From the IMG/VR virus record IMGVR_UViG_2740892042_000003: a stretch of 61,816 nucleotides of DNA; one strand, written 5' to 3'. The position numbers were made by a program, and so were the translations under genes. Under the pieces are notes generated by a model. The model was not told where the DNA came from. It was given only the letters and a program-made list of their open reading frames with translations, and ran no database searches. Below, in pieces: positions 1-61,816 of the stretch. Numbering within the stretch: the first letter of the stretch is position 1; each line of letters begins with the position of its first letter. The stretch comes from a virus. Lineage: Duplodnaviria > Heunggongvirae > Uroviricota > Caudoviricetes.

Positions 1-1143
1 CTATGCTGTTTTAATATCTACGATAACCCAGTCTTTACCACGATCATCATTGTATCGGTCGGTCATTTTTCTGGATTTATGACCTAACAACTTTTGCGTA
101 TCCAGACCCTGTTCCCGATATAACCGTTCTGACAGAGATCGCTGCTCATGAAATGTGGGCGCAGTTCCTTGCTCCCATTTTATGCCACATTTTTCCCGGG
201 CCTTTTTAAAAGCCGTTGTCAGAGTATTTGCAGAAACCTGGTCTCCTCTGTTTGCTTGAGAGGTAGTGTGACGGTAATGGACCAGATATTTACTAACAAC
301 AGCATCCCTGCACTGAGATATAACTTCACGAAGGGTAATATTCAGAGCATCGCATTTCAGGTTAAGCGGAATAGCAAGTTTTGAACCGGTTTTTTCCTGA
401 GTAATGTGCAACATGTCGTCCCATATATCAGAGAATTTCAAATTGCAGATATCGCCTAAACGTTGTCCAGTAACAAGAGCAAGTAGCATCCCGCATTTTA
501 AATAGGGCTGCCGTCTGCTTACGCTGTCAAATATTGCCTGCCATTCGGGCAGTGATAATCTTTGGCGGTTTACTCGATTTCGCGGTTGTTTTGTTGCCTG
601 CGCTGGGTTAAATCCTGGCGGAACATGTCCGGCGTGTTGTGCTTCTTTGAAGACGTCGATCAACACCATTCTCACGACTTGCGCCATCCTGTTATGACCT
701 TCAGCCTTTACAGCATCAATTATTTCGGCAATATCAAGTGCGGTAATATCCTTGAGGTGTTGCATTCCACAATGCTCACGGAAAAGACGAATGGGTTTGC
801 CTTTTTGCCGATAGGAGTTGGGTCTTAGTTCATTATGTTGCAGCCTGTCCTCCTGGATAGAAATATATTTATCAAGCCATTCTGTCACCGTAATGTCTGA
901 GCGCCTGCCTTTCATTCTTTCCAGACGCTCATTGACGCTTAATATTTGTCGGGTACGTTGTTCAGCAATAATGGTATTTGCTTCAGTAGCAACTTGTTTT
1001 GCTTCATTCTCATCAGTTCCTAAGCTATGAAAACGACCGGATAGTGGATGTTTGTATTGCCAATATACCTTTCCGGTTCGCTTATCTAATTTGCAATATA
1101 AATTGGGTATAGAGATTTTGTGAGATCGGGGTCTAGCAGCCAT
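1..1143 (-). CDS. int: lambda-family tyrosine integrase (DLP12 IntD-like)
   Basis: 380-aa ORF; C-terminus HEQRSLSERLY...LLGHKS...RYNDDRG matches lambda Int catalytic region; first gene of prophage left arm, overlapped by xis. Confidence 0.9.
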   Translation of the reverse strand: MAARPRSHKISIPNLYCKLDKRTGKVYWQYKHPLSGRFHSLGTDENEAKQVATEANTIIAEQRTRQILSVNERLERMKGRRSDITVTEWLDKYISIQEDRLQHNELRPNSYRQKGKPIRLFREHCGMQHLKDITALDIAEIIDAVKAEGHNRMAQVVRMVLIDVFKEAQHAGHVPPGFNPAQATKQPRNRVNRQRLSLPEWQAIFDSVSRRQPYLKCGMLLALVTGQRLGDICNLKFSDIWDDMLHITQEKTGSKLAIPLNLKCDALNITLREVISQCRDAVVSKYLVHYRHTTSQANRGDQVSANTLTTAFKKAREKCGIKWEQGTAPTFHEQRSLSERLYREQGLDTQKLLGHKSRKMTDRYNDDRGKDWVIVDIKTA

Positions 1144-1369
1144 CAGCGATTATCCGTTGGAGTTTTGGGTTTGCGTTTATTGGGAGTTGCGGTTCTGCAA
1201 GCGTTCCTACAAAACGGGAATTTCGGTCAATCATCCAGTAGCGACCAACTTTTATAGCGGGTGGGGCCATCATTTTCCCTTGCGCGTATTTTTTCAGAAC
1301 TCGCTCACTTGGTGCTAAGTCCCCAAATTCTTCTTTAGCCCAGTCCTGTAAAGTGATTAGTCGAGACAT
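1133..1369 (-). CDS. xis: excisionase
   Basis: 78-aa ORF overlapping int start by 11 nt; N-terminus LITLQDW resembles lambda Xis; int-xis synteny. Confidence 0.75.
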   Translation of the reverse strand: MSRLITLQDWAKEEFGDLAPSERVLKKYAQGKMMAPPAIKVGRYWMIDRNSRFVGTLAEPQLPINANPKLQRIIADGC

Positions 1370-1508
1370 TTGTCCTCCTCTTAGCTGCTGAGGGAGTTTG
1401 TGACCGATATATCTGACATGATATTAAGCTCATGGCAGGTACATCTCTTGACTGGTCATAGAGATAAATTTAATGCTGAGAAATGCAGTATTGAATTTAT
1501 CAATTTTT

Positions 1509-1748
1509 CTATTTCCTGCGTATGGCACGTAACTTCTTAATGTGTTCTGCCGTTTCGATCTCTTCTGCTATCCGATCTGCATCAGCTTTATTCACAGGTT
1601 CAAAGTCATGATTAAAGCGGAACATGCTGGCGATACATGTTCTGCCTTTTCGGATGTAGTGAACTTTGTTGTGGGTAGAACGCAGGATTCTGCAGGGAGT
1701 GCCGTGGTGGTCGACGTACCAGGTGTTAGGAAAAATGATTCTGAACAT
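1509..1748 (-). CDS. hypothetical early-left protein
   Basis: 79-aa ORF in the int-xis to exo interval, same strand as neighbours. Confidence 0.4.
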   Translation of the reverse strand: MFRIIFPNTWYVDHHGTPCRILRSTHNKVHYIRKGRTCIASMFRFNHDFEPVNKADADRIAEEIETAEHIKKLRAIRRK

Positions 1749-1795
1749 TTTTACACCTCAGTTGGACGATGTTGAAATTTACTGCTTTGAGGCCA

Positions 1796-2014
1796 TCACA
1801 GTCCCCATTGTTTGTTCTTAAGTTCGATCTCCTCCTGGCAACTTGCACAAGTCCGACAACCCTGAACAGCCAGGCGTCTTCGCTCATCTATCGGATCGCC
1901 ACATTCACAACAATGAGTTGCGGATACAGTCTGGTAGTTCAGACGACGCATTTTTATTGCTGTATTGCGCTGTAATTCTTCGATTTCTGATGCTGAATCA
2001 ATGATGTCTGCCAT
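1796..2014 (-). CDS. TraR/DksA-family C4 zinc-finger protein
   Basis: 72 aa with CxxC...CxxC (CCECGDPI...CRTCASC) arrangement typical of phage TraR-like proteins. Confidence 0.7.
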   Translation of the reverse strand: MADIIDSASEIEELQRNTAIKMRRLNYQTVSATHCCECGDPIDERRRLAVQGCRTCASCQEEIELKNKQWGL

Positions 2015-2112
2015 CTTTCATTAATCCCTGAATTGTTGGTTAATACGCTTGAGGGTGAATGCGAACAATAAAAAAGGAGCCTGTAGCTCCCTGATGATTT
2101 TGCTTTTCATGT

Positions 2113-2394
2113 TCACCGTTCCTTAAAGACGCCGTTTAACATGCCGATCGCCAGGCTTAAATGAGTCGGTGTGAATCCCATCAGCGTTACCGTTTCGCGG
2201 TGCTTCTTCAGTACGCTACGGCAAATGTCATCGACGTTTTTATCCGGAAACTGCTGTCTGGCTTTTTTGATTTCAGAATTAGCCTGACGGGCAATACTGC
2301 GAAGGGCGTTTTCTTGCTGAGGTGTCATTGAACAAGTCCCATGTCGGCAAGCATAAGCACACAGAATATGAAGCCCGCTGCCAGAAAAATGCAT
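2113..2394 (-). CDS. hypothetical protein (lambda orf61-like position)
   Basis: ORF in the lambda orf61 position; likely true start at internal MTPQQ. Confidence 0.4.
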   Translation of the reverse strand: MHFSGSGLHILCAYACRHGTCSMTPQQENALRSIARQANSEIKKARQQFPDKNVDDICRSVLKKHRETVTLMGFTPTHLSLAIGMLNGVFKER

Positions 2395-2404
2395 TCAGTG
2401 GTTG

Positions 2405-2596
2405 TCATACCTGGTCTCTCTCATCTGCTTCTGCTTTCGCCACCATCATTTCCAGCTTTTGTGAAAGGGATGTGGCTAACGTATGAAACTCTTCGTCTGT
2501 TTCTGCTGGTATTGGCACAAACCTGACTCCAATTTGAGCAAGGCTATGTGCCATCTCAATGCTCGTTCTTAACTCAACAGGAGATGCTTTGTGCAT
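2405..2596 (-). CDS. lambda orf63-like protein
   Basis: 63-aa ORF, sequence recalled as lambda orf63 ([23 protein letters not shown]...). Confidence 0.5.
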   Translation of the reverse strand: MHKASPVELRTSIEMAHSLAQIGVRFVPIPAETDEEFHTLATSLSQKLEMMVAKAEADERDQV

Positions 2597-2757
2597 ACAG
2601 CCCCTCGTTTATTATTTATCTCCTCAGCCAGCCGCTGGGCTTTCAGTGGATTTTGGATAACAGAAAGGCCGGGAAATACCCAGCCTCGCTTTGTAACGGA
2701 GTAGACGAAAGTGATCGCACCTCCCCGGATATTATCGTGAGGATGCTTCATCGCCAT
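2569..2757 (-). CDS. lambda orf60a-like protein
   Basis: 62-aa [14 protein letters not shown]... immediately upstream of exo as in lambda. Confidence 0.5.
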
Positions 2758-3428
2758 TGCTCCCCAAATACAAAACCAATTTCAGCCAGTGCCTCGTCCA
2801 TTTTTTCGATGAACTCCGGCACCATCTCGTCAAAACTCGCCATGTAATTTTCATCCCGCTCAACCACGACATAATGCAGGCCTTCACGCTTCATTCGTGG
2901 GTCATAGTTTGCAAAGTACCAGGCATCTTTTCGCGTCACCCACATGCTGTACTGCACCTGGGCCATGTAAGCCGACTTTATGGCCTCGAAACCACCGAGC
3001 CGGAATTTCATGAAATCCCGGGAGGTAAACGGGCATTTCAGTTCAAGGCCGTTGCCGTCACTGCATAAACCATCGGGAGAGCAGGCGGTGCGCATACTTT
3101 CGTCGCGATAGATGATCGGGGATTCAGTAACATTCACGCCGGAAGTGAACTCAAAGAGGGCTCTGGCGTCGTTCTCGTACTGTTTTCCCCAGGCCAGCGC
3201 CTTAGCGTTAACTTCCGGAGCCACACCGGTGCAAACCTCGGCAAGCAGGGTGTGGAAGTAGGACATTTTCATGTCAGGCCATTTCTTTCCGGAGCGGGGT
3301 TTTGCTATCACATTGTGAACTTCTGAAGCGGTGATGACGCCGAGCCGTAATTTGTGCCACGCATCATCCCCCTGTTCGACAGCTCTCACGTCGATCCCGG
3401 TACGCTGCAGGATAATGTCCGGTGTCAT
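2748..3428 (-). CDS. exo: lambda exonuclease (Red alpha)
   Basis: 226 aa, near-identical to lambda Exo ([40 protein letters not shown]...). Confidence 0.95.
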
Positions 3429-4210
3429 GCAGCCACCTTCTGTTCAGAGGCTTTCTGTTTCAGGAATCCAAGAGCTTTCATTGCTTCGGCCTGTGTCAGT
3501 TCTGACGATGCGCGAATGTCGCGGCGAAATATCTGGGAACAGAGCGGCAATAAGTCGTCATCCCATGTTTTGTCCAGGGCAATCAGCATAGTGTTAATCT
3601 CCTGCATGGTTTCATCGTTAACCGGAGTGATGTCGCGTTCCGGCTGACGTTCTGCAGTGTATGCGGTATTTTCGACAATGCGCTCGGCTTCATCCTTGTC
3701 ATAGATACCAGCAAATCCGAAGGCCAGACGGGCACACTGAATCATGGCTTTATGCCGTAACATCCGTTTGGGATGCGACTGCCACGGCCCCGTGATTTCT
3801 CTGCCTTCGCGGGTTTTGAATGGTTCGCGGCGGCATTCATCCATCCACTCGGTAACGCAGATCGGATGATTGCGGTCCTTGCGGTAAATCCGGCATGTGC
3901 AGGATTCATTGTCCTGCTCAAAGTCCATACCATCAAACTGCTGGTTTTCATTGATGATGCGGGACCAGCCATCAACGCCCACCACCGGAACGATGCCGTT
4001 CTGCTTATCAGGGAAGGCGTAAATTTCTTTCGTCCACGGATTAAGGCCGTACTGGTTGGCGACGATCAACAATGCGATGAACTGCGCATCGCTGGCATCA
4101 CCTTTAAATGCCGTCTGGCGAAGAGTGGTGATCAGTTCCTGTGGGTCGACAGAATCCATGCCGACACGTTCAGCCAGCTTCCCTGCCAGCGTTGCGAGTG
4201 CTGTACTCAT
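3425..4210 (-). CDS. bet: Red beta single-strand annealing protein
   Basis: 261 aa, near-identical to lambda Bet; 4-nt overlap with exo. Confidence 0.95.
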
Positions 4211-4215
4211 CCGTT

Positions 4216-4512
4216 TTATACCTCTGAATCAATATCAACCTGGTGGCGGGCAATAGTTTCAACCATGTACCGGATGTGTTCTGCCATGCGTTCCTGAAAC
4301 TCAACATCGTCATCAAACGCACGGGTAATGGCTTTTTTGCTGGCCCCGTGGCGTTGCAAATGATCGATGCATAGCGATTCAAACAGGTGCTGGGGCAGGC
4401 CTTTTTCCATGTCGTCTGCCAGTTCTGCCTCTTTCTCTTCACGGGCGATCTGCTGGTAGTGACGCGCCCAGCTCTGAGCCTCAAGACGATCCTGAATGTA
4501 ATAAGCGTTCAT
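4216..4512 (-). CDS. gam: Gam (RecBCD inhibitor), short form
   Basis: 98 aa matching the C-terminal 98 residues of lambda Gam ([21 protein letters not shown]...). Confidence 0.9.
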
Positions 4513-4587
4513 GGCTGAACTCCTGAAAATGGCTGTGAAAATATCGCCCGCGAAATGCCTGGCTGATTAGGAAAACAGGAAAGGGGA

Positions 4588-4830
4588 TTAGTGATTCAGG
4601 CCGTTACCGCGTCCGTCGAGAAAAACTTCTACGAGCAAATCACGGGTATAAGTGCGCTCGATGCCGCGATGCAGATAAAGCCGTCCGCGTAAATTAGCTG
4701 ATGCAGTCCAGGTACCATCTTTGTGTTTGACCAGCATTCCTGGCATGACCGCACCTCGATTAACGGTCTGCGTTCCGTAATGTTGATGAACCATAAAAAA
4801 CTCCTGCCCGTAAGCTGGGCTGCTGAACAT
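4588..4830 (-). CDS. hypothetical protein in kil position
   Basis: 80-aa ORF directly downstream of gam on the same strand; identity not recognised. Confidence 0.4.
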
Positions 4831-5240
4831 ATTGAGACTTCTGCGCGTATTCAGGCGGTGGATGGCCGCCGGTTGTCATAACTAAGTCGCCTCGTTGAAG
4901 CGACTGAGGTATGAAGTGTTGAGTTGATTTCAGCTGGTCATACCGACGTTCACGCGTCCGCTTCACCCCTCGCACTCCCCGGAGCCTGCTGAAATTCAAG
5001 CTGCGGATCTAAGCGGTCATCGCAACGGTGAATCAGGTGGTTGCCGTATCGTTGTGTTGTTGCGATATGGTGATAATAGCTATTGCTATTGGTGATATCA
5101 ATACTTATCGCTATTGGCTGATGTGTTTTGATATTAAATGTTTGATAGCAAAAAGAATTAATTTTGTGACTTGCATCGCATAGCGATAACTGAAGCGGGG
5201 GTTATGGTGGTTTTTCGAACGGTTTGTGTGATGAGGGGGA

Positions 5241-5270
5241 GGCAAAAGAAAACCCGGCACGGTGGCCGGG
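5241..5270 (-). terminator. rho-independent terminator ending the repressor operon
   Basis: 6-bp GC stem cccggc/gccggg (5253-5270) with adjacent A-run on plus strand (U-tract on minus) immediately 3' of the 310-aa ORF. Confidence 0.55.
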
Positions 5271-5278
5271 TAGCATCA

Positions 5279-6211
5279 CTATTCGATTTTTTTAACCATG
5301 TAGTTACGTCGTGATGTTCCTAATCTTTCATTGTGAATCTCAGAAACGCTTACTACGAGCGATATTCGTTCACCAACTTTATATTTACTTTGAATTTCTC
5401 CTAACATATCAATCGGATAAGAAGCCTTTATTTTTCCAAGCTCGCTTGCAATCTCCAATTTCCCGTACATGGATAAAATAGCAAGTTCGCCTGATATATG
5501 CTCATCCGGTAGCTGAATGACCTTCGTTAAAGCTAAGCGAGCATTCAGTTTTTTTATATCTTCTGAAGAAATTGACACTTGTCTGGTACCATCACTTAAA
5601 GGTCCAATCCAAGTAAGATCAAAGTTAAGACTATATTTTTCGCACTCATTTATGATGTTTTTTAGGTTAGCTGTTGATTGCGAACCAATTTCGGCAATTT
5701 TAGCCGTGAATGTTTCTTCATCAATGGATGAGAGTAGTGCAAAAATCTCCTTAACAGCATGACTGGATACTGTTTCGATGAGCTCGCAAGAACCAGTAGA
5801 AAAAGTAACACCTAACTTCGTCGAACCTGGACGCAAGTCTGCCAATCTCATGTCTAATGATTTTTTAACATCAATCGGCACACGACTAGAATCTTTCCCA
5901 GATCCAAGTCGGTAAACTGCTTTCTGTACAAGGGATGCGAGATTACCTGAAATTACAGATAGAATATCTAACGGAATAGACCCGAAATCGACCAAAACAC
6001 CTTTTAATCTCAACTCCATGAAATCACGTAAAGGATGTTGGTTATCGATTGCACGTTGTCTCTCTCGGAGATCGCTCAGATGGGAGTCAAGTGATCTAAA
6101 TATAATGTCATCAGCAAATGATCTCCCCTTATTTTGAGCAAGCAGATCCACATCGCGTTGAATGAACGCAATTCGCTCCTTGAGGGAGTTGAATGTTTTT
6201 TCTTCGCTCAT
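5279..6211 (-). CDS. hypothetical 310-aa protein, distal gene of repressor-linked two-gene operon
   Basis: long ORF, no recognised domain; start ATG overlaps stop of upstream ORF (ATGA); followed by terminator. Confidence 0.7.
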   Translation of the reverse strand: MSEEKTFNSLKERIAFIQRDVDLLAQNKGRSFADDIIFRSLDSHLSDLRERQRAIDNQHPLRDFMELRLKGVLVDFGSIPLDILSVISGNLASLVQKAVYRLGSGKDSSRVPIDVKKSLDMRLADLRPGSTKLGVTFSTGSCELIETVSSHAVKEIFALLSSIDEETFTAKIAEIGSQSTANLKNIINECEKYSLNFDLTWIGPLSDGTRQVSISSEDIKKLNARLALTKVIQLPDEHISGELAILSMYGKLEIASELGKIKASYPIDMLGEIQSKYKVGERISLVVSVSEIHNERLGTSRRNYMVKKIE

Positions 6212-6681
6212 AACATTACCCTCACGAGGCCTTTAGGATTCTCCTTCCGATCAAAACCAAACCACCCTCTCCAGTAACTTCGCCTTTCACTATAATCGAT
6301 TTCTGGATGATTTTCAGGCAGCAAAAGAACGTCAATGCTGTAGTTTTCTTTAATAAAATCTCTATTTAACAATGAGCTAACCAATGGCATCAGCGTGTTT
6401 GGCAAAGAGTTTAGGGCCAAATAATCGACGACCACGAGTATATCTATGTCATCAGGTTCAGGTTTCTCTGTAGTGAATGAACCATCGATCCACACTTCAG
6501 AGAAACATAGACACTGCTGATTAACAAGTTTAAATTGCTCAATAAGCTGTATAAAATTACAGTATAGCATACTTCTTCTAACGGATTTTGGGAAGGTGTC
6601 GACACAAAGAGACTTGATGCCATCACTATCCATATCATGAAATCCTGCTGTAAGAAGAGGTGGGAAGCTAGGCTTTTCCAT
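6208..6681 (-). CDS. minimal nucleotidyltransferase-like protein (Pol-beta superfamily motif)
   Basis: 157 aa with WIDGSF...PEPDDIDILVVVD...YSIDVLLL, fitting the GS-x(n)-DhD plus third acidic strand pattern of MNT/SMODS-type NTases; AAGGA RBS upstream; 81 bp downstream of repressor. Confidence 0.7.
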   Translation of the reverse strand: MEKPSFPPLLTAGFHDMDSDGIKSLCVDTFPKSVRRSMLYCNFIQLIEQFKLVNQQCLCFSEVWIDGSFTTEKPEPDDIDILVVVDYLALNSLPNTLMPLVSSLLNRDFIKENYSIDVLLLPENHPEIDYSERRSYWRGWFGFDRKENPKGLVRVML

Positions 6682-6762
6682 CCTAAGTCCTTGTTTATGC
6701 CATATAGCGTTCTATTTAATATTCTTGAAAAGAGTGTGCCTTAAAAAGCTACAGGCTAATTA

Positions 6763-7491
6763 TTAACCATGCTTCCTGTACGTCTGCGGCATGCTCCCAA
6801 TAACCTTACCGAAGATGAACACCCGGTTCATCTCGTCTTTCTCGATCGGGTCCCACGGTGAGTAGCTCTTGTTATCAGAGATAACCAGTAGCTTATCTTT
6901 CATCATTTGCAGGCGCTTTACATGGGCTGTGTCGTCGTACAGAAACGCATAGATACCATCACCGTCGAAAGATTTAACCGTGATATCAACGAACAGCAGA
7001 TCACCTGGTTCGATCGTTCCTGACATGCTGTCACCACGCACGTTAATGATGCGGATATTTTCCGCCTTCCTGCCATCGAACATGTGACGAGCATCGTCAA
7101 ACGAGTACTCAACCGAGCGTAGAACTTCTACAAACTCACGGTTGATTACACCCGGCCCGGCACTGACTTCTATATCAAGAACGTCAATTTTGAAGTATTT
7201 GGAATGGCTGACAGCAGGCTTCCCTGATTGTTGACCGTCATTTCTCATCGGGCCTATGCCTGATGAGAGCCATTCTGTTCGAACACCCAATGCATTAGCT
7301 ATTTCAACAATTTTTGTTGAGCCGCGCGCGTTGCCGCTTGTCAGTCTCCAGATTGTGGGTTGAGCTACGCCAGACGCCTTTGCAAGAGCGCCTTGAGACA
7401 TTCCAGATTGTTCCATCGCTAGGTTTAAGCGATCAGCAAGAGTTTCTTTTTTCATAAGTTTTAATTTATACGCTTGCGTATTGATGGTCAA
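6763..7491 (-). CDS. CI-type repressor (HTH plus S24 LexA-like autopeptidase)
   Basis: N-terminal HTH (MSQGALAKASGVAQPTIWRL), C-terminal GDSMSGTIEPGD with downstream KRL; divergent from cro-like gene; start may be internal ATG at 7455. Confidence 0.85.
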   Translation of the reverse strand: MTINTQAYKLKLMKKETLADRLNLAMEQSGMSQGALAKASGVAQPTIWRLTSGNARGSTKIVEIANALGVRTEWLSSGIGPMRNDGQQSGKPAVSHSKYFKIDVLDIEVSAGPGVINREFVEVLRSVEYSFDDARHMFDGRKAENIRIINVRGDSMSGTIEPGDLLFVDITVKSFDGDGIYAFLYDDTAHVKRLQMMKDKLLVISDNKSYSPWDPIEKDEMNRVFIFGKVIGSMPQTYRKHG

Positions 7492-7531
7492 AACACGTTT
7501 TGCTATTGCTTGGATTAATACGCATTGCTAT
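7468..7531. promoter_or_regulatory. operator/promoter region between repressor and cro
   Basis: palindrome atacgcttgcgtat (7468-7481) and related atacgcattgctat (7518-7531) in the divergent intergenic region. Confidence 0.5.
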
Positions 7532-7559
7532 TATTCATTCATTGCAATACCAGTAGGAA

Positions 7560-7793
7560 TTGATAATGACAAATCAAACCATTCAACTCGCAATCAGTAT
7601 TACAGGTAGTCAAAAACGACTGGCAGATCTATGCGGTGTAGCCCAACCCACTGTTTGGCGTTGGCTACACGGTGGCGGAATTGATGCCCGCTATGTAATG
7701 AAAATTGTCTCAGCCACTGGTGGAAAGATTAAACCAGCAGATATTCGTCCCGACCTCGCACCATTGTTTAACGCGAGTAATTCTGCCGCCTAA
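7560..7793 (+). CDS. Cro/YdaS-like HTH regulator
   Basis: 77 aa, HTH (QKRLADLCGVAQPTVWRW), divergently transcribed from repressor. Confidence 0.75.
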   Translation: MIMTNQTIQLAISITGSQKRLADLCGVAQPTVWRWLHGGGIDARYVMKIVSATGGKIKPADIRPDLAPLFNASNSAA

Positions 7794-7817
7794 ACTGCGG
7801 CGTTAACTGATAAGGCA

Positions 7818-8363
7818 ATGACTATGCAACCACTTACATACCAACAGACTAGCGGATTTATCCCGACTGCGGTGATAAATCGTTCTCAAATAAAACAGGT
7901 GCCAGGCCACGAAAAAATCCGTGATGCCATCCGCGCCTGGTCGGCTGTAGATAATCAGGATGTCGTTGCCGCACTCATTGTGAATGAGTATCGAGCACAG
8001 GGCGGCGGCACTATCGATTTTCCTGATGATGTCAGTCGTGCACGCCAGAAGCTGTTCCGCTTTCTCGATAACAAATTCGATTCTGAAAAATACCGAAATA
8101 ACGTGCGTGAACTGACTCCAGCAATTCTGGCAGTACTACCGCTGAAATATCGCGGCCACCTGGTTGAGCAGGATAGCTTCATGGCTCGGCTGGCTGAAAT
8201 GGAAAAGGAACTCAGTGAGGCAAAACAGGCTGTCATTCTCAACGCACCACGCCACCAGAAACTGAAGGAGATGAGTGAAGGCATTGTGTCGATGTTTCGT
8301 GTGGACCCGGATTTGGCTGGTCCACTGATGGCGATGGTCACCACCATGCTGGGGGCAATATGA
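7818..8363 (+). CDS. hypothetical protein in cII position
   Basis: 181-aa ORF between cro-like gene and O; no recognised domain. Confidence 0.45.
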   Translation: MTMQPLTYQQTSGFIPTAVINRSQIKQVPGHEKIRDAIRAWSAVDNQDVVAALIVNEYRAQGGGTIDFPDDVSRARQKLFRFLDNKFDSEKYRNNVRELTPAILAVLPLKYRGHLVEQDSFMARLAEMEKELSEAKQAVILNAPRHQKLKEMSEGIVSMFRVDPDLAGPLMAMVTTMLGAI

Positions 8364-8449
8364 CAGGTTCAGAAATGGCGAAAGCCGGTCTGCGCGAACA
8401 GAACCGACTTTCAGGTGCAAATCGTAACACACTCATTGCGGGAGGAATT

Positions 8450-9379
8450 ATGGCAAACACTGCTGAGATATTCAATTTTCCAGTGCCGGATGTGGCACAA
8501 AAGGAGCCGCGCGTGGCAGATCTCGATGATGGTTATACGCGCATTGCAAATGAGTTGCTGGAAGCTGTGATGCTGGCCGGATTAACACAGCACCAGCTTC
8601 TGGTCTTCCTGGCTGTCATGCGCAAAACATATGGCTTTAATAAAAAACTGGATTGGGTGAGCAACGAGCAACTTTCCGAATTGACCGGGATATTGCCGCA
8701 CAAGTGTTCTGCTGCAAAAAGCGTTCTGGTAAAGCGTGGGATTCTTATTCAGAGCGGGCGGAATATCGGCATTAATAATGTGGTCAGTGAATGGTCAACA
8801 TTACCCGAATCAGGTAAGAAAAATAAAGTTTACCTGAAAGAGGTAAATTTACCTGAATCAGGTAAGAAAAGTTTACCCAAATCAGGTAAAGGCGTTTACC
8901 CGAATCAGGTAAACACAAAAGACAAACTAACAAAAGACAATATAAAACCTTTTTCGTCCGAGAATTCTGGCGAATCCTCTGACCAACCAGAAAACGATCT
9001 TCCTGTGGAGAAGCCAGATGCTGCAATTCAGAGCGGCAGCAGGTGGGGGACAGCAGAAGACCTGACCGCCGCAGAGTGGATGTTTGACATGGTGAAGACC
9101 ATCGCGCCATCAGCCAGAAAACCGAATTTTGCAGGGTGGGCTAACGATATCCGCCTGATGCGTGAACGTGACGGACGTAACCACCGCGACATGTGCGTGC
9201 TGTTCCGCTGGGCATGCCAGGACAACTTTTGGTCTGGTAACGTGCTGAGCCCGGCCAAACTTCGCGACAAGTGGACCCAACTCGAAATCAACCGTAACAA
9301 ACAACAGGCTGGCGTGACAGCCGGAAAACCAAAACTCGACCTGACAAACACAGACTGGATTTACGGGGTGGATCTATGA
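8450..9379 (+). CDS. O: replication initiator O-like protein
   Basis: ATG at 8450 preceded by GGAGG; contains in-gene iterons; followed by P with 4-nt overlap; C-terminus resembles lambda O P-binding region. Confidence 0.8.
   Translation: MANTAEIFNFPVPDVAQKEPRVADLDDGYTRIANELLEAVMLAGLTQHQLLVFLAVMRKTYGFNKKLDWVSNEQLSELTGILPHKCSAAKSVLVKRGILIQSGRNIGINNVVSEWSTLPESGKKNKVYLKEVNLPESGKKSLPKSGKGVYPNQVNTKDKLTKDNIKPFSSENSGESSDQPENDLPVEKPDAAIQSGSRWGTAEDLTAAEWMFDMVKTIAPSARKPNFAGWANDIRLMRERDGRNHRDMCVLFRWACQDNFWSGNVLSPAKLRDKWTQLEINRNKQQAGVTAGKPKLDLTNTDWIYGVDL
8803..8910 (+). repeat. replication origin iterons inside O
   Basis: four copies of palindromic core acc[c/t][g/a]aatcaggt at 8803, 8851, 8875, 8898 plus one degenerate copy. 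Confidence 0.65.
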
Positions 9380-10077
9380 AAAACATCGCCGCACAGATGA
9401 TTAACTTTGACCGTGAGCAGATGCGTCGGATCGCCAACAACATGCCGGAACAGTACGACGAAAAGCCGCAGGTACAGCAGGTAGCGCAGATCATCAACGG
9501 TGTATTCAGCCAGTTGCTGGCAACTTTCCCTGCGAGCCTGGCTAACCGTGACCAGAACGAACTGAACGAAATTCGCCGCCAGTGGGTTCTGGCTTTCCGG
9601 GAAAACGGGATCACCACAATGGAACAGGTTAACGCTGGAATGCGCGTAGCCCGTCGGCAGAATCGACCATTCCTGCCATCACCCGGGCAGTTTGTCGCCT
9701 GGTGCCGGGAAGAAGCATCCGTTACCGCCGGGCTGCCAAACGCCAGCGAGCTGGTTGATATGGTTTACGAGTATTGCCGGAAGCGCGGGCTGTATCCGGA
9801 TGCAGAGTCTTATCCGTGGAAATCAAACGCGCACTACTGGCTGGTTACCAACCTGTATCAGAACATGCGGGCTAATGCGTTGACTGACTCGGAATTACGG
9901 CGCAAGGCTGCCGATGAACTTGCCCATATGACTGCGAGAATTAACCGTGGTGAGGCTATACCTGAACCAGTAAAACAACTTCCTGTCATGGGCGGTAGAC
10001 CTCTAAATCGTGCACAGGCTCTGGCGAAGATCGCAGAAATCAAAGCTAAGTTCGGACTGAAAGGAGCAAGTGTATGA
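9376..10077 (+). CDS. P: replication protein P (DnaB loader)
   Basis: 233 aa, near-identical to lambda P. Confidence 0.95.
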   Translation: MKNIAAQMINFDREQMRRIANNMPEQYDEKPQVQQVAQIINGVFSQLLATFPASLANRDQNELNEIRRQWVLAFRENGITTMEQVNAGMRVARRQNRPFLPSPGQFVAWCREEASVTAGLPNASELVDMVYEYCRKRGLYPDAESYPWKSNAHYWLVTNLYQNMRANALTDSELRRKAADELAHMTARINRGEAIPEPVKQLPVMGGRPLNRAQALAKIAEIKAKFGLKGASV

Positions 10078-10378
10078 CGGGCAAAGAGGCAATTATTCAT
10101 TACCTGGGGACGCATAATAGCTTCTGTGCGCCGGACGTTGCCGCGCTAACAGGCGCAACAGTAACCAGCATAAATCAGGCCGCGGCTAAAATGGCACGGG
10201 CAGGTCTTCTGGTTATCGAAGGTAAGGTCTGGTGAACGGTGTATTACCGGTTCGCTACCAGAGAAGAACGGGAAGGAAAGGTGAGCACGAATCTGATTTT
10301 TAAGGAGTGTCGCCAGAGTGCCGCGATGAAACGGGTATTGAGGGTATATAAAAGAACATCAATGGGTACACAATGATG
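10074..10378 (+). pseudogene. ren: ren, inactivated by in-frame TGA after codon 53
   Basis: MTGKEAIIHYLGTHNSFCAPDVAALTGATV...GKVW then TGA at 10233-10235 where lambda Ren has Arg; downstream Ren codons continue in frame. Confidence 0.75.
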
Positions 10379-10443
10379 AAACAGGTGAGTTGAGTTCAAA
10401 CTGTAGTACAATTCTCTCCAGTTTGAACAGGAAAGAATATGTT

Positions 10444-10776
10444 ATGAACCCTTATATTTATCTTGGTGGTGCAATACTTGCAGAGGTCATTGGTACAACC
10501 TTAATGAAGTTTTCAGAAGGTTTTACACGGTTATGGCCATCTGTTGGTACAATTATTTGTTATTGTGCATCATTCTGGTTATTAGCTCAGACGCTGGCTT
10601 ATATTCCTACAGGGATTGCTTATGCTATCTGGTCAGGAGTCGGTATTGTCCTGATTAGCTTACTATCATGGGGGTTTTTCGGCCAACGGCTGGACCTGCC
10701 AGCCGTTATAGGCATGATGTTGATTTGTGCCGGTGTGTTGGTTATTAATTTATTGTCACGAAGCACACCACATTAA
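10444..10776 (+). CDS. emrE: small multidrug resistance efflux transporter EmrE
   Basis: 110 aa MNPYIYLGGAILAEVIGTTLMKFSEGF... matches E. coli EmrE; AT-rich flanks. Confidence 0.95.
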   Translation: MNPYIYLGGAILAEVIGTTLMKFSEGFTRLWPSVGTIICYCASFWLLAQTLAYIPTGIAYAIWSGVGIVLISLLSWGFFGQRLDLPAVIGMMLICAGVLVINLLSRSTPH

Positions 10777-11020
10777 AAATAATTTCTTTTAAAAGACTGA
10801 AATATGGCGGTTCATATCTTTACATGGGCCGCTTTTGTTAATGTTTTTAGTTTTTGTGTATTCTTTTGTGCCTTCAAGATTATTGCGTAAGCAAATTGCA
10901 ATACGATTATTGTTGTATATTCAAAAGAATGTGATCGTAATTGTCTTTTTAAATAAAAATTAAACAAAAATTATATCTCACCACTAAGGTTTATAAAAGC
11001 ATACGTTAGCAGGTGTCACC

Positions 11021-12547
11021 ATGAAAAAAGCCATAGCATATATGCGATTTTCATCACCAGGTCAGATGTCTGGCGACTCATTAAACCGACAGAGAAGACT
11101 TATTGCTGAATGGTTAAAGGTAAATAGTGATTATTATCTTGATACCATAACATATGAAGATTTAGGATTAAGTGCATTCAAAGGAAAGCATGCACAATCA
11201 GGAGCTTTTTCGGAATTTTTAGATGCTATAGAGCATGGTTATATATTGCCAGGAACTACATTGCTAGTTGAAAGTCTGGACAGACTTTCAAGAGAAAAAG
11301 TCGGTGAAGCGATTGAGCGTCTGAAATTGATTTTGAATCACGGTATTGATGTTATAACTCTTTGCGATAATACAGTCTATAATATTGACTCTTTGAATGA
11401 TCCATATTCATTAATAAAAGCCATACTTATAGCACAAAGGGCAAATGAAGAAAGCGAGATAAAGTCAAGTCGGGTTAAATTATCATGGAAGAAAAAACGG
11501 CAGGATGCACTGGAGTCAGGCACGATTATGACGGCGTCTTGTCCGAGATGGCTCTCATTGGATGACAAAAGAACAGCTTTTATTCCAGACCCCGACAGGG
11601 TGAAAACGATTGAGCTAATTTTTAAACTCAGGATGGAAAGGCGATCATTGAATGCAATAGCCAAGTATTTAAATGATCATGCTGTAAAAAATTTCTCAGG
11701 AAAAGAAAGTGCATGGGGGCCTTCTGTAATTGAAAAATTATTAGCGAATAAAGCTCTGATAGGTATATGCGTACCTTCATATCGTGCAAGAGGTAAAGGA
11801 ATAAGTGAAATCGCTGGCTATTATCCCAGAGTCATATCAGATGATTTGTTTTACGCTGTGCAGGAAATTCGGTTGGCACCTTTTGGTATTAGCAATAGTA
11901 GCAAAAATCCTATGTTGATAAATCTACTTCGAACAGTTATGAAGTGCGAGGCTTGTGGTAATACCATGATTGTTCATGCGGTATCTGGAAGTTTGCATGG
12001 CTATTATGTTTGTCCGATGAGAAGACTGCATCGATGTGGCAGGCCATCAATAAAGAGAGATTTGGTTGATTATAATATCATTAATGAGTTGCTTTTTAAT
12101 TGTAGTAAAATCCAACCAGTTGAAAACAAGAAAGATGCTAATGAAACTTTAGAGTTGAAAATTATTGAGCTCCATATGAAAATTAATAATTTAATTGCTG
12201 CATTATCTGTTGCGCCTGAAGTTACCGCTATAGCAGAAAAAATCAGAGTATTAGATAAGGAATTACGAAGGGCTTCTGTATCATTAAAAACTTTGAAGAG
12301 TAAAGCGGTGAGCTCACTTGGTGATTTTCATGCTATTGACTTAACCAGTAAAAATGGGCGAGAGCTATGTCGTACACTTGCCTATAAAACATTCGAAAAA
12401 ATCATAATCAATACAGATAATAAAACCTGTGATATCTATTTTATGAATGGCATTGTTTTTAAACACTATCCTTTAATGAAAACAATATCCGCCCAGCAGG
12501 CGATAAGTACTCTCAAATATATGGTTGATGGTGAGGTTTATTTTTGA
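11021..12547 (+). CDS. ybcK: large serine recombinase YbcK
   Basis: 508 aa; N-terminal resolvase-type catalytic domain (AYMRFSSPGQ), large C-terminal domain with Cys cluster; matches DLP12 YbcK. Confidence 0.9.
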   Translation: MKKAIAYMRFSSPGQMSGDSLNRQRRLIAEWLKVNSDYYLDTITYEDLGLSAFKGKHAQSGAFSEFLDAIEHGYILPGTTLLVESLDRLSREKVGEAIERLKLILNHGIDVITLCDNTVYNIDSLNDPYSLIKAILIAQRANEESEIKSSRVKLSWKKKRQDALESGTIMTASCPRWLSLDDKRTAFIPDPDRVKTIELIFKLRMERRSLNAIAKYLNDHAVKNFSGKESAWGPSVIEKLLANKALIGICVPSYRARGKGISEIAGYYPRVISDDLFYAVQEIRLAPFGISNSSKNPMLINLLRTVMKCEACGNTMIVHAVSGSLHGYYVCPMRRLHRCGRPSIKRDLVDYNIINELLFNCSKIQPVENKKDANETLELKIIELHMKINNLIAALSVAPEVTAIAEKIRVLDKELRRASVSLKTLKSKAVSSLGDFHAIDLTSKNGRELCRTLAYKTFEKIIINTDNKTCDIYFMNGIVFKHYPLMKTISAQQAISTLKYMVDGEVYF

Positions 12548-12658
12548 GTAATAATCACTTTTTCAACCGTGCTATAGTAAGAAAGTTAGGTAAGTACAAT
12601 AAAATTATCTATCCTGAACGAAGCGTCCTGAGCTATGGTTTTACTATAGGGACTGCCA

Positions 12659-12982
12659 ATGGATGCTGGCGTTCTCGTTCTAGCAGTTCAACAATCCCCA
12701 ATCACAAAACAATTCACTGATAACGAACTTTGCACACTCGCCTGGTTATGGCGAGCAGGGAATGTGATGTTAATTGCCTACCAGAACGTTACTCATCTTC
12801 TTCAGGATGCGGAGCATGGTGAAGCTGGTCACTTCACTTCCATCGAGCAAGAATATCCCCAGATACTCAACAGAGCGCGAGCAATCCTCGTCCGAGAAAC
12901 GGCACATGTAAAACTTCAGCCGTGGCAGGATGATAAGTGGAGTCGAGTATTGCCGCATTTACCTCAGAATCTGTTTCAATAA
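12659..12982 (+). CDS. hypothetical protein
   Basis: 107-aa ORF, no recognised domain. Confidence 0.35.
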   Translation: MDAGVLVLAVQQSPITKQFTDNELCTLAWLWRAGNVMLIAYQNVTHLLQDAEHGEAGHFTSIEQEYPQILNRARAILVRETAHVKLQPWQDDKWSRVLPHLPQNLFQ

Positions 12983-13156
12983 AGGCGCTAGTTAGTAAGG
13001 CTTCCGTCATTCTGCGATGACGGAAGTGCGGGCTGCGTACGGGAGAGCAATTGCATGAATAATATAAATATTCCGCTCACTCCATATAGCGATTTCTGAT
13101 ACAAACTTATCTATTGTGGTAAAATTATAGAAACAAACTTATAGCGTACTAACCAT

Positions 13157-13939
13157 ATGGACAATATTAATAAACACGGGCTCTCAAGAAGAATACCTGA
13201 GACAATAAAACGTCAGATAAGGCAAAGGTGCGGCTTTGGCTGTGTAATTTGTGGATTTGGATTTTATGATTATGAGCATTTTAAACCTGACTTCGTTGAT
13301 GCCAAAGTACATGATCCGAATGGAATGACACTTCTTTGCTCCCAATGCAATCAAAAAAGAGCTCGTGGTAGACTTTCAGCACAGACAGTGGAAATAGCTG
13401 ACAGAAATCCCAAGTGCTTACAGGCTGGTTTTGCAAATGAAATGTTTGATTTTCATAATGAGCCTATAACAGTAAAATTTGCAGGAGTGACGTTTCATAA
13501 CTGTCAAAATTTGATTGTAGTCAACGAACAACCCATTCTTTCTGTGAAACCTTCACCCATACCACATGGACCGATGCTTTTATCAGGAATTTTCTGTAAT
13601 TCTATTGGTAAGGAGACTTTACTGATAGATGAAAATGAATGGAAAGCTAAATCAGACAATTGGGATGTGGAGTGTACCGGCCCGCGTATAACAATACGAC
13701 GTGGGCCAGGAGAGTTTGCCCTCGTTCTAAAAATGGAACCTCCAACAGGATTGATTGTTGAGCGTCTTGATATGTTGTATGAAGGGGTCAGGATGAAAGG
13801 AGATAAAGATCTGCTGGAAGTTTCGATTAATGGAGGTCCCTTGCACAGATGGCAATCATGCTCAATGTCAAATTGCCATACAGGGCTTGCGATTCAGGGC
13901 GGTATTAGAGCTGCTAATGATCCTTTGTATTGCGCCTAA
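13157..13939 (+). CDS. HNH endonuclease-domain protein with uncharacterised C-terminal domain
   Basis: N-terminus CGFGCVICGF...YEHFKPDF...HDPNGMTLLCSQCN fits the HNH CxxC...H...N...CxxC pattern; 260 aa. Confidence 0.65.
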   Translation: MDNINKHGLSRRIPETIKRQIRQRCGFGCVICGFGFYDYEHFKPDFVDAKVHDPNGMTLLCSQCNQKRARGRLSAQTVEIADRNPKCLQAGFANEMFDFHNEPITVKFAGVTFHNCQNLIVVNEQPILSVKPSPIPHGPMLLSGIFCNSIGKETLLIDENEWKAKSDNWDVECTGPRITIRRGPGEFALVLKMEPPTGLIVERLDMLYEGVRMKGDKDLLEVSINGGPLHRWQSCSMSNCHTGLAIQGGIRAANDPLYCA

Positions 13940-14131
13940 ATCCACTAAATTGATTTTCAACAATCAACTTGCCATAATTAAGTCACCGGAGTTTGAACTC
14001 CTCCGGTGACTTCTGCGCTAAACGGGGACGTTTATGCGCACATACAATCCAACCTCTCTTCTCCATTCACAGATGCAGAAATGCACCTGCGATATTTTGC
14101 ATCCAGCGTTTGATCTCTGCGGAGGTGAAGC

Positions 14132-14587
14132 GTGAACCTCCCACAAGATGGTATCAAATTGCATCGCGGTAACTTCACCGCTATCGGTCGGCAGATCCAG
14201 CCTTATCTGGAGGACGGCAAATGCTTTCGCATGGTGCTTAAACCGTGGCGCGAGAGACGCAGTCTTTCCCAGAATGCACTCAGCCACATGTGGTACAGCG
14301 AAATCAGTGAATACCTCATCAGCAAGGGTAAAACGTTCGCCACTCCAGCTTGGGTAAAAGATGCTCTCAAACACACATATCTCGGTTATGAAACCAAAGA
14401 CCTGGTTGATGTCGTAACCGGTGATATCACCACTATCCAGTCGTTACGCCATACCTCCGATCTTGATACCGGAGAGATGTATGTCTTCCTGTGTAAGGTT
14501 GAAGCCTGGGCGATGAATATTGGCTGCCACCTGACTATTCCGCAGAGCTGCGAGTTCCAGCTGCTGCGTGATAAGCAGGAGGCGTAA
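14132..14587 (+). CDS. ybcN: YbcN (DLP12 nin-region protein)
   Basis: 151 aa, matches remembered E. coli YbcN. Confidence 0.85.
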
Positions 14588-14757
14588 TGGCTACACCGCT
14601 TATTCGTGTCATGAACGGACACATCTACAAAGTACCAAATCGTCGTAAGCGTAAGCCTGAGCTGAAACCATCCGAAATACCAACACTGCTCGGATATACC
14701 GCCAGCCTGGTTGATAAAAAATGGTTGCGACTGGCAGCAAGGAGGAATCATGGCTGA
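14587..14757 (+). CDS. ninE: NinE family protein
   Basis: 56-aa ORF ([26 protein letters not shown]...) starting in the TAATG overlap with ybcN; below the ORF-track length cutoff. Confidence 0.7.
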   Translation: MATPLIRVMNGHIYKVPNRRKRKPELKPSEIPTLLGYTASLVDKKWLRLAARRNHG

Positions 14758-15040
14758 TTTGAGAAAAGCAGCGCGTGGTCGGGAATGCCAGGTAAGAATC
14801 CCTGGCGTATGTAATGGCAATCCTGAAACGTCAGTACTGGCACATATCCGGCTGGCTGGATTGTGCGGTACCGGTATCAAACCGCCAGACCTGATTGCCA
14901 CCATTGCATGTTCTGCCTGCCACGACGAAATCGACCGTCGCACGCATTTTGTTGACGCTGGATATGCAAAAGAATGTGCGCTGGAAGGTATGGCGAGAAC
15001 ACAGGTTATCTGGCTGAAAGAGGGGGTAATTAAGGCGTGA
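14750..15040 (+). CDS. ybcO: YbcO (DUF1364)
   Basis: 96 aa from [23 protein letters not shown]..., AGGAGG RBS; Cys-rich. Confidence 0.8.
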
Positions 15041-15399
15041 ATACTTACAGCATCACATTACCCTGGCCTCCGAGCAATAATCGCTATTACCGCCATAATC
15101 GCGGGCGCACGCACATCAGCGCAGAGGGGCAGGCATACCGCGATAACGTCGCCCGAATCATCAAAGGCTCCATGCTGGATATCGGCCTGGCTATGCCAGT
15201 GAAAATCCGTATTGAGTGCCACATGCCGGATCGCCGTCGCCGTGACCTGGATAATCTGCAAAAAGCCGCTTTTGACGCACTCACCAAAGCAGGTTTCTGG
15301 CTGGATGATGCTCAGGTCGTTGATTACCGCATTGTGAAGATGCCTGTTACCAAAGGTGGGAGGCTGGAACTGACCATCACCGAAATGGGGAATGAATGA
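15037..15399 (+). CDS. rusA: Holliday junction resolvase RusA
   Basis: 120 aa matching RusA ([18 protein letters not shown]...). Confidence 0.9.
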
Positions 15400-15536
15400 T
15401 GTTTGAGTTTTATATGGCAGAACTTCTTCGCCACCGCTGGGGGCGTCTGCGCTTATATCGTTTCCCCGGTTCTGTTTTGACCGATTACCGAATACTGAAG
15501 AATTACGCCAAAACCCTGACAGGAGCAGGAGTATGA
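15396..15536 (+). CDS. ylcG: YlcG small protein
   Basis: 46-aa [18 protein letters not shown]... overlapping rusA stop. Confidence 0.6.
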
Positions 15537-15621
15537 AGTCAGAGATAACAATCAACTAATACTGTTTTGTTGATTTTTGCTTGTAATTGGCGTTCTGGTC
15601 TGATTTTTGTGGAGTAAGTTG

Positions 15622-15999
15622 ATGCGTGATATTCAGATGGTTCTTGAGCGTTGGGGAGCGTGGGCGGCTAATAATCATGAAGATGTGACCTGGTCGTCCA
15701 TTGCCGCCGGTTTTAAGGGATTAATTCCTTCAAAAGTAAAATCTCGCCCACAATGTTGTGACGATGACGCGATGATCATTTGCGGGTGCATGGCCCGTCT
15801 GAAAAAGAACAACAGCGATTTGCATGATTTATTGGTGGACTATTATGTCGGCGGCATGACTTTTATGGCGCTTGCACGTAAGCATGGGCGATCTGATTGT
15901 TGGGTTGGCAGGATGCTCCAGAAAGCTGAGGGCGTAGTGGAGGGTATGCTGATGGTGTTGGATCTCCGATTGGAGATGGATGCTGATTGTTCGAAATAA
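15622..15999 (+). CDS. quuD: late antiterminator Q
   Basis: matches DLP12 QuuD from [14 protein letters not shown]...; Cys cluster [12 protein letters not shown]. Confidence 0.8.
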
Positions 16000-16098
16000 T
16001 TAAAGGAAAAGTTGCTGTCTGATTGTCATTAGTCTAACATTTTAAATGTTGGAATCGCAACGTAGTTATTATCATATAACAGCTTGTTTCCTGATTTA

Positions 16099-16126
16099 GC
16101 CAGCCTCCCCAAAGGCTGGTTTTTTC
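16099..16126 (+). terminator. tR'-like rho-independent terminator downstream of Q
   Basis: stem gccagcc/ggctgg with loop tccccaaa followed by ttttttc about 100 nt after Q stop. Confidence 0.5.
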
Positions 16127-16153
16127 TAATAAGTATCATTTCGGGTAGGGATT

Positions 16154-16678
16154 TTATTGTTTAACCCATAATAATTCATTGACATTGAATCCCAACTTTT
16201 GAGCGGTTCGCACATAGTCTGCTTTTACTTTATCTGGAATAGTTGAGGTCCTTGCCAGAATCCATAGGTATTCTCTGTTCGGACCACTGACAAGAGCATA
16301 CTTATACTCATCATCCAGTTTGATTACATTATAGCCACCATAGAAGGGGCCAAAAAACGAAACCTTCAACGCTGCAGTTTTAGTATCTCCAGTAAAGTAT
16401 GCTTTACCTTCGCTCTCGCTCCATTTATTTTTCGTTGGATCGTATCCACGGTTAAGTACACGAATCCCTCCGTCGTTCCGTTTTCCATAAGTAGCGCTGA
16501 CCTGTTCCAGACCACGTTCGAACCGGTTCTCGAGGCGAGCTATTTCATACCATTTTCCGAGGTAGCGGTTGGCGTCAAAATTTGTAATCGGCTGCACACC
16601 TTTAGGTGGTGTCGGGGCCTTACATGCTATAAGAGTGAAAGAGAGCGCAATGCCAGTCAACACAGGCCATAACTTCAT
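16154..16678 (-). CDS. Blc-like outer-membrane lipocalin lipoprotein
   Basis: 174 aa with lipobox LIAC and lipocalin signature NFDANRYLGKWYEIARLENRFERG; homologous to, not identical with, E. coli Blc. Confidence 0.85.
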   Translation of the reverse strand: MKLWPVLTGIALSFTLIACKAPTPPKGVQPITNFDANRYLGKWYEIARLENRFERGLEQVSATYGKRNDGGIRVLNRGYDPTKNKWSESEGKAYFTGDTKTAALKVSFFGPFYGGYNVIKLDDEYKYALVSGPNREYLWILARTSTIPDKVKADYVRTAQKLGFNVNELLWVKQ

Positions 16679-16870
16679 AATAAATCCTGTACTTTTGATA
16701 GTTGAGAGTAAGTATGAAAGATAGATGATTACGACCGATCACTTAAAGAACTTTCATACTATATTAGGAATAGTCCATAACAGAAAAATTGTCAGTGATG
16801 ACGCCAGAAAGGCAATTTATTCCGTGCACTACACAGTTTATGTGTTAATGAATTAGTCAAGGGGGAGGAT

Positions 16871-17830
16871 ATGATAAAAAAACCTGTGATTGGAATCAGC
16901 GGTTGTTTGGCCGGTTCTGCTGTTCGTTTTGATGGTGGTCACAAAAGAGCTGACTTTTTAATGGACAAATTAGTGGAATGGGTAACATTCAGACCAGTAT
17001 GTCCGGAAATGGCTATAGGGCTGCCAGTTCCGCGTCCTGCTCTACGTCTTGTGCGCTCGACGCAAGGAAATATACGGATGTGTTTCAGCCACGACCAGAA
17101 TGAGGATGTGACAGAGAGAATGACAGAGTTTAGTCGTTCTTATATGGACAAATTAAAGGATGTATCGGGGTTTGTGGTTTGTGCTAAATCTCCCAGCTGT
17201 GGCATGGAGCGCGTGCGTGTCTATGATGAAAATGGTAATCGAGGTCGTAAAGATGGAGTGGGACTATTTACGAGCACTTTGATGGAAAAGTTTTCCTGGC
17301 TACCGGTTGAAGAGGATGGGCGATTACATGATCCAGTGCTTCGTGAGAATTTTGTTGAAAGAGTTTTTGCTTTGCATGAGCTCAATCACCTTTACAAGGA
17401 GAAATTATCAAGAAGAGAGTTATTGGCTTTTCATAGTCGTTATAAGCTTCAGTTGTTGGCGCATAGTCAGACAGGCTATAAAGATATGGGACCATTTGTG
17501 GCTGCAATACACGAGTGGGCGGATCTTGAATCATACTTTGAGGTGTATCGTGATAAGCTGATGGCGATTCTCAGAAAACCTGCATCACGTAAAAATCACA
17601 CGAATGTGCTGATGCATATACAGGGGTATTTTAGTAACTACTTAAGTACACGCCAGCGTAAAGAGTTGAGCGAGGTTATACTTAACTATCGTTCTGGCAC
17701 ATTACCTCTTCTTGCGCCGTTGACTCTGCTGAAGCATTATCTGGGTGAGTATCCTAATGATTACTTGCTTACACAGAATTACTTCGATCCCTATCCGGAC
17801 GAACTGGCTCTAAGACTGATGGTAAATTAA
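16871..17830 (+). CDS. DUF523-DUF1722 fusion protein (TudS/YbgA-like)
   Basis: N-terminal GISGCLAGSAVRFDGGH...CPE...CGMER Cys pattern (DUF523) followed by YbgA-like C-terminal region. Confidence 0.65.
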   Translation: MIKKPVIGISGCLAGSAVRFDGGHKRADFLMDKLVEWVTFRPVCPEMAIGLPVPRPALRLVRSTQGNIRMCFSHDQNEDVTERMTEFSRSYMDKLKDVSGFVVCAKSPSCGMERVRVYDENGNRGRKDGVGLFTSTLMEKFSWLPVEEDGRLHDPVLRENFVERVFALHELNHLYKEKLSRRELLAFHSRYKLQLLAHSQTGYKDMGPFVAAIHEWADLESYFEVYRDKLMAILRKPASRKNHTNVLMHIQGYFSNYLSTRQRKELSEVILNYRSGTLPLLAPLTLLKHYLGEYPNDYLLTQNYFDPYPDELALRLMVN

Positions 17831-18172
17831 TTGTATGCGATATCATCCAAAAGGATGAGTTCCTGCATACAGGATATTTACAATCGTAAAAACTACACTA
17901 TGATACCCAGAGTGTCAGTTTGTATAAAAACTCTGTTTACGCTGAAGAAACCATTGAGATGCAACTTAAATTTGGTAAACATGCCAGTCAAAATATATGA
18001 TATTATGATTCCACGCAGCTATATATAATATAACAGATTGGTTTAATAATTTGTCTTTGTGAGTTAAATACATAATTTTATACTTGTGATGCAATGAGAT
18101 TTTCCTTATTGTTGAACTGGCGAATATTGATTTTCCACCTATACTTACCTGGTGTAACCCCAATGATATCAG

Positions 18173-18913
18173 GTGGATAATATGCCATACATATGTTCTA
18201 TCATTTTGGTGTTGAACTCGTTTGATGTCCGAATTGGTAAAGAAGATATTTTGTTTAAAAAAGGAAGTGCTGTTCTCATTGATTACAATTTAAAAGATTT
18301 TTTTTCATCAAATATAGATCATGTAATGATCGTAGATGTTGAAGAGAAAACAGTTAATGATTTCTTTAAAAGCAACACACTCTCACCTTTTTCTGTAAGA
18401 AGGTTTTATCCGGCATACTTGATGGTGGAATGTGAAGATTTTTCATTGTTAAAGAACTTGATTGCATGCTTGAATTGTGATGGCAGAACTGTGGATTTTG
18501 TTAGAAATCAAATATCACTTGCATGTCTTGCTATCTTATCTTCAGAGAAAATAGTGCAAAGTTTTTTATTTGGATGTCTTAATAGTTTAGGAAGTAAAGT
18601 TAAGGCTATTATTCACACGGATATATCTGCAACATGGAGACTTTGTGATATATCTTCAAGACTGTATCTGAGTGAAAGTCTGTTAAAAAGAAAATTAAAG
18701 CACGAAGGCTTATCATTTAGTAAATTAATTCTTGAAGAGCGAATGGTGATGGCGGAAAGGTTATTAAGCTACAATTTATATTCTGTTGGAAAAGTTGCTG
18801 AGATATGCGGTTATGAAAACACGTCATATTTTGTAAGTGTTTTCAGAAGATATTTTGGTGTTCCTCCCCATCAATATTCATCAAGATTTTTTTTAGAAAA
18901 AGACATGATGTAA
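18173..18913 (+). CDS. AraC-family transcriptional regulator
   Basis: C-terminal AraC HTH (KVAEICGYENTSYFVSVFRRYFGVPPHQY); architecture like AppY/YbcM. Confidence 0.75.
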   Translation: MDNMPYICSIILVLNSFDVRIGKEDILFKKGSAVLIDYNLKDFFSSNIDHVMIVDVEEKTVNDFFKSNTLSPFSVRRFYPAYLMVECEDFSLLKNLIACLNCDGRTVDFVRNQISLACLAILSSEKIVQSFLFGCLNSLGSKVKAIIHTDISATWRLCDISSRLYLSESLLKRKLKHEGLSFSKLILEERMVMAERLLSYNLYSVGKVAEICGYENTSYFVSVFRRYFGVPPHQYSSRFFLEKDMM

Positions 18914-18974
18914 CGTGATGCGTTTTAATGATTTTGTAATTTTCGTATTTGATAATTGTATGATGCTTTCAGCT

Positions 18975-19006
18975 ACGCCAGAATAATCGCTGGCGTTTTT
19001 CTTTTT
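18975..19006 (+). terminator. rho-independent terminator
   Basis: stem acgccag/ctggcgt, loop aataatcg, then ttttctttt. Confidence 0.55.
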
Positions 19007-19101
19007 GAATAGATGTTCAAGCCTTACGCTAATGTAACTTCTATACCTTTCCTCTTCGTTCCGAACCGTGTACACCATCCGTTATTTGCGGAGGTGAGGC
19101 T

Positions 19102-19317
19102 ATGAAATCCATGGATAAGTTAACAACGGGCATTGCCTACGGCACCTCCGCAGGCAGTGCTGGCTACTGGTTTTTACAGCTGCTCGATAAAGTCACGCCC
19201 TCACAGTGGGCAGCAATAGGTGTGCTGGGTAGCCTGGTATTTGGCCTGCTGACGTACCTGACAAACCTTTATTTCAAGATTAAAGAAGATAAGCGCAAGG
19301 CTGCGAGAGGTGAATAA
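19102..19317 (+). CDS. essD: holin
   Basis: 71 aa with one hydrophobic helix and charged C-terminus, immediately upstream of lysozyme. Confidence 0.85.
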
Positions 19318-19814
19318 TGCCTCCATCATTACGAAAAGCCGTTGCTGCTGCTATTGGTGGCGGAGCAATTGCTATAGCATCAGTGTTAATCACTGGCCCA
19401 AGTGGTAACGATGGTCTGGAAGGTGTCAGCTACATACCATACAAAGATATTGTTGGTGTATGGACTGTATGTCACGGGCATACAGGAAAAGACATCATGC
19501 TCGGTAAAACGTATACCAAAGCAGAATGCAAAGCCCTCCTGAATAAAGACCTTGCCACGGTCGCCAGACAAATTAACCCGTACATAAAAGTTGATATACC
19601 GGAAACAATGCGCGGCGCTCTTTACTCGTTCGTTTACAACGTGGGCGCTGGCAATTTCAGAACATCGACGCTTCTTCGCAAAATAAACCAGGGCGATATC
19701 AAAGGCGCATGTGATCAGCTACGTCGCTGGACATATGCTGGCGGTAAGCAATGGAAAGGTCTCATGACTCGTCGTGAGATTGAGCGTGAAATCTGTTTGT
19801 GGGGTCAGCAATGA
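19317..19814 (+). CDS. rrrD: phage lysozyme (T4 lysozyme family)
   Basis: 165 aa matching DLP12 RrrD. Confidence 0.9.
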
Positions 19815-20269
19815 ACAGAGTAACCGCGATTATCTCCGCTCTGGTTATCTGCATCATCGTCTGCCTGTCATTGGCTGTTAATCATTACCGTGATAACGCA
19901 ATCGCCTACAAAGAGCAGCGCGATAACAAGGCCAGTGAACTGGAGAAGGCGAACGCCACCATCGCTGACATGCGGAAGCGTCAACGTGATGTAGCAGAAC
20001 TCGACGCAAGATACACAAAGGAGCTTGCTGATGCTAACGCGACTATCGAAAGTCTCCGTGCTGATGTTTCTGCTGGGCGTAAGCGCCTGCAAGTCGCCGC
20101 CACCTGTGCAAAGTCAACGACCGGAGCCAGCGGCATGGGCGATGGAGAAAGCCCAGGACTTACAGCAGATGCTGAACTCAATTATTACCGTCTCCGAAGT
20201 GGAATCGACAAGATAACCGCGCAGGTTAACTACCTGCAGGAATACATCAGGACGCAATGCCTGAAATAA
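19811..20269 (+). CDS. rzpD: i-spanin Rz
   Basis: N-terminal TM helix and coiled coil; ATG at 19811. Confidence 0.85.
20025..20216 (+). CDS. rzoD: o-spanin Rz1 lipoprotein, nested in Rz in +1 frame
   Basis: 63 aa with lipobox LLGVSAC and Pro-rich region, embedded entirely within Rz. Confidence 0.75.
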
Positions 20270-20470
20270 TTTTTTTGCAAATCACAAAGTCCATTTAATG
20301 AGCCTCGCGATGCGGGGCTTTTTGCAATAAATGCGTACCGCAACGCATGTTTTTTACACCGAACCTGCCCCTTTGGAATGGGCCTTTGAGGATACCAGTT
20401 AGTGCTGGCGAGCCTCGGTGGGCTGGTTTCCTGTGCGGCAAAGGTTCATTTCAAAGAGTAGGTACACGCT

Positions 20471-20968
20471 ATGAAATCATTAACCCTCTTCAATCAACCA
20501 ATTCGTATCGGTGAAGATGGCATGATCTGCCTCACTGATATGTGGAAAGCCAGTGGTAAAAGTGAATCTGAATCGCCTTACCACTACCTGCGAAACAAGC
20601 AGACCAAAGAGTTCTTAGCCGAGCTGGAGAAAAACCACGAATCTGTGGTTTTTACTGAGCGCGGTGTACACGGTGGAACATATGGCGGGAAGTTTGTTGC
20701 TTACGATTATGCGGCTTGGTTAAACCCCGGGTTCAAGTACGCGGCCTATAAAGTCCTCGATGACTACTTCACCGGAGAACTTCAGCATCGCAACAGCTTA
20801 AGTGCGCAGCTCAACATGAAATGTCATGAGTTTGACCAGAAGAAAGACATGGCGAGCTTCTGCGGACAAGGGCTGGCAGCATGGCGCTATACGAAGCCAG
20901 TGTTGGTCGCTGAGATTAACTCCCTGGCTAACCAGCTGCAGATTACGATCCCCGGGCTTCCGGGATGA
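20471..20968 (+). CDS. KilA-N domain protein
   Basis: ICLTDMWKASGK...GTYGGKFVAYDYAAWLNPGF pattern typical of KilA-N domains. Confidence 0.65.
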   Translation: MKSLTLFNQPIRIGEDGMICLTDMWKASGKSESESPYHYLRNKQTKEFLAELEKNHESVVFTERGVHGGTYGGKFVAYDYAAWLNPGFKYAAYKVLDDYFTGELQHRNSLSAQLNMKCHEFDQKKDMASFCGQGLAAWRYTKPVLVAEINSLANQLQITIPGLPG

Positions 20969-21246
20969 GTGATCGGGTTATTGAATGCGCCTCCAGAGCG
21001 GGGCGCGACTTCTCAGAGTTCATGAAAGGCGAGAAGGGCATGATGGAAGCATTGGCCTCGGTGGATGAGTTTGGCGAGCAGCTGCGCCTCAACGGCTGTG
21101 TCAATCATCACTTTGTTAGCTACATGATGCGGAACTCGATCATGCAGGCATTCATGGACATGGCAAAAGCCGAGAGGAAAGAAGAGCGCCGGCGTAAGCG
21201 AGCGGAAGCAAAAGCAAAAGCAAAAGCAAAAGCAAAAGTGAAGTAG
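20965..21246 (+). CDS. hypothetical protein with C-terminal (AK)n repeat
   Basis: 93 aa; C-terminus encoded by (gcaaaa)x5 at 21208-21237. Confidence 0.4.
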   Translation: MSDRVIECASRAGRDFSEFMKGEKGMMEALASVDEFGEQLRLNGCVNHHFVSYMMRNSIMQAFMDMAKAERKEERRRKRAEAKAKAKAKAKVK

Positions 21247-21834
21247 CCATTACAAAGCCCATTTACGGGTGGGCTTGATAATGAAACCGGAATTTATTCT
21301 GGGCCACCAGTTAACGGCAGTACCACGAAACAACCCAAGCCAGTAAGTGGGGAAATAACACCGGCAGCCACTGAAAGATGAACCTCCTGCCTTATGGCAA
21401 AAAAGATTCTTTGTGGTGGCGGACTGATGGAAAGACATCCTAATTTCAGCCAAACATTGAAGGAGTTGTTATGTCAGCAGAAGGTTTCAATAACCCATCA
21501 AAATTTCGGGATGAGTGGGATAGCAGCGTAAAGAGTAAGTGATGCCATCACAAAAGCCATTCCCTACAGAGTGGCTTTGATAATGGCTTATACCCTACAC
21601 GGGATAACTTAACTGATATCCCTTTTAAAGGATAAAGGTATTCAAGCCTGACACATCATGCGCTGTATCGTCGCCGTATTCCCGTATTAACAGAGACCGT
21701 AGCCCGACGGGGAATTCCTTCTGCGTGAGTGTGCGGGAATAATCAAAAACGATGCACACCGGGGTTACCGGGTACACATATTTCATCATGCCAGCGAGTC
21801 CGGTTCTGGCGCGGAAGAAACCGGACGTTATGAT

Positions 21835-22245
21835 TTAGTGCGGAAATATTTGTGTAGTGTTCTGAATGTTCTCAGTAAATAGTAATGAATTATCAAAGGT
21901 ATAGTAATACCTTTTGTTTTCGTGGATATTTGTAATCCATCTGAAAACCCCTGCTGTAGCAAGATTTTTCCTGTATTCGTAAAATGATAACTCTCCTGAT
22001 TTGAATCCTTTTAAGGTGGCTTCTATAAGGCATTTATTTTTTGAAAATCTTACATTTACAACCTTACCCTGTCCTTTTATTAAAACCGTATTATCGTTTT
22101 CAAGAACAAGATGAATATTCTCTGTGGCTAAATAGTAAATGTAATGTGAGACATTGTGACGTTTTAGTTCAGAATAAAACCAGTGATAGTTTAAATTATT
22201 TCGCACTTTATCGAATATTTGTTTAAAAATGGCAACCTGAGCCAT
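21835..22245 (-). CDS. DUF1398 family protein (YbcV-like)
   Basis: resembles DLP12 YbcV from [23 protein letters not shown]... Confidence 0.55.
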
Positions 22246-22302
22246 TGTAGTACCTTCCATGTGATATGATGGGGCGTAGTCTGCACGATTATCTAAATTG
22301 CT

Positions 22303-22536
22303 TCAATCTGGTCTGACCTGTTTTCTGAGCAATTCAGTAATGTCACTCTTTTCTTTGTTTGCTTCAGGCGAAACTCTTTTTTCTGAGCACAGTCTCCGGC
22401 GGCAGGCTTCAATGACCCAGGCTGAGAAATTCCCGGACCCTTTTTGAACAAGAGCGATGTTAATTTGTTCAATCATTTGGTTAGGAAAGCGGATGTTGCG
22501 GGTTGTTGTTCTGCGGGTTCTGTTCTTCGTTGACAT
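22303..22536 (-). CDS. small DNA-binding-like protein (YlcI/DUF3950-like)
   Basis: 77 aa Arg-rich N-terminus and RHH-like segment NIRFPNQMIEQINIALVQKGSGNFSAWVIEAC. Confidence 0.4.
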   Translation of the reverse strand: MSTKNRTRRTTTRNIRFPNQMIEQINIALVQKGSGNFSAWVIEACRRRLCSEKRVSPEANKEKSDITELLRKQVRPD

Positions 22537-22726
22537 GAGGTTGCCCTGTATTCAGTGTCGCTGATTTGTATTGTCTGAAGTTGTTTTTACGTTAAGTTGA
22601 TGCAGATCAATTAATACGATACCTGCGTCATAATTGATTATTTGACGTGGTTTGATGGCGTAGATGCACGTTGTGACATGTAGATGATAATTATTATCAT
22701 TTTGCGGGTCCTTTCCGGCGATCCGA

Positions 22727-22760
22727 CAGGTTACGGGGCGGAAGGCGCGCGGGTTTTCGC
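22727..22760. other. helper prophage cos site with divergent cosN
   Basis: flanks match lambda cosQ/cosN/cosB (cgggtcctttccggcgatccgacaggttacgggg ... cgcgggttttcgctatttatgaaaattttccgg) but central 12 nt read gggcggaaggcg instead of lambda gggcggcgacct. Confidence 0.6.
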
Positions 22761-22924
22761 TATTTATGAAAATTTTCCGGTTTAAGGCGTTTCCGTTCTT
22801 CTTCTCCGTAACTTAATGTTTTTATTTAAAACACCCCCTGAAAAGAAAGGAAACGACAGGTGCTGAAAACAGGCCTTTTGGCCTCTGTCGTTTCCTTTCT
22901 CTGTTTTTGTCCGTGGAATGAACA

Positions 22925-23444
22925 ATGGAAGTCAACAAAAAGCAGCTGGCTGACATTTTCGGTGCGAGTATCCGTACCATTCAGAACTGGCAGGAGCAGG
23001 GAATGCCCGTTCTGCGAGGCGGTGGAAAGGGTAATGAGGTGCTTTATGACTCTGCCGCCGTCATAAAATGGTATGCCGAAAGGGATGCTGAAATTGAGAA
23101 CGAAAAGCTGCGCCGGGAGGTTGAAGAATTACGGCTGGCCAGCGAGGCAGATCTTCACCCCGGAACACTTGAATTTGAGCGCCATCGCCTGACTCGTGCT
23201 CAGGCGACGGCGCAGGAACTGAAAAATGCCAAAGAATCGGCTGAAGTGGTGGAAACCGCATTCTGTACTTTCGTGCTGTCGCGTATAGCAAGGGAAATAT
23301 CCAGTATTCTCGACGGTATTCCTCTGTCGGTGCAGCGACGTTTTCCTGAGCTGGATAACCGGCATATTGATTTCCTGAAACGGGATATCATCAAAGCCAT
23401 GAACAAAGCAGCCGCGCTGGATGAACTGATACCGGGGTTGCTGA

Positions 23445-23470
<26 letters not shown>
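22925..23470 (+). CDS. Nu1: terminase small subunit Nu1
   Basis: 181 aa near-identical to lambda Nu1. Confidence 0.95.
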
Positions 23471-26451
<2,981 letters not shown>

Positions 26452-26528
26452 AACCCTTGCTGCGTCTGGAATGTCGTTTTCCATGCTTTTGATGACCGTT
26501 CATCACCCTTCCAGTTTTTCGCGGTTTT

Positions 26529-26581
26529 GTGTATTGCAATGTGTATTGCAAATTGGCGATCGGGATGGGTGTGTATTGCAA
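26529..26581 (+). repeat. integrase arm-type repeats (left end of island)
   Basis: gtgtattgcaa at 26529, 26541, 26571, directly upstream of island int. Confidence 0.55.
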
Positions 26582-26599
26582 ATCTCTTGAGGGCTTTTA

Positions 26600-27841
26600 A
26601 TGGCTATTGAAAACAAACTCAGTGACAAACTGTTAAAGAGTCTTGTCGGAAAACGGCAGGACAAACAAAAAACAATAGCGGATGGGCGCGGGTTGTCTGT
26701 GCGTGTAAGCATGGTTGGGGGGATCAGCTTTGTTTTTTACTATCGTCTTGGTGGCAGGGAATCCCCTCCGGTATGGCTTACACTTGGTCGCTATCCTGAC
26801 ATGTCTCTTGCAACGGCCAGGCGCATGCGTGATCAGTGCCGTGAATGGCTGGCTGAAAATCTGGACCCCCGCAGGCAAATAAAACTTGCTGCCGAAAAAA
26901 CTATGCAACCAGTGACCGTAAGGGATGCGCTGTTTTACTGGTACGACAATCACGCCACAACAGCCAGAAAAGAGCATGAATATTTAATAAAACGATTTGA
27001 AAAGCATATCTTCCCCTATATCGGTGATATGGCTATAGAACAGTGCAAATTACACACATGGCTTACCGTCTTTGACAGGATCAAAAAAAATGCGCCTGTT
27101 ATGTCTGGTGCAATTTTTCTTGATATCAAACAGGCGTTGCGTTTTTGTCGCGTCAGGCAATACATCGCGTGCGATCCCTTTGGAGATATTAACGTAAGTT
27201 ATGTCGGGCGCTCATCCGGTATAAGGGATCGCGTTCTTAATATCAATGAAACCGCTGATGTATGGTCTTATGCTTACGGTAATAATTTGCTAACTCTGTC
27301 ATCAATATATAACCGAAGAATAATGGTTATCTGCCTGGTGTTTGGTTGCCGACAGCAGGAGGCGAGGCTATCCACCTGGGACGAATGGGATTTAAAAAAC
27401 TGGGTATGGACAGTCCCAAAAGAGCACAGCAAAAACAAGGAGGCTATAGTAAGGCCTGTTCCTGACGGAATAAAACAATGGATCGTTAATCTTTACGCAG
27501 AAACAAAAAATCGCGGTTATGTTGTCGGTTGTGCTTTGCAAAGGGCGACAATAACAGGGGCTGCAAACAGAATATGCAGGCGTCTTGGTCATGATACTAA
27601 TGGCTTGTGGTGCATACATGATTTCAGGCGCACATTTTCCACTACGCTTAATGATATGGGGGCGGATCCTTATATTGTCGAACTTCTTTTAGGTCATAAA
27701 GTGAAAGGGGTTGCTGGTGTTTACAATAAAAGCAGGCATATAAAGAAAAAACTTGAGGTGCTTAATATGTGGGTTAATTACCTTAATACGATAGCAGGAT
27801 TTAACAACAACGTTATCGAGCTTAATAAAGAGGTGGTGTGA
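26600..27841 (+). CDS. tyrosine integrase (P4/PICI-type)
   Basis: 413 aa; C-terminal HDFRRTFSTTL...LLGHK...GVAGVY catalytic region. Confidence 0.9.
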   Translation: MAIENKLSDKLLKSLVGKRQDKQKTIADGRGLSVRVSMVGGISFVFYYRLGGRESPPVWLTLGRYPDMSLATARRMRDQCREWLAENLDPRRQIKLAAEKTMQPVTVRDALFYWYDNHATTARKEHEYLIKRFEKHIFPYIGDMAIEQCKLHTWLTVFDRIKKNAPVMSGAIFLDIKQALRFCRVRQYIACDPFGDINVSYVGRSSGIRDRVLNINETADVWSYAYGNNLLTLSSIYNRRIMVICLVFGCRQQEARLSTWDEWDLKNWVWTVPKEHSKNKEAIVRPVPDGIKQWIVNLYAETKNRGYVVGCALQRATITGAANRICRRLGHDTNGLWCIHDFRRTFSTTLNDMGADPYIVELLLGHKVKGVAGVYNKSRHIKKKLEVLNMWVNYLNTIAGFNNNVIELNKEVV

Positions 27842-27842
27842 T

Positions 27843-28100
27843 ATGGCAATTTATTCTCTTGTTGATGAAAACGATTTGCGCACAATGAAGGACATTGATC
27901 GGTTCATTCGTGAAAAAGAGTGCATAGCACTTACCACGCTGGCAAACTCAACACGCTGGAAAATGGAGCAGGCAGGTAAATTCCCGCGACGTATCAAGAT
28001 CGGTGAACGTGCTGCAGGGTATCGACTTTCAGAGGTTCAGGCATGGATCCGTGGTGAGTGGCATCCTGGATGGAAACCTGGAAAAACAAAACAGCAATAA
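27843..28100 (+). CDS. AlpA-family regulator/excisionase
   Basis: 85 aa; directly after int; AlpA-like HTH region. Confidence 0.7.
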   Translation: MAIYSLVDENDLRTMKDIDRFIREKECIALTTLANSTRWKMEQAGKFPRRIKIGERAAGYRLSEVQAWIRGEWHPGWKPGKTKQQ

Positions 28101-28156
28101 CCAGTAAATAATGCCCCTCATCACGAGGGGTTTTTTGTCTATAAGGTAAAAACGCG

Positions 28157-28735
28157 ATGAATAAAAATATTGCCGTGACGGGCAAGGGGTACGCTCGTCC
28201 AGTGAAAAAATTCTGCGATATTCGTGATCTCGTCGTTCTGCGCTTTGATAGTGTGAACGTTCGTGTGGTGTATCTGAACGGCGATCCGTGGTTTGTTGCA
28301 AAAGATGTTTGTGCTGCGCTGGAACTAACCAATTCGCGTACGGCGTTGCAGATGCTTGATGATGATGAAAAGGGAGTAAATTTAACTTACACCCCAGGAG
28401 GAAATCAGAATATGAGAATTATCTCTGAGTCAGGTTTCTACAAACTAATAGCCCGCAGCCGCAAAGCAACGACGCCTGGCACATTTGCTCATCGTTTCAG
28501 TAACTGGGTATTCAGAAATGTGATACCAGGTATCAGAAAAACGGGGACTTATGGTATCCCGTGGGGTGCATTACAGGATTTTTCCCGCCGTAAAGAGCAA
28601 TATCAAATAAGTGCCAGCGAGAAGGGGAGGGAGCTACAGGCATGTAAGCGCAAAAAGCGTGAGCTGGAGGAAGAAGAAAAAACGCTGATACGTGAATATC
28701 AGCCTGAGTTTTACTTTGGTAACCGCATTCAGTGA
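28157..28735 (+). CDS. Bro-N domain antirepressor-like protein
   Basis: VVYLNGDPWFVAKDVCAALEL... Bro-N signature. Confidence 0.7.
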   Translation: MNKNIAVTGKGYARPVKKFCDIRDLVVLRFDSVNVRVVYLNGDPWFVAKDVCAALELTNSRTALQMLDDDEKGVNLTYTPGGNQNMRIISESGFYKLIARSRKATTPGTFAHRFSNWVFRNVIPGIRKTGTYGIPWGALQDFSRRKEQYQISASEKGRELQACKRKKRELEEEEKTLIREYQPEFYFGNRIQ

Positions 28736-29068
28736 CAAAACAAAGGCGACCGCAAAAGGGTCGCCAGTGGGAACAAGGGAAAACAAAAGCATCACCAACA
28801 ATGCCACATTTGCGGCTGGTGGGCAATGTGATCAGTCAGATTTGGTTCGTTCCAAGGTTTGCAACGAGAGCTTTTTCCTGTGCTCTTTAAGGAATTTCTC
28901 AAGAGCAAACGAACAAGGTGCGAATCTTTCTGATTCATGTTCATGCGCTATATTTTTGCGTCGCCTCTTACGAGTTGGTGATGGTGTTTTGGTTGATTCT
29001 GTGTCGCTCATGGTGCTGTCCTGTAAAGCAATGCGCCTGCGTTCCTCAAACTATGGCGCTGATATTGG

Positions 29069-29374
29069 CTATTCATGCTCTTTGACCTTGCGTCGCTGGA
29101 GTTCTTCACGCGCGACGGTGACGAGTTGCCCGATCTCCTCGGCTGCTTTGATGCCGATTTGTTCGACCTTAGCCAGGGCATCCAGTGACGACACAAGGGG
29201 ATTTTCTCCGCTGCCTTCTGCTTGGCGGCGGGCTATTTCTCCGCGCATGGCGGTTACGATAAATCCGGCATTGCTTTCACCGTCCAGCTTAACGGATTCC
29301 ATCCCTTGCATAACATCTAGTGGGACTCTGACAGTTGTCAGTTGTGATTTTGCGTTTTTGTTAGCCGTTGCCAT
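29069..29374 (-). CDS. putative ribbon-helix-helix repressor
   Basis: 101 aa; N-terminal QLTTVRVPLDVMQGME beta-strand/helix pattern; divergent from promoter/operator at 29436-29473. Confidence 0.45.
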   Translation of the reverse strand: MATANKNAKSQLTTVRVPLDVMQGMESVKLDGESNAGFIVTAMRGEIARRQAEGSGENPLVSSLDALAKVEQIGIKAAEEIGQLVTVAREELQRRKVKEHE

Positions 29375-29435
29375 TTCTGAAACTCCTAATCATCGGTGTG
29401 TTTCAGTATACACAAAAAAAGAAATACAAAAAGCC

Positions 29436-29473
29436 TTGACGTGTGTTTCATGCGCTCATAACATGAAACACAC
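29436..29473 (+). promoter_or_regulatory. sigma70-like promoter overlapped by a 12-bp perfect inverted-repeat operator
   Basis: ttgacg-17 nt-taacat; inverted repeat gtgtgtttcatg (29441-29452) / catgaaacacac (29462-29473). Confidence 0.5.
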
Positions 29474-29564
29474 CGAAAGGATTGTTGAAATACAAAGAGC
29501 AACGCCCCGCAGTGCTGGGAACACATACGGGGCGTCTAACCAACAACGTAAACTAGGAGCCGTT

Positions 29565-29762
29565 ATGGTTGCTGTAAATCATATACCACACCTTGTACAC
29601 ACACAAACGGCCTTTGTGTGGCGTTTTCTGGCACTGAGTGCCGGAGAATCTCAAATCATCCACGTAACCGCCTGGACGGAACGCGAAGCGCGTAGCCGTT
29701 GCCCGTCCGGTTGTGTTGCTGTATTCGCTGCAAAAATCCGCCAGGGAGTGAGTCATGCTTAA
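29565..29762 (+). CDS. small Icd-like protein (host cell-division inhibitor family)
   Basis: 65 aa MVAVNHIPHLVHTQTAFVWRF..., AGGAG RBS; pattern of P4-type Icd-like proteins. Confidence 0.5.
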   Translation: MVAVNHIPHLVHTQTAFVWRFLALSAGESQIIHVTAWTEREARSRCPSGCVAVFAAKIRQGVSHA

Positions 29763-29940
29763 AACCTTCCGTGTATTTGCCCGAGCTGTTAACCCAATAG
29801 GCCACACAATTGGTATCGCTCAGAATGTGAAGGCTGTTAATGTTCAGACGGCTATTGCTGCGGTGAGAAGCGAATCATCAGAATATGGCTTATCACAAGT
29901 CATTATTTCAGCAGTGTATGAATTAAAAGAGGTGCATTAA
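29755..29940 (+). CDS. hypothetical protein
   Basis: 61-aa ORF in island early operon. Confidence 0.3.
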   Translation: MLKTFRVFARAVNPIGHTIGIAQNVKAVNVQTAIAAVRSESSEYGLSQVIISAVYELKEVH

Positions 29941-30131
29941 TGCAGGAAATTACATTACACGAAGCCGCTGAACGTGCGCACCAGACAGAAATTATTTGCC
30001 GCCTTCTTGAGGTATACCCGAACAAAATTACAGATGCTGATATATCCGCACTGGCGAGCCTACTGGCGCGTCTTTCGGGAAGTGTCGCTAGTTTTTTGAT
30101 TGAGGAAGAAAGTAAGCTGGTGGGGGATTAA
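29940..30131 (+). CDS. hypothetical protein
   Basis: 63-aa ORF, tightly packed in operon. Confidence 0.3.
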   Translation: MQEITLHEAAERAHQTEIICRLLEVYPNKITDADISALASLLARLSGSVASFLIEEESKLVGD

Positions 30132-30353
30132 ATGAATACAGAACGGGAAGTCTTTTTTAAATTGTTAGCATGTGCAGAAAGTTCATTAACTTTAAATAAT
30201 TCAGCAAAAGCAATATTAAATATGTGGCTTGATTGCATAAATGACAATGAAGATGCAAATATTGCTTATGGCCTGTTGTCACTTATTGATGAATCAGCAG
30301 AAAAACTCAATGACGCAATAAATAGTGCCCTGCTATCAAATAAGTCGAGTTAA
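30132..30353 (+). CDS. hypothetical protein
   Basis: 73-aa ORF, AT-rich codon usage unlike neighbours. Confidence 0.3.
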   Translation: MNTEREVFFKLLACAESSLTLNNSAKAILNMWLDCINDNEDANIAYGLLSLIDESAEKLNDAINSALLSNKSS

Positions 30354-30370
30354 GTCGAGGAATAAATAAT

Positions 30371-30670
30371 ATGGAAATGAAAAATTCTGGCTTTATTGCT
30401 AGCGGCCCCGCTCGACCTGAATTTATGAACGGCGATATTTACCGCGATAAATACGGCGGCACGGTAACGATTAAAGGCGTGGCAGAACGGCGCATCACTT
30501 ACCGCCGTGAGGGGTATAGCTATGACTGCGTGATGCCTGTTTATCAGTTCCGGCGTGATTTTTCCCTGGTATATGCCGCACCCCGCAGTAAGCCCATCAG
30601 CAGGGAAAAAGCGTGGGGAAATATCCAGAAAATGAAAACCATGATTAACGGATTCAGAGGTAAAAAATGA
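30371..30670 (+). CDS. hypothetical protein
   Basis: 99-aa ORF overlapping primase start. Confidence 0.4.
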   Translation: MEMKNSGFIASGPARPEFMNGDIYRDKYGGTVTIKGVAERRITYRREGYSYDCVMPVYQFRRDFSLVYAAPRSKPISREKAWGNIQKMKTMINGFRGKK

Positions 30671-32418
30671 AACTGGCACCGAACTTAAAAAAACAGCCAC
30701 GCGACAGACTGACAGAGATAATCATCTTTGCAGGTAGTGATGCGTGGAGCCATGCGAAAGAGTGGCAGGAATGGGCGGGTAAACATATTGCCGCCGACGA
30801 TGTGCCGCCTGTCGTGTTGGCTGATGAGCAACTGAAAAACATCACCGATTACCGGATCATTGATGAAGATCGTCAGTGTGTGCGTGTTTACCGCGCAGGA
30901 CATATCACAGAGCACAGCATGACGCAGATTGTTACGTTACTGGCTGTGGCTGGAGTGAAGACCGTACACGAATACGCGGGGATTACTGACACCAGCCCAG
31001 TGGATTTATCCGACCAGTTGCCGCGACTCAAAGAGGAATGCGAGCGTGGGGAAAGCCTGGTGCTTAATCTTCCGACGAAGCAAAAGGCGCAACTTTCACA
31101 GATGGCAGACAGTGAGCGCGCGCAGCTGCTTGCCGAGCGCTTTGATGGCGTTTGTGTGCATCCGGAAAGTGAAATCGTTCACGTATGGCGCGGCGGGGTA
31201 TGGTGTCCGATCAGCACAATGGAGCTGAGCCGCGAAATGGTGGCGATCTATTCAGAGCACAGGGCCACTTTCAGCAAACGCGTGATCAATAACGCCGTTG
31301 AAGCGTTAAAAGTTATTGCCGAACCAATGGGCGAGCCGTCCGGCGATTTGCTGCCGTTCGCCAATGGTGCGCTTGACCTGAAAACGGGGGAATTTTCCCC
31401 GCACACGCCGGAGAACTGGATCACCACGCACAACGGCATTGAGTACACGCCACCAGCACCAGGGGAGAACATCCGCGATAACGCGCCAAACTTTCATAAA
31501 TGGCTTGAGCACGCAGCCGGAAAAGACCCGCGCAAGATGATGCGTATATGTGCCGCGCTGTACATGATTATGGCGAACCGGTACGACTGGCAGATGTTCA
31601 TTGAGGCCACCGGAGACGGGGGAAGCGGTAAGAGTACATTTACCCATATTGCCACCCTGCTTGCTGGCAAACAGAACACCGTAAGCGCAGAGATGACATC
31701 ACTCGATGATGCAGGAGGGCGCGCGCAGGTTGTCGGGAGTCGTCTTATCGTCCTTGCCGATCAGCCGAAATATACGGGGGAAGGCACGGGCATCAAGAAA
31801 ATCACGGGAGGCGATCCCGTTGAAATCAACCCGAAATATGAGAAGCGATTCACGACGATAATAAGGGCGGTGGTACTGGCAACCAATAACGACCCGATGA
31901 TCTTTACCGAACGGGCCGGAGGTGTGTCACGCCGTCGGGTGATTTTCCGGTTCGACAACATTGTAAGGGAGGACGAAAAAGACAAGGAATTACCGGAAAA
32001 GATAGCGGCAGAAATCCCCGTAATTATCCGCCGCTTGCTGGCTAATTTTGCTGACCCTGAAAAGGCACGGGCTTTATTACTGGAACAGCGTGACGGTGAT
32101 GAAGCTCTGGCAATAAAGCAGCAAACGGATCCGGTTGTTGAGCTTTGCGCGGCGCTGGAGTTTCTGGAGGAAGCTCGTGGGCTAATGATGGGCGGTGGTG
32201 GTGACACCGTGAAGTACACGACCAGAAACAGCCTTTACCGTGTCTATATGGCCTTCATGGCATATACAGGAAAGGGGAAATGTTTGAGCGTGAATGAGTT
32301 CGGAAAGGCTATGAGGTCAGCGGCGAAAGTTTACGGATATGAATATATTACGCGAAAAGTTAAGGGAGTCACGCAGACCAACGCAACGACTACTGATGAT
32401 TGCGATGCGTTTTTATAA
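30667..32418 (+). CDS. primase-helicase (P4 alpha/PICI Pri-Rep-like)
   Basis: 583 aa; Walker A GDGGSGKST and D5/P4-type helicase region. Confidence 0.85.
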   Translation: MKLAPNLKKQPRDRLTEIIIFAGSDAWSHAKEWQEWAGKHIAADDVPPVVLADEQLKNITDYRIIDEDRQCVRVYRAGHITEHSMTQIVTLLAVAGVKTVHEYAGITDTSPVDLSDQLPRLKEECERGESLVLNLPTKQKAQLSQMADSERAQLLAERFDGVCVHPESEIVHVWRGGVWCPISTMELSREMVAIYSEHRATFSKRVINNAVEALKVIAEPMGEPSGDLLPFANGALDLKTGEFSPHTPENWITTHNGIEYTPPAPGENIRDNAPNFHKWLEHAAGKDPRKMMRICAALYMIMANRYDWQMFIEATGDGGSGKSTFTHIATLLAGKQNTVSAEMTSLDDAGGRAQVVGSRLIVLADQPKYTGEGTGIKKITGGDPVEINPKYEKRFTTIIRAVVLATNNDPMIFTERAGGVSRRRVIFRFDNIVREDEKDKELPEKIAAEIPVIIRRLLANFADPEKARALLLEQRDGDEALAIKQQTDPVVELCAALEFLEEARGLMMGGGGDTVKYTTRNSLYRVYMAFMAYTGKGKCLSVNEFGKAMRSAAKVYGYEYITRKVKGVTQTNATTTDDCDAFL

Positions 32419-32434
32419 AAAATGGCAATGGTTA

Positions 32435-32670
32435 TCTACCTTGTCTACCTGACTGAAATAAAATACTTTTATTTCAATGTATTAATGCAGGTAGATAACT
32501 ATTTTTCACTGTCTACCTGTTATCTACCTTATCTACCCATTTTTGTAGACAGGTAAGGAGACGGGTAGAGATGAGGTAGACAGCTATTTGGGGCTGTCTA
32601 CCTCCCTGAAACCCGCGCCATTACTGGCCTGATAACTAATCAAGTAGACAAGGTAGACAAGGTGGTGGTG
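32435..32670. repeat. island replication origin iterons
   Basis: more than 12 copies of gtctacc / ggtagac in both orientations immediately 3' of the primase gene. Confidence 0.65.
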
Positions 32671-32707
32671 CACAAAAAACTTTTTAAACGAGGGGGTAAA
32701 AATAAAA

Positions 32708-32965
32708 ATGCACACATCAGGAAAACTGAACAAACATATAAAGCCACATTACCGCGCCCTTGATATGGCTGAACACTGGCTAAGGGTGGCGATTAAGGCA
32801 ATAGACCGCAACGCCGGGGAAGGATACGCGAAAGCACATCCCGAACTGATAAGCGCATTCATGACAACGGCGGCTGCAAACTTTGCCACGCTGACCGAAC
32901 GGGAGATTGCCGAAGCGGAACAGGTGACAACCATCAATGTTAAAACCGGAGAGCAGACAGCATGA
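32708..32965 (+). CDS. hypothetical protein
   Basis: 85-aa ORF overlapping ssb start. Confidence 0.35.
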   Translation: MHTSGKLNKHIKPHYRALDMAEHWLRVAIKAIDRNAGEGYAKAHPELISAFMTTAAANFATLTEREIAEAEQVTTINVKTGEQTA

Positions 32966-33384
32966 CAGCACAGATAGCGGCTTACGGGCGGCTGGTGGCT
33001 GACCCGCAGTTAAAGACCACCAGCAAAGGGACACAAATGGCGATGGCGAGTATGGCGGTTCCCCTGCCGTGCAGCCAGGCAGATGACGGAACGGCGACGA
33101 TGTGGTTATCCGTCCTGGCGTTTGGCAGACAGGCCGACGCACTGGCAAAACACCACAAAGGCGAACTGGTGAGCGTGGCGGGTAACATGCAGGTAAGCCA
33201 GTGGACAGGCCAGAACGGCGAAACGCGGCGGGGCTGGCAGGTTATCGCAGACAGCGTAATCAGTGCGCGAACGGCGCGACCGGGCGGCAAAAAAGGCCAG
33301 CAGGGGCAGGCCACTGACGCACTGAACAGGGCAAAACAACAGTCGGGGAATGATGATCCGTACGGCGATAATATACCGTTTTAA
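32962..33384 (+). CDS. ssb: single-stranded DNA-binding protein
   Basis: 140 aa; OB-fold N-terminus, Gly/Gln-rich linker and C-terminal ...DDPYGDNIPF tail. Confidence 0.8.
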   Translation: MTAQIAAYGRLVADPQLKTTSKGTQMAMASMAVPLPCSQADDGTATMWLSVLAFGRQADALAKHHKGELVSVAGNMQVSQWTGQNGETRRGWQVIADSVISARTARPGGKKGQQGQATDALNRAKQQSGNDDPYGDNIPF

Positions 33385-33595
33385 ATTCTGCAAACAAAAA
33401 GATGCCGGAAAAAAATAGATTTTCCGGCATGCTACATAAATCCCGACCAAAGGAAGTAAATACATTAACACGAATTATCAGCACTGAAGTTGTTACGGCA
33501 TATTTTATACAACATTGCACTTGGTTGCATGTATTCGCATAGCAGACATCGGTAATAGAATATATTCACAATTATTTGTAATGAATGTAAAGAGG

Positions 33596-34643
33596 ATGAG
33601 TATGGTTGATTTATATTCGCCTACACAGCTTGTGCAGGTGGCTAATGCTGAAGATGTGCAAAAAAAAATTAAATGCGTTGTTTACCAGTTTGTTTTTCAC
33701 TCGCTCGGTAATGTTTGAATCGAGAGACATTATTCTTGATACGATCGACGATCCAAATATCCCGATCGCGGCGTTTTGCTCTCCTATGGTGGGCAGTAAA
33801 GTTTCACGAGATGAGGGATACGAATCAAAAACAATTCGTCCAGGTTATATGAAGCCGAAAAGCAGCATTGATCCAAATAAGTTAGCTGTGCGCCCTGCTG
33901 GTGTGTCACCTGAGCAATACAATGCTTTTGGGGCGCGTAATATTAAAGTTAAACAGGCGATTGTAAATCAGGCTAAAGCTATTCGTGCACGTATTGAATG
34001 GCTTGCTGTTCAGGCAATCACAACGGGGAAAAATATCATTGAGGGCGATGGTATTGAACGTTATGAGCTGGACTGGAATATAAAACCACAAAATATCATC
34101 ACTCAGTCTGGCGGTACTGAGTGGTCAGGTAAGGATAAAGAAACTTTTGATCCAAATGATGATATTGAGAGCTACGCAGAATTTAGTGAGGGCGTCACTA
34201 ATATCATCATTATGGGTGGTAATGTATGGAAGAAATACCGTTCATTCAGAGCGATAAAAGAGGCTTTGGATACCCGTCGTGGTTCTAATTCCGAACTGGA
34301 AACGGCCCTTAAAGACCTTGGTGATTCGGTGAGTTTTAAAGGGTATATGGGCGATGTTGCGATTGTTGTTTACAGCGGGCGTTATACCGACGAGGACGGA
34401 ACAGAAAAACATTTCCTTGATCCTGATTTGATGGTGCTTGGCAATACGGCTCTTCAGGGGATTGTCGCCTATGGCGGTATTCAGGATCCGGAGCTAATCC
34501 GAATGGGGCTGACTAAAGCCGAACTTGCACCGAAAAACTATATTGTGCCTGGTGATCCGGCTATTGAATATGTGCAGACACATTCAGCACCACAGCCAAT
34601 ACCGGCCCGCATCAATCGTTTTGTTACCGTTCGCATTGGCTAA
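33596..34643 (+). CDS. gpE-like major capsid protein, frameshifted at an A9 tract
   Basis: AAGAGG RBS and ATG at 33596; MSMVDLYSPTQLVQVANAEDVQKK aligns with lambda E N-terminus, then homology continues in +1 frame after A9 run 33660-33668 (LNALFTSLFFTRS... to end); about 40 percent similar to prophage E. Confidence 0.75.
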
Positions 34644-34652
34644 GGGGGAGCA

Positions 34653-34994
34653 ATGGCTACTCATTACACTGAACTCATGGCTGGCACTGAAGCACTGGTG
34701 ACTACGCTGGGGATATTTTCAGCTAATAAAGGGGTAATTCCTGCATTTACGCCACTGATGCAGGAAGATGCAACAGGTGCACTGGTGGTATGGGATGGTT
34801 CGAGCGTAGGTAAAGCGGTTTATGTTTCCGCTGTACAAATCGACACAGCGAAAAAAACACAGGCACAGGTTTATAAGACAGGTGTTTTAAATGTTGATGC
34901 TCTGAACTGGCCTGAGTCTGTAAAAGAACTGTCGGCAAAGGTTGCCGCGTTTGTTGGCTCAGGTATTTCTGTTCAGCCGCTGGCTCGTGTGTAA
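34653..34994 (+). CDS. gpD-like head decoration protein
   Basis: 113 aa; TPLMQEDATGALVVWDGSS aligns with lambda [21 protein letters not shown]. Confidence 0.7.
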   Translation: MATHYTELMAGTEALVTTLGIFSANKGVIPAFTPLMQEDATGALVVWDGSSVGKAVYVSAVQIDTAKKTQAQVYKTGVLNVDALNWPESVKELSAKVAAFVGSGISVQPLARV

Positions 34995-35005
34995 AGGGGG
35001 ATACA

Positions 35006-35389
35006 ATGCAGAATCATTACAATGACCTTAAGCCAATTGCCGAAATGATGTATCCGGATCCAGCAGTAGAGGAATTAAAGGCTATTGCTGACAAAATGCG
35101 TTTAAGTGAACGCCTTGTTGATATGAATCAGGTGATGGAACTTACTACCCTTAGCCGTCGCACATTGCTAAACCTTGAGGCTCGCGGAGAGTTCCCCGAA
35201 CGCGTACAGGTTACGGAAGGGCGTAAGGCCTGGTATTTAAGTGAAGTGATCGACTGGATAAACAATATTCCTCGATCTTCTGAATATTGCCGCGTACCTG
35301 TCCCAAAAAAGCCAGATGCGGCGCTATGCCTCAAGATTGAGCGTGTACGTCGCAATGCACGGGATGGTCGCTATAAGTTGATTGGTTGA
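35006..35389 (+). CDS. AlpA-family transcriptional regulator
   Basis: ELTTLSRRTLLNLEARGEFPERVQVTEGRKAWYLSEVIDWI AlpA-type HTH. Confidence 0.6.
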   Translation: MQNHYNDLKPIAEMMYPDPAVEELKAIADKMRLSERLVDMNQVMELTTLSRRTLLNLEARGEFPERVQVTEGRKAWYLSEVIDWINNIPRSSEYCRVPVPKKPDAALCLKIERVRRNARDGRYKLIG

Positions 35390-35445
35390 TGAAATTAGGG
35401 CCCGTTCTGGCTGGCGGGTCCTTTCCGGCGATCCGGTAGGCTACG

Positions 35446-35479
35446 GGGCGGCGACCTCGCGGGTTTTCGCTATTTATGA
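35446..35479. other. island cos site with lambda-identical cosN
   Basis: gggcggcgacctcgcgggttttcgctatttatga, preceded by cosQ-like cgggtcctttccggcgatccggtagg. Confidence 0.65.
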
Positions 35480-35590
35480 GCCTTTTTCGGGTGCTGGTGG
35501 TGGTTTTGTTGCTCGCTCTATCTCTATGAATAAAAAGGAAAAGATAAAGCCAATACACCAACCTGAAACATTACTTAAGTGGGGATATTG

Positions 35591-36133
35591 ATGAAATCGC
35601 ACCTGATGAACAAAAAAAACATGGCGCAAAGCTGCCGTGTAAGTGCGACAGCGTTCGACAAGTGGGGAGTGACTCCCGTTGAACGTAAAGGCCGCGAGGC
35701 GTTTTATGATGTTGCCAGCGTAATAGACAATCGGGTTAGCAATGCAATTAACCAGATTACAGACGACAAAGGCGAGATTGATGATGATGAACTCCTACGA
35801 GTCAGGATCAGATTGCTGACAGCACAGGCAGAGGCGCAGGAGCTTAAAAACGAGCGCGAACGCGGCGACGTTATTGATACAGCGTTTTGTATATACGTGC
35901 TTTCAAAATTGGCGAGTCAGATTTCTTCAATCATGGACAGCCTGCCGCTTGCCATGACAAGGAAGTTTCCCGACATGAAGCCGTCTATGCTGGATGGACT
36001 GAAAAAAGAAGTTATCAGAGCCTGTAACGCATGCGCAAAACTTGACGAAAACATACCGCTGATGCTGTCCGATTATCTGATGGAAACTGCCGGAAACGTA
36101 CCGGATAAGTTGCAGCCGAATAAAGATAAGTAA
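35591..36133 (+). CDS. Nu1-like terminase small subunit
   Basis: aligns with lambda Nu1 (NKKQ...; ELKN...VIDTAFCIYVLSKLASQISSIMDSLPLAMTRKFPDM vs ELKNAKESAEVVETAFCTFVLSRIAREISSILDGIPLSVQRRFPEL). Confidence 0.7.
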   Translation: MKSHLMNKKNMAQSCRVSATAFDKWGVTPVERKGREAFYDVASVIDNRVSNAINQITDDKGEIDDDELLRVRIRLLTAQAEAQELKNERERGDVIDTAFCIYVLSKLASQISSIMDSLPLAMTRKFPDMKPSMLDGLKKEVIRACNACAKLDENIPLMLSDYLMETAGNVPDKLQPNKDK

Positions 36134-36144
36134 CGTAGTACGCT

Positions 36145-36426
36145 ATGACTGAATCCGAAATACTGCGATTAATCCGCCGTGCTTGTGGAATCAGCAAGCA
36201 GCATGACGAACAGGCCACGCAGCCGGACAGCGTGACCGCAGATAATTATGTGCGTGTAGTGGCTGAGGTGATGCGCCGTGACGGTATTGAGCTTAACGGC
36301 GTGGATATGCGCAACATACGAACAAGAGTCCTTGAGTTGCTGGCATATCGTCGCCGTTCTCAACAACGGAGGGAGAGCGCGAAAAATACTTACCAGTGGA
36401 AGAAGCCGGAACGATTGCGGCGGTAA
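36145..36426 (+). CDS. hypothetical Arg-rich protein
   Basis: 93-aa ORF directly after island terS. Confidence 0.35.
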   Translation: MTESEILRLIRRACGISKQHDEQATQPDSVTADNYVRVVAEVMRRDGIELNGVDMRNIRTRVLELLAYRRRSQQRRESAKNTYQWKKPERLRR

Positions 36427-36680
36427 CTTGCTGATATTCCCGATAACGCAAAATTGCGCTGGCTGACTTGTTGCATTGCAAAAAGTTAAGCAGGAAGGCA
36501 CGGCCTGTAAGATGGGATGCAGTAAGTAGTTCAAGGCTACCTTGTGCTGGCACGCACAGTTAAGCCGTCGGTGCTGGATATCCCCCACTGGGGGAAAAGC
36601 TGGCTACATCCCTCACATCTGAGGACTGATAACGCGACATTGCGCTGGCTGGCAAAGTGCAAAATTGCACGATGGCCTAA

Positions 36681-36817
36681 CCCATTGATTATTTCGAAAA
36701 CCTGCAATGCAGGAAATCGGGGAAGTAAGCCTAAGCTATTGATTGTTTCGAAAACCCCCATTGGGGGATGTCGGGAAAGTAAGACTAACCCATTGATTCT
36801 TCCACAATCCTCAATTT
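36681..36817 (+). repeat. three direct repeats near island right end (candidate TerS/cosB-like binding sites)
   Basis: cccattgattatttcgaaaacc, gctattgattgtttcgaaaacc, cccattgattcttccacaatcc, each near a G5/C5 hairpin. Confidence 0.45.
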
Positions 36818-37140
36818 GAGGAGGCCGGAACGTCTACATAGCTGCATCGCCGTAATGATGATTCAGCCCACCAGTCAAATCAGCACAGCAACGACAGAAT
36901 AGCCCGACACAGAAAAACCACGAATATGGGGTTTTTGTTATGACATGGTCATGATGACCACTCATACAAAACAGGTAAAGCCCACCAGCCTGATTAAAGG
37001 TTAACCGGAAAAAAGCCAGGTATCCAATCTCGATATGGGGATCCCTATATCGACATTAACGCCCACTAAAACTGTGCATATATGCATAGAAAAAGCATCC
37101 ACCAGCTTTATGACGGATGCCGCTCATCTTATAAATAATC

Positions 37141-37162
37141 GTGTATTGCAGTGTGTATTGCG
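37141..37162 (+). repeat. integrase arm-type repeats (right end of island)
   Basis: gtgtattgca gtgtgtattgcg, same motif as left-arm repeats. Confidence 0.55.
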
Positions 37163-37235
37163 ACTCCTTTAAACGATAGGTCTGAGCATTCGTAATGTAC
37201 TGTTTTTAAATTTTATTTTTTCCTGTCTTTTCATA

Positions 37236-38015
37236 AAGGCGATGTATGCCGCCACCATTGAGAGTGAGCTGGATACGCAGTCAGCGATGGATTTTATTCT
37301 GGGCGCGAACAGTAAGGAGCAGCGGGACAAGCTGACCGGCTGGATTGGTGAAATTGCCGCGTATTACGCCGCAGCACCGGTCCGTCTGGGAGGCGCAAAA
37401 GTGCCGCACCTGATGCCGGGGGACTCACTGAACCTGCAGACGGCTCAGGACACGGATAACGGCTACTCCGTGTTTGAGCAGTCACTGCTGCGGTATATCG
37501 CTGCCGGACTGGGTGTCTCGTATGAGCAGCTTTCCCGGAATTACGCCCAGATGAGCTACTCCACGGCACGGGCCAGCGCGAACGAGTCGTGGGCGCACTT
37601 TATGGGGCGGCGAAAATTCGTCGCATCCCGTCAGGCGAGCCAGATGTTTCTGTGCTGGCTGGAAGAGGCCATCGCCCGCCGCGTGGTGACGTTACCTTCA
37701 AAAGCGCGCTTCAGTTTTCAGGAAGCCCGCAGTGCCTGGGGGAACTGCGACTGGATAGGCTCCGGTCGTATGGCCATCGATGGTCTGAAAGAAGTTCAGG
37801 AAGCGGTGATGCTGATAGAAGCCGGGCTGAGTACCTACGAGAAAGAGTGTGCAAAACGCGGCGATGACTATCAGGAAATTTTTGCCCAGCAGGTCCGTGA
37901 AACGATGGAGCGTCGTGCAGCCGGTCTTAAACCACCCGCCTGGGCGGCTGCGGCATTTGAATCCGGGCTGCGACAATCAACAGAGGAGGAGAAGAGTGAC
38001 AGCAGAGCTGCGTAA
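37236..38015 (+). pseudogene. B: portal protein B, C-terminal 257 codons
   Basis: MYAATIESELDTQSAMDF... matches lambda gpB residues 277-533; 276 + 257 = 533. Confidence 0.85.
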
Positions 38016-39327
38016 TCTCCCGCATATTGCCAGCATGGCCTTTAATGAGCCGCTGATGCTTGAACCCGCCTATGCGCGGGTTTTCTTTTGTGCGCTTGCA
38101 GGCCAGCTTGGGATCAGCCGCCTGACGGATGCGGTGTCCGGCGACAGCCTGACTGCCCAGGAGGCACTCGCGACGCTGGCATTATCCGGTGATGATGACG
38201 GACCACGACAGGCCCGCAGTTATCAGGTCATGAACGGCATCGCCGTGCTGCCGGTGTCCGGCACGCTGGTCAGCCGGACGCGGGCGCTGCAGCCGTACTC
38301 GGGGATGACCGGTTACAACGGCATTATCGCCCGTCTGCAACAGGCTGCCAGCGACCCGATGGTGGACGGCATTCTGCTCGATATGGACACGCCAGGCGGA
38401 ATGGTGGCGGGGGCATTTGACTGCGCTGACATCATCGCCCGTGTGCGTGACATAAAACCGGTATGGGCGCTGGCCAACGACATGAACTGCAGTGCAGGTC
38501 AGCTGCTTGCCAGTGCCGCCTCCCGGCGTCTGGTCACGCAGACCGCCCGGACAGGCTCCATCGGCGTCATGATGGCTCACAGTAATTACGGTGCTGCCCT
38601 GGAGAAACAGGGTGTGGAAATCACGCTGATTTACAGCGGCAGCCATAAGGTGGATGGCAATCCCTACAGCCATCTTCCGGATGACGTCCGGGAGACACTG
38701 CAGTCCCGGATGGACGCAACCCGCCAGATGTTTGCGCAGAAGGTGTCGGCATATACCGGCCTGTCTGTGCAGGCTGTGCTGGATACCGAGGCTGCAGTGT
38801 ACAGCGGTCAGGAGGCCATTGATGCCGGACTGGCTGATGAACTTGTTAACAGCACCGATGCGATCACCGTCATGCGTGATGCACTGGATGCGCGTAAATC
38901 CCGTCTCTCAGGAGGGCGAATGACCAAAGAGACTCAATCAACAACTGTTTCAGCCACTGCTTCGCAGGCTGACGTTACTGACGTGGTGCCAGCGACGGAG
39001 GGCGAAAACGCCAGCGCGGCGCAGCCGGACGTGAACGCGCAGATCACCGCAGCGGTTGCGGCAGAAAACAGCCGCATTATGGGGATCCTCAACTGTGAGG
39101 AGGCTCACGGACGCGAAGAACAGGCGCGCGTTCTGGCAGAAACCCCCGGAATGACCGTGGAAACGGCCCGCCGCATTCTGGCTGCAGCACCACAGAGTGC
39201 ACAGGCGCGCAGTGACACTGCGCTGGATCGTCTGATGCAGGGTACACCGGCACCGCTGGCTGCAGGTAACCTGGCATCTGATACCAATAAAGAATTACTT
39301 AATACACCTGAAGCTTTACCGGTATAA
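37996..39327 (+). CDS. C: capsid protease/scaffold C (Nu3 nested in frame)
   Basis: near-identical to lambda gpC from GTG start (V)TAELRNLPHIASMAF... Confidence 0.9.
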   Translation: MTAELRNLPHIASMAFNEPLMLEPAYARVFFCALAGQLGISRLTDAVSGDSLTAQEALATLALSGDDDGPRQARSYQVMNGIAVLPVSGTLVSRTRALQPYSGMTGYNGIIARLQQAASDPMVDGILLDMDTPGGMVAGAFDCADIIARVRDIKPVWALANDMNCSAGQLLASAASRRLVTQTARTGSIGVMMAHSNYGAALEKQGVEITLIYSGSHKVDGNPYSHLPDDVRETLQSRMDATRQMFAQKVSAYTGLSVQAVLDTEAAVYSGQEAIDAGLADELVNSTDAITVMRDALDARKSRLSGGRMTKETQSTTVSATASQADVTDVVPATEGENASAAQPDVNAQITAAVAAENSRIMGILNCEEAHGREEQARVLAETPGMTVETARRILAAAPQSAQARSDTALDRLMQGTPAPLAAGNLASDTNKELLNTPEALPV

Positions 39328-39336
39328 GAGGCAGTT

Positions 39337-39669
39337 ATGGCGACAAAAGAAGAGTTTAACCATTACCAGCCGCTGGGTAACAGTGATCCGGCTCATACAG
39401 CAATTGCGCCTGGCGGATTGAGTGCGAAAACGCCTGCAATGACCCCGCTGATGCTGGATGGCACTACCCGTAAGCTGGTTGTGTGGGATGGCACCACCGA
39501 CGGTGCAGCCGTTGGCATTCTGGCGGTTGCTGCTGACCAGACCAGCACCACACTGACGTTCTACAAGTCCGGCTCGTTTCGTTATGAGGATGTGCTCTGG
39601 CCGGAGGCTGCCAGCGACGAGACTAAAAAACGGACCGCGTTTGCCGGAACGGCAATCAGCATCGTTTAA
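39337..39669 (+). CDS. D: head decoration protein D
   Basis: 110 aa matching lambda gpD. Confidence 0.95.
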
Positions 39670-39724
39670 TCTTCCCCTTCATCAACAAAGGCCGCCTGTG
39701 CGGCTTTTTTTATGGAAATAATTT

Positions 39725-40750
39725 ATGTCTGTATATACAACTGCAGAATTACTGGCATCGACCCAGCATCACTTTAAGTTCGATCCGCTGTTTCTGCGCC
39801 TGTTTTTCCGTGAAACCTATCCTTTCACCACGGAAAAAGTCTATCTCTCACAAATTCCGGGACTGGTAAACATGGCGCTGTACGTTTCGCCGATTGTTTC
39901 CGGTGAGGTTATCCGATCCCGTGGCGGCTCCACCTCTGAATTTACGCCGGGTTATGTCAAACCCAAGCATGAGGTGAATCCGCAGATGACCCTGCGTCGC
40001 CTGCCGGATGAAGATCCGCAGAACCTGGCTGACCCGGCTTACCGTCGTCGCCGTATTATTCGGCAGAATATGCTGGATGAAAATCTGGCGATTGCCCAGG
40101 TCGAAGAGATGCAGGCAGTTTCTGCCGTGCTTAAGGGCAAATACACCATGACCGGTGAAGCCTTCGATCCGGTTGAGGTGGATATGGGCCGCAGTGCGGC
40201 GAATAACATCACGCAGTCCGGCGGCACAGAGTGGAGCAAGCGTGACAAGTCCACGTATGACCCGACCGACGATATCGAAGCCTACGCGCTGAACGCCAGC
40301 GGTGTGGTGAATATCATCGTGTTTGATCCGAAAGGCTGGGCGCTGTTCCGTTCCTTCAAGGCCGTCAAGGAGAAGCTGGATACCCGTCGCGGCTCTCATT
40401 CCGAGCTGGAGACAGCGGTAAAAGACCTGGGCAAAGCGGTGTCTTATAAGGGAATGTATGGCGATGTGGCCATCGTCGTGTATTCCGGACAGTACGTGGA
40501 AAACGGCGTCAAAAAGAACTTCCTGCCGGACAACACGATGGTGCTGGGGAACACTCAGGCACGCGGTCTGCGCACCTATGGTTGCATTCAGGATGCGGAC
40601 GCACAGCGCGAAGGCATTAACGCCTCTGCCCGTTACCCGAAAAACTGGGTGACCACCGGCGACCCGGCGCGTGAGTTCACCATGATTCAGTCAGCACCGC
40701 TGATGCTGCTGGCTGACCCTGATGAGTTCGTGTCCGTTCAACTGGCGTAA
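39725..40750 (+). CDS. E: major capsid protein E
   Basis: 341 aa matching lambda gpE. Confidence 0.95.
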   Translation: MSVYTTAELLASTQHHFKFDPLFLRLFFRETYPFTTEKVYLSQIPGLVNMALYVSPIVSGEVIRSRGGSTSEFTPGYVKPKHEVNPQMTLRRLPDEDPQNLADPAYRRRRIIRQNMLDENLAIAQVEEMQAVSAVLKGKYTMTGEAFDPVEVDMGRSAANNITQSGGTEWSKRDKSTYDPTDDIEAYALNASGVVNIIVFDPKGWALFRSFKAVKEKLDTRRGSHSELETAVKDLGKAVSYKGMYGDVAIVVYSGQYVENGVKKNFLPDNTMVLGNTQARGLRTYGCIQDADAQREGINASARYPKNWVTTGDPAREFTMIQSAPLMLLADPDEFVSVQLA

Positions 40751-40791
40751 TCATGGCCCTTCGGGGCCATTTTCTCTCTGTGGAGGAGTCC

Positions 40792-41187
40792 ATGACGAAA
40801 GATGAACTGATTGCCCGTCTCCGGTCGCTGGGTGAGCAACTGAACCGTGATGTCAGCCTGACGGGGACGAAAGAAGAACTGGCGCTCCGTGTGGCAGAGC
40901 TGGAAGAGGAGCTTGATGACACGGATGACGCAGCCGGTCAGGACACGTCTGTCAGCCCGGAAAATGCGCTGACCGGACATGAAAATGAGGTGGTATCAGC
41001 ACAGACGGATACCGTGACTGATACGGCTGCTCTGGTCACGGTTGTGGCACTGGTGACGCTGCATACCGATGCACTTCACGCCACGCGGGATGAGGCTGTG
41101 GCATTTGTGCTGCCGGGAACGGCGTTTCGTGTCTCTGCCGGTGTGGCAGCCGAAATGACAGAACGTGGCCTGGCCAGAATGCAATAA
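40792..41187 (+). CDS. FI: DNA packaging protein FI
   Basis: matches lambda FI from MTKDELIARLRSLGEQL... Confidence 0.85.
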   Translation: MTKDELIARLRSLGEQLNRDVSLTGTKEELALRVAELEEELDDTDDAAGQDTSVSPENALTGHENEVVSAQTDTVTDTAALVTVVALVTLHTDALHATRDEAVAFVLPGTAFRVSAGVAAEMTERGLARMQ

Positions 41188-41198
41188 CGGGAGGCGCT

Positions 41199-41552
41199 GT
41201 GGCTGATTTCGATAACCTGTTCGATGCTGCCATTGCCCGCGCCGATGAAACGATACGCGGGTACATGGGAACGTCAGCCACCATGACATCCGGTGAGCAG
41301 TCCGGCGCAGTAATACGTGGTGTTTTTGATGACCCTGAAAATATCAGCTATGCCGGACAGGGCGTACGCGTTGAAGGCTCCAGCCCGTCCCTGTTTGTCC
41401 GGACTGATGATGTGCGGCAGCTGCGGCGCGGCGACACGCTGACCATCGGTGAGGAAAACTTCTGGATAGACCGGATTTCGCCGGATGATGGCGGAAGCTG
41501 TCATCTCTGGCTTGGGCGGGGCGTACCGCCTGCCGTTAACCGTCGCCGCTGA
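41199..41552 (+). CDS. FII: head completion protein FII
   Basis: 117 aa matching lambda FII. Confidence 0.9.
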   Translation: MADFDNLFDAAIARADETIRGYMGTSATMTSGEQSGAVIRGVFDDPENISYAGQGVRVEGSSPSLFVRTDDVRQLRRGDTLTIGEENFWIDRISPDDGGSCHLWLGRGVPPAVNRRR

Positions 41553-41563
41553 AAGGGGGATGT

Positions 41564-42142
41564 ATGGCCATAAAAGGTCTTGAGCAGGCCGTTGAAAACC
41601 TCAGCCGTATCAGCAAAACGGCGGTGCCCGGTGCCGCCGCAATGGCCATTAACCGCGTTGCTTCATCCGCGATATCGCAGTCTGCGTCACAGGTTGCCCG
41701 TGAGACAAAGGTACGCCGGAAACTGGTAAAGGAAAGGGCCAGGCTGAAAAGGGCCACGGTCAAAAATCCGCAGGCCAGAATCAGGGTTAACCGGGGGGAT
41801 TTGCCCGTAATCAGGCTGGGTAACGCACGGGTTGTCCTGTCCCGCCGCAGGCGTCGTAAAAAGGGGCAGCATTCATCCCTGAAAGGTGGCGGCAGCGTGC
41901 TTGTGGTGGGTAACCGTCGTATTCCCGGCGCGTTTATTCAGCAACTGAAAAATGGCCGGTGGCATGTCATGCAGCGTGTGGCCGGGAAAAACCGTTACCC
42001 CATTGATGTGGTGAAAATTCCGATGGCGGTGCCGCTGACCACGGCGTTTAAACAGAATATTGAGCGGATACGGCGTGAGCGTCTTCCGAAAGAGCTGGGC
42101 TATGCGCTGCAGCATCAACTGAGAATGGTAATAAAGCGATGA
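41564..42142 (+). CDS. Z: tail completion protein Z
   Basis: 192 aa matching lambda gpZ. Confidence 0.9.
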   Translation: MAIKGLEQAVENLSRISKTAVPGAAAMAINRVASSAISQSASQVARETKVRRKLVKERARLKRATVKNPQARIRVNRGDLPVIRLGNARVVLSRRRRRKKGQHSSLKGGGSVLVVGNRRIPGAFIQQLKNGRWHVMQRVAGKNRYPIDVVKIPMAVPLTTAFKQNIERIRRERLPKELGYALQHQLRMVIKR

Positions 42143-42534
42143 AACATACTGAACTCCGTGCAGCCGTACTGGATGCACTGGAGAAGCATGACACCGGGGC
42201 GACGCTTTTTGATGGTCGCCCCGCTGTTTTTGATGAGGAAGATTTTCCGGCAATTGCCGTTTATCTCACCGGCGCTGAATACACGGGCGAAGAGCTGGAC
42301 AGCGATACCTGGCAGGCGGAGCTGCATATTGAAGTTTTCCTGCCTGCTCAGGTGCCGGATTCAGAGCTGGATTCGTGGATGGAGTCCCGGATTTATCCGG
42401 TGATGAGCGATATCCCGGCACTGTCAGATTTGATCACCAGTATGGTGGCCAGTGGCTATGACTACCGGCGCGACGATGATGCGGGCCTGTGGAGTTCAGC
42501 CGATCTGACTTATGTCATTACCTATGAAATGTGA
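42139..42534 (+). CDS. U: tail terminator U
   Basis: 131 aa matching lambda gpU. Confidence 0.9.
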
Positions 42535-42541
42535 GGACGAT

Positions 42542-43282
42542 ATGCCAACACCAAATCCTCTGGCACCGGTGAAAGGGGCCGGGACCACACTGTGGGTTTA
42601 TAACGGGAGCGGCGACCCTTATGCAAACCCGCTTTCAGACAATGACTGGTCGCGTCTGGCAAAGGTTAAAGACCTGACGCCCGGCGAACTGACCGCTGAG
42701 TCCTATGACGACAGTTATCTCGATGATGAAGATGCGGACTGGACCGCGACCGGACAGGGGCAGAAATCTGCCGGAGATACCAGCTTCACGCTGGCGTGGA
42801 TGCCCGGAGAGCAGGGGCAGCAGGCGCTGCTGGCGTGGTTTAATGAAGGTGATACCCGTGCCTATAAAATCCGCTTCCCGAACGGCACGGTCGATGTGTT
42901 CCGCGGCTGGGTCAGCAGTATCGGTAAGGCGGTGACGGCGAAGGACGTGATCACCCGCACGGTGAAAGTCACCAACGTAGGACGTCCGTCGATGGCAGAA
43001 GATCGCAGCACGGTAACAGCGGCAACCGGTATGACCGTGACGCCAGCCAGCGCTTCCGTAGTGAAAGGGAAGAGCACCACGCTGACCGTGGCATTCCAGC
43101 CGGAAGGCGCAACCGACAAGAGCTTCCGTGCGGTGTCAGCGGATAAAACAAAAGCCACCGTGTCGGTCAGTGGTATGACCATCACCGTGAATGGCGTTGC
43201 TGCAGGTAAGGTCAACATTCCGGTCGTATCCGGTAATGGTGAGTTTGCTGCGGTTGCAGAAATCACCGTCACCGCCAGTTAA
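42542..43282 (+). CDS. V: major tail protein V
   Basis: 246 aa from [14 protein letters not shown]..., matches lambda gpV including C-terminal Ig-like domain. Confidence 0.9.
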
Positions 43283-43297
43283 TCCGGAGAGTCAGAG

Positions 43298-43720
43298 ATG
43301 TTCCTGAAAACCGAATCATTTGAACATAACGGTGTGACCGTCACGCTTTCTGAACTGTCAGCCCTGCAGCGTATTGAGCATCTCGCCCTGATGAAACGGC
43401 AGGCAGAACAGGCGGAGTCAGACAGCAACCGGAAGTTTACTGTGGAAGACGCCATCAGAACCGGCGCGTTTCTGGTGGCGATGTCCCTGTGGCATAACCA
43501 TCCGCAGAAGACGCAGATGCCGTCCATGAATGAAGCCGTTAAACAGATTGAGCAGGAAGTGCTTACCACCTGGCCCACGGAGGCAATTTCTCATGCTGAA
43601 AACGTGGTGTACCGGCTGTCTGGTATGTATGAGTTTGTTGTGAATAATACCCCTGAACAGACAGAGGACGCCGGGCCTGCAGAGCCTGTTTCTGCGGGAA
43701 AGTGTTCGACGGTGAGCTGA
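43298..43720 (+). CDS. G: tail assembly chaperone G
   Basis: 140 aa matching lambda gpG. Confidence 0.9.
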   Translation: MFLKTESFEHNGVTVTLSELSALQRIEHLALMKRQAEQAESDSNRKFTVEDAIRTGAFLVAMSLWHNHPQKTQMPSMNEAVKQIEQEVLTTWPTEAISHAENVVYRLSGMYEFVVNNTPEQTEDAGPAEPVSAGKCSTVS

Positions 43721-44136
43721 GTTTTGCCCTGAAACTGGCGCGTGAGATGGGGCGACCCGACTGGCGTGCCATGCTTGCCGGGATGTCATCCACGGAGTAT
43801 GCCGACTGGCACCGCTTTTACAGTACCCATTATTTTCATGATGTTCTGCTGGATATGCACTTTTCCGGGCTGACGTACACCGTGCTCAGCCTGTTTTTCA
43901 GCGATCCGGATATGCATCCGCTGGATTTCAGTTTGCTGAACCGGCGCGAGGCTGACGAGGAGCCTGAAGATGATGTGCTGATGCAGAAAGCGGCAGGGCT
44001 TGCCGGAGGTGTCCGCTTTGGCCCGGACGGGAATGAAGTTATCCCTACTTCCCCGGATGTGGCGGACATGACGGAGGATGACGTAATGCTGATGACAGTA
44101 TCAGAAGGGATCGCAGGAGGAGTCCGGTATGGCTGA
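43702..44136 (+). CDS. T: T segment of G-T fusion made by -1 frameshift
   Basis: -1-frame ORF matching lambda T; slippery gggaaag at about 43694-43700. Confidence 0.8.
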   Translation: MFDGELSFALKLAREMGRPDWRAMLAGMSSTEYADWHRFYSTHYFHDVLLDMHFSGLTYTVLSLFFSDPDMHPLDFSLLNRREADEEPEDDVLMQKAAGLAGGVRFGPDGNEVIPTSPDVADMTEDDVMLMTVSEGIAGGVRYG

Positions 44137-46708
44137 ACCGGTAGGCGATCTGGTCGTTGATTTGAGTCTGGATGCGGCCAGATTTGACGAGCAGATGGCC
44201 AGAGTCAGGCGTCATTTTTCCGGTACGGAAAGTGATGCGAAAAAAACAGCGGCAGTCGTTGAACAGTCGCTGAGCCGACAGGCGCTGGCTGCACAGAAAG
44301 CGGGGATTTCCGTCGGGCAGTATAAAGCCGCCATGCGTATGCTGCCTGCACAGTTCACCGACGTGGCCACGCAGCTTGCAGGCGGGCAAAGTCCGTGGCT
44401 GATCCTGCTGCAACAGGGTGGTCAGGTTAAGGACTCCTTCGGCGGGATGATCCCCATGTTCAGGGGGCTTGCCGGTGCGATCACCCTGCCGATGGTGGGG
44501 GCCACCTCGCTGGCGGTGGCGACCGGTGCGCTGGCGTATGCCTGGTATCAGGGCAACTCAACCCTGTCCGATTTCAACAAAACGCTGGTCCTTTCCGGCA
44601 ATCAGGCGGGACTGACGGCAGATCGTATTCTGGCCCTGTCCAGAGCCGGGCAGGCGGCAGGGCTGACGTTTAACCAGACCAGCGAGTCACTGACGGCGCT
44701 GGTGAATGCCGGTGTGCGTGGTGGTGAGCAGTTTGAGGCGATCAGCCAGAGTGTGGCGCGTTTCTCCTCTGCATCCGGCGTGGAGGTGGACAAGGTCGCT
44801 GAAGCCTTCGGGAAGCTGACCACAGACCCGACGTCGGGACTGACAGCGATGGCACGTCAGTTCCATAACGTGACGGCGGAGCAGATTGCGTATGTTGCTC
44901 AGTTGCAGCGTTCCGGAGATGAAGCCGGGGCATTGCAGGCGGCGAACGAGGCCGCAACGAAAGGGTTTGATGACCAGACCCGCCGCCTGAAAGAGAACAT
45001 GGGCACGCTGGAGACCTGGGCAGACAGGACAGCACGGGCATTCAAATCCATGTGGGATTCGGTGCTGGATATTGGTCGCCCGGACACTGCCCGGGAAATG
45101 CTGGAGAAAGCAGAAAAGGCTTTTGATGAGGCGGACAAAAAATGGCAGTGGTATCAGAGCCGGAGCCACCGGCGCGGTAAAACATCCGCATTTCTTGCCA
45201 ATCTCCGGGGAGCATGGGAGGACAGAGCGAATGCGCAACTTGGGCTTTCAGCCGCCACGTTGCAGGCCGATCTTGAAAAGGCCAGAGAGATGGCAGCAAA
45301 GGACTGGGCCGAGTCTGAGGCATCACGGCTGAAATATACCGAAGAGGCGCAGAAGGCTTATGAACGCCTGCAGACGCCGCTGGAGAAATATACCGCCCGT
45401 CAGGAAGAACTGAACAAGGCACTGAAGGACGGGAAAATTCTGCAGGCAGATTACAACACGCTGATGGCGGCGGCGAAAAAGGACTATGAAGCGACGCTGA
45501 AAAAGCCGAAACAGTCCGGCGTGAAGGTGTCTGCGGGCGATCGTCAGGAAGACAGTGCTCATGCTGCCCTGCTGACGCTTCAGGCTGAACTCCGGACGCT
45601 GGAGAGGCATGCCGGAGCAAATGAGAAAATCAGCCAGCAGCGCCGGGATTTGTGGAAGGCGGAGAGTCAGTTCGCGGTACTGGAGGAGGCGGCGCAACGT
45701 CGCCAGCTGTCTGCACAGGAGAAATCCCTGCTGGCGCATAAAGATGAGACGCTGGAGTACAAACGCCAGCTGGCTGCACTTGGCGACAAGGTTACGTATC
45801 AGGAGCGCCTGAACGCGCTGGCGCAGCAGGCGGATAAATTCGCACAGCAGCAACGGGCAAAACGGGCCGCCATTGATGCGAAAAGCCGGGGGCTGACTGA
45901 CCGGCAGGCAGAACGGGAAGCCACGGAACAGCGCCTGAAGGAACAGTATGGCGATAATCCGCTGGCGCTGAATAACGTCATGTCAGAGCAGAAAAAGACC
46001 TGGGCGGCTGAAGACCAGCTTCGCGGGAACTGGATGGCAGGCCTGAAGTCCGGCTGGAGTGAGTGGGAAGAGAGCGCCACGGACAGTATGTCGCAGGTAA
46101 AAAGTGCAGCCACGCAGACCTTTGATGGTATTGCACAGAATATGGCGGCGATGCTGACCGGCAGTGAGCAGAACTGGCGCAGCTTCACCCGTTCCGTGCT
46201 GTCCATGATGACAGAAATTCTGCTTAAGCAGGCAATGGTGGGGATTGTCGGGAGTATCGGCAGCGCCATTGGCGGGGCTGTTGGTGGCGGCGCATCCGCG
46301 TCAGGCGGTACAGCCATTCAGGCCGCTGCGGCGAAATTCCATTTTGCAACCGGAGGATTTACGGGAACCGGCGGCAAATATGAGCCAGCGGGGATTGTTC
46401 ACCGTGGTGAGTTTGTCTTCACGAAGGAGGCAACCAGCCGGATTGGCGTGGGGAATCTTTACCGGCTGATGCGCGGCTATGCCACCGGCGGTTATGTCGG
46501 TACACCGGGCAGCATGGCAGACAGCCGGTCGCAGGCGTCCGGGACGTTTGAGCAGAATAACCATGTGGTGATTAACAACGACGGCACGAACGGGCAGATA
46601 GGTCCGGCCGCTCTGAAGGCGGTGTATGACATGGCCCGCAAGGGTGCCCGTGATGAAATTCAGACACAGATGCGTGATGGTGGCCTGTTCTCCGGAGGTG
46701 GACGATGA
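44129..46708 (+). CDS. H: tape measure protein H
   Basis: 859 aa matching lambda gpH. Confidence 0.95.
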   Translation: MAEPVGDLVVDLSLDAARFDEQMARVRRHFSGTESDAKKTAAVVEQSLSRQALAAQKAGISVGQYKAAMRMLPAQFTDVATQLAGGQSPWLILLQQGGQVKDSFGGMIPMFRGLAGAITLPMVGATSLAVATGALAYAWYQGNSTLSDFNKTLVLSGNQAGLTADRILALSRAGQAAGLTFNQTSESLTALVNAGVRGGEQFEAISQSVARFSSASGVEVDKVAEAFGKLTTDPTSGLTAMARQFHNVTAEQIAYVAQLQRSGDEAGALQAANEAATKGFDDQTRRLKENMGTLETWADRTARAFKSMWDSVLDIGRPDTAREMLEKAEKAFDEADKKWQWYQSRSHRRGKTSAFLANLRGAWEDRANAQLGLSAATLQADLEKAREMAAKDWAESEASRLKYTEEAQKAYERLQTPLEKYTARQEELNKALKDGKILQADYNTLMAAAKKDYEATLKKPKQSGVKVSAGDRQEDSAHAALLTLQAELRTLERHAGANEKISQQRRDLWKAESQFAVLEEAAQRRQLSAQEKSLLAHKDETLEYKRQLAALGDKVTYQERLNALAQQADKFAQQQRAKRAAIDAKSRGLTDRQAEREATEQRLKEQYGDNPLALNNVMSEQKKTWAAEDQLRGNWMAGLKSGWSEWEESATDSMSQVKSAATQTFDGIAQNMAAMLTGSEQNWRSFTRSVLSMMTEILLKQAMVGIVGSIGSAIGGAVGGGASASGGTAIQAAAAKFHFATGGFTGTGGKYEPAGIVHRGEFVFTKEATSRIGVGNLYRLMRGYATGGYVGTPGSMADSRSQASGTFEQNNHVVINNDGTNGQIGPAALKAVYDMARKGARDEIQTQMRDGGLFSGGGR

Positions 46709-47034
46709 AGACCTTCCGCTGGAAAGTGAAACCCGGTATGGATGTGACATCGGCTCCTTCTGTCAGGGAGGTGCGCTTTGGTGATGGCTATTCCCAGCGT
46801 GCGCCTGCCGGGCTGAACGCTGACCTGAAAACGTACAGCGTGACGCTGTCTGTCTCCCGTGAGGAGGCCACGGCGCTGGAGTCGTTTCTGGCTGAGCACG
46901 GGGGCTGGAAGGCCTTTCTGTGGACGCCGCCTTATGGTTACAGGCAGATAAAGGTGACCTGCGCAAAATGGTCGTCGCAGGTCAGTATGTTGCGTGTTGA
47001 GTTCAGCGCAGAGTTTAAACAGGTGGTGAACTGA
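46705..47034 (+). CDS. M: minor tail protein M
   Basis: 109 aa matching lambda gpM. Confidence 0.9.
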   Translation: MKTFRWKVKPGMDVTSAPSVREVRFGDGYSQRAPAGLNADLKTYSVTLSVSREEATALESFLAEHGGWKAFLWTPPYGYRQIKVTCAKWSSQVSMLRVEFSAEFKQVVN

Positions 47035-47732
47035 TGCAGGATATCCGGCAGGAAACACTGAATGAATGCACCCGTGCGGAGCAGTCGGCCAGCGTGGTGC
47101 TCTGGGAAATCGATCTGACAGAGGTCGGTGGTGAACGTTATTTTTTCTGTAATGAGCAGAACGAAAAAGGTGAGCCGGTTACCTGGCAGGGGCGACAGTA
47201 TCAGGCGTATCCCATTCAGGGGAGCGGTTTTGAACTGAATGGCAAAGGCACCAGTACGCGCCCCACGCTGACGGTTTCTAACCTGTACGGTATGGTCACC
47301 GGGATGGCGGAAGATCTGCAGAGTCTGGTCGGCGGAACGGTGGTCAGGCGTAAGGTTTACGCCCGTTTTCTGGATGCGGTGAACTTCGTCAACGGAAACA
47401 GCGACGCCGATCCGGAGCAGGAGGTGATCAGCCGCTGGCGCATCGAGCAGTGCAGCGAACTGAGCGCAGTCAGTGCCTCTTTTGTACTGTCCACGCCGAC
47501 GGAAACGGACGGCGCTGTTTTTCCGGGACGTATCATGCTGGCCAACACCTGCACCTGGACCTATCGCGGTGATGAGTGCGGTTATAGCGGTCCGGCGGTC
47601 GCGGATGAATATGACCAGCCAACGTTCGATATCACGAAGGATAAATGCAGCAAATGCCTGAGTGGCTGTAAGTTCCGCAATAACGTCGATAACTTTGGCG
47701 GCTTCCTTTCCATTAACAAACTTTCGCAGTAA
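47034..47732 (+). CDS. L: minor tail protein L
   Basis: 232 aa matching lambda gpL. Confidence 0.9.
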   Translation: MQDIRQETLNECTRAEQSASVVLWEIDLTEVGGERYFFCNEQNEKGEPVTWQGRQYQAYPIQGSGFELNGKGTSTRPTLTVSNLYGMVTGMAEDLQSLVGGTVVRRKVYARFLDAVNFVNGNSDADPEQEVISRWRIEQCSELSAVSASFVLSTPTETDGAVFPGRIMLANTCTWTYRGDECGYSGPAVADEYDQPTFDITKDKCSKCLSGCKFRNNVDNFGGFLSINKLSQ

Positions 47733-47737
47733 ATCTC

Positions 47738-48481
47738 ATGACAGAGACAGAATCAGCGATTCTGGCGCACGCCCGGCGATGTGCGCCAGCGGAGTCGTGC
47801 GGCTTCGTGGTGAGAACGCCGGAGGGGGAAAGATATTTTCCCTGCGTGAATATTTCCGGTGAGCCGGAGGAGTATTTCCGGATGGCTCCGGAGGACTGGC
47901 TGCAGGCAGAGATGCAGGGTGAGATTGTGGCGCTGGTCCACAGCCACCACGGTGGTCTGCCCTGGCTGAGTGAGGCCGACAGGCGGCTGCAGGTGCAGAG
48001 TGATTTGCCGTGGTGGCTGGTCTGCCGGGGTGAGATTCATAAGTTCCGCTGTGTGCCGCATCTCACCGGGCGGCGCTTTGAGCACGGGGTGACGGACTGT
48101 TACACGCTGTTCCGGGACGCTTACCATCTGGCGGGGATTGAGATGCCGGACTTTCATCGTGAGGATGACTGGTGGCGTCACGGTCAGAATCTCTATCTGG
48201 ATAATCTGGAGGCAACGGGGCTGTATCAGGTGCCGTTGTCAGCGGCGCAGCCGGGCGATGTGCTGCTGTGCTGCTTTGGTTCATCGGTGCCGAATCATGC
48301 CGCCATTTACTGTGGTGACGGCGAGCTGCTGCACCATATTCCTGAACAACTGAGCAAACGAGAGAGGTATACCGACAAATGGCAGCGACGCACACACTCC
48401 CTCTGGCGTCACCGGGCATGGCGCGCATCTGCCTTTACGGGGATTTACAACGATTTGGTCGCCGCATCGACCTTCGTGTGA
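47738..48481 (+). CDS. K: tail assembly protein K
   Basis: 247 aa matching lambda gpK; overlaps I. Confidence 0.9.
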   Translation: MTETESAILAHARRCAPAESCGFVVRTPEGERYFPCVNISGEPEEYFRMAPEDWLQAEMQGEIVALVHSHHGGLPWLSEADRRLQVQSDLPWWLVCRGEIHKFRCVPHLTGRRFEHGVTDCYTLFRDAYHLAGIEMPDFHREDDWWRHGQNLYLDNLEATGLYQVPLSAAQPGDVLLCCFGSSVPNHAAIYCGDGELLHHIPEQLSKRERYTDKWQRRTHSLWRHRAWRASAFTGIYNDLVAASTFV

Positions 48482-49050
48482 AAACGGGGGCTGAAGCCAT
48501 CCGGGCACTGGCCACACAGCTCCCGGCGTTTCGTCAGAAACTGAGCGACGGCTGGTATCAGGTACGGATTGCCGGGCGGGATGTCAGCACGTCCGGGTTA
48601 ACGGCGCAGTTACATGAGACTCTGCCTGATGGCGCTGTGATTCATATTGTTCCCAGAGTCGCCGGGGCCAAGTCAGGTGGTGTATTCCAGATTGTCCTGG
48701 GAGCAGCCGCCATTGCCGGATCATTCTTTACCGCCGGAGCCACCCTTGCAGCATGGGGGGCTGCCATTGGTGCCGGTGGTATGACCGGCATTCTGTTTTC
48801 TCTCGGTGCCAGTATGGTGCTCGGCGGTGTGGCTCAGATGCTGGCACCGAAAGCCAGAACTCCCCGCACACAGACAACGGATAACGGTAAGCAGAACACC
48901 TATTTCTCCTCATTGGATAACATGGTTGCCCAGGGCAATGTCCTGCCTGTTCTGTACGGTGAAATGCGCGTGGGGTCACGTGTGGCATCTCAGGAGATCA
49001 GCACGGCAGATGAAGGGGACGGTGGTCAGGTTGTGGTGATTGGTCGATGA
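48379..49050 (+). CDS. I: tail assembly protein I
   Basis: 223 aa matching lambda gpI. Confidence 0.85.
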   Translation: MAATHTLPLASPGMARICLYGDLQRFGRRIDLRVKTGAEAIRALATQLPAFRQKLSDGWYQVRIAGRDVSTSGLTAQLHETLPDGAVIHIVPRVAGAKSGGVFQIVLGAAAIAGSFFTAGATLAAWGAAIGAGGMTGILFSLGASMVLGGVAQMLAPKARTPRTQTTDNGKQNTYFSSLDNMVAQGNVLPVLYGEMRVGSRVASQEISTADEGDGGQVVVIGR

Positions 49051-49110
49051 TGCAAAATATTTTATGTGAAACCGCCTGCGGGCGGTTTTGTCGTTTATGG
49101 AGCATGACGA

Positions 49111-52100
49111 ATGGGTAAAGGCAGCAGTAAGGGGCATACCCCGCGCGAAGCGAAGGACAACCTGAAATCCACGCAATTACTGAGTGTGATCGATGCCATC
49201 AGCGAAGGGCCGATTGAAGGTCCGGTGGATGGATTAAAAAGCGTGCTGCTGAACAGTACACCGGTGCTGGACAGTGAGGGGAATACCAACATCTCCGGTG
49301 TTACGGTGGTGTTCCGGGCAGGTGAGCAGGAGCAGACACCGCCGGAGGGATTTGAATCCTCCGGTTCCGAGACGGTGCTGGGTACGGAAGTGAAATACGA
49401 CACGCCGATCACCCGGACCATCACGTCTGCAAACATCGACCGTCTGCGCTTTACCTTCGGTGTGCAGGCACTGGTGGAAACCACCTCAAAGGGTGACAGG
49501 AATCCGTCGGAAGTCCGCCTGCTGGTTCAGATACAACGTAACGGTGGCTGGGTGACGGAAAAAGACATCACCATTAAGGGCAAAACCACCTCGCAGTATC
49601 TGGCCTCGGTGGTGGTGGGTAACCTGCCGCCGCGCCCGTTTAATATCCGGATGCGCAGGATGACGCCGGACAGCACCACAGACCAGCTGCAGAACAAAAC
49701 GCTCTGGTCGTCATACACTGAAATCATCGATGTGAAACAGTGCTACCCGAACACGGCACTGGTCGGCGTGCAGGTGGACTCGGAACAGTTCGGCAGCCAG
49801 CAGGTGAGCCGTAATTATCATCTTCGCGGGCGCATTCTGCAGGTGCCATCGAACTATAACCCGCAGACGCGGCAATACAGCGGTATCTGGGACGGGACGT
49901 TTAAACCGGCATACAGCAACAACATGGCCTGGTGTCTGTGGGATATGCTGACCCACCCGCGCTACGGCATGGGGAAACGTCTTGGTGCGGCGGATGTGGA
50001 CAAATGGGCGCTGTATGTCATCGGCCAGTATTGCGATCAGTCAGTGCCGGATGGCTTTGGTGGCACGGAGCCGCGCATCACCTGTAACGCTTACCTGACC
50101 ACACAGCGTAAGGCGTGGGATGTGCTCAGTGATTTCTGTTCGGCGATGCGCTGTATGCCGGTATGGAACGGGCAGACGCTGACGTTCGTGCAGGACCGAC
50201 CGTCGGATAAGGTGTGGACCTATAACCGCAGTAATGTGGTGATGCCGGATGATGGCGCGCCGTTCCGCTACAGCTTCAGCGCCCTGAAGGACCGCCATAA
50301 TGCCGTTGAGGTGAACTGGATTGACCCGAACAACGGCTGGGAGACGGCGACAGAGCTTGTTGAAGATACGCAGGCCATTGTCCGTTACGGTCGTAATGTC
50401 ACGAAGATGGATGCCTTTGGCTGTACCAGCCGGGGGCAGGCACACCGCGCCGGGCTGTGGCTGATTAAAACTGAACTGCTGGAGACGCAGACCGTGGACT
50501 TCAGCGTGGGTGCCGAAGGGCTTCGCCATGTACCGGGCGATGTCATTGAAATCTGTGATGATGACTATGCCGGTATCAGCATCGGTGGTCGCGTGCTGGC
50601 GGTGAACAGCCAGACCCGGACGCTGACGCTCGACCGTGAAATCACGCTGCCATCCTCCGGCACCACGCTGATAAGCCTGGTTGACGGAAGTGGCAATCCG
50701 GTCAGCGTGGAGGTTCAGTCCGTCACCGACGGCGTGAAGGTAAAAGTGAACCGGGTTCCTGACGGTGTTGCCGAATACAGCGTATGGGGGCTGAAGCTGC
50801 CGACGCTGCGCCAGCGCCTGTTCCGCTGTGTGAGTATCCGTGAGAACGATGACGGCACGTATGCCATCACTGCCGTGCAGCATGTGCCGGAGAAAGAAGC
50901 CATCGTGGATAACGGGGCGCACTTTGACGGCGACCAGAGCGGAACGGTGAACGGTGTCACGCCGCCAGCAGTGCAGCACCTGACCGCAGAAGTCACCGCA
51001 GACAGCGGGGAATACCAGGTGCTGGCGCGCTGGGATACGCCGAAGGTGGTGAAGGGGGTGAGCTTTATGCTTCGCCTGACCGTGGCAGCGGATGACGGCA
51101 GTGAGCGGCTGGTCAGCACGGCCCGGACGACGGAAACCACATACCGCTTCAGGCAACTGGCGCTGGGAAACTACAGACTGACGGTCCGGGCGGCAAATGC
51201 CTGGGGGCAGCAGGGCGATCCGGCGTCGGTATCGTTCCGGATTGCCGCACCGGCAGCACCGTCGCAGATTGAGCTGACGCCGGGCTATTTTCAGATAACC
51301 GCCACGCCGCATCTTGCCGTTTATGATCCGACGGTACAGTTTGAGTTCTGGTTCTCGGAAAAGCGGATTGCGGATATCAGGCAGGTTGAAACCACAGCCA
51401 GCTATCTTGGCACGGCGCTGTACTGGATAGCTGCCAGTATCAATATTAAGCCGGGTCATGATTATTATTTTTACGTTCGCAGTGTGAACACCGTTGGCAA
51501 ATCGGCATTCGTGGAGGCTGTCGGTCGGGCGAGCGATGATGCGGAAGGTTACCTGGATTTTTTCAAAGGCCAGATAACCGAATCCCATCTCGGCAAGGAG
51601 CTGCTGGAAAAAGTCGAGCTGACGGAGGATAACGCCAGCAAACTGGAGGAGTTTTCGAAAGAGTGGAAAGACGCCAACGATAAATGGAATGCCATGTGGG
51701 GCGTCAAAATTGAGCAGACCGAAGACGGCAGGCATTATGTCGCGGGGCTTGGCCTCAGCATGGAGGATACAGAGGAAGGCAAACTGAGCCAGTTCCTGGT
51801 TGCCGCTAACCGTATCGCGTTTATTGACCCGGCAAACGGGAATGAAACGCCGATGTTTGTGGCGCAGGGCAACCAGATATTCATGAACGACGTGTTCCTG
51901 AAGTATCTGACGGCTCCCACCATTACCAGCGGCGGCAATCCTCCGGTATTTTCCCTGACACCGGACGGGCGGCTGACGGCGAAAAATGCCGATATCAGCG
52001 GTAACGTGAATGCGAACTCCGGGACGCTCAACAACGTCACGGTAAATGAAAACTGTACGATTAAGGGCATGCTGGAGGCGAACCAGGTCAGAGGTGACTT

Positions 52101-52524
52101 CGTTAAAACTGTATCCAAACCATTTCCGAAAAAGGCTGGTACGTGGGGTAACACGGAAACACCAAACGGGACGGTTACAGTCACCATCAGTGATGATCAT
52201 AACTTTGACCGTCAAATCATTATTCCGCCCATTATCTTTAACGGAATAGCGTATAGCGATCCGGGAAGTGGTAATAACCCGGGAGGTACAAGATACACGG
52301 GTTATGGTTTTGAAGTTCGCAAAAACGGTGTATTAATCGCATCCAGAGAAACTAAAGGGGCCATTCCCGGTAGCTACAGTGCGGTTATTGATATGCCGAG
52401 TGGCAGGGGAAGCGTCACTCTGGAGTTTAAGATTTTCCAGAAAGGCAATCAGTGGGCAGGTAATATCACCGATTGTACGGTGATTGTGACCAAAAAAGCC
52501 GCTTCCGGCATCAGTATTCGTTGA
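49111..52524 (+). CDS. J: central tail fibre / host specificity protein J
   Basis: 1137 aa matching lambda gpJ over most of its length. Confidence 0.95.
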
Positions 52525-52593
52525 AATTGTTATAACCCATATAAGGGCACCAGAAATGGTGCCTTTTTTATTGCAGAAAAGCGAGAGGTAATT

Positions 52594-53193
52594 ATGCGTA
52601 AACTTTATGCCGCCATTTTTTCCGCAGCCATCTGTCTGGCCGTATCCGGTGCGCCTGCATGGGCATCTGAACATCAGTCCACGCTGAGCGCGGGGTATCT
52701 TCATGCCTCGACGAACGTTCCCGGCAGCGATGATCTTAACGGGATTAACGTGAAATACCGTTATGAGTTTACGGACACACTGGGGCTGGTGACGTCATTC
52801 AGCTATGCAGGAGACAAGAATCGCCAGCTTACCCGTTACAGCGATACCCGCTGGCATGAAGATTCCGTGCGTAACCGCTGGTTCAGCGTGATGGCGGGGC
52901 CGTCTGTGCGCGTGAATGAATGGTTCAGTGCTTATGCGATGGCGGGTGTGGCTTACAGCCGTGTTTCGACGTTCTCCGGGGATTATCTCCGCGTAACTGA
53001 CAACAAGGGGAAAACGCACGATGTGCTGACCGGAAGTGATGACGGTCGCCACAGCGACACGTCTCTGGCGTGGGGAGCTGGCGTGCAGTTTAACCCGACC
53101 GAATCCGTGGCCATTGATATTGCTTATGAAGGTTCCGGCAGTGGCGACTGGCGTACTGACGGTTTCATCGTGGGTGTCGGTTATAAATTCTGA
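52594..53193 (+). CDS. lom: outer membrane protein Lom (Ail/Lom family)
   Basis: 199 aa with signal peptide and beta-barrel, C-terminal F; matches lambda Lom. Confidence 0.9.
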
Positions 53194-53257
53194 TTAGCCA
53201 GGTAACACAGTGTTATTACAGCCCGCCGGTTCAGGCGGGCTTTTTTGTGGAGTGGAT

Positions 53258-55615
53258 ATGGCAGCAGTAAAAATCTCAGGTGTGCTGAAAGATGGTGCGG
53301 GAAAACCAATACAGAACTGCACTATTCAACTGAAGGCAAAGCGTAACAGCACCACGGTACTGGTGAACACGGTGGCCTCTGAAAATCCGGATGAAGCCGG
53401 GCGTTACAGCATGGATGTTGAGTATGGCCAGTACAGCGTCACCCTGCTGGTTGAAGGTTTTCCGCCTTCACATGCCGGGATCATTACCGTCTATGAAGGT
53501 TCCAGACCCGGTACGCTGAATGATTTTCTCGGTGCCATGACGGAAGATGACGTCATGCCGGAGGCATTGCGTCGTTTTGAGGCAATGGTGGAAGAAGCGG
53601 CACGCAACGCCGAAGCCGCCTCTCAGAGCGCAGCGGCGGCAAAGAAATCCGAAACGGCTGCGGCATCATCGAAGAACGCGGCGAAAACCTCAGAAACGAA
53701 TGCAGCTAACAGCGCACAGGCGGCAGCGGCCTCGCAGACTGCATCGGCAAACTCCGCGACAGCAGCCAAAAAATCAGAAACCAACGCGAAAAATAGCGAG
53801 ACAGCCGCAAAGACGAGCGAAACCAACGCAAAGTCCAGCCAGACGGCAGCGAAAACCAGCGAAACGAATGCCAAAGCCAGTGAAACTGCGGCGAAAAATA
53901 GCCAGAATGCAGCAGCCGAAAGCGAGAGTGCGGCAGCTGGTTCTGCGACTTCAGCAGCTGGATCAGCAACTGCTGCGGCTAACAGCCAGAAAGCAGCGAA
54001 GACGAGCGAAACTAACGCAAAGTCCAGCCAGACGGCAGCGAAGACCAGCGAAACGAATGCCAAAGCCAGCGAAACTGCGGCGAAAAGCAGTCAGGATGCA
54101 GCAGCTGAAAGCGAGAGTGCCGCAGCTGGTTCTGCAACAGCGGCAGCTAATAGCCAAAAAGCTGCAAAAACCAGTGAAACTAACGCAAAGACGAGTGAAA
54201 CAAAAGCAGCAGCTAGCGAGACAGAAGCAACGTCAGCCGCAACAAGAGCAGAGAATGCAGCCCGGATTGCAGAAGATGCCGCTGATCCTGCTTCTGTCCC
54301 TCCGCTTCCTGATATCTGGCTACCCTTGAATGATTCTCTGGAAGCGATAACAGGGTATGCCCCGGGCTATAAAACAATAACCATCGGCAGTGATGAAATA
54401 ACAATGCCTGTTAATGGCATATGCCAATTTAGCCGGGCTTCATCTGCAACGTATATTGATAAGTCCGGGCATATTACCGTGGCAGGGAATAACGTTCCTC
54501 GTTTTGAAAAATATGGTTTGCTGATAGAGAATCAGCGAACAAACATGTTCGTAAATAGTTTTAATCCTGATGCCTGGAATAAAAGCGGTGGTATATCTGT
54601 AACATCATCAACAGATGAATTTGAGTTTAAATATGGACGTTTCACGGTAGGAAGCGATATAGCAGGAACGACAACAGGGAGAAATATATGCACAGTTGCT
54701 GGTAACAAAGGCATAGATGTGACTGGCGATGATCAGTACAGTAAAGGTCCGTATGTTACCGCGTCGTTCAGGGTAAGAAGTGATCTCAATGTTCGCGCAC
54801 GTATCCGTTTTGAACGGTATAACTCGGAAGGATACACCTTCCTTTGCGACGCCTATTTGTCATTACAGACCCATGAACTACAAATTACTGGTGGCAATGC
54901 CCAGCTATTAACAGCAAACTTTGAAATCGATCCTGGTAGTGGATGGATATACTTTCAGGCAACACTGAAATGTCTGCCAGAATGGGGAATGGTTGGTACG
55001 CAGCTGCAAATTGCAGCCGACAGAGCTGTGGGGTCTTTTGCAACAGGTGACTGGATAGAAGTAACCACCCCGCAATTCGAGTATGGTGCTTGTGCAACTT
55101 CCTTCATCATAACGACAACAGAGCCAGCGACTCGTGCATCAGATTTATGTAAATTTCCGCTGATGAAAAATATGTATACCATGCCTTTTACGTTCATGGT
55201 GGAAGTCCATAAAAACTGGTTTATTTCTCATAATGCTGCACCGCGTGTCATTGATTCAGAAAATCACCAGTCCGGAGGCCCATTTATTATGGGGTTTGGT
55301 TCTTCTGGAACTATTAGTCAGGACGGTTATTCGTATTGCGATATAGGCGGGGCTAACCGACGTGTATATGAATCATGCGGAGTAAGGGATCTCGTTATGG
55401 GATTCAGGGTTAAGGCTGACGGCATGACATGCTCATTTGCAAATAAGCATATAAGCACTGAAACAAAAACAGTATGGAAATATATTCGTGAAGCAGCCGT
55501 GATTCGTATCGGGGGGCAAACGACGACAGGATTACGACACCTTAATGGTCATATAAAAAACCTCCGTTTCTGGAACAGAGCATTGTCAGATACGCAGCTT
55601 AAGGAATACGTATAA
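53258..55615 (+). CDS. stf: side tail fibre protein Stf
   Basis: N-terminus MAAVKISGVLKDGAGKPIQNCTIQLKA... as lambda Stf; long tandem-repeat region; divergent C-terminal domain. Confidence 0.85.
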   Translation: MAAVKISGVLKDGAGKPIQNCTIQLKAKRNSTTVLVNTVASENPDEAGRYSMDVEYGQYSVTLLVEGFPPSHAGIITVYEGSRPGTLNDFLGAMTEDDVMPEALRRFEAMVEEAARNAEAASQSAAAAKKSETAAASSKNAAKTSETNAANSAQAAAASQTASANSATAAKKSETNAKNSETAAKTSETNAKSSQTAAKTSETNAKASETAAKNSQNAAAESESAAAGSATSAAGSATAAANSQKAAKTSETNAKSSQTAAKTSETNAKASETAAKSSQDAAAESESAAAGSATAAANSQKAAKTSETNAKTSETKAAASETEATSAATRAENAARIAEDAADPASVPPLPDIWLPLNDSLEAITGYAPGYKTITIGSDEITMPVNGICQFSRASSATYIDKSGHITVAGNNVPRFEKYGLLIENQRTNMFVNSFNPDAWNKSGGISVTSSTDEFEFKYGRFTVGSDIAGTTTGRNICTVAGNKGIDVTGDDQYSKGPYVTASFRVRSDLNVRARIRFERYNSEGYTFLCDAYLSLQTHELQITGGNAQLLTANFEIDPGSGWIYFQATLKCLPEWGMVGTQLQIAADRAVGSFATGDWIEVTTPQFEYGACATSFIITTTEPATRASDLCKFPLMKNMYTMPFTFMVEVHKNWFISHNAAPRVIDSENHQSGGPFIMGFGSSGTISQDGYSYCDIGGANRRVYESCGVRDLVMGFRVKADGMTCSFANKHISTETKTVWKYIREAAVIRIGGQTTTGLRHLNGHIKNLRFWNRALSDTQLKEYV
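53620..54240 (+). repeat. tandem in-frame repeats within stf
   Basis: repeated units encoding KTSETNAKxSxTAAK and AAESESAAAGSATAAANSQKAAKTSETNAK; one approximately 200-bp unit is duplicated. Confidence 0.65.
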
Positions 55616-55884
55616 TGCGGGATATAACATTACGATTCGATAACAGAGAACAGTTTAACGCAATTGTATATGACAGTGGCCTGTTCAGTCTTGAAGAAGA
55701 AAACGGGGTTCTTGTTGATGTTATTGGCTGCATTATCGATTACGAGGAGCCAGAAAACGAAAGATGTACAGGCATTGATCGCGGTGGTTTTTTCGTAAAC
55801 ATGAGGATTGTTGATAGCAGTAAAAACATATCTTCTTTAATGCCTTTCATTACGACAGATCAGCATGTAAGGACATGGGCTTAA
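55615..55884 (+). CDS. hypothetical protein
   Basis: 89-aa ORF overlapping stf stop (TAATG). Confidence 0.35.
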   Translation: MRDITLRFDNREQFNAIVYDSGLFSLEEENGVLVDVIGCIIDYEEPENERCTGIDRGGFFVNMRIVDSSKNISSLMPFITTDQHVRTWA

Positions 55885-55896
55885 TGGAGTAAGACA

Positions 55897-56937
55897 ATGG
55901 TTACAAAAACAGTAATTCCTGATGACATCAAAACGCTAAAATCCGATGTTAGTAAACTAAAAACTGATCAAGGAAGCTATGCAACAAAATCATATGTAGA
56001 CAATAAAACAACATGGAATAGTTATTGCAATGTAATCTATGATCAAAAGGCATTGCCGACCACTGGAACTATATTTAGCGGTAAGATTCACTTGTCAAAT
56101 AAGGCAGGAGAAACCGAAAACGCTTATAGCGAGATGTACACCAGAAAAAATATTGACGGCACTAAAGATACAATGACAAGGATTGTCACACACAACGGAA
56201 CAAAAGGTATCTTCTGGGATTTTAGCGATCTTTACGGTGGGACATTGATTTTCCCAGGAAATGAAGGTTACTTAAAAATGGGTAAGTGCCTCATGTCTTA
56301 TGGGAATCGTGTTGATAACGCCATTATTAAATTTGATTACACAGACACATTACAAATCAAATACGCTAATCATGGGTCAACCATGACATTAAACACACAG
56401 GGAACCGCTCACGCTGGCGTAACAACTAGACTATGGGGTAGTTCTAGCCGTCCGGTTGTTTATGAAGTTGGCGTAGATGAGGCTCTGTATATGTTCTACG
56501 CACAGAAAACTACCAGCAATACCTACGAATTAACGGTTAACGGCGCGTGCAATGCAAGTGCATTTAATCAAGGCTCTGACCGGGATCTGAAAGACAATAT
56601 TCAGGTGATCGATAATGCAACCGACCGCATTCGTAAAATGAACGGCTATACATACACGCTTAAAGAAAACGGTATGCCTTACGCTGGTGTTATTGCACAA
56701 GAAACCCTGGAAGCCATCCCCGAAGCCGTAGGGGCTATGATGAAATATCCAGACGGCGGGAGTGGATTAGATGGAGAAGAAGGTGAACGGTATTACACTG
56801 TAGATTATTCTGGTGTTACTGGCTTGCTTGTTCAGGTAGCCAGAGAGTCAGACGACAGGATAACAGCACTGGAAGAAGAAAACGCAGAATTAAGACAAAG
56901 ATTATCTGCAATTGAGGCGGTGCTTGCGTCTAAATAA
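55897..56937 (+). CDS. tail fibre protein with C-terminal intramolecular chaperone (peptidase S74-like) domain
   Basis: C-terminal SDRDLKDNIQ...YTYTLKENG...AGVIAQE...LEEENAELRQRL pattern of self-cleaving fibre chaperone domains. Confidence 0.7.
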   Translation: MVTKTVIPDDIKTLKSDVSKLKTDQGSYATKSYVDNKTTWNSYCNVIYDQKALPTTGTIFSGKIHLSNKAGETENAYSEMYTRKNIDGTKDTMTRIVTHNGTKGIFWDFSDLYGGTLIFPGNEGYLKMGKCLMSYGNRVDNAIIKFDYTDTLQIKYANHGSTMTLNTQGTAHAGVTTRLWGSSSRPVVYEVGVDEALYMFYAQKTTSNTYELTVNGACNASAFNQGSDRDLKDNIQVIDNATDRIRKMNGYTYTLKENGMPYAGVIAQETLEAIPEAVGAMMKYPDGGSGLDGEEGERYYTVDYSGVTGLLVQVARESDDRITALEEENAELRQRLSAIEAVLASK

Positions 56938-56964
56938 TATTAAGGGGCCGAGCGCCCCATTTTA

Positions 56965-57273
56965 TTGGGTAGGATGAAAATGGATATAACACCTTTCCTT
57001 CATGCACTTTGTGCTGTGGCTGCGCAGCTACTGATTGGTCTTTTTACCGGGAACTGGGCTTACGGAGCGATAGCCGGTTGTACGTTCTTCATTGCGCGTG
57101 AACACACCCAGGCAGAATATCGCTGGATCGAAATGTTCGGGCATGGCAAGCGAATGAATATGCCGTGGTGGGGCGGTTTTGATACACGTGCATGGGATGT
57201 GGCAAGCCTGATGGATTTTGCTGTGCCGGTGGTGGCGTGTCTGCTGGTCTGGCTGTTGGTTAATCGTGGGTGA
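56965..57273 (+). CDS. hypothetical membrane protein
   Basis: 102-aa ORF with two hydrophobic segments. Confidence 0.35.
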   Translation: MGRMKMDITPFLHALCAVAAQLLIGLFTGNWAYGAIAGCTFFIAREHTQAEYRWIEMFGHGKRMNMPWWGGFDTRAWDVASLMDFAVPVVACLLVWLLVNRG

Positions 57274-57949
57274 AAAAAGGTGAGCTGTATATGCAACGGA
57301 GGAAGAAACCCCGTTGCTGGAAGCCTGGAAAAAGTATCGGATGCTGCTAAACCGTGTGGACACTTCCGTAGCACCAGATATCGAGTGGCTTATTCAACCA
57401 TAATAAACAGTATGTATATCATAGGTTATTAATTGTGAGTTTTTTCGGTGTGTTATTTGTTTGTTTGATGTTATGCTTTTGCGCCCCAAAAGGTTGTTTA
57501 GATGTATTTTATCAATTGATTTTCAATATCGTTTAATAAAGAAAAATTAAGCAAGCTGGATGTTGGTTTTTTGTTAATTGAATGGTTCTAATAATGTTTT
57601 TTTACTGTTGTTGAATGTGACTTGATAAGAAATGCAAGTAAAAATGATACTCTTTTTATTTTAAATTCAAACGGTTGACATATATATAGCAAGAGGTTTC
57701 AGGTGCGTTGTAGTGAGTTTATGTTAATAAAAAGCATAGTAATCGTTGAAAAAATGTAACTTTGAAATACGTTAGAATAAAAAACAATATACATATAATA
57801 ATTTAATCTTAAATGAAATTTATTAAAATTTGCAAACTATAATTTTGTGTATAAAAATATAAATGCACATCATCCTGATTATGATTGTGTATTTAATTGG
57901 TTGTTATTTGACTACTATCAACTTGTTTTAATTTTATGATAGGTGCAAG

Positions 57950-58699
57950 ATGGATTATGTTTGCTCCGTAGTTTTCATCTGTCAATCATTTGATTTAATT
58001 ATAAACAGGAGAGTTATCTCGTTCAAAAAAAATTCATTGTTTATTGTAAGCGACAAAATTAGAAGAGAGTTACCAGTATGCCCCTATAAACTAAGAATTG
58101 TTGATATAGATAAGAAAACATGTTTATCCTTTTTTATCGACGTGAATAATGAGTTGCCTGGCAAATTTACTCTTGATAAGAATGGCTATATTGCTGAAGA
58201 GGAACCTCCATTATCGCTTGTTTTTTCTCTGTTTGAAGGGATTAAAATAGCAGACTCACACTCCCTTTGGTTAAAAGAAAGACTATGTATATCCTTACTT
58301 GCCATGTTCAAAAAACGCGAAAGTGTAAATTCATTTATACTAACAAATATAAATACATTTACCTGTAAAATTACTGGAATAATCAGTTTTAATATTGAGC
58401 GGCAATGGCATTTAAAAGATATTGCGGAATTGATTTATACGAGTGAAAGTTTAATAAAAAAAAGATTAAGGGATGAAGGAACGTCATTTACTGAAATATT
58501 GAGAGATACTAGGATGAGGTATGCAAAAAAACTCATAACTTCAAACTCTTATTCTATCAATGTCGTAGCCCAGAAATGTGGCTATAACAGTACTTCATAT
58601 TTCATATGTGCATTTAAAGATTATTATGGTGTCACGCCATCTCATTATTTTGAGAAAATAATCGGCGTCACAGATGGAATAAACAAAACAATTGACTGA
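57950..58699 (+). CDS. appY: AraC-family regulator AppY
   Basis: 249 aa matching E. coli AppY; AT-rich upstream region. Confidence 0.9.
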
Positions 58700-58948
58700 T
58701 AATATTTATTACAAGTTGTCTACATGTTAATTATAATATTATACAGCGTGTTTTTTGATGTGATATTCTGGAACCATTAATTTGTAATTGGGTTGCTGTC
58801 GCCTATTTTATACACACTATAATTGATGGTTTTCTATGTGATTTAGTTAATAACCTTCTGGGTTTATTTTAAGGGTTAATTGTTACATTGAAATGGCTAG
58901 TTATTCCCCGGGGCGATTTTCACCTCGGGGAAATTTTAGTTGGCGTTC

Positions 58949-59902
58949 TTAAAATGTGTACTTAAGACCAGCAGTAGTGATGAAGTTATAGTTTTCTATG
59001 CCTGCTCCATTTTTGCTGTAGTCTGAAGTGTTATTATTGTGATCATAAAGTGAAGTATTACCTTTTTTATTCGTAACCCGATTCCATGCGCCTTCAACAT
59101 AAACTTTTGCGTTAGGTGTGACGTAATAACCTGCATTGACTGCAACAGAATAGTAATTTTGGTCTTTGACCTTACTGCGATAAGTGATTCTTTTTCCCGG
59201 GTCATAGTGTTCATCGTTATCAGATGATTCCACCCAGCCGCTGTATTTAAATGTGCCACCTAGCTCAAAATCTTCATAACGATAACTTCCAGTCAAGCCA
59301 ATGTAGGGCATTTTAAAACGTTGTTTGTAGCCGATTGCTCTTTCTCCATTCGGGAAGGAGCCGATATCATCTCTGAATCCCTCCTCAGAACTGTAGATAT
59401 AGGAACCACCTCTGGCTGTAAAGCTATAACGGCTTTCCTGATATCCGGCCATGAGTCCCAGGCGGTAATTGGGTTCGTTGAGGAGCCAGCCTTTGATATT
59501 CAGATCAAATTCGTTGGCATAATTGAGTTGTGTATCAGGATGTCTACTTTCATCCGTCCAGGTTCCGGGGTTACTGGAATCCATCCAGTCCTGATCGACC
59601 ATATTGCCACCTCGGCTGCCGAGTGTTGTCCAGCCAGCAGCCCCGATAGATATCTGAGGCATCAAATCCCAATTAATTGCACCTTTAATAATTGCAGCGT
59701 TATTGAATTTCCAGTCAAGTTGACTGACTTTTCGGCTTCCTTCTTCGGCTAGATAAACACGCTCTTTTGTTTTTCCGCTCAGAGTTCCAAGACTAATGTC
59801 CGCATTTATGTTGTCAGGAGTAAACGATAAAGTCTCGGTAGAAGCAAAAGAGTTGATCGCAATAGGGGTTGTCAGGACTATTCCCAGAAGTTTCGCCCGC
59901 AT
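58949..59902 (-). CDS. ompT: outer membrane protease OmpT (omptin)
   Basis: 317 aa matching E. coli OmpT. Confidence 0.95.
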   Translation of the reverse strand: MRAKLLGIVLTTPIAINSFASTETLSFTPDNINADISLGTLSGKTKERVYLAEEGSRKVSQLDWKFNNAAIIKGAINWDLMPQISIGAAGWTTLGSRGGNMVDQDWMDSSNPGTWTDESRHPDTQLNYANEFDLNIKGWLLNEPNYRLGLMAGYQESRYSFTARGGSYIYSSEEGFRDDIGSFPNGERAIGYKQRFKMPYIGLTGSYRYEDFELGGTFKYSGWVESSDNDEHYDPGKRITYRSKVKDQNYYSVAVNAGYYVTPNAKVYVEGAWNRVTNKKGNTSLYDHNNNTSDYSKNGAGIENYNFITTAGLKYTF

Positions 59903-60446
59903 AAAAGTTCTCCATTCAATCGTTTTAATGATTGAATATGTATTTTTTATATCTAACTTAATGAGTCAATTACATATTGCTCCACTGTTTATATTTTGTT
60001 TAGTATTGAATGATTATCACAATGCGCTATCTGTTTTTGGTTTAATTATCTGTTATTGTTTCATATTGCGGTTTTACTGTGTGGTTTTTTTATGATTTTG
60101 TGGTGCTTTTATCTATTTAAGTGCCATGCCTTTAGAGGCATATAAGCGAAAATAGCATGAGGTTTATCCTCAATTACTATGTTTTTTAGTACAAAAAAGA
60201 GGGACAAAACTGAGACACATAAGGCCTCACAAAGGTCTGCAAGGCCTCACATGTATTGAGATGTTAATAAAATGTAGGCTTGTAATTTTGATATAAATGG
60301 TAGATAAAACCTTTCCCCAAAATAAAAACGAACGTCAATGAAATCAAACGGTTGAATAAAGTTGATTTTGGCTAATAAAAAGACAATAAAATAATTTTTA
60401 TCATTAAATATCAATGAATTGAACTTAATGTTTTTATATACTGCTG

Positions 60447-60605
60447 CGCCATATGGGCTGGACTGAAGCCGCAGACCTGATTGTTAAAGGTATGGAAGGC
60501 GCAATCAATGCGAAGACCGTAACCTATGACTTCGAACGTCTGATGGAAGGCGCTAAGCTGCTGAAATGTTCAGAGTTTGGCGATGCGATCATCAAGAACA
60601 TGTAA
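60447..60605 (+). pseudogene. icd: 3' fragment of isocitrate dehydrogenase gene icd
   Basis: encodes (M)[49 protein letters not shown], the last 52 codons of Icd, with no upstream icd body. Confidence 0.7.
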
Positions 60606-60868
60606 TTACTATATGTGTTAAATATTATAACGGGCGTATAACACGCCCGTTGTTTTATGTAAGTTTTCTAACGGTTATCAAAATAAGTTATCAAAACCTC
60701 TTAGTTGTTTGGGGTCGGTTGGTCAGTCAGATGACAGTTCTACGGCCAGGTTCCTATTAGACATTCCTCTATTTGGTGGACGCTCGTTAATATTTAGATC
60801 CGCTATGTGTCAGGTGCGGACATTGTTATAAATGCCAATTGATATAACGTCAGCTCGTTTATCTCATC

Positions 60869-61429
60869 TTACAGAACCTCAACAACTTCAAACTCTTCCA
60901 TAATCAACTCCATATCTTCAGAAAAATGACCTTCCTGGGTGAAAAATCGTTGATGCTCTCTCTGCCAATATTCAAGGCTCAAATCGCCTTCACCTTCCTT
61001 GCGAGCTAACTCGGCAGTAACATCACAAAAACACACCAGTTGCATCGACACCAGCCTGGTCACTCATACCGGTACATCCTGGCCGTCAAGGATGATGTTA
61101 TAGCTCCCAATCCTTGGGGCAAATTCTTCCTTCTGATAAGAGGCATAAGAGCCACAGGAGGCCGTTTTAATCCCTTTTTCTATAAGTGCTGCAAGCTCGT
61201 TAGCCAGTTCAGGGCTGTCGCCCATTTGCCAGGCATTCGCGTCCGGATATTTCATCTTTAGTTCATCAACCTTACCCATTACACGTCCTTTCTGATTGTA
61301 AATAATAGAGAAATAGCTGAGCATTAATTGTTCGAATATTAACAGTGATGCTTTCTTGCTAATATCATAGTTCGTTTTTCGCTCAAAGCGGGCTGTTTGG
61401 TTCTTTTTCATGTGGGGTGAGAAATTCAA
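60869..61429 (-). pseudogene. ASCH-domain protein interrupted by in-frame TGA
   Basis: two adjacent ORFs in the same frame separated only by TGA at 61064-61066; C-terminal EGEGDLSLEYWQREHQRFF resembles ASCH proteins. Confidence 0.55.
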
Positions 61430-61479
61430 GGAGGCGTTGAGACGTTTAAATTTTCACAACGCTACTTTGCGCCATTCTT

Positions 61480-61816
61480 TACCTCAATTATCATGATAAC
61501 GATCGGTTTGACGAAAGTGATCGCGCCTACGCGGATATTATCGTGAGTATGCTTCATCGCCATTGCTCCCCAAATACAAAACCAATTTCAGCCAATGTCT
61601 CGTCCATTTTTTTGATGAACTCCGGCACCATCTCGTCAAAACTCGGCATGTACTTCTCATGTCAGGCTACTTATTTCCTGAACGGGGTTTTGCTATCACG
61701 TTGTGAATTTCAGAAGCGGTAATGACGCTGAGCCGTAATTTGTGCCACGCATTATCTCCCTGTTTGACAGCCCTCATGTCGATCCCGGTACGCAGCAGGA
61801 TAATGTCCGGTGCCAT
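61480..61816 (-). pseudogene. exo: second copy of orf60a/exo with internal deletion (runs off window)
   Basis: 61495-61650 is about 90 percent identical to 2700-2850 and 61680-61816 to 3290-3428, with the intervening exo body missing; exo N-terminus [29 protein letters not shown]. Confidence 0.7.

Follow-up and report, generated by a model that had tools for sequence, protein, structure and literature searches.

Sequence comparison makes it very probable that the open reading frame at 30667–32418 (+ strand) and the 289 bp region after it, within the 61.8 kb stretch of DNA analysed here (the window), are the initiator-helicase and the cognate origin of a PICI satellite of the EcCICFT073 type. 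EcCICFT073 is the PICI of Escherichia coli CFT073, in which the Pri-Rep/ori module was described (Fillol-Salom et al., 2018; PMC6092414). Its pri-ori fragment replicates a conditional plasmid in E. coli (PMC6092414), its ori is functional when the protein is provided in trans, and engineered cosmids already use the module as a conditional replicon (Brodel et al., 2024; PMC11338833). EcCICFT073 is also the element of this type for which induction by a helper phage has been demonstrated. An iteron origin that comes after a Pri-Rep gene is a published, defining feature of PICI satellites, and with EcCICFT073 a relative of the present module has been tested experimentally. What we describe is an ordinary, already characterised PICI replication module, a functional-looking satellite replicon of a known kind. 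The satellite layout of Pri-Rep plus ori proposed in the initial annotation is borne out by the PICI context, by synteny with EcCICFT073 and 81% identity over the full length of its Pri-Rep, and by a site-for-site alignment of the two origins. The satellite copy in the window would be expected to replicate autonomously.

The reading frame, here called rep, is intact, starts with ATG and encodes 583 amino acids, exactly as first annotated for the helicase; it matches phrog_864 (E = 6e-162). Rep is a relative of the P4 alpha protein, predicted to consist of four parts that are all encoded on the + strand: an N-terminal module of about 130 amino acids (residues 1–135, 30667–31071), a D5_N linker domain (residues 152–281, 31120–31509; PF08706, E = 2e-15), an SF3 hexameric helicase with its ATPase core at residues 315–416 (31609–31914; Pfam DUF5906, E = 6e-10) and a C-terminal winged-helix origin-binding domain (residues 487–578, 32125–32400). 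The ATPase core contains a Walker A motif GDGGSGKS at residues 316–323 (31612–31635), a motif C ATNN at residue 405 and an RRR motif at residue 422. The winged-helix domain matches the origin-binding domain of P4 (PDB entry 1KA8, E = 2.3e-7) and Pfam Pox_D5. Helicase and winged-helix domain together align with residues 321–762 of P4 alpha (41% identity over 443 amino acids, E = 5e-116); the linker, the SF3 helicase and the origin-binding domain are all homologous to their P4 counterparts. The TIGR01613 score of 104.9 bits is slightly below the cut-off of 108.7. Compared with the EcCICFT073 protein the helicase core is nearly identical, whereas the N-terminal 135 residues are only some 40–45% identical.

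The origin occupies the 289 bp between rep and the next gene (32419–32707). The first core, TCTACC at 32435–32440, starts 17 bp past the rep stop codon, in line with the earlier statement that the repeats begin within 20 bp of the gene. The same annotation counted more than a dozen copies of gtctacc/ggtagac in both orientations. Both orientations are indeed present, and the dozen holds for the TCTAC core (12 copies, six per strand, spanning 32435–32657) without the 'more than'; the TCTACC hexamer occurs ten times in the array and the exact heptamer GTCTACC/GGTAGAC only five times. The sites share the consensus T(R)TCTACC. Of the 15 TCTACC hexamers of the window, ten fall within a span of 233 bp, against an expectation of 0.019 (Poisson P = 1.6e-24), and the density of TCTAC is 41.5 per kb in ori versus 0.5 per kb in the remainder of the window. 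No other 289 bp stretch of the window has an equal hexamer count, and in shuffles of the ori region the maximum averaged 2.9 copies and never exceeded seven.

The sites are arranged about a dyad centred near 32546, with start coordinates that sum to 65088 in five of the six mirror pairs (>> [AT] < >>> on the left of the centre and <<< > [GC] << on its right). A left outer pair on the + strand (32435–32449), with TCTACC at 32435 and 32444, 9 bp apart, is invariant in the five E. coli origins compared. It is followed by a 40 bp spacer with 80% AT (32450–32489) that includes a 10 bp palindrome and is the probable melting site, by a single inverted iteron GGTAGA (32490–32495, − strand) and by an inner triplet on the + strand (32512–32537; TCTACC at 32512, 32523 and 32532, with spacings of 11 and 9). 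Beyond the centre lie an inner inverted triplet on the − strand (32544–32580), made up of an imperfect TGTAGA at 32544 and GGTAGA at 32564 and 32575, and a single + strand iteron (32597–32602) that mirrors the 32490 site. The right spacer holds a GC-rich block, CTGAAACCCGCGCCATTACTGGCCTG (32605–32632), which is nearly invariant in the alignment columns of E. coli PICI origins, and the array is closed by a right outer pair on the − strand (32643–32657), with an imperfect AGTAGA at 32643 and GGTAGA at 32652, again 9 bp apart. A 44-residue reading frame that runs across the repeats (32422–32556) was rejected as a gene, since in CFT073 it is closed after 14 codons. A conserved single-strand hairpin of the left arm was likewise dropped, being strong here (z = −6.2) and weak in relatives.

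The origins of the CFT073, Nissle, O157 and cf-PICI elements align site for site with the one described here. Among the five E. coli origins, 75% of the iteron-core columns are invariant versus 34% of the other ori columns (Fisher P = 6e-9), and the spacing 9, 47, 21, 11, 9 ... 11, 21, 47, 9 is identical in CFT073, Nissle and Shigella flexneri. More diverged rep genes carry other repeats at the same position: TGTTCAC (ten copies) in Serratia, TGTTCAT (ten copies) in Morganella and TTGTCCC (six copies) in E. albertii. An AT-rich stretch is found at the equivalent place in CFT073, Serratia, Morganella and the P4 ori. The C-terminal domains of the Rep relatives cluster by repeat type; this covariation of binding domain and repeat comprises two or three independent repeat classes, and it rests on few lineages because the scan of genome contigs gave four loci. 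Relatives hold the geometry and vary the repeat together with the winged-helix domain, which is useful for the design of orthogonal conditional replicons.

EcCICFT073 shares the gene order (DUF4222, rep, a 288 bp ori, a small ORF, SSB, capsid and decoration) as well as the TCTACC core at equal positions and spacing. It differs in the base flanking the iteron (TTATCTACC/TTGTCTACC here, CTGTCTACC/CTATCTACC in CFT073), lacks the extra imperfect inner site at 32544 and resides at a chromosomal site between roxA and phoQ, whereas the present satellite sits in a prophage portal gene. In P4, with sites taken from its GenBank record, an iteron cluster (crr) also directly follows the gene, and 8 bp sites in both orientations likewise surround an AT-rich spacer. 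The P4 ori reads <<< > [AT] << with spacings of 10, 11, 22, 43 and 10 and an 83% AT spacer, and so matches one half of the origin here in site order and spacing (9, 11, 21, 47 and 9). The P4 sites are, however, type I iterons of sequence TGTTCACC and are divided between ori and crr, which lie 4.5 kb from each other. Neither that repeat nor that separation is found here; the site grammar is common to both, with two half-origins placed head to head in one 230 bp dyad. The SaPI Rep (PriRep5) of Staphylococcus aureus is, as predicted here, an SF3 helicase-initiator that loads itself and carries a winged-helix domain at its C-terminus, and its ori has 6–12 penta- or hexanucleotide iterons in both orientations with an AT-rich centre right downstream of rep (PMC9371898). 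The similarity to SaPI Rep is distant and limited to the ATPase region (PDB entry 7OLA, residues 194–441, E = 4e-14); the SaPI iteron sequences are unrelated to TCTACC and the primase arrangement is unlike that of Rep.

Classical iteron plasmids (pSC101, F, R6K and RK2) carry DnaA boxes and 17–22 bp direct repeats that all point the same way, and their Rep is no helicase and relies on host DnaA and DnaB. A DnaA-dependent origin of this kind was rejected here because no DnaA box, IHF consensus, GATC or oriC-type 13-mer was found in the ori region; moreover, the 6–8 bp core occurs in both orientations and Rep is an SF3 helicase. SV40 large T antigen and papillomavirus E1 are SF3 initiators that act on short dyad sites and load as two opposed hexamers. 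By analogy, and as far as site geometry goes, the dyad suggests the same logic here.

The following model can be put together. Following induction and excision of the satellite, the winged-helix domains would bind the twelve T(R)TCTACC sites, and since these form an exact dyad, two helicase rings would assemble in opposite orientation, probably as a double hexamer. The AT-rich spacer would then melt and the rings would unwind outward. [quoted passage not shown] The imperfect sites TGTAGA and AGTAGA may not be bound by Rep, and the GC block is without a role in this model. The support gathered here consists of homology, site statistics and the conservation of the sites and their geometry, and the dyad of two P4-ori-like halves offers a concrete geometry for loading two opposed helicase rings.

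E. coli A0 34/86 carries the complete satellite, a helper-embedded PICI of 10.8 kb (26392–37248, + strand), inside a lambdoid prophage, whose portal gene it splits into halves at 25570–26404 and 37236–38015. The satellite is bounded by att cores AAGGCGATTTATG (26392–26404) and AAGGCGATGTATG (37236–37248), of the form AAGGCGAT(T/G)TATG. RefSeq annotation (26405–37235) and PHROG matches give an island in the 10–20 kb range with int and alpA at its left and all genes in one direction, from which lysis and tail genes are absent; the contents are int (26600–27841), alpA-like, BRO-N, Icd-like, DUF4222, rep, SSB, capsid, decoration and TerS-like genes. A small conserved ORF (85 amino acids, phrog_1231) and the SSB gene (140 amino acids), together at 32708–33384 (+ strand), form the remainder of the replication zone. 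The int product matches generic integrase families only. Location within and co-orientation with the portal gene (the lambda B cognate), and the zone order integration, Bro, replication and late, agree with the helper-embedded PICIs of Tommasini, Mageeney & Williams (2023; PMC10111431), and no difference from these was found. The att block aaggcgat is present, and the available part of the supplement to PMC10111431 gives it as the identity block of site B:Phage_portal_2:241; the A0 34/86 record (CP120567) was not found in that part of the supplementary text. The icd prophage of CFT073 served as a diverged reference with an intact portal, and EcCICFT073 lies one region upstream of it. Region 30300–33400 had no match at megablast level in a collection of deposited phage genomes, and no Rfam family passed its threshold when the whole satellite was scanned; the P4 CI/isrK-type RNAs that have been reported from other PICIs were among those not found.

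The array is embedded in an operon whose genes all run in one direction, and it immediately precedes the ribosome-binding site of the next gene, as would suit operator sites for Rep or for an AlpA-like/HTH regulator that mainly control transcription from rep into the SSB, capsid and packaging genes. Initiator proteins often autoregulate via their own iterons, and a secondary regulatory role of the array may exist. As the main function, however, we give operator control a very slim chance: a scan of 32300–32800 found no promoter-like or terminator-like site, the adjoining protein has a homologue of the origin-binding domain of P4, the AT-rich spacer and the dyad geometry are features of origins, and the CFT073 array is needed in cis for replication (PMC6092414, PMC11338833). 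That the repeats serve packaging or integration, as terminase-binding cos/pac sites or integrase arm sites, is next to impossible, even though in satellites sites of either kind likewise consist of short repeats. The integrase arm-type repeats have another sequence, GTGTATTGCAA, and lie beside the att sites (26528–26583 and 37151), while a cos-like stretch is found elsewhere (35414–35490) and shares 84% identity with the cos region that lies upstream of TerS in the prophage; TCTACC is absent from either place.

The interrupted portal gene of the host prophage, together with the many degraded prophage regions of E. coli, could point to a decayed, non-functional replicon in a satellite trapped in a defective prophage. 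We consider this highly unlikely. Rep is of full length with its Walker A, motif C and arginine motifs intact, every conserved iteron position is present, and int, the att cores and the arm repeats are likewise intact. The ori occurs at at least 99% identity in 75 genomes, and the occupied portal::int junction is seen in 64 genomes, with the intact portal allele in 3117. Helper-embedded PICIs moreover normally interrupt the portal gene, and do so reversibly (PMC10111431).

Although the SF3 domain upholds the helicase half of the name primase-helicase given initially, the primase half is not supported by the sequence. P4 alpha residues 1–320 form a zinc-ribbon and Toprim primase region that is absent here: a Pfam scan of Rep residues 1–136 found neither a zinc ribbon nor a Toprim domain even at E ≤ 10, whereas in both P4 alpha and the Morganella relative the same scan identifies Zn_Ribbon_Prim (E = 7e-19) and Toprim_3 (E = 1e-13). 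By BLASTP and hhalign the N-terminal module shows no sequence homology to the primase region of P4, and when its profile is aligned with P4 alpha by hhalign the D5_N linker alone aligns. The module is α/β and appears to contain no conserved acidic residues; a fold search against a library of viral structures returned Toprim-labelled matches that were all weak. The zinc-ribbon and Toprim domains of P4 alpha are replaced here by a 130-residue module with a weak Toprim-like fold. Primase activity of Rep is putative and unproven, the label having no backing in the sequence. The priming of these satellites, with an annotated 'primase' that lacks the P4 alpha primase domains, becomes a tractable question.

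It is a realistic possibility, put forward tentatively, that the 'Pri' of enterobacterial PICI Pri-Rep proteins is no primase and that residues 1–135 are a non-catalytic, Toprim-derived adaptor module. If so, primers would come from a recruited host or helper primase or from transcripts reading through ori, in contrast to P4, where the alpha protein is self-sufficient. The module occurs in only about 130 protein clusters among 1.84 billion representatives, always at the extreme N-terminus, and is joined to at least four unrelated initiator ATPases (D5/SF3, DUF927, AAA_25 and VapE-like). At every locus examined it is accompanied by a translationally coupled DUF4222 protein. In the window, the gene for this protein (30371–30670, + strand; 99 amino acids, Pfam DUF4222, E = 9e-24) is coupled to rep through an ATGA at 30667–30670, in which the rep start codon overlaps its stop codon. 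The arrangement recurs in the Nissle, O157, cf-PICI and CFT073 elements, and in E. albertii DUF4222 lies upstream of a DUF927-type initiator; DUF4222 is a constant companion of the initiator.

The open reading frame at 30667..32418 on the plus strand encodes the 583-residue protein proposed in the initial annotation, and its ATG and the stop codon of an upstream 99-residue DUF4222 gene (30371–30670) overlap as ATGA. Four parts can be recognised in this Rep protein: an N-terminal module (residues 1–135; 30667–31071), a D5_N linker domain (residues 152–281, Pfam), an SF3 helicase ATPase (residues 315–416, DUF5906; Walker A GDGGSGKS at 316, motif C ATNN at 405 and RRR at 422) and a C-terminal region (residues 487–578). 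The helicase region matches PDB entry 7OLA, deposited as a 'DNA primase' chain (E = 4e-14), while the C-terminal region matches PDB entry 1KA8 (E = 2.3e-7), which was deposited as a putative P4-specific DNA primase and which we take to be the origin-binding winged-helix domain of the phage P4 initiator alpha. Residues 137–578 are 41% identical to residues 321–762 of P4 alpha. Compared with Pri-Rep of EcCICFT073, the characterised PICI of E. coli CFT073, Rep is 81% identical overall, with a nearly identical helicase core and ∼86% identity over the C-terminal 125 residues, whereas conservation drops sharply in the first ∼135 residues. This identity and the position of rep inside a 10.8 kb PICI (26392–37248, from RefSeq annotation with PHROG and Pfam scans) bear out the proposed satellite layout of Pri-Rep plus origin.

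The 289 bp intergenic region downstream of rep (32419–32707) contains 12 copies of a TCTAC core, six per strand, spanning 32435–32657. The first core begins 17 bp past the stop codon, within the 20 bp originally claimed. Ten of the 12 read TCTACC and nine fit TRTCTACC. The repeats are indeed dense and present on both strands, but the more than a dozen copies of GTCTACC/GGTAGAC initially reported come down to these twelve cores, only five of which carry the exact heptamer. The entire 61.8 kb window has 15 TCTACC hexamers, and ten of them crowd into 233 bp against an expectation of 0.019 (Poisson P = 1.6e-24). No other 289 bp stretch of the window attains the 6-mer count of the origin, and upon shuffling of the origin region the maximum for any 6-mer is seven copies.

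From left to right the sites are oriented >> < >>> <<< > <<, with start-to-start spacings of 9, 47, 21, 11, 9, 13, 20, 11, 21, 47 and 9 bp. The start coordinates of mirror-image sites sum to 65088 in five of the six pairs, which makes the array an exact dyad about a centre near 32546; the remaining pair, the right member of which is imperfect, is off by 11 bp. Set against the helical repeat, as had been suggested, same-orientation neighbours lie 9–11 bp apart (about one turn) and divergent pairs 21 bp apart (about two turns). In the GenBank record of P4, type-1 repeats TGTTCACC are annotated in ori and in crr directly after alpha. The sites of P4 ori are ordered <<< > [83% AT spacer] << with spacings of 10, 11, 22, 43 and 10 bp. 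The AT-containing half of the satellite origin, read on the other strand, has spacings of 9, 11, 21, 47 and 9 bp and thus the same grammar, from which it follows that the satellite origin corresponds to a head-to-head fusion of two P4-ori-like halves.

The left 47 bp spacer is 80% AT, compared with 51% for the right spacer and 47% for the rep gene. The origin region is devoid of DnaA boxes, IHF consensus sites and GATC. As single-stranded DNA, the left arm (32425–32505) folds into a hairpin of −15 kcal/mol (z = −6.2) that takes in a 10 bp AT palindrome of the spacer, and folding is weaker for the corresponding arms of relatives (z = −1.3 to −3.8). The right spacer contains a GC-rich block, CTGAAACCCGCGCCATTACTGGCCTG (32605–32632), that hardly varies among five E. 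coli PICI origins, in contrast to their other spacer bases, and that the origins of Serratia and Morganella lack.

In a five-way alignment of origins, 54 of 72 iteron-core columns are invariant compared with 54 of 161 other columns (Fisher P = 6e-9), or 31 of 133 when the GC-rich block is left out. The site spacings recur unchanged in CFT073, Nissle and S. flexneri. In more distant relatives, the corresponding position immediately downstream of the gene is taken by a different short repeat, with ∼10 copies on both strands flanking an AT-rich spacer: TGTTCAC (∼10 sites) in Serratia aquatilis (L008, 7768–8110), the protein of which is 52% identical to Rep, and TGTTCAT (∼10 sites) after an alpha-like protein of Morganella morganii (L009, 7351–7640). 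The repeat TTGTCCC likewise follows an E. albertii initiator with a DUF927 ATPase that has only the N-terminal module in common with Rep. The Serratia and Morganella sites are almost the P4 type-1 iteron, and the C-terminal domains of these TGTTCA-type proteins cluster with P4 alpha (45–48% identity). They are only 30–36% identical to those of the TCTACC type, which are 85–96% identical among themselves. At the N-terminus, the PICI-type module is present in the Serratia protein and the P4-type zinc-ribbon/Toprim primase in the Morganella protein; N-terminus and iteron specificity therefore assort independently.

Of the label 'primase-helicase', the helicase half stands through the SF3 match, whereas residues 1–136 match neither Zn_Ribbon_Prim nor Toprim_3, even at E ≤ 10. 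P4 alpha and the Morganella relative, in contrast, score strongly for both in their first ∼320 residues. A profile of the N-terminal module aligns with P4 alpha only through the D5_N linker. This profile retrieves only 132 members from 1.84 billion representative proteins, in all of which the module is at the extreme N-terminus. In 26 full-length members it is followed by D5_N/SF3 (14), DUF927 (10), AAA_25 (1) or a VapE-like domain (1), and only Gly23, Ala26 and Leu56 are invariant. The module has a weak Toprim-like fold, and no acidic pair is conserved among its members where Toprim has Glu and DxD. We read the module as Toprim-derived but probably not catalytic. The assignment of Rep as a helicase-initiator is unaffected by the primase question. 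The overlap of a DUF4222 gene with the initiator start recurs in further E. coli PICIs and at the E. albertii locus with the DUF927-type initiator (L010, 5717–6004), and the DUF4222 product may be a partner of the module.

Neither the feature nor its layout and function are new, and experimental support exists in the 81% identical relative. Our analysis contributes homology, site statistics and the conservation of sites and geometry. In EcCICFT073, protein plus origin suffices for replication in E. coli (PMC6092414, PMC11338833): a pri-ori fragment kept a temperature-sensitive plasmid at the restrictive temperature, deletion of rep or ori prevented or reduced plasmid maintenance, and deletion of pri-rep from the island lowered transfer ∼100-fold (PMC6092414). 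A cosmid with only this kind of origin needed the CFT073 protein in trans to replicate (PMC11338833). One deletion primer of PMC6092414 runs through the first two CFT073 iterons, so the published ori lies in exactly this intergenic region; the iterons of several E. coli PICIs are drawn there as two sets either side of an AT-rich region. In a limited literature search, we did not find stated the exact dyad of two P4-ori-like halves, the conserved GC-rich block (32605–32632) or the non-canonical N-terminal module common to four initiator families; these points leave the classification unchanged.

That the repeats serve regulation alone is unlikely: the CFT073 system requires them in cis for replication, and the origin region contains no promoter-like or terminator-like sites. 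Decay of the replication module to a remnant is also unlikely in view of its intact motifs and sites, the undamaged att ends and the many near-identical copies. A reading of the repeats as packaging or integrase sites is excluded by the different positions and sequences of those sites. In the proposed mechanism of replication, the winged-helix domains would bind the twelve iterons and two hexamers would assemble on the dyad in opposite orientation. The AT-rich left spacer would then melt and the rings unwind outwards, with the satellite SSB coating the strands and a host polymerase extending them; concatemers would be packaged via a cos-like site at 35414–35490. In SaPI Reps, the C-terminal winged-helix domain binds iterons, and origin binding is ATP-independent (PMC9371898).

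The window is 100% identical to the chromosome of E. coli A0 34/86 (NZ_CP120567.1). The island starts with a tyrosine integrase (26600–27841) and an AlpA-like HTH protein, followed by a BRO-N protein, a YlcI/YnfO-family gene in opposite orientation, an Icd-like protein, three small ORFs, DUF4222, rep, a small ORF and SSB, and ends with a major capsid protein, a decoration protein, an HTH protein and a TerS-like protein. It splits, in the same orientation, the portal gene of a lambdoid prophage (first half to 26404, second from 37236) and is flanked by 13 bp att cores, AAGGCGATTTATG and AAGGCGATGTATG, with shared form AAGGCGAT(T/G)TATG. The repeat GTGTATTGCAA, probably an integrase arm-binding site, adjoins both ends, three times between attL and int (26528–26583) and once near attR (37151–37161). 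Using the two island flanks joined as a synthetic query, the uninterrupted site with an intact portal allele was found in 3117 of 5426 complete E. coli genomes; the occupied portal::int junction occurs in 64. This location too is already published, as a helper-embedded PICI (HE-PICI; PMC10111431), the supplement of which lists site B:Phage_portal_2:241 with identity block 'aaggcgat'.

Within the same 5426 genomes, the rep-to-SSB stretch is matched in 1760 and the C-terminus-plus-ori stretch in 571 (75 at ≥99%, most others at 72–79%). The replication module is common to satellites of different types at different chromosomal sites: its carriers include Nissle 1917 (beside tRNA-Pro), O157:H7 (between cspD and clpS), the capsid-forming PICI of strain 2011C-4315 and CFT073.

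A 77 bp stretch of the satellite (35414–35490) is 84% identical to the prophage sequence at 22704–22780, just upstream of the small terminase gene; both copies precede a TerS-type gene, and the satellite copy is probably the cos site used for its packaging. A lambda-type origin is present in the surrounding prophage itself, with five ∼18 bp palindromic repeats (TTACCyGAATCAGGTAA; 8801–8917) inside a replication-protein-O-like gene (8360–9379), followed by an A-rich stretch. Third in local repeat density within the window, behind the two origins, comes the tail-fibre region (∼53801–54090), where the 6-mer AGCGAA occurs eight times, both strands counted, within one 289 bp stretch.

Follow-up and report, generated by a model that had tools for sequence, protein, structure and literature searches.

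The question raised by this locus is why a satellite island should carry a major capsid gene whose reading frame is interrupted, close to its start, at a run of nine adenines. The locus lies in a 61,816-nt stretch of viral (Caudoviricetes) DNA, referred to here in its entirety as the window. The original prediction, made from the letters of the sequence, had offered three options for the run: a sequencing error, a recent inactivating mutation, or expression through transcriptional slippage or ribosomal frameshifting, which would make production of the capsid protein stochastic or regulated. We followed up these options by comparing the gene, the run and the surrounding island with their relatives in public genomes and assemblies.

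The capsid gene and its reading frames

In the window, the frameshifted island gene for a lambda-E-like major capsid protein (33602-34643, plus strand) measures 1042 nt, as against 1041 nt (346 aa) when intact. The homopolymer at 33660-33668 (plus strand) consists of exactly nine A residues (A9); A8 is the wild-type state in relatives, and the run is the site of the +1 insertion. From the ATG at 33596 the frame encodes MSMVDLYSPTQLVQVANAEDVQKK IKCVVYQFVFHSLGNV and ends at the TGA at 33716-33718 after 40 sense codons, whereas the +1 frame past the run reads ...KKLNALFTSLFFTRSVMFESRD... and stays open until the TAA at 34641-34643. The window genome consequently has no uninterrupted capsid ORF, the A9 run shifting the frame into the stop at 33716-33718. 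Removal of one A yields a single continuous ORF of 346 aa counted from the ATG at 33602, as had been expected of an A8 tract, and a protein identical to this repaired capsid (WP_000228106.1) is encoded on at least 1000 public contigs.

The assignment of the gene to the lambda E type was borne out by two comparisons. The A8-repaired protein matched the Pfam family Phage_cap_E (PF03864) with 142 bits against a cut-off of 22.9, over residues 14-345 of 348, and aligned end to end with lambda gpE (PDB 7VI9; E=8.7e-78, residues 7-347 against 4-340), the aligned part taking in the N-terminal arm, within which the frameshift site falls. The homology therefore continues across the A run in the +1 frame without a gap, as originally proposed. 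Its best match among solved structures was PDB 3BQW (E=1.1e-121), whose alignment also crosses the shift site; this entry was deposited under the title 'Putative capsid protein of prophage', and its source we take to be E. coli CFT073. Unlike lambda gpE, the window gene has an interrupted ORF and belongs to a satellite that encodes neither protease nor portal nor large terminase.

The positions and sequences of the A9 run, of the ATG at 33596, of the AAGAGG preceding it and of both frames are confirmed. It is the choice of start codon that we would revise. The Shine-Dalgarno-like AAGAGG (33590-33595, plus strand), which is kept in 7/7 aligned capsid alleles, had been taken as the ribosome binding site of the ATG at 33596; the motif is present, but its spacing is 0 nt from that ATG and 6 nt from the ATG at 33602. 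The latter, located 6 nt 3' of the former, is the start chosen by PGAP in intact homologues. Because AAGAGG touches the ATG at 33596 with no spacer and PGAP starts at 33602, we consider the ATG at 33602 the likelier, more plausible initiation codon. Counted from it, the upstream ORF fragment (33602-33718, plus strand) comprises 22 authentic capsid codons, 16 out-of-frame codons and the TGA, corresponding to a 38-aa peptide. The stop of this fragment shares bases with an ATG of the capsid frame (ATGTTTGA, 33711-33718), and from that ATG the downstream capsid frame (33711-34643, plus strand) would give an N-truncated product of 310 aa.

The island and its insertion site

The capsid gene belongs to an island of ~10.8 kb (26392-37248, plus strand). 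Imperfect 13-bp cores mark its two ends, AAGGCGATTTATG on the left (26392-26404) and AAGGCGATGTATG on the right (37236-37248). The island splits the portal gene of its helper prophage into a 5' part (25570-26404, plus strand) and a 3' part (37236-38015), and in-silico excision at the 13-bp cores restored a portal ORF of 533 aa. The helper is a lambdoid prophage integrated at icd and is 99.9% identical to that of strain 582, in which the portal gene is intact and the site is empty.

A tyrosine integrase of 413 aa (26600-27841, plus strand) occupies the left end of the island and is followed by an AlpA-family HTH protein, a Bro-N protein, several small ORFs, a DUF4222 protein, a primase/replicase with the Pfam domains D5_N and DUF5906 (30667-32418, plus strand) and iteron-like repeats. 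The remainder consists of an SSB, the capsid E homologue, an intact head decoration protein homologous to lambda D (34653-34994, plus strand; PF02924), a second AlpA-family regulator (35006-35389, plus strand; PF05930), a 180-aa Nu1-like small-terminase or Rpp-like gene (35591-36133, plus strand; PF07471), hereafter the rpp-like gene, and one small ORF. The island therefore shows the features of Gram-negative PICIs: a size within 10-20 kb, an integrase at the left, alpA, a primase followed by a likely origin, unidirectional genes and homologues of phage late genes. A close likeness is to EcCICFT073, in which a capsid (c1499) and decoration (c1500) homologue pair is likewise found in a ~10-kb int/alpA/primase island (PMC6092414); the window copy has a +1 frameshift, and its island is inserted not at a chromosomal site but in the portal gene of a prophage.

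With helper-embedded PICIs (HE-PICIs) such as Eco567.11capE, the island shares a position inside a lambdoid late gene, co-orientation with it, size and gene order, as well as the restoration of the late gene upon excision (PMC10111431). It also shares the doubled TGTATTGC motif, here at 26529-26549 and 37141-37161, that is, 131 nt downstream and ~85-90 nt upstream of the att cores, in agreement with HE-PICIs, in which the copies are placed at about 81 bp (upstream) and about 132 bp (downstream) from the attP centre. This motif and its spacing have been reported as unique to HE-PICIs (PMC10111431). The target in the window is the portal gene (the lambda B cognate), whereas Eco567.11capE uses the capsid gene; three confirmed B:Phage_portal_2 sites and a putative fourth are known among HE-PICIs, and the A run was not addressed in that study (PMC10111431). 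By its sequence features, the island is a helper-embedded EcCICFT073-type PICI, an already described kind of element.

Strain A0 34/86 (NZ_CP120567.1) has a near-identical island, likewise inserted in a portal gene; the prophage is again an icd-site one, related at about 93-98% identity. The A0 34/86 island differs from the window island at two positions in 10,885 nt, a SNP at 33524 and the indel in the A run.

Length of the A run and capsid alleles in relatives

Among E. coli complete genomes searched with an exact-flank 90-mer, 198 had A8, one (F404) had A9 and none had A7. With a pattern admitting A7 to A10, A8 was found in 36/36 matched IMG/VR viral contigs and in 18/18 matched metagenome contigs. 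Over these three collections, alleles other than A8, which would be out of frame (OFF), account for 1/253 exact-flank copies, and the A8 run is in frame in about 99.5% of copies. Comparison of the tract in related islands, which had been suggested as a check, hence returned nearly always A8 and one intact ORF. A scan for the tract in GTDB species-representative genomes gave no match. In 128/353 genomes, the capsid gene is represented by a diverged allele, ~91% identical, whose run is broken (CAAAAACAA) with the frame kept: it reads CAAAAACAAC in frame (GTA CAA AAA CAA CTA). The dN/dS values between capsid alleles were 0.02-0.14, which indicates that the gene is under strong purifying selection, normally functional and normally a single ORF, and that the lesion in the window is probably young.

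The A9 allele is not confined to the window. Strain F404 (NZ_OY754364.1) matches window positions 33500-34700 exactly, A9 included, and the PGAP annotation of this same allele is a 'frameshifted' pseudogene. Comparison over the whole window ruled out that F404 is the same genome: its island, in another prophage at the Qin locus, is a mosaic relative whose primase module is a different one and whose late region shows eight SNPs. F404 is thus most parsimoniously, as judged from these sequences, a second carrier of A9 of independent origin. The mosaic relative is also found in the Qin-locus prophage of N921, which we considered as a clonal A8 comparator for F404 and rejected, since ~11 SNPs and 3 homopolymer indels separate their islands and the comparison is not clean.

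Further A9 alleles were found in public assemblies. A9 is present in nine retrieved loci (L068-L070 and L081-L086, L083 being F404), which cover three or more capsid haplotypes and four or more island backgrounds, among them portal-embedded islands (two primase alleles) and a chromosomal PICI beside macB-cspD. In L068 and L069, the coding sequence is intact apart from the extra A. The exact 38-aa upstream peptide occurs on 3 contigs in Logan assemblies, and close 38-aa and 65-aa variants in the same cluster come from Logan, ENA and NCBI; a 332-aa product specific to A9 is present on 8 public contigs. The exact 310-aa truncated product is reported by gene callers on about 52-63 contigs, and it arises in more than one way: among ten loci with this product, A9 was found in none, A7 in seven, a nearby T run lengthened by one T in one and a nonsense mutation in two. 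The natural nonsense alleles (L071 and L078) carry CAA->TAA directly before the A run and TCG->TAG at codon 33, and their presence shows that the capsid homologue is also lost through ordinary point mutation. Taken together, A9 is a rare and recurrent allele, probably genuine, that inactivates or at least N-terminally truncates the PICI capsid homologue.

Real mutation or sequencing error

That the strain truly has A8, the extra A being a homopolymer miscall carried into the assembly, is the technical account of the locus. It is attractive in that the difference is a single base, located in the longest homopolymer of the island, and the remainder of the island matches an A8 island. Homopolymer artefacts also do occur in public data: two of the Logan contigs with A7 or A9 (L070 and L073) have several other homopolymer frameshifts and are clearly error-prone, and a second island copy in strain CREC-629 appears corrupted. 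Similar counts of variants at the A8 runs of the integrase and rpp-like genes (see below) would likewise be expected from a technical cause. Against this, over window positions 23645-44643 the Logan contig SRR3143578_145 agrees with the window at 100.000% identity (20,999/20,999 bases), A9 included. This contig was assembled independently and directly from the reads of that run (de Bruijn), possibly the same read set as underlies the assembly of the window, and a systematic homopolymer error at the level of the reads may therefore be shared by both. Noisy reads, however, would not yield a perfect assembly of 20,999 nt, and its identity to the window therefore makes both an assembler error and random read errors unlikely. 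The other Logan contigs with A9 were each found in 1-4 samples, and inactivation of the capsid gene by nonsense mutations outside homopolymers shows that real loss happens.

The rest of the window gives few signs of indel errors. Compared with strain 582, it has one other 1-nt indel over 26 kb, and tblastn of the window against the ORFs of relatives found 0 other mid-gene frameshifts, a search that is insensitive near N-termini and missed the capsid frameshift itself. On this evidence, the A9 run is probably real DNA. Reads supporting A8 would have overturned the original prediction of a frame change, and the read-derived contig of SRR3143578 instead shows A9; the option of a sequencing error is weakened by that contig and retains, as an artefact at the level of the reads, a small part of the probability, and we regard it as unlikely.

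The single indel relative to strain 582 is at window position 4795, which is intergenic, with A6 in the window and A5 in 582. It is located in the spacer between the AGGAG ribosome binding site and the ATG of a cell-division-inhibitor gene on the minus strand. CREC-629 (L002, NZ_CP024815.1) has tandem copies of a related island beside clpS (1620-3007 versus 12103-13494), one of which has four single-base deletions in G runs (three G4->G3, one G5->G4) across the capsid and decoration genes; these most likely arose as errors in assembling a repeated region.

Recoding and slippage

A programmed or regulated origin of the full-length protein would require the A run to be slippery, such that slippage of RNA polymerase or a +1 ribosomal frameshift gives a set fraction of full-length capsid. 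There are precedents for runs of this length. In many bacteria, slippage becomes significant when a run reaches nine A or nine T, and utilised or restorative cases include the A9 of Thermus dnaX, Shigella mxiE, IS elements and broken ORFs whose frame is regained in the mRNA (PMC1088944), with Citrobacter rodentium tssM as a further case (PMC4256274). The window resembles these in having a sense-strand A9 at the very position where the frame would be restored by changing the mRNA by 1 nt, and the otherwise intact coding sequences of the A9 alleles of L068 and L069 also count in favour of this reading. In the utilised cases, however, homologues share both the run and the split-ORF layout. Here, A8 keeps the frame in about 99.5% of exact-flank copies, and a major allele, that of the 128 genomes, interrupts the run.

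The local context of the run also lacks what a recoding site would be expected to have. The 106 nt 3' of A9 fold at -16.5 kcal/mol, no better than shuffled sequences (z=0.31), and we found neither such a downstream structure nor an upstream Shine-Dalgarno sequence combined with a slow codon; the 0-frame codon after the run is ATT, which is neither a stop nor rare. The shift needed is +1/-2 and not the classical -1. Classical -1 ribosomal frameshifting on A_AAA_AAA was considered separately and is ruled out, as a -1 shift misses the capsid frame.

At the level of transcription, the frame at A9 is restored by a 1-base deletion or a 2-base insertion in the sense-strand run. E. coli RNA polymerase, which generally prefers poly(T) for slippage, gave no detectable deletion slippage when poly(A) runs of up to A8 stood in the sense strand (PMC6260861), and the deletion that the window would need is one that it performs poorly on poly(A). 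Because restoration depends on such a deletion or on a two-base insertion, rescue of A9 by RNA polymerase slippage is expected to be small and would be incidental. Some functional expression may nonetheless result, A9 being at a slippage-prone length (PMC1088944). Programmed or regulated recoding is the least probable of the readings considered here, and the suggestion of stochastic or regulated capsid production is not supported by the comparison: A8 is the norm, the run is broken in the diverged allele, no stimulatory element was found in the window and other A8 runs of the island vary likewise.

Other A8 runs of the island

Two further A8 runs are present in the island, at 27083-27090 within the integrase gene (26600-27841) and at 35612-35619 within the rpp-like gene (35591-36133). 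Products of the kind expected from A7 or A9 at these runs were found in public assemblies. For the integrase, fragments of 174 aa, 198 aa and 246 aa are present on 2, at least 12 and 15 contigs, respectively, and for the rpp-like gene a 170-aa product is present on 33 contigs, some of which could reflect alternative start calls. The intact integrase, rpp-like and capsid proteins are each found on at least 1000 contigs, and as all these counts come from exact-sequence matching, the frequencies are rough. Truncated integrase and rpp-like products of the A7/A9 type occur in complete chromosomes too. The truncated products at these two runs therefore indicate, from sequence comparison, that homopolymer frameshifts are a general feature of the population of this element. 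The capsid A run is by the same token not exceptional, the A8 runs of the island varying by one base at a low rate.

These observations bear on the idea that the run is a contingency locus, in which A8 would be a selected hypermutable switch turning the capsid homologue on and off in populations. The existence of A7, A8 and A9 as natural alleles, in several backgrounds, is what such a switch would produce. The OFF alleles are rare, however, at the 1/253 copies given above, and the run is absent from the allele of 128/353 genomes. Runs of equal length in the integrase and rpp-like genes vary to a similar degree, and nonsense alleles are evidence that the function is also simply lost. An A8 tract is short for a phase-variation tract in bacteria, and the capsid run is neither conserved nor enriched in length variants relative to comparable tracts, as a phase-variable locus would be. 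We therefore consider a selected switch highly unlikely. Somewhat more speculative still is a broader version, in which A8 in the capsid gene, and perhaps the runs in the integrase and rpp-like genes, would act as a mutational or transcriptional ON/OFF dial, with A7 and A9 kept at low frequency and A9 partly rescued by slippage; we give it very little credence. If it were true, a subpopulation of the satellite would make little or no capsid homologue, which could alter interference with the helper phage or dependence on it.

A probable sporadic loss of frame in a conserved satellite gene

Of the three options, the recent inactivating mutation is the best supported, with A8 as the norm, A9 rare and recurrent and a read-derived assembly in agreement. 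We consider it quite likely that the A9 run is a sporadic, non-programmed and genuine A8->A9 insertion in a normally intact lambda-E-type capsid gene. Replication slippage in the lineage of the strain would have extended A8 to A9, creating a recent loss-of-frame allele. Translation from the ATG at 33602 would then end at the TGA at 33716-33718 after 38 codons, and full-length capsid could be made only through rare and adventitious slips of RNA polymerase or the ribosome, presumably at a low rate. Reinitiation at the ATG at 33711 would give the N-truncated 310-aa product; termination-reinitiation at this overlap is possibly a source of a capsid protein without the N-terminal arm.

Deletion of c1499 or c1500 in EcCICFT073 did not relieve interference with lambda (PMC6092414), and PICI capsid genes have been reported as not required for helper-assisted transfer (PMC10111431). 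These findings are in keeping with a loss of the capsid homologue that happens now and then and is tolerated. The capsid homologue of EcCICFT073-type PICIs is nevertheless strongly conserved (dN/dS below 0.15) and yet repeatedly lost in individual strains, and this combination of conservation and repeated loss sharpens the question of its role for the satellite.

By itself the finding is minor: it adds a further frameshifted allele to those of an accessory satellite gene, and the same allele is already labelled a pseudogene by NCBI in F404. The element, its embedded configuration and, as a concept, 9A frameshift alleles have all been described. The wider point is that relatives should be consulted before a frameshift at a 9A run is put down to recoding; in the present case, 250-plus of them settle the question.

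Repeats and other features of the island

A promoter scan identified one weak promoter-like site, at 33534-33561, and a hairpin at 33402-33430 is terminator-like on the minus strand only; neither has a bearing on the interpretation of the frameshift. Iteron-like direct repeats, GTTATCTACCTTGTCTACC and AGGTAGATAACT...CTGTCTACCT, are located directly 3' of the primase gene, at 32427-32603. They are at the reported position of PICI origins and represent a probable candidate ori. In addition, three tandem 54-nt repeats are present 3' of the last ORF of the island, at 36675-36836. These are 61-80% identical to the first copy, and each carries a short palindrome, e.g., CCTGCAATGCAGG. Potentially, this repeat array could be a candidate packaging (cos) region or a region bound by the Rpp-like protein.

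Follow-up and report, generated by a model that had tools for sequence, protein, structure and literature searches.

A satellite island that carries a lambda-type cos site beside its own small terminase gene raises the question of whether the satellite replaces the small terminase of its helper at cos or adapts it. This question was explored in one window, that is, the whole stretch of 61,816 nucleotides analysed, in which the first-pass annotation had described a packaging-hijack arrangement. That interpretation is supported, every part of it that lends itself to computational testing having held, and its function is what we infer. In the reading favoured here, to which a probability of roughly 0.6 is assigned, the satellite small terminase (TerS) would bind a cosB of its own and recruit the large terminase subunit gpA of the helper to the lambda-type cosN.

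Rpp is the only packaging-hijack mechanism that has been worked out for Gram-negative cos satellites. The arrangement as such is already known, and E. coli PICIs with a lambda-like cos, E. coli PICIs encoding TerS and helper-embedded PICIs have all been published (PMC6092414, PMC6739421, PMC10111431). Of these, the E. coli PICIs with a TerS gene have been on record since 2018, when they were set aside because no helper could be found, and they have never been dissected. The route by which such islands are transferred is of practical relevance because they carry accessory and defence genes.

Identity and Borders of the Island

The following features define the island and its end.

26400..37243, + strand: satellite, a helper-embedded PICI of ~10.84 kb, which splits the prophage portal gene
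26530..26549, + strand: HE-PICI doubled motif TGTATTGCAATGTGTATTGC, attL-side copy (exact match; 0.01 expected by chance)
37142..37161, + strand: HE-PICI doubled motif TGTATTGCAGTGTGTATTGC, attR-side copy (its distance from the att core fits PMC10111431)
36145..36426, + strand: conserved 93-aa ORF after the packaging cassette (PHROG 1561, unknown function)

The island is a helper-embedded PICI within the portal gene of a lambdoid prophage, a class described in 2023 by Tommasini et al. (PMC10111431). The N-terminal part of the portal gene was located at 25570–26399 and the C-terminal part from 37244 onwards, and the split corresponded to about codons 271–274 of lambda B. The att identity block AAGGCGAT was present at both junctions (26392–26399 and 37236–37243). 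In the published class, the doubled TGTATTGC motif lies ~81 bp upstream and ~132 bp downstream of the attP centre (PMC10111431); here, the copy at 37142 started ~94 bp before the core, as counted from the motif start, and the copy at 26530 lay ~135 bp after it. In RefSeq, moreover, three other strains had an identical integrase (WP_000963723.1) encoded at this position of the portal gene.

All island core genes were encoded on the + strand, in the order int, HTH, BRO-N, Icd-like, DUF4222, primase, SSB, gpE-like capsid protein, gpD-like decoration protein, AlpA-like HTH, cos, TerS and 93-aa ORF. A cf-PICI has its own portal, protease, head–tail connectors, TerL and HNH besides capsid and TerS; only the gpE-like, gpD-like and TerS genes of this kind were found in the island. 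A search of the whole island against Rfam gave no match at E ≤ 0.1, and a promoter and terminator scan of 34900–37300 gave nothing above shuffled sequences near cos or TerS. NCBIfam had no model for TerS, the 93-aa ORF or the AlpA-like protein. The 93-aa ORF had a counterpart with 76% identity in EcCICFT073, located downstream of rppA/cos2, and every member of its cluster was named 'hypothetical'. [quoted passage not shown]

The cosQ and cosN Elements of the Island

35416..35422, + strand: cosQ-like heptamer GGGTCCT (sequence and distance to cosN as at the lambda right end)
35446..35457, + strand: cosN cohesive end GGGCGGCGACCT (identity with lambda continues to 35479)

The site had been annotated as a cosN identical to that of lambda with its 12-nt cohesive end, and this was confirmed: positions 35446–35479 matched lambda bases 1–34 (NC_001416) at 34/34 positions. 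Chance cannot account for an exact match of 34 bases. The cohesive-end 12-mer occurred once in the window, even with one mismatch allowed. The cosQ-like stretch said to precede cosN was found as the heptamer listed above, which was invariant in 9/9 aligned satellite cos regions, and 27 of the 32 bases upstream of the island cosN agreed with the lambda right end. Beyond +34, the similarity to lambda dropped to 59/166, and hence the island has no lambda cosB; sequence comparison revealed neither a lambda nor a phage-21 cosB in the island cos region. The Nu1-like gene had been placed about 110 bp beyond cosN, in agreement with the position of its ATG at +146, which is 111 bp past the lambda-identical stretch. 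A scan of genome contigs with the degenerate cosN pattern TACGGGGCGNNAGGCGCGC was discarded, as it returned mostly chance matches in GC-rich genomes.

The Satellite Small Terminase

35591..36133, + strand: satellite small terminase TerS, 180 aa, Nu1 family (RefSeq WP_000835282.1, 'terminase small subunit')

TerS is by sequence a member of the Nu1 family, but one in a satellite context. The profile of PHROG 57 ('terminase small subunit') matched it over the full length (residues 1–176, E 5e-51), and the Nu1 protein of the resident prophage was 36% identical to it (BLASTP, E 8e-36). Pfam Phage_Nu1 (PF07471) scored 85.8 bits (E 3e-24, cut-off 30), over profile positions 80–162 only. The island carried no TerL gene, the next gene being the 93-aa ORF. 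An alignment with lambda Nu1 over both the DNA-binding and the gpA-interaction regions had been claimed, and this was upheld for the C-terminal half by the Pfam match; the putative DNA-binding N-terminus did align, at only ~34% identity to lambda Nu1, and the linker behind it was ~20 residues shorter. The identity reached 51% in residues 100–140, the central self-association region, and 44% against lambda Nu1 residues 141–181; the motif IP..L..Y was retained. Residues 141–181 are the TerL-binding region of lambda Nu1 (PMC9026076). Both values exceeded the identity of 32% that lambda Nu1 shows to a phage-21-type TerS, and PHROG 10446, a family of C-terminal fragments, also matched TerS (E 4e-6). 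As far as homology can tell, TerS keeps the C-terminal segment that corresponds to the gpA-binding part of lambda Nu1.

The N-terminus of TerS adopted a beta-alpha-alpha-beta-beta-alpha order, a winged HTH, in the AF2 model (pLDDT 72–83, medium confidence). Foldseek matched this part to MerR-type wHTH domains with probabilities of 0.96–0.99 and weak E-values of 0.08–0.3. The wHTH is the fold class reported for the DNA-binding domains of Nu1 and Rpp; a PDB sequence search with TerS at E up to 10 returned nothing relevant and did not recover the Nu1 and Rpp structures. The top fold matches were MerR-family and excisionase wHTH proteins, and the satellite had other AlpA-type HTH genes, which would suit a regulator that has lost its packaging role and controls, for example, the late transcription of satellite or helper. 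However, the wHTH matches were limited to the first ~60 residues, whereas the remaining two thirds were specifically Nu1-like, and the fixed place beside cos argues for a packaging role. A regulatory protein of this kind was considered highly improbable.

TerS was under purifying selection, with dN/dS values of 0.21 and 0.04. Its family was present in 765/5426 complete E. coli genomes (~14%), including O157:H7 and ExPEC strains, and its members were mostly 180 aa in length. It is scarcely credible that cos and TerS are non-functional relics of a satellite trapped in a defective prophage. Many HE-PICI helpers do look truncated, the resident cosN is unusual, and the TerS-type PICIs transferred poorly in 2018, but this account conflicts with the dN/dS values, with intact ORFs of 169–180 aa in hundreds of genomes and several genera, and with the invariance of cosQ, cosN and the motifs.

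Candidate Private cosB

35495..35510, + strand: candidate cosB half-site 1 TGGTGGTGGTTTTGTT (+50..+65, the lambda R3 position, bp 50–65)
35551..35565, − strand: candidate cosB half-site 2 CAATACACCAACCTG (reverse complement CAGGTTGGTGTATTG; +106..+120)
36675..36836, + strand: 54-bp repeat in three tandem copies, each made up of GCCTAACCCATTGATT and a small hairpin (no Rfam match)

The first-pass annotation had presumed that the satellite has its own cosB, and a conserved private candidate sequence was indeed located at the lambda R3 and R2 positions. The core of half-site 1, GGTGGTGG, was kept from E. coli to Enterobacter and Citrobacter islands, of which the TerS proteins were 58–61% identical, and in the satellite cos alignment the +50..+65 motif stayed conserved while its flanks diverged. 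Half-site 2 had the opposite orientation to half-site 1, in parallel with lambda R2 (108–123) and R3, and it started at +106 in 27/27 distinct sequences examined. In a divergent subfamily, both half-sites and the putative TerS recognition helix changed together. An IHF-like site was not found in the spacer of this island and was present in other subfamilies.

The GGTGGTGGT motif or a one-base variant preceded 29/29 island-type TerS genes. Elsewhere, the lambda R3 sequence was paired with Nu1 in 99/100 cases and ACCACCACC with RppA in 3/3. A phage-21-like cos that appeared to precede island-type TerS was dismissed as an artefact of weak cross-scores (230–270, compared with 330–915 for the true family). 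The tandem repeats near the end of the island had also been put forward as a TerS target. These repeats lie 1.2 kb from cosN, and they were rejected as cosB because they are common to the Rpp-type EcCICFT073, where they again follow the 93-aa ORF, and because they are near attR. The stretch 35495–35565 is the better cosB candidate for the island TerS.

The constant pairing of motif and gene also bears on whether TerS was captured passively, as a spare helper late gene without a role in specificity, with packaging achieved by the lambda-like cosN and cosQ alone. The capture of helper late genes by HE-PICIs was documented by Tommasini et al., gpE-like and gpD-like genes were present in the island as well, and the EcCICFT073 cos sites give low-level transfer without their cognate protein. 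Such a capture was nevertheless judged improbable. TerS was only 36–41% identical to helper Nu1 proteins, had a distinct DNA-binding domain with the shortened linker, and was always accompanied by the same private motif. Furthermore, it formed a clade of its own across E. coli, Citrobacter and Enterobacter, and its family was also found in chromosomal PICIs of the classic kind, at a distance from any prophage.

The Resident Prophage as Candidate Helper

22736..22747, + strand: resident prophage cosN, variant cohesive end GGGCGGAAGGCG (5/12 bases differ from GGGCGGCGACCT)
22925..25370, + strand: resident prophage nu1 (22925–23470; Pfam Phage_Nu1, 318 bits) and A (23445–25370)

The resident prophage had a cosQ at 22706–22712 and lambda-type R3, R2 and R1 sites. 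Its cos agreed with lambda at 55/60 upstream bases and at 7/12 bases of the cohesive end, and its cosB was lambda-like. A cos region with 100% identity to that of the prophage occurs in E. coli strain 582 (NZ_CP120568.1). The resident gpA differed from lambda gpA at 4/641 residues, and the A gene of the prophage presumably provides the large terminase subunit. In 4/4 embedded cases examined, the helper gpA was ~99% identical to that of lambda. The island cosN had been called helper-compatible, which stands for lambda-type gpA in general and not for a match with the resident prophage, whose own cohesive end differs at those five bases. In three prophages, the gpA substitution T466I seemed to follow the cosN allele, but this correlation broke down when 29 variant and 39 canonical prophages were compared. 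As none of the gpA residues follows the cosN allele, both alleles are probably cut by gpA of the lambda type. The complete E. coli genomes were also searched for TerS-type islands that have the variant cohesive end; the best identity was 97.3%, and hence an exact copy is absent from them.

The location of this island inside a lambdoid prophage with a near-lambda gpA names a candidate helper, and the comparative data provide mutable targets, namely the two half-sites, the recognition helix and the C-terminal tail. With both in hand, replacement versus adaptation of the helper small terminase at cos becomes testable by lambda genetics.

Proposed Packaging Mechanism

In the proposed mechanism, induction of the helper would lead to excision and replication of the satellite. 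The winged-helix N-terminus of TerS may then bind the candidate private cosB, composed of a GGTGGTGGT-type site where lambda has R3 and an inverted partner where it has R2, and the conserved C-terminal half of the protein would recruit helper gpA, which should be able to nick the lambda-type cosQ/cosN of the satellite. Satellite concatemers, and not phage DNA, would be cleaved at cosN and translocated into helper proheads, with probably about four units (43 kb) in each lambda-sized head. DNA binding, gpA recruitment, the preference for satellite DNA and the packaging of multimers are all steps that we infer.

The position of TerS was compared with that of rppA. The PICIs EcCICFT073 and O157:H7 EC4115 occupied the same chromosomal site and were colinear at 88–97% identity, except in a segment that begins immediately behind cosN and extends to cos2; this segment held rppA in EcCICFT073 and TerS in EC4115. 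The TerS module is an alternative cassette to the Rpp adaptor of EcCICFT073. In the same way as an rpp gene, the TerS gene lay directly downstream of a PICI cos with a lambda-like cosQ/cosN and a non-phage cosB. This exact slot might suggest that TerS acts as Rpp does, that is, by mixing with helper Nu1, blocking recognition of the phage cosB and steering Nu1–gpA to the satellite cosB, so that helper TerS would be required. Rpp acts via TerS binding (PMC6739421), and the central region, 51% identical to that of lambda Nu1, would also allow TerS to oligomerise with helper Nu1. Against this, no relationship between TerS and RppA was detectable: BLASTP gave no alignment at E ≤ 100, and hhalign aligned the wHTH regions with E 0.13 and a probability of 0.5%. 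RppA matched only the first ~40 positions of the PHROG 57 profile, whereas TerS matched it over its full length. Rpps are proteins of 135–153 aa with a wHTH and their own dimerisation helices, without a TerL-binding end; TerS had 180 aa with the central and the whole C-terminal regions of Nu1, and the distinct helical domain by which Rpp binds the TerS DNA-binding domain was absent from it. The identification of TerS as an Rpp was rejected, and an Rpp-like mode of action is unlikely.

With recruitment of gpA by TerS retained as the favoured reading, a broader picture is offered tentatively, as somewhat short of an even chance. Enterobacterial cos satellites may carry two interchangeable cassettes between their cos sites, either an Rpp adaptor that needs helper TerS or a full-length satellite TerS. 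The latter would form with helper gpA a Nu1-independent terminase reading a private R3/R2-like cosB, and two or more cohesive-end alleles, among them GGGCGGCGACCT and GGGCGGAAGGCG, would be common to lambdoid helpers and their satellites and cut by the same gpA. If true, the shared alleles would represent a layer of cosN polymorphism that was not described before.

Comparison with Known Systems

Lambda Nu1 belongs to the same family as TerS, and its gene is likewise located just downstream of cos. Compared with the R3-I1-R2-R1 order of lambda, the island had no R1-like third site and, in this copy, no recognisable IHF site. Furthermore, the island had no adjacent large-terminase gene, and its start codon was at +146 instead of +191. 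The SaPI TerS of the pac-type pathogenicity islands of Staphylococcus aureus is the only subunit supplied by the satellite; it pairs with the large subunit of the helper and recognises satellite DNA, and the same strategy is proposed for the island. By analogy, the cos and TerS module would rather likely be the cos-phage counterpart of this 'own TerS' strategy. SaPIs differ in headful (pac) packaging, in an unrelated TerS family and in a separate interference protein, Ppi; the island is cos-type, and no Ppi-like factor was identified in it.

In EcCICFT073 (Fillol-Salom 2018, 2019; Murialdo and Feiss 2022), cos1 and rppA fill the slot of the island's cos and TerS. Both satellites share the capsid gene, decoration gene, small ORF, cos, specificity gene, 93-aa ORF and terminal repeats. 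They also have in common a lambda-type cosQ/cosN with an identical cohesive end, the lack of lambda R sites, a private sequence at bp 48–65, and a specificity gene with a winged-HTH N-terminus, which for the island is a modelled one. The motif is GGTGGTGGT in the island and ACCACCACC in EcCICFT073. RppA is a protein of 144 aa whose dimerisation domain is unrelated and which lacks a TerL-binding end, whereas the island TerS is a full-length, 180-aa Nu1 homologue; the inverted second cos of EcCICFT073 is absent from the island.

Among helper-embedded PICIs, 11capE (Tommasini, Mageeney and Williams 2023) resembles the island in its integrase-driven, co-oriented insertion in a lambdoid late gene. 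HE-PICIs of the 11capE type have the doubled TGTATTGC motif flanking attP, the same gene zones, and the portal gene as a listed target. However, 11capE was described without terS and with a helper-like cos of ~258 bp, and the capE-type island in APEC E14033 has a lambda-type cosB and no TerS, whereas the present island has its own TerS and a candidate private cosB. In terms of TerS, a counterpart was the island of IHE3034, whose protein (ECOK1_RS04630) belongs to the same family, with 86% nucleotide identity and the same late module. The islands of IHE3034 and 18098 (Fillol-Salom 2018) are integrated in the chromosome at cspD-clpS; no helper was identified for them, and they were transferred at a very low level. 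Unlike them, the present island is embedded in a candidate helper.

Integration of the Island into the Helper Portal Gene

The portal gene of the resident lambdoid prophage was split into an N-terminal part (25570-26399) and a C-terminal part (37244-38015), and the att core, an identity block of sequence AAGGCGAT, was present at both junctions. The insertion point corresponded to about codons 271-274 of lambda B. The window contained just two copies of the class-specific doubled motif tgTGTATTGCantgTGTATTGCa, located at 26530 and 37142, and both were spaced from the att core as expected. The gene order of the island was int, HTH, BRO-N, Icd-like, DUF4222, primase, SSB, gpE-like capsid, gpD-like decoration, AlpA-like, cos, TerS and a 93-aa ORF. 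The island is a helper-embedded PICI (HE-PICI) under the definition of Tommasini, Mageeney and Williams (PMC10111431; bioRxiv 10.1101/2022.07.18.500453), and the portal gene is among the 14 late-gene targets of these elements (PMC10111431). The island recurred, with an unchanged integrase, in the portal genes of lambdoid prophages of A0 34/86, APEC O2-211 and SCEC020022. The portal gene was cut and no replacement sequence was supplied, indicating that the helper lacks portal protein until the satellite excises.

The satellite carried a gpE-like major capsid gene (Pfam Phage_cap_E, E 1e-40) and a gpD-like decoration gene (HDPD, E 4e-15) at 33606-34994, both distinct from the helper copies at 39337-40750; the equivalents in the PICI EcCICFT073 are dispensable for transfer. 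In the Enterobacter/Citrobacter-type HE-PICIs (L008-L013), TerS was followed at about 10560-11900 by variable reverse-strand cargo, either FRG and DUF3892 genes or a 402-aa ORF, and one of these islands had a TIR-domain gene near int. This cargo may serve in defence.

Cos Site and Small Terminase of the Island

The features of the packaging region are listed below, with plus numbers counted from the cosN start (35446, lambda base 1).

Packaging features in the window
22736-22747: resident prophage cohesive end, GGGCGGAAGGCG, differing from lambda at 5/12 bases
35416-35422: cosQ heptamer GGGTCCT, in the lambda-like stretch upstream of the island cosN
35446-35479: island cosN and lambda-identical stretch, GGGCGGCGACCTCGCGGGTTTTCGCTATTTATGA
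35495-35510 (+50 to +65): candidate cosB half-site 1, TGGTGGTGGTTTTGTT, the window's form of the core conserved in TerS-type islands
35551-35565 (from +106): candidate cosB half-site 2, CAATACACCAACCTG (other strand CAGGTTGGTGTATTG), an inverted relative of half-site 1
35591-36133: island TerS gene, 180 aa, ATG at +146, RefSeq 'terminase small subunit'
36675-36836: three tandem 54-bp repeats, each beginning GCCTAACCCATTGATT and each with a different small GC-rich hairpin

The first-pass annotation had described a lambda-identical cosN with its 12-nt cohesive end, preceded by a cosQ-like stretch and followed by a Nu1-like gene, and all three elements were confirmed. In the comparison with NC_001416, 34 of 34 bases matched lambda bases 1-34, including the cohesive end (GGGCGGCGACCT in lambda), and 27 of the 32 bases upstream, where the cosQ heptamer lay, matched the lambda right end. 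The 12-mer occurred only once in the window with one mismatch allowed. From +35 to +200, the identity to lambda dropped to 59/166; hence lambda R3, I1, R2 and R1 were absent. Alignment of both cos regions to lambda cos thus showed that the island was lambda-like in cosQ and cosN only, and that the resident site differed in its cohesive end.

The island TerS scored 85.8 bits against Pfam Phage_Nu1 (threshold 30), matched PHROG 57 along its full length (E 5e-51) and was 36% identical to the resident Nu1. Aligned together with 12 members of its family and three TerS proteins from phages, it showed a Nu1-like N-terminus (NKK..A....t...W...P...G.E..yD.A), a linker about 20 residues shorter, and strong conservation from RLxxAQAxAQELKN through the C-terminal end. 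The identity to lambda Nu1 was 34% over residues 1-68, 51% over 100-140 and 44% over 141-181, whereas the phage-21-type TerS of CFT073 prophage 4 was only 32% identical to lambda Nu1 over 141-181. TerL binding resides in the C-terminal 40 or so residues, and TerL specificity in the C-terminal half (PMC9026076). An AF2 model of medium confidence (mean pLDDT 69; N-terminus 72-83) had the element order of a winged HTH (wHTH), and its best Foldseek matches were MerR-type wHTH domains; this fold class was reported for the DNA-binding domains of Nu1 and RppC (PMC6739421). The family had 188 detectable members, every one named small terminase, with identities of 72-99% in E. coli and 58-61% in Citrobacter/Enterobacter. 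Of 5426 complete E. coli genomes, 765 carried it. The dN/dS values were 0.21 (window and O157 copies) and 0.04 (two Enterobacter-type copies).

A Candidate Private cosB

The cos-to-ATG regions of the window, the O157 PICI, six Enterobacter/Citrobacter-type HE-PICIs and EcCICFT073 were aligned. cosQ, cosN and GCTATTTATGA were invariant, and the TerS-type islands also shared a GGTGGTGG core at +50 to +65, the position of half-site 1. Lambda R3 occupies bp 50-65 (PMC9026076), and the proposed R3-PICI occupies bp 48-65. The half-site 2 block began at +106 in 27 of 27 distinct sequences; lambda R2 lies at 108-123, inverted relative to R3 (PMC9026076). For all cos sites from the fetched loci, the cosB motif was tabulated against the gene that lay downstream of it.

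Pairing of cosB motif and gene
GGTGGT-type motif or one-base variant, with island-type TerS: 29/29 island-type TerS genes
Lambda R3, with lambda-type Nu1: 99/100
ACCACCACC, with RppA: 3/3

A scoring artefact accounted for an apparent class in which phage-21-like cos sites were paired with island TerS.

In a divergent subfamily (L276, L287, L215, L302), half-site 1 was GGTGGTTGTTGTTT and half-site 2 was AGGTTGTTGTATTT, and alongside both, the putative recognition helix changed from SCRVSATAF to SIGISVQAF. This pattern, drawn from about three lineages, is suggestive of co-evolution between the half-sites and the helix. An IHF-like site (one mismatch) was located in the spacer at +74 in this subfamily and in one Enterobacter/Citrobacter-type island; none was found in the A-rich cosB spacer of the window's island.

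The repeats at 36681-36817 had been proposed earlier as the TerS target. They also occurred at the equivalent place in EcCICFT073 (L005, about 38705-38830), after the 93-aa ORF, and lay 1.2 kb from cosN. Since EcCICFT073 is of the Rpp type, this proposal was abandoned: the repeats are not a TerS-specific cosB. An Rfam search with them returned no match. The 93-aa ORF was 76% identical to its EcCICFT073 counterpart.

Helper Terminase and Cohesive-End Alleles

The resident prophage carried lambda-type nu1 and A, and its gpA differed from lambda gpA at 4 of 641 residues. Outside the cohesive end, its cos was lambda-like in cosQ, R3, R2 and R1. The exact variant GGGCGGAAGGCG recurred in 55 IMG/VR contigs, so it is an allele and not decay; by cosB, 49 of the total of 55 were lambda-type, one was phage-21-like and four were TerS-type satellites. 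One contig (L033) repeated the window's pairing of variant helper and canonical satellite. The variant was rare in complete E. coli genomes, where no more than 18 of the 4596 records that matched reached 99% identity over the region, and was absent from the searchable literature.

No gpA residue was found to separate 29 variant-cosN from 39 canonical prophages. This fits the view that the TerL endonuclease has no high sequence specificity and relies on TerS for its positioning (PMC9026076), and we infer that the resident gpA could nick the canonical satellite cosN. The description of this cosN as helper-compatible thus probably holds for nicking; it does not extend to identical cohesive ends.

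A third allele, GGGCGTCAGGCG, was found at L006 31684-31695 (APEC E14033, NZ_CP126948.1) in a capsid-gene HE-PICI within the same variant-cos prophage type. The cosB of this island was lambda-like (R3/R2/R1), and TerS and Rpp were both missing, indicating a third satellite strategy, mimicry of the helper cosB. A further cos-like site, GGGCGGGAGCAT, with another 12-mer after ACG and then CATCACCACCAATG, was seen in a cspD-clpS PICI and one viral contig (L016 and L296).

Proposed Packaging Mechanism

Upon helper induction, the composite would replicate and the satellite would excise late, restoring the portal gene. The satellite TerS would bind the candidate cosB (35495-35565) and use its C-terminal half to recruit helper gpA, which would nick at 35446/35457, and satellite concatemers would be packaged into helper proheads. 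Competition for gpA would also lower helper packaging. Judging from sequence, we infer this binding, recruitment and preferential packaging. Four satellite units amount to 43.4 kb, which is within the acceptance range of the lambda head. Replication of the composite and late satellite excision were shown for 11capE (PMC10111431), and EcCICFT073 is also packaged as multimers in full-size heads (Fillol-Salom 2018).

Comparison with Known Satellites

The combination of lambda-like cosQ/cosN with a foreign cosB has been on record for E. coli PICIs since 2018 (Fillol-Salom 2018); the Rpp mechanism followed in 2019 (PMC6739421) and HE-PICIs in 2023 (PMC10111431). The PICIs of IHE3034 and 18098 were stated to 'encode TerS', yielded at most 110 transductants and had no helper found (Fillol-Salom 2018); the IHE3034 TerS (ECOK1_RS04630) is a member of the present family. 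Within an incomplete coverage of the literature, no paper was found that dissects a satellite TerS of the Nu1 type or the cosB belonging to it. The window's copy supplies both a candidate helper and precisely defined positions for tests.

The main rival explanation is an Rpp-like mixed oligomer of the satellite TerS with helper Nu1, with which the conserved central domain of the island TerS is compatible. Rpps, however, are 135-153 aa long and without the TerL-binding end (PMC6739421), whereas the island TerS retains the entire Nu1 C-terminal half, through which it would recruit gpA. Apart from a topologically equivalent wHTH, TerS and RppA have no homology: BLASTP gave no match between them, hhalign gave E 0.13, and RppA covered only positions 12-52 of PHROG 57.

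The late end of EcCICFT073 comprised capsid, decoration, a small ORF, cos1, rppA (144 aa), an inverted cos2, the 93-aa ORF and terminal repeats. The window's island had the same late-end order, with TerS in the rppA slot. O157:H7 EC4115 has a PICI at the chromosomal site that EcCICFT073 occupies, and the two islands were colinear with 88-97% identity outside one segment, from about 40 bp past cosN to cos2, which held rppA in EcCICFT073 and a member of the island TerS family in the EC4115 PICI. Hence, the two genes behave as alternative cassettes. The inverted extra cos, whose cosB was phage-21-like, directly followed the specificity gene (L005 38285-38340; L007 15700-15760) and occurred in classic PICIs of both the Rpp and TerS types, so that two cos copies flanked the segment that differed between them. 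Unlike these classic PICIs, the window's island had no second cos, and only 11 bp separated TerS from the next ORF.

Follow-up and report, generated by a model that had tools for sequence, protein, structure and literature searches.

Tandem antisense copies of a roi gene segment as candidate Roi/IHF operator mimics at the right end of a phage satellite in a lambdoid prophage

Satellites that carry binding sites for a regulator of their helper have already been described: the late promoters of satellite P4 contain binding sites for Ogr/Delta, the activator of helper P2. To our knowledge, the known contacts between satellites and helpers are either protein-protein contacts (Stl with phage proteins, Rpp with TerS) or activator-promoter contacts (P2/P4). 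The iterons of the lambda origin are located inside gene O; the sites of this protein are thus within its own coding sequence, and they covary with its specificity region among lambdoid phages. Roi of phage HK022 also reportedly binds within its own gene, close to an IHF site, with IHF said to stabilize the binding. This roi-internal site has been known since 1996. The literature citing Clerget & Boccard 1996 (J Bacteriol 178:4077) gives no coordinates for the site, and no solved Roi structure was found.

The present study describes an array of three tandem 54-nt units in a phage-inducible chromosomal island (PICI). The units are homologous to the HK022 roi-internal site and share with it the IHF core consensus and the position of the palindrome. 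In contrast to that site, the units are extragenic, non-coding, and tandem, represent three allele classes, have perfected palindromes, and reside in a satellite instead of a phage. As in P4, the island would carry satellite cis-sites (here candidate sites) for a helper regulator, which would couple the satellite program to the helper. However, the P4 sites have a single specificity and serve defined promoters as upstream activator sites, whereas no promoter was found for the array, which is multi-allelic, includes IHF sites, and has an intragenic origin. The roi site resembles the lambda iterons in its location within the gene of its (inferred) binder, although Roi does not initiate replication. 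In the searchable literature, we found no report of a tandem multi-allelic array of the internal operator of a helper gene that is conserved across PICI families, and no description of the present array was found in the literature on PICIs with Roi, IHF, or antirepressor sites.

The island and the repeats at its right end

The window, which is the whole 61,816-nt stretch of DNA analyzed, is a lambdoid prophage with a Nu1-type terS at 22925 and gpA at 23445. The portal gene of this prophage is split by a 10.85-kb island; its ORF ends at ~26404 and restarts at 37242. All island genes are on the + strand and encode, in order, a tyrosine integrase, an AlpA-type HTH protein, a Bro-N protein, a D5_N/DUF5906 primase (30667-32418), an SSB, a lambda E-like capsid protein, a D-like decoration protein, a second AlpA-type protein, a small terminase, and a 93-aa protein. 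The Pfam Nu1 match of the island TerS is restricted to the C-terminal half, and its N-terminal domain is unlike Nu1. Neither a Pfam match nor a PDB sequence match was found for the 93-aa protein (orf93). The island cosN is framed by lambda-like cosQ/cosN flanks. Between the array and attR, there was no ORF of at least 45 aa, and the ORFs of 40-44 aa in this interval were without annotation. The positions of the features are listed in Table 1.

The island fits the class of helper-embedded PICIs (HE-PICIs) defined by Tommasini, Mageeney & Williams 2023 (PMC10111431). It sits in a late gene of the helper and is co-oriented with it, it encodes an integrase and AlpA, and doubled TGTATTGC motifs flank the attP core. 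Similar to the HE-PICIs in that study, it is zoned int/AlpA/Bro/primase/late and resides within a lambdoid late gene (portal). The array is not described in PMC10111431, which also makes no mention of Roi, Rha, or a hairpin.

Table 1. Positions of the features in the window
Feature	Position	Strand	Remarks
Identity block (13 bp) AAGGCGATnTATG	26392-26404 and 37236-37248		Both portal-gene breakpoints
Island cosN GGGCGGCGACCT	35446-35457	+	Exact lambda cohesive end; upstream of island terS
Island terS	35579-36133		Directly downstream of cosN
orf93	36145-36426	+	phrog_1561, family of unknown function; possible partner only
24-nt direct repeat, copy 1 GATAACGCAAAATTGCGCTGGCTG	36442-36465	+	Contains palindrome CGCAAAATTGCG
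Facultative segment between the 24-mers	36466-36627	+	186 bp counting the second 24-mer
Solitary palindrome CCCCCACTGGGGG	36582-36594		In facultative segment; 160 bp upstream of unit 2 palindrome
CCTCACATCTGAGG	36611-36624		In facultative segment
Left module	36628-36674	+	Second 24-mer, TGGCTGGCAAAG, palindrome GTGCAAAATTGCAC (36657-36670), GATGG; always abuts the first unit
24-nt direct repeat, copy 2	36628-36651		92% identical to copy 1
Unit 1 (TGCA class)	36675-36728	+	IHF core AATCAATGGGTTA, minus strand, 36678-36690; palindrome CCTGCAATGCAGG, 36701-36713
Unit 2 (CCCCA class)	36729-36782	+	IHF core AATCAATAGCTTA, minus strand, 36732-36744; palindrome CCCCCATTGGGGG, 36755-36767
Unit 3 (CTCAA class)	36783-36836	+	IHF core AATCAATGGGTTA, minus strand, 36786-36798; palindrome CCTCAATTTGAGG, 36809-36821
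A-tract/hairpin/T-tract AAAAACCACGAATATGGGGTTTTT	36913-36940		Weak, terminator-like; downstream of the array; not called by the terminator scan
Doubled TGTATTGC motif	37140-37162; also 26529-26590	+	HE-PICI attP, arm-type site
attR core AAGGCGATGTATG	37236-37248		With the TGTATTGC motif, marks the att region, ~300-400 bp right of the array

A repeat search identified the repeat unit as 54 nt in three head-to-tail copies at 36675-36836 (TRF period 54, score 164), with unit 2 being 80% and unit 3 61% identical to unit 1. A preliminary description of this DNA had placed a cluster of repeats and hairpins at the island right end, between the terS operon and attR, and the cluster indeed lies between the terS/orf93 genes (35579-36426) and the attR core. 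The three repeats of ~22 bp reported there are present as the conserved 5' parts of the 54-nt units; however, the repeat unit is longer than proposed and the third box begins at 36789, not 36796 (the others start at 36681 and 36735). The two longer motifs containing attgcgctggctg correspond to the 24-nt direct repeat at 36442 and 36628, and the two G5/C5 palindromes to the solitary palindrome and that of unit 2. The palindromes of units 1 and 3, at the same offset as that of unit 2, had been overlooked.

Each unit has the same plan: a conserved box (CTAAnnnATTGATT..) with an IHF core on the minus strand, a 10-bp spacer, and a perfect 13-bp palindrome at a constant offset. The palindromes are all perfect (6+1+6) and are specific to the unit (CCTGCAaTGCAGG in unit 1, CCCCCAtTGGGGG in unit 2, and CCTCAAtTTGAGG in unit 3). 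The IHF core consensus WATCAANNNNTTR has one perfect minus-strand match per unit; the 10.85-kb island has no others, and the 61.8-kb window has seven in total. The alternative of IHF/regulatory sites, which had also been raised previously, fits these predicted sites. The 22-mer CCCATTGATTATTTCGAAAACC had two matches in the window at ≤3 mismatches versus none in 100 shuffles, and the degenerate core CATTGATTNTTYC had five matches versus 1.06 expected, with three of the five inside the array. The unit box had no further match elsewhere in the island.

The left module has the consensus ATTGCG(C/T)TGGCTGGCA(A/G)AGTGCAAA(A/T)TTGCACGATG(G/A) and a palindrome family of its own (RYGCAAA..TTTGCRY); a GG-N10-GC arrangement in it is putative, with sigma-54-like spacing only. 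The left modules showed no significant similarity to roi. The 186-bp facultative segment is present in the window and in islands L003 and L214, and absent in L209, L210, L228, and L234. In islands without this segment, copy 1 of the 24-mer runs straight into the left module.

A promoter scan detected no sigma-70 promoter in or ahead of the array. The unit palindromes, the stems of which have a 1-nt center and no T-tract, were not called as intrinsic terminators by the terminator scan, and the sole call within the array (36670-36687) was a weak, different stem at the junction between the left module and unit 1. The A-tract/hairpin/T-tract element, which is downstream of the array in the window, was found upstream of the array in L003.

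The preliminary description also proposed cosB-like TerS-binding sites. The array resembles the cosB of lambda and PICIs (PMC9026076, PMC6739421) in that repeated boxes are combined with an IHF site close to the gene of a small terminase. The arrangement of three direct repeats and an IHF-like site is superficially reminiscent of lambda R3-I1-R2-R1, the island terS is nearby and its N-terminal domain differs from Nu1, and the three WATCAANNNNTTR cores place an IHF site among the boxes, which does not by itself define cosB. However, cosB in lambda-like phages and PICIs is within ~50-165 bp of cosN (PMC9026076; PMC6739421), with R3 of lambda roughly 50-65 bp from the cohesive end (PMC9026076), and a 3-bp change in the cosN-cosB distance results in a severe defect (PMC9026076; PMC6739421). 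Since the array is 1.2 kb from the cosN at 35446 and separated from it by terS, it does not qualify as cosB or as a set of TerS sites. The only exact cosN is at 35446-35457, and all cosN-like matches within 36000-37600 have 3 mismatches. The cosN-proximal sequence (35458-35578) shows no similarity to the unit box. Furthermore, the array is shared by PICIs that have unrelated packaging modules, namely, P27-type TerS/TerL (L234) or no terS (L003/L231), and the units derive from a phage roi segment and not from cos. We consider binding sites for the island TerS to be extremely improbable.

In a comparison with iteron origins, direct repeats were present, the primase gene was 4 kb from the array, and no AT-rich unwinding element was evident beside it. 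Mapped GN-PICI origins sit with primase/SSB genes (PMC10111431, citing Fillol-Salom 2018).

The units are antisense copies of a variable roi segment

Local alignments revealed that the units are antisense copies of nt ~122-175 of the roi gene of lambdoid phages. Unit 3 is identical to phi330 roi at 48 of 50 positions (roi nt 122-171; phi330/JLK-2012/Lahn2-type), and unit 2 matches VT2-Sakai-type roi at 48 of 53 (roi nt 123-175; VT2-Sakai/HK629-type). Unit 1 matches Stx2a_WGPS6 roi at 37 of 40 positions plus a 3-nt (one-codon) gap (roi nt 128-170; Stx2a_WGPS6/HK022 allele class), and the CTGCAATGCAG core is common to unit 1 and HK022 roi. Each unit is, therefore, an 18-codon slice of roi, every one from another allele family. 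Outside islands, the units matched only genes annotated as roi, "antirepressor KilAC", or "DNA-binding protein Roi" in the E. coli genomes and the phage collection, always in the antisense orientation. No roi gene was found in the window, and the units are extragenic copies. Since each copy matches a different roi variant, these results suggest that the island carries look-alike sites for a helper-phage regulator.

A minus-strand reading frame is open across the array in the window because each unit corresponds to 18 roi codons. We rejected a coding function: in other islands, this frame has stops and frameshifts, and no common start codon.

We sampled 84 roi genes. Roi has a weak Phage_pRha N-terminal domain (Rha-type wHTH) and an ANT/KilAC C-terminal domain, and the copied slice encodes the variable stretch right after the putative recognition helix (residues ~41-58). 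Diversity in roi is 0.16-0.19 at nt 121-180 versus 0.01-0.04 at nt 421-720. In four of four reference roi genes, the only IHF core consensus of the gene is at nt 153-165, inside the copied segment; among the sampled genes, the core is present at this position in all alleles but one, and the L206 type is without the site. A 13-bp palindrome of the same three classes is located at nt ~128-144, 8-13 bp upstream of the IHF core. The palindrome CTGCATTGCAG occurs once in the entire HK022 genome, where further matches to the IHF consensus are found only beside int by coordinate, in what is presumed to be the attP region. The palindrome and IHF core, the sole candidate in the gene, are the most likely Roi/IHF site within roi.

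In 19 distinct island units and phage alleles taken together, 98.2% of the palindrome arm positions stay complementary, and in three of the six pairs both partners change, a value reached by none of 500 shuffles. No variation occurs at the outer CC/GG and inner A/T positions. In the IHF core, the consensus positions vary little or not at all, in contrast to three of the four N positions, which do vary. The differences between a unit and its closest allele spare the IHF consensus positions and the palindrome arms. The palindrome of unit 2 is perfect, whereas that of the nearest phage allele is imperfect (CCACCATTGGGGG, CCACCA..); the imperfection in Sakai may be explained by the mismatched position falling in a Val codon (GTG). 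The recognition-helix residues of Roi vary with the palindrome class (K-I/V-S, K-Q-S, and K-R-T), a covariation that involves only ~4-7 independent alleles and codons tightly linked to the palindrome.

Covarying stem positions are also expected of RNA or ssDNA structural hairpins that act independently of Roi as 3'-UTR stabilizers, processing sites, or priming signals. Both strands of the array fold better than shuffles (z = -4.05 and -3.17), and in the L214 variant CCTTAATTTGAGG, pairing is kept only as a G-U pair on the + strand. However, the fold signal is strand-symmetric, as palindromes predict, and better-than-shuffle folding consequently does not discriminate between the two. The 1-nt center and lack of a T-tract do not favor such hairpins, which also leave the invariant IHF consensus beside the stems and the origin in a coding gene unexplained. 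No Rfam family was matched: a gathering search of the whole window returned nothing, and an E-value search of 36380-37260 returned only a chance STnc310 match (E = 4.5). We regard Roi-independent hairpins as highly improbable. A type III toxin-antitoxin (ToxI-like) system was rejected because no candidate ORF for a toxin endoribonuclease lies between the array and attR and there is no Rfam match.

Distribution of the array among PICIs

We detected 31 distinct arrays with 1-3 units each, which in several PICI families are located close to the right end. In arrays with more than one class, the order was always TGCA, CCCCA, CTCAA; L268 and L271 have a further palindrome class (CCGCCAaTGGCTG). The islands that carry an array include HE-PICIs (portal and capsid-E sites), a clpS-side PICI, a fis cf-PICI, dinD PICIs, and vat/PerC islands. 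Among 5426 complete E. coli genomes, 478 (~9%) contain the left module together with unit 1, which were never annotated. A scan of the genome collection with the pattern ATTGATTNTTYCN{25,45}ATTGRTTNTTYC returned only chance matches in AT-rich genomes. The left module and the units are conserved as a block with unrelated flanks. In the dinD PICIs, a Q-family antiterminator gene closely follows the array. Wherever this was judgeable (the window, L003, L004, L234, and L209-L230), the array has the same orientation as the island genes upstream of it.

The units follow the allele details of the phages, including a 3-nt (one-codon) indel (L233 versus WGPS6) and spacer variants, an indication of repeated exchange between the islands and the roi genes of phages. 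The copy boundaries also differ, and the single-unit arrays L247, L250, and L258 reach ~20 nt further into roi. PICIs are known to take up helper DNA (PMC10111431), and these features may simply reflect recombination patches without a function, i.e., short tracts of homology that remain from, or serve in, recombination between satellites and the lambdoid nin region and that persist by descent. However, only the 54-nt roi segment was ever copied, in tandem and from different alleles. Furthermore, its palindromes and IHF positions are intact or improved in a non-coding setting, and the block is always tied to the same left module, between unrelated flanks, in ~9% of E. coli genomes. Function-free patches are, therefore, distinctly unlikely in our opinion.

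Another explanation is that the sites serve an island or host protein (orf93, the AlpA-type HTH proteins, or BRO-N) together with IHF and not the phage Roi; the palindromes of the units and left module would then form an island regulatory region, and roi would carry the same kind of site. In support of this, orf93 is usually immediately upstream of the array in HE-PICIs and one cf-PICI and is thus linked to it in several PICI families, the left module has its own palindrome family, and the embedding prophage and strain are without roi. However, a single protein would not need three classes that mirror the phage alleles down to their spacer variants. In addition, arrays are found without orf93 (L004, L232, and L233) or only with a truncated orf93 relative (L003). 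We consider this explanation to be very unlikely.

Candidate function of the array in the satellite-helper interaction

We propose that the array consists of captured, non-coding roi cis-sites, i.e., Roi/IHF operator mimics, that may act as a sensor or sponge. The anatomy of the array and its derivation from roi are well established, and on sequence grounds, we give the proposed function an even chance of being correct. The island units are predicted to bind Roi and IHF. A variable part of roi was copied and three versions were needed, which fits the mimicry of specificity operators and not generic antisense silencing. The perfect palindromes, the differences that spare the IHF consensus and the arms, and the lack of a detected promoter or RNA family in the scans also favor a DNA site over an antisense RNA.

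Since the array is co-oriented with the upstream genes, it could be transcribed as an antisense roi RNA. An array of this type would pair with the roi mRNA of three allele classes and silence or destabilize it, with transcription provided by the rightward late operon of the island or by read-through from the late promoter of the helper. In antisense orientation, the identity between the units and roi amounts to 90-96% over 50-53 nt, every island gene is on the + strand, and the orientation relative to the upstream genes is constant in every judgeable island. From the orf93 stop to the array there is no terminator-like site, the only call being that at 36670-36687, and a multi-allelic array is expected from a race of escape and counter-escape. 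However, the near-invariant 3' two-fifths of roi (diversity of 0.01-0.04) would be a more economical target because one unit would cover all alleles. Unit 2 deviates from its target so as to perfect the palindrome, and the mismatches steer clear of the IHF consensus positions. The scans returned neither a sigma-70 promoter in or ahead of the array nor an Rfam match. Moreover, roi is a delayed-early gene, and the late operon of the island would come on later. An antisense-RNA array is unlikely for these reasons.

Several observations argue against operator mimics. The embedding prophage has no roi gene, and strain A0 34/86, which carries an identical array, gave no second match to the array query, indicating that there is no roi of these classes in that genome. 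Therefore, the relevant Roi would have to come from another phage. In addition, a palindrome with a 1-nt center equally fits a hairpin with a 5-bp stem and 3-nt loop, and the site is lacking in some roi alleles (L206 type).

If the array consists of operator mimics, Roi and host IHF would assemble on the matching satellite unit(s) during the lytic growth of a roi-carrying lambdoid phage. The three classes would allow one island to answer three Roi specificity types. The bound units may then form a roadblock or switch for transcription that exits the right end of the island, toward the Q-family gene in some PICIs and, in the present island, across attP to int after excision. Alternatively, Roi may be titrated from the phage after replication of the island. 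We also speculate that satellites maintain an evolving multi-allelic array of operator mimics that tracks the specificity alleles of Roi, as a DNA-level decoy or sensor, with cassettes being exchanged with phage roi genes. Phages would then take part in an arms race with satellites through the hypervariable wing of Roi and the operator encoded in its own gene. This broader scenario is doubtful.

Helper sensing and interference upstream of AlpA are poorly understood in Gram-negative PICIs, and the array may bear on this issue for lambdoid helpers. It could also help in the study of Roi; proteins of the Roi/Rha type occur widely, Stx phages included, and little is known of what they do. Moreover, the array is a useful annotation marker for the right ends of PICIs. 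If our proposal is correct, a conserved, unannotated array that copies the operator of a regulator from three phage allele families would represent a DNA-mimicry mode of satellite-helper interaction.

Dyad elements flanking the array and variability of Roi

The palindromes of the left module, the conserved stretch abutting unit 1 of the array, belong to one family, and a distance of 26 bp separates the centers of ACGCAAAATTGCGT and GTGCAAATTTGCAC. A paralogous module containing other palindromes (CCCAAAATGGG and GTTGCAGATCTGCAAC) was detected downstream of the array in the fis cf-PICI (L234) and in L209, another array-carrying locus. The left-module palindromes and their paralogues are a second set of dyad elements showing covariation.

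The phage regulator Roi was hypervariable in two stretches, the N-terminal HTH/wing region and the linker, among the roi genes of loci L129-L208. The ANT domain was almost invariant in these loci (diversity of 0.01-0.04). The same roi DNA encodes the variable wing and carries the putative operator.

A GG-N10-GC spacing, as in sigma-54 promoters, lies within the TGGCTG-N5-(T/G)TGCA motif of both copies of the 24-mer region. It was also present in the dinD PICI (L003), L004, and L234, and was retained in every array seen. This resemblance could be due to chance. No sigma-70 promoter was found in or before the array.

Two palindromes separate the array from the integrase arm-type sites; we speculate that they may serve as accessory sites of attP. 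An A-tract/hairpin/T-tract element follows the array in the window, whereas in the dinD PICI it precedes the array. Relative to this element, the array block has apparently shifted its position.

Locations of the features described in the window, roi, and other array-carrying loci
Feature	Location	Sequence or remark
cosN region, embedding prophage	window 22735-22752	GGGGCGGAAGGCGCGCGGG
127-aa AlpA-domain protein gene	window 35006-35389
cos, island	window 35445-35463	canonical lambda GGGGCGGCGACCTCGCGGG
orf93	window 36145-36426; L234 2204-2485; L003 5709-5870 (relative)	phrog_1561
Left-module palindromes	window 36446-36459 and 36657-36670	ACGCAAAATTGCGT and GTGCAAATTTGCAC
Left-module/paralogous-module palindromes, other loci	L003 6180-6225; L234 2785-2860; L209
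TGGCTG-N5-(T/G)TGCA	window 36455-36472 and 36641-36658
A-tract/hairpin/T-tract element	window 36913-36940; L003 5940-5965	AAAAACCACGAAT(A/C)TGGGGTTTTT
Palindromes before att region	window 37026-37057 and 37072-37089	16-nt arms AATCTCGATATGGGGA/TCCCTATATCGACATT; CTGTGCATATATGCATAG
Hypervariable roi stretches	nt 61-210 and 301-390 of roi	loci L129-L208
Island remnant, L001	NZ_OZ547038.1, 9236-14616	same portal gene, another strain

Island cos and its neighborhood

The cosN of the embedding prophage carries five substitutions in the 12-nt lambda cohesive-end sequence, whereas the island has the canonical lambda sequence. Therefore, the satellite cos and host-prophage cosN are mismatched. Immediately upstream of its cos, the island has the AlpA-domain protein gene. 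Rpp proteins hold the same place relative to cos in EcCICFT073-type PICIs; however, the island also encodes its own TerS.

Linkage with orf93 and persistence of the array

The array is directly preceded by orf93 in HE-PICIs and in the fis cf-PICI, the terminase of which is unrelated. The relative in the dinD PICI is truncated (53 aa). The orf93 product had no Pfam or PDB matches. We consider that orf93 and the array may be functionally linked as partners.

The island remnant in L001 spans only 4 kb and comprises a partial SSB gene, capsid and decoration genes, an HTH gene, terS, orf93, and the array. Since this remnant lacks the integrase and primase and still carries the array, the array persists in decayed islands.

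Follow-up and report, generated by a model that had tools for sequence, protein, structure and literature searches.

The window analysed here, a stretch of 61,816 nucleotides from a virus of the Caudoviricetes (IMG/VR record IMGVR_UViG_2740892042_000003), contains a side tail fibre locus that raises two questions: whether its fibre-like proteins form one fibre or two, and by what route their host range might change. A first-pass annotation had described two receptor-binding fibres, i.e., a "repeat-expanded" Stf and a separate 346-residue protein, and had proposed that the repeat array in stf changes copy number by slippage.

Organization of the stf Locus

The stf gene lies after J and lom in the late operon, and is followed by four further features and a second hairpin (coordinates are those of the window):

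53220..53241, + strand: intrinsic-terminator-like hairpin (8 bp, 7 of them G-C) plus T-run, after lom and directly 5' of stf
53258..55615, + strand: stf, proximal side tail fibre, 785 aa; ATG at 53258 as in the RefSeq call WP_001516233.1; full-length phrog_1419 match
55615..55884, + strand: orf89, small acidic protein, pI 4.4; phrog_1361; start overlaps the stf stop (TAATG)
55897..56937, + strand: orf346, distal fibre subunit with C-terminal intramolecular chaperone; phrog_4563, full length
56944..56958, + strand: G+C-rich hairpin, weak terminator-like site after orf346
56980..57273, + strand: orf97, small hydrophobic protein; phrog_1443
57293..57403, + strand: 3'-end remnant of tfa (tail fibre assembly gene); RefSeq pseudogene

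Within the stf-orf89-orf346 block the only hairpin is that 3' of orf346, and the genes are otherwise tightly packed, with orf346 starting 12 nt past orf89 and preceded by a GGAG Shine-Dalgarno sequence. Judged from the sequence, the three genes form one operon, and the conserved unit appears to be the 3' part of stf, encoding the Stf C-terminus, together with orf89 and orf346. All of the sequence features described in the first-pass annotation were present, at or near the positions at which it had placed them; its gene inventory was correct for stf and the 346-aa open reading frame, but had overlooked the 89-aa open reading frame (55615-55884) between them.

The product of orf97 has apparently three hydrophobic segments (judged by eye) and is probably not a component of the fibre. 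This gene closes the cassette in lambdoid phages. A role for orf97 in defence or exclusion was considered and found no PADLOC or PDB support. The tfa remnant consists of 37 codons, is also present in CFT073, and looks like the scar of an stf-tfa module that was apparently displaced by the cassette.

Domain Structure of Stf

The domains of Stf could be delimited as follows:

53258..53653, + strand: aa 1-132, lambda-type tail-attachment domain PF08400 (E 2.5e-66; PDB 9e7m, E 4.4e-48)
53600..54292, + strand: aa ~115-345, Ala/Ser/Thr/Lys/Glu-rich, heptad-periodic shaft (autocorrelation)
54293..54556, + strand: aa 346-433, conserved start of a ~430-aa C-terminal module, PLPDIW... motif (mean top-residue frequency 0.87)
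54557..55090, + strand: aa 434-611, predicted variable beta-sandwich, carbohydrate-binding-module (CBM)-like, candidate glycan-binding site (within an NCBIfam GTA_spike_fiber match)
55091..55612, + strand: aa 612-785, conserved C-terminal part of the module (conservation 0.86; model pLDDT below 50)

The match to PF08400 (residues 3-132) scored 222 bits against a cut-off of 26.6, and residues 3-95 shared ~87% identity with the N-terminal part of lambda Stf seen in PDB 9e7m, so that the lambda-type N-terminus previously assigned to Stf was borne out. In the shaft, which is probably helical, autocorrelation peaked at multiples of seven residues, most strongly at 63 and far beyond chance. Tandem Repeats Finder reported a 189-bp unit present 1.8 times (53795-54135; 91% identity, score 591); shorter periods of 42 and 21 bp are nested in the array, which spans 53758-54208. 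The in-frame tandem array that had been claimed at 53620-54240 is thus real, and the shaft brackets that span. However, the description "repeat-expanded" is wrong relative to lambda, because orf-401 of lambda has a shaft of the same type over residues ~115-390, which is longer than that of Stf here.

In a comparison that covered lambda orf-401, and not the C-terminal portion of lambda Stf encoded by orf-314, residues 346-785 showed no similarity to the lambda protein, which agrees, as far as orf-401 is concerned, with the non-lambda C-terminal domain reported earlier. An alignment of homologues revealed that the flanks of this module are conserved and its centre variable. The central region (residues 434-611) has a CBM-like fold and is a candidate glycan-binding site, the fold similarity being accompanied by 7-15% sequence identity; AlphaFold2 monomer models of the module, and of ORF346, were poor outside one domain.

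ORF89 Accompanies the Stf C-Terminal Module

We examined 15 loci, from lambdoid, Drexlerviridae, Queuovirinae, T5-like and rV5-like phages. In all 15, a gene of the ORF89 family directly followed the homologue of the Stf C-terminal module, and among eight sequences of the family there were 13 invariant positions. ORF89 itself had no match in Pfam, NCBIfam, PADLOC or PDB profile searches. When it was compared with 1.84 billion representative proteins using phmmer, there were six hits, mostly fragments from this same locus or a frameshifted read-through of it. Proteins with Ig-like/cadherin repeats accounted for two weak hits (E 1e-6 to 1e-7), no more than a faint hint of a beta-sandwich fold. 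Stf-ORF89 fusions were sought in homologues with longer C-termini (P0193 and P0198), and these proved to have insertions instead.

Phages of the Lambda_2E9 type have the hub, i.e., the Stf C-terminal module, with an ORF89 homologue and no distal fibre. The distal fibre is therefore not required by the hub, and being an adaptor for that fibre cannot be the whole role of ORF89. We infer that ORF89 is dedicated to the Stf C-terminal module, acting as an assembly chaperone or a structural joint.

ORF346 Combines an N-Terminal Anchor with a C-Terminal Chaperone

ORF346 comprises three parts:

55897..55947, + strand: aa 1-17, MVTKTVIPDDIKTLKSD, conserved N-terminal anchor motif common to distal fibres in four phage backbones
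56017..56574, + strand: aa 41-226, variable beta-rich receptor-binding part, aligning with the T5-like RBD2 region of IrisVonRoten Gp24
56575..56934, + strand: aa 227-346, Peptidase_S74 intramolecular chaperone with predicted autocleavage site Ser227/Lys232 (PF13884, PDB 6f45)

The anchor is identical to that of IrisVonRoten Gp24 at 12 of 17 residues. Among homologues the anchor and the chaperone domain are conserved, with identity in the receptor-binding region ranging from 23 to 92%. The S74-type chaperone domain that had been recognized at the end of this protein was confirmed by a match to PF13884 at residues 227-278 (52 bits; gathering score 22) and by the Ser227-x4-Lys232 motif, which was invariant in alignment A4 and nearly so in alignment A1. 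We take Ser227 and Lys232 to be the counterparts of the catalytic dyad of endoNF and T5 pb1, and ORF346 would be expected to cleave itself at Ser227. The N-terminus is indeed fibre-like, the conserved anchor being accompanied by a short predicted helix or coiled coil, and the view that both Stf and ORF346 are fibre components with candidate receptor-binding domains was upheld. For ORF346, AlphaFold2 monomer modelling from an alignment of 28 sequences gave a mean pLDDT of 58, and Foldseek found nothing in the PDB that matched the model at E <= 0.001; this was uninformative, as would be expected of an intertwined trimer.

The Cassette Recurs in Unrelated Phages

In 13 of the 15 loci, the open reading frame following the ORF89-family gene encoded the anchor motif (M[VAT]T.T.I[PQ].DI..LK) together with the Ser-x4-Lys chaperone motif. 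The three-gene cassette occurs in lambdoid, T1-like, 9g-like and T5-like phages, with an rV5-like phage having the first two genes only. Near-identical cassettes are found in the isolated phages PhiR11_1, PhiR55_1, PhiR47_1, Tritos and JenP1, for which complete genomes and named hosts are available; Stf is 98-99% identical to that of PhiR11_1 and PhiR55_1. A literature search on the PhiR phages, or on this cassette in lambdoid phages, yielded nothing specific.

The closest precedent is the T5-like locus of IrisVonRoten (Bas32 gp22-gp23-gp24) and AKFV33 (orf135-orf136), which has the same three genes in the same order. The C-terminus of Gp22 corresponds to Stf residues 346-785 (45% identity across a 743-column alignment containing the module), Gp23 to ORF89 (33% identity, E 9e-13; a ~90-aa open reading frame abutting the proximal fibre gene), and Gp24 to ORF346, with which it shares the N-terminal motif and also aligns in the receptor-binding and S74 chaperone regions. 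The A/S/T-rich repeat shaft is common to both. These sequence traits of the IrisVonRoten/AKFV33 type were found in stf-orf89-orf346: a ~430-aa module with a predicted lectin/CBM-like centre, an ORF89-family gene, and a product with M-x-T-x-T-x-I-P-x-D-I-x-x-L-K and an S74 domain. There are also differences: the attachment domain here is of the lambda type (PF08400) rather than the T5 pb1/LtfA type that works with LtfC; the cassette lies in a temperate lambdoid prophage, with orf97 and the tfa remnant behind it, rather than on a T5-like backbone; and ORF346 does not have the Gp12-like RBD1 of the IrisVonRoten type, so it would not be "T-shaped." In an AlphaFold-Multimer model of the IrisVonRoten fibre, Gp24 is attached to the proximal fibre Gp22, whose C-terminus forms a protruding "galectin-like" domain proposed to be an extra receptor-binding domain (PLoS Biol 2025, PMC11990801).

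A functional analogue of the composite fibre proposed below is provided by the branched LtfA/LtfB fibres of DT57C and DT571/2, in which a proximal fibre with its own receptor-binding domain carries a second fibre protein, both with C-terminal S74 chaperones and with O-antigens as receptors; this locus is prone to genetic instability and can be reduced to a single gene (Golomidova et al. 2016, PMC4728585; Ayala et al. 2023, PMC10713586). However, Stf here, unlike DT57C LtfA, has no S74 domain, and the mode of branching differs, since LtfA residues 223-471 and the LtfB N-terminus resemble phiEco32 gp14/gp15; no such gp14-like region or gp15-like N-terminus was found in our cassette, as judged on DT57C, not on phiEco32 itself. 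In DT57C there was no homologue of ORF89 (tblastn) or of the Stf C-terminal module (phmmer). The only likeness found was in the A/S/T-rich coil and a common NLSDLADR motif, and a probe for the distal-fibre N-terminus matched DT57C only at its generic residues 27-64, inside ltfA. Similarly, the phmmer match of Stf to a 1076-aa chain of PDB 8hqz ("L-shaped tail fiber assembly"), presumably DT57C LtfA, lay only in the A/S/T-rich coil.

With lambda (Ur-lambda) Stf and Tfa, the locus shares its position after J and lom, the N-terminal identity and the heptad-periodic shaft. The lambda C-terminal receptor-binding region and separate Tfa chaperone are replaced here, leaving only the tfa remnant, and lambda, unlike the present cassette, has no second fibre subunit; a C-terminal receptor-binding region of the lambda/T4 gp37 kind, with Tfa as its separate chaperone, was not found in Stf in the comparison with lambda orf-401. 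Finally, ORF346 shares its Peptidase_S74 chaperone with fibres of the T5 pb1, K1F endosialidase and S16 gp37 type (sequence similarity to the S16 gp37 chaperone region, PDB 6f45, being weak), but is much shorter (~226 mature residues) and has no virion-attachment domain of its own.

A Single Composite Fibre Is Favoured over Two Independent Fibres

We propose, with reasonable rather than high confidence, that stf, orf89 and orf346 build a single composite (branched) side tail fibre with two putative glycan-binding sites. In this mechanism, Stf trimers would anchor to the tail tip by the lambda-type N-terminal domain and extend via the heptad-repeat shaft to the ~430-aa module, in which the conserved flanks would form the hub and the variable central beta-sandwich the first candidate glycan-binding site. 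ORF89 would be made in step with Stf through the overlapping stop and start codons. ORF346 would trimerise with the help of its S74 chaperone, which would then cut itself off, and the mature 226-residue protein would plug onto the Stf/ORF89 hub by its 17-residue N-terminus, presenting a second, independently exchangeable receptor-binding domain. The Stf module and ORF89 are plausible docking partners because they are the only elements conserved across unrelated tails, and a plug-in design fits because the ORF346 anchor and chaperone and the Stf flanks are conserved, whereas the receptor-binding domain and the Stf centre vary. Docking of ORF346 on Stf is suggested by analogy; the published docking is likewise a predicted one, and concerns a homologue with 24-55% identity.

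An alternative is that Stf and ORF346 each bind the tail tip on their own and serve as alternative or successive adhesins. This would be in keeping with their being encoded by different genes and each having a candidate receptor-binding domain, and there are well-known examples of phages that have two independent receptor-binding proteins (PMC11990801). However, neither PF08400 nor any other recognized attachment domain was detected in ORF346 in profile searches, and its anchor is conserved across unrelated tail tips (lambda-like, T1-like, 9g-like and T5-like) in which the Stf C-terminal module and ORF89 are the only common neighbours. In ChristophMerian, moreover, a single polypeptide consists of an Stf-like stalk followed by an ORF346-like module, which indicates that such a module works as the distal end of a lateral fibre. 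We therefore regard two independent fibres as unlikely: ORF346 belongs to a conserved three-gene cassette, the distal member of which is predicted in published work to dock on the proximal fibre. Still less probable is the idea that ORF346 and the shorter proteins related to it serve chiefly in assembly, or are vestigial, instead of being virion adhesins. GenBank labels the 231-aa and 388-aa homologues in PeterMerian and VogelGryff "putative lateral tail fiber chaperone," and short variants (227-245 aa) would keep only ~105-120 mature residues. Yet an S74 domain acts as an intramolecular chaperone on its own polypeptide, 226 residues precede the cleavage site in ORF346, these include the variable beta-rich domain, which can be aligned with the T5-like RBD2 of Gp24 and has a pattern of variability typical of receptor-binding domains, and the gene stays intact in lytic phages (JenP1, 80% identity).

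A wider version of the composite-fibre proposal, which we put forward as a rather unlikely speculation, is that the Stf module and ORF89 constitute a universal "socket" in at least five phage groups (lambdoid, T1-like, 9g-like, T5-like and rV5-like), taking interchangeable distal fibres via an N-terminal plug of 15-17 residues. On this view, ORF89 would stay in the virion as a structural joint, representing a new class of fibre-branching adaptor, and would not be a transient chaperone.

Modules Are Exchanged and the Array Length Is Constant in Close Relatives

The locus is highly variable between relatives, as had been anticipated. The stf N-terminus was matched in 4823 of 5426 complete E. coli genomes, but at least 80% of this stf was present in only 131 of them, and at least 80% of the whole cassette in only 75. 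Behind the same or a related proximal fibre, the distal fibre is of 346 aa (68-95% identity), of 227 aa, or absent. The nucleotide match to PhiR55_1 stops at about codon 15 of orf346, and that to PhiR47_1 at about codon 36. The hypervariability of the locus arises through module exchange, the usual pattern in tail fibre loci.

The suggestion that the array is a slippage-prone contingency element, whose frequent changes in copy number alter fibre length and so host range, finds some support in its being a near-perfect recent duplication (189 bp at 91%) built of in-frame 21/42-bp units. Diverged alleles do vary in shaft length (the Tritos shaft is 7 aa longer and that of Lambda_2E9 ~110 aa shorter, with the hub motif at residues 126-350 across homologues), and CFT073 stf is annotated as fragmented around the repeat region. 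However, shaft length differed only between diverged alleles. Array length was unchanged in 63 of 63 close relatives: in the 60 best complete-genome matches (97.9-100% identity) stf was exactly 2358 bp, bar one IS2 insertion, and PhiR11_1, PhiR47_1 and PhiR55_1 had the same array length. The units are, in addition, long and imperfect rather than short homopolymeric repeats. An invariant copy number was among the observations that the first-pass annotation itself had named as refuting its proposal, so this half of the proposal fails, and for close relatives slippage is largely refuted; overall, we consider it highly improbable. Many genomes share the 5' 891 nt of stf and then diverge, the matches stopping at query nt 891, i.e., at a mosaic breakpoint near 54148 within the array. 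This points to homologous recombination, and the array looks like a recombination junction rather than a slippage switch. With a composite fibre, host range would shift mainly when recombination swaps modules at conserved junctions, namely the repeat shaft, the anchor and chaperone domain of ORF346, and the tfa remnant; repeat slippage would not be the main route.

Implications

Modular multi-protein lateral fibres have already been described for T5-like and small siphoviruses, and the cassette will not surprise phage specialists; it is ordinary, being already common in E. coli prophages and several lytic coliphage families. The ORF89 family, the constant companion of the hub and without a described function, poses a small, well-defined question. 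For annotation, the "tail fiber domain-containing protein" and "hypothetical protein" that follow stf in many E. coli prophages should be read with stf as one adhesin. For the prediction and engineering of host range, the repeat shaft, the 17-residue anchor and the S74 domain offer natural splice points at which receptor-binding modules could be exchanged on particles derived from lambda.

The Fibre Locus at the Right End of a Lambdoid Prophage

The window is E. coli chromosome, identical (100%) to that of strain 582 (NZ_CP120568), and contains a lambdoid prophage. Its right end reads J, lom, stf (the side tail fibre gene), three more ORFs, a tfa pseudogene, appY, ompT, a duplicated icd 3' fragment and iraM; the last two place the prophage at the icd attachment site.

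Features of the prophage right end (window positions)
49111-52524, J, the gene left of lom
52594-53193, lom, between J and stf
53258-55615, + strand, stf, ATG start at 53258, 785 aa
55615-55884, + strand, orf89, 89 codons, its ATG overlapping the stf stop (TAATG)
55897-56937, + strand, orf346, 346 aa, Peptidase_S74 domain at aa 227-278
56980-57273, + strand, orf97, 97 aa, apparently three hydrophobic segments, phrog_1443
57293-57403, just after orf97, tfa remnant, 37 codons, C-terminus of a tail fibre assembly protein
57950-58699, + strand, appY
58949-59902, - strand, ompT
60438-60605, duplicated icd 3' fragment, marking the prophage right end

Both appY and ompT fall inside the prophage boundary, to the right of the tail fibre cassette and to the left of the duplicated icd fragment, and so appear to be cargo of the icd-integrated lambdoid prophage in this strain. 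In K-12 both genes are found where the DLP12 remnant ends. Terminator-like hairpins lie on both sides of lom (52543-52566 and 53220-53241), an arrangement that fits lom as a moron with its own expression, placed between J and stf as in lambda. A GTG at 53210, at the second of these hairpins, is not the annotated start of stf.

Stf Joins a Lambda-Type N-Terminus and Repeat Shaft to a Non-Lambda Module

As the first-pass annotation had proposed, Stf has a lambda-type N-terminus: residues 3-132 match PF08400 (E 2.5e-66), and residues 3-95 match the N-terminus of lambda Stf (PDB 9e7m) at ~87% identity. The tandem repeat array that it had noted was also recovered: Tandem Repeats Finder reported a unit of 189 bp, in 1.8 copies at 91% identity (score 591), at 53795-54135, and nested periods of 42 and 21 bp from 53758 to 54208. 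In the protein, residues ~115-345 are rich in Ala (36%), Ser (17%), Thr (13%), Lys (10%) and Glu (9%), and the sequence is most similar to itself when shifted by multiples of 7 residues, above all by 63. However, the gene cannot be called "repeat-expanded," because lambda orf-401 has a shaft of the same kind (residues ~115-390, with like composition and heptad periodicity) that is longer, and more degenerate. Long ORFs also cross the array in the other forward frame (53547-54329) and on the - strand (53623-54063, 53706-53969 and 53963-54157); they are by-products of repetitive, GC-skewed sequence, and in CFT073 RefSeq calls one such antisense ORF a "hypothetical protein" (4866-5306 of the NZ_CP158446.1 locus extract).

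The last 440 residues of Stf show no similarity to lambda Stf orf-401, again as first proposed. Within this C-terminal module (aa 346-785), NCBIfam assigns aa 422-627 to "GTA head spike fiber" (47.9 bits, cut-off 36), and the AlphaFold2 monomer model of Stf was confident only at aa 434-611, a beta-sandwich. Among 21 homologues conservation was lowest in this central domain (mean top-residue frequency 0.68) and high on both sides of it, at aa 346-433 and 612-785 (0.86-0.87). Phage records with the module number 214 and come from lambdoid, Drexlerviridae, Dhillonvirus, Queuovirinae and T5-like phages and rV5-like myoviruses.

The Repeat Array Is Constant in Length among Close Relatives

Slippage-driven variation in repeat copy number had been suggested for the array. 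In the best 60 complete E. coli genome matches (97.9-100% identity), stf is exactly 2358 bp long, bar one with an IS2 insertion, and array length is also kept in the isolated phages PhiR11_1, PhiR47_1 and PhiR55_1; the PhiR11_1 Stf is one residue shorter, at its extreme N-terminus. Shaft length varies only among diverged alleles, Tritos having one additional heptad and Lambda_2E9 ~110 residues fewer. The conserved PLPD[IV]W motif at the start of the C-terminal module falls anywhere from residue 126 to 350 among full-length homologues, and the module that follows it is 428-433 residues in all but two, which carry insertions. In a spread sample of genome matches, many align only to nt 1-891 of stf, at 95-97% identity, and then stop. 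The stop falls at about 54148 in the window, within the second copy of the repeat. Taken together, constant length in close relatives and alignments that end inside the array indicate that it behaves as a shared homology tract within which fibre modules recombine, rather than as a contingency repeat. Invariant copy number was what the first-pass annotation had named as counting against its proposal, and on that test the slippage part of it fails.

In CFT073 (NZ_CP158446.1 extract 3922-6900) annotation splits the homologous stf into several fragments around the repeat region, with an IS200C ahead of it, and strain VTB96929v has an IS2 within stf, which suggests that, in resident prophages, decay of fibre genes occurs in or close to the array.

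The tfa remnant after orf97 and the breakpoint within the repeat shaft together suggest that the cassette (the stf C-terminal module, orf89 and orf346) displaced an ancestral stf-tfa distal region by recombination. The CFT073 prophage has the same remnant, beside a Pin-type recombinase gene. A Pin-type invertase gene follows the corresponding position in both CFT073 and Tritos, and its location hints at an ancestral invertible fibre segment. In lambdoid phages orf97 closes the cassette, with or without a distal fibre gene, and cassette versions in lytic phages are without it; searches of PADLOC, Pfam and PDB matched nothing, and orf97 may be a moron connected with lysogeny.

ORF89 and ORF346 Accompany the Stf Module

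The first-pass annotation overlooked orf89, which sits between stf and orf346. Given the TAATG overlap, the start of orf346 only 12 nt past orf89 and preceded by GGAG, and a first hairpin downstream of the stf start that is found only after orf346 (56944-56958), the three genes look like one translationally coupled operon. Each of them, and orf97, matches an existing PHROG family over its full length. The ORF89 family is acidic (pI 4.0-4.5), with 13 positions invariant across eight diverse members, and ORF89 matched nothing in Pfam, NCBIfam, PADLOC or PDB.

ORF346 does end in a peptidase S74-type chaperone domain, as proposed (52 bits against a cut-off of 22), with Ser227 and Lys232 at its start. 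Its homologues, one cluster of which has >2000 member sequences, conserve an N-terminal anchor (aa 1-17) and the chaperone domain and diverge in the middle; identity of homologue P0101 to ORF346 is 0.82 in the anchor, 0.23 in the RBD and 0.67 in the chaperone domain. The nucleotide match to PhiR55_1 stops at codon ~15 of orf346 and gives way to an alternative 227-aa distal fibre with the same N-terminus. Very short variants of this kind (227-245 aa) are encoded in locus extracts of PeterMerian (4087-4782), tunus (4096-4833) and PhiR55_1 (5698-6381). They keep the anchor and an S74-like chaperone domain and would have only ~105-120 residues when mature; such minimal fibres may bind a receptor or may just cap the hub (the Stf C-terminal module).

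By tblastn, ORF89 homologues were found in T5-like and 9g-like phages, always next to a fibre gene. At the locus of the T5-like phage IrisVonRoten (BASEL Bas32), gp22 (lateral tail fibre, 796 aa), gp23 (92 aa) and gp24 (574 aa) correspond to the cassette: Gp22 is 45% identical to Stf aa 131-785, the alignment spanning the whole C-terminal module; Gp23 is 33% identical to ORF89 (E 9e-13); and Gp24 shares 12 of the first 17 residues of ORF346, whose aa 29-336 align to its T5-like RBD2 and chaperone part. We inspected 15 loci with the Stf C-terminal module, from lambdoid, Drexlerviridae, Queuovirinae, T5-like and rV5-like phages. An ORF89-family gene abuts the fibre gene in all 15, and in 13 the next ORF has the start M[VAT]T.T.I[PQ].DI..LK and the Ser-x4-Lys chaperone motif; the exceptions are Lambda_2E9, without a third fibre gene, and CarlMeissner, with a different gene there. 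AKFV33, one of the T5-like phages with two ltf genes (Golomidova et al., PMC4728585), encodes an ORF89 homologue as orf136 and, as orf135, a distal fibre whose N-terminus is of the ORF346 type. Several records labelled as Campylobacter or Listeria phages (e.g., C13, C12, A142 and LM 4-11-1) carry fibre genes of T5-like/rV5-like coliphages and are probably mislabelled or contaminant sequences.

Probably One Composite Side Fibre

Stf and ORF346 had been read as two fibres. ORF346 lacks a tail-attachment domain, and its anchor is conserved across phages with unrelated tail tips, in which the only common neighbours are the Stf C-terminal module and ORF89; these are thus the plausible docking site. 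On this basis, and in agreement with published work, the locus most likely encodes a single composite side fibre that has two candidate sites for glycan binding, rather than two independent fibres. According to Maffei et al. (2021, PMC8594841), these siphoviruses can build a lateral fibre from a single polypeptide or from two or more proteins, and one ChristophMerian protein has an Stf-like stalk followed by a fused ORF346-like module. Humolli et al. (PLoS Biol 2025, PMC11990801) modelled the IrisVonRoten fibre with AlphaFold-Multimer; in their model Gp24 is attached to Gp22, the proximal fibre, and a galectin-like domain, proposed as an additional RBD, protrudes from the Gp22 C-terminus. The branched fibres of T5-like DT57C and DT571/2 are a genetically supported precedent (Golomidova et al., PMC4728585), although their branching region differs from that of this cassette. 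Our AlphaFold2 monomer models of Stf and ORF346 were both weak. Docking, autocleavage at Ser227 and glycan binding are all inferred.

An ORF89-family gene is retained even where no distal fibre is encoded, which points to the Stf C-terminal module as its primary partner. ORF89 would then be a chaperone, in the position of tfa, or a structural component; the function of Gp23, its IrisVonRoten homologue, is not discussed in the fibre literature cited here.

The proposal of a hypervariable host-range region stands in part: the locus is highly mosaic and host-range-determining, but it varies by module exchange and not by repeat slippage. The cassette is abundant, this stf being carried by 131 complete genomes, and its architecture is already described for related lytic phages. 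Its main point of interest is the uncharacterised ORF89 family.
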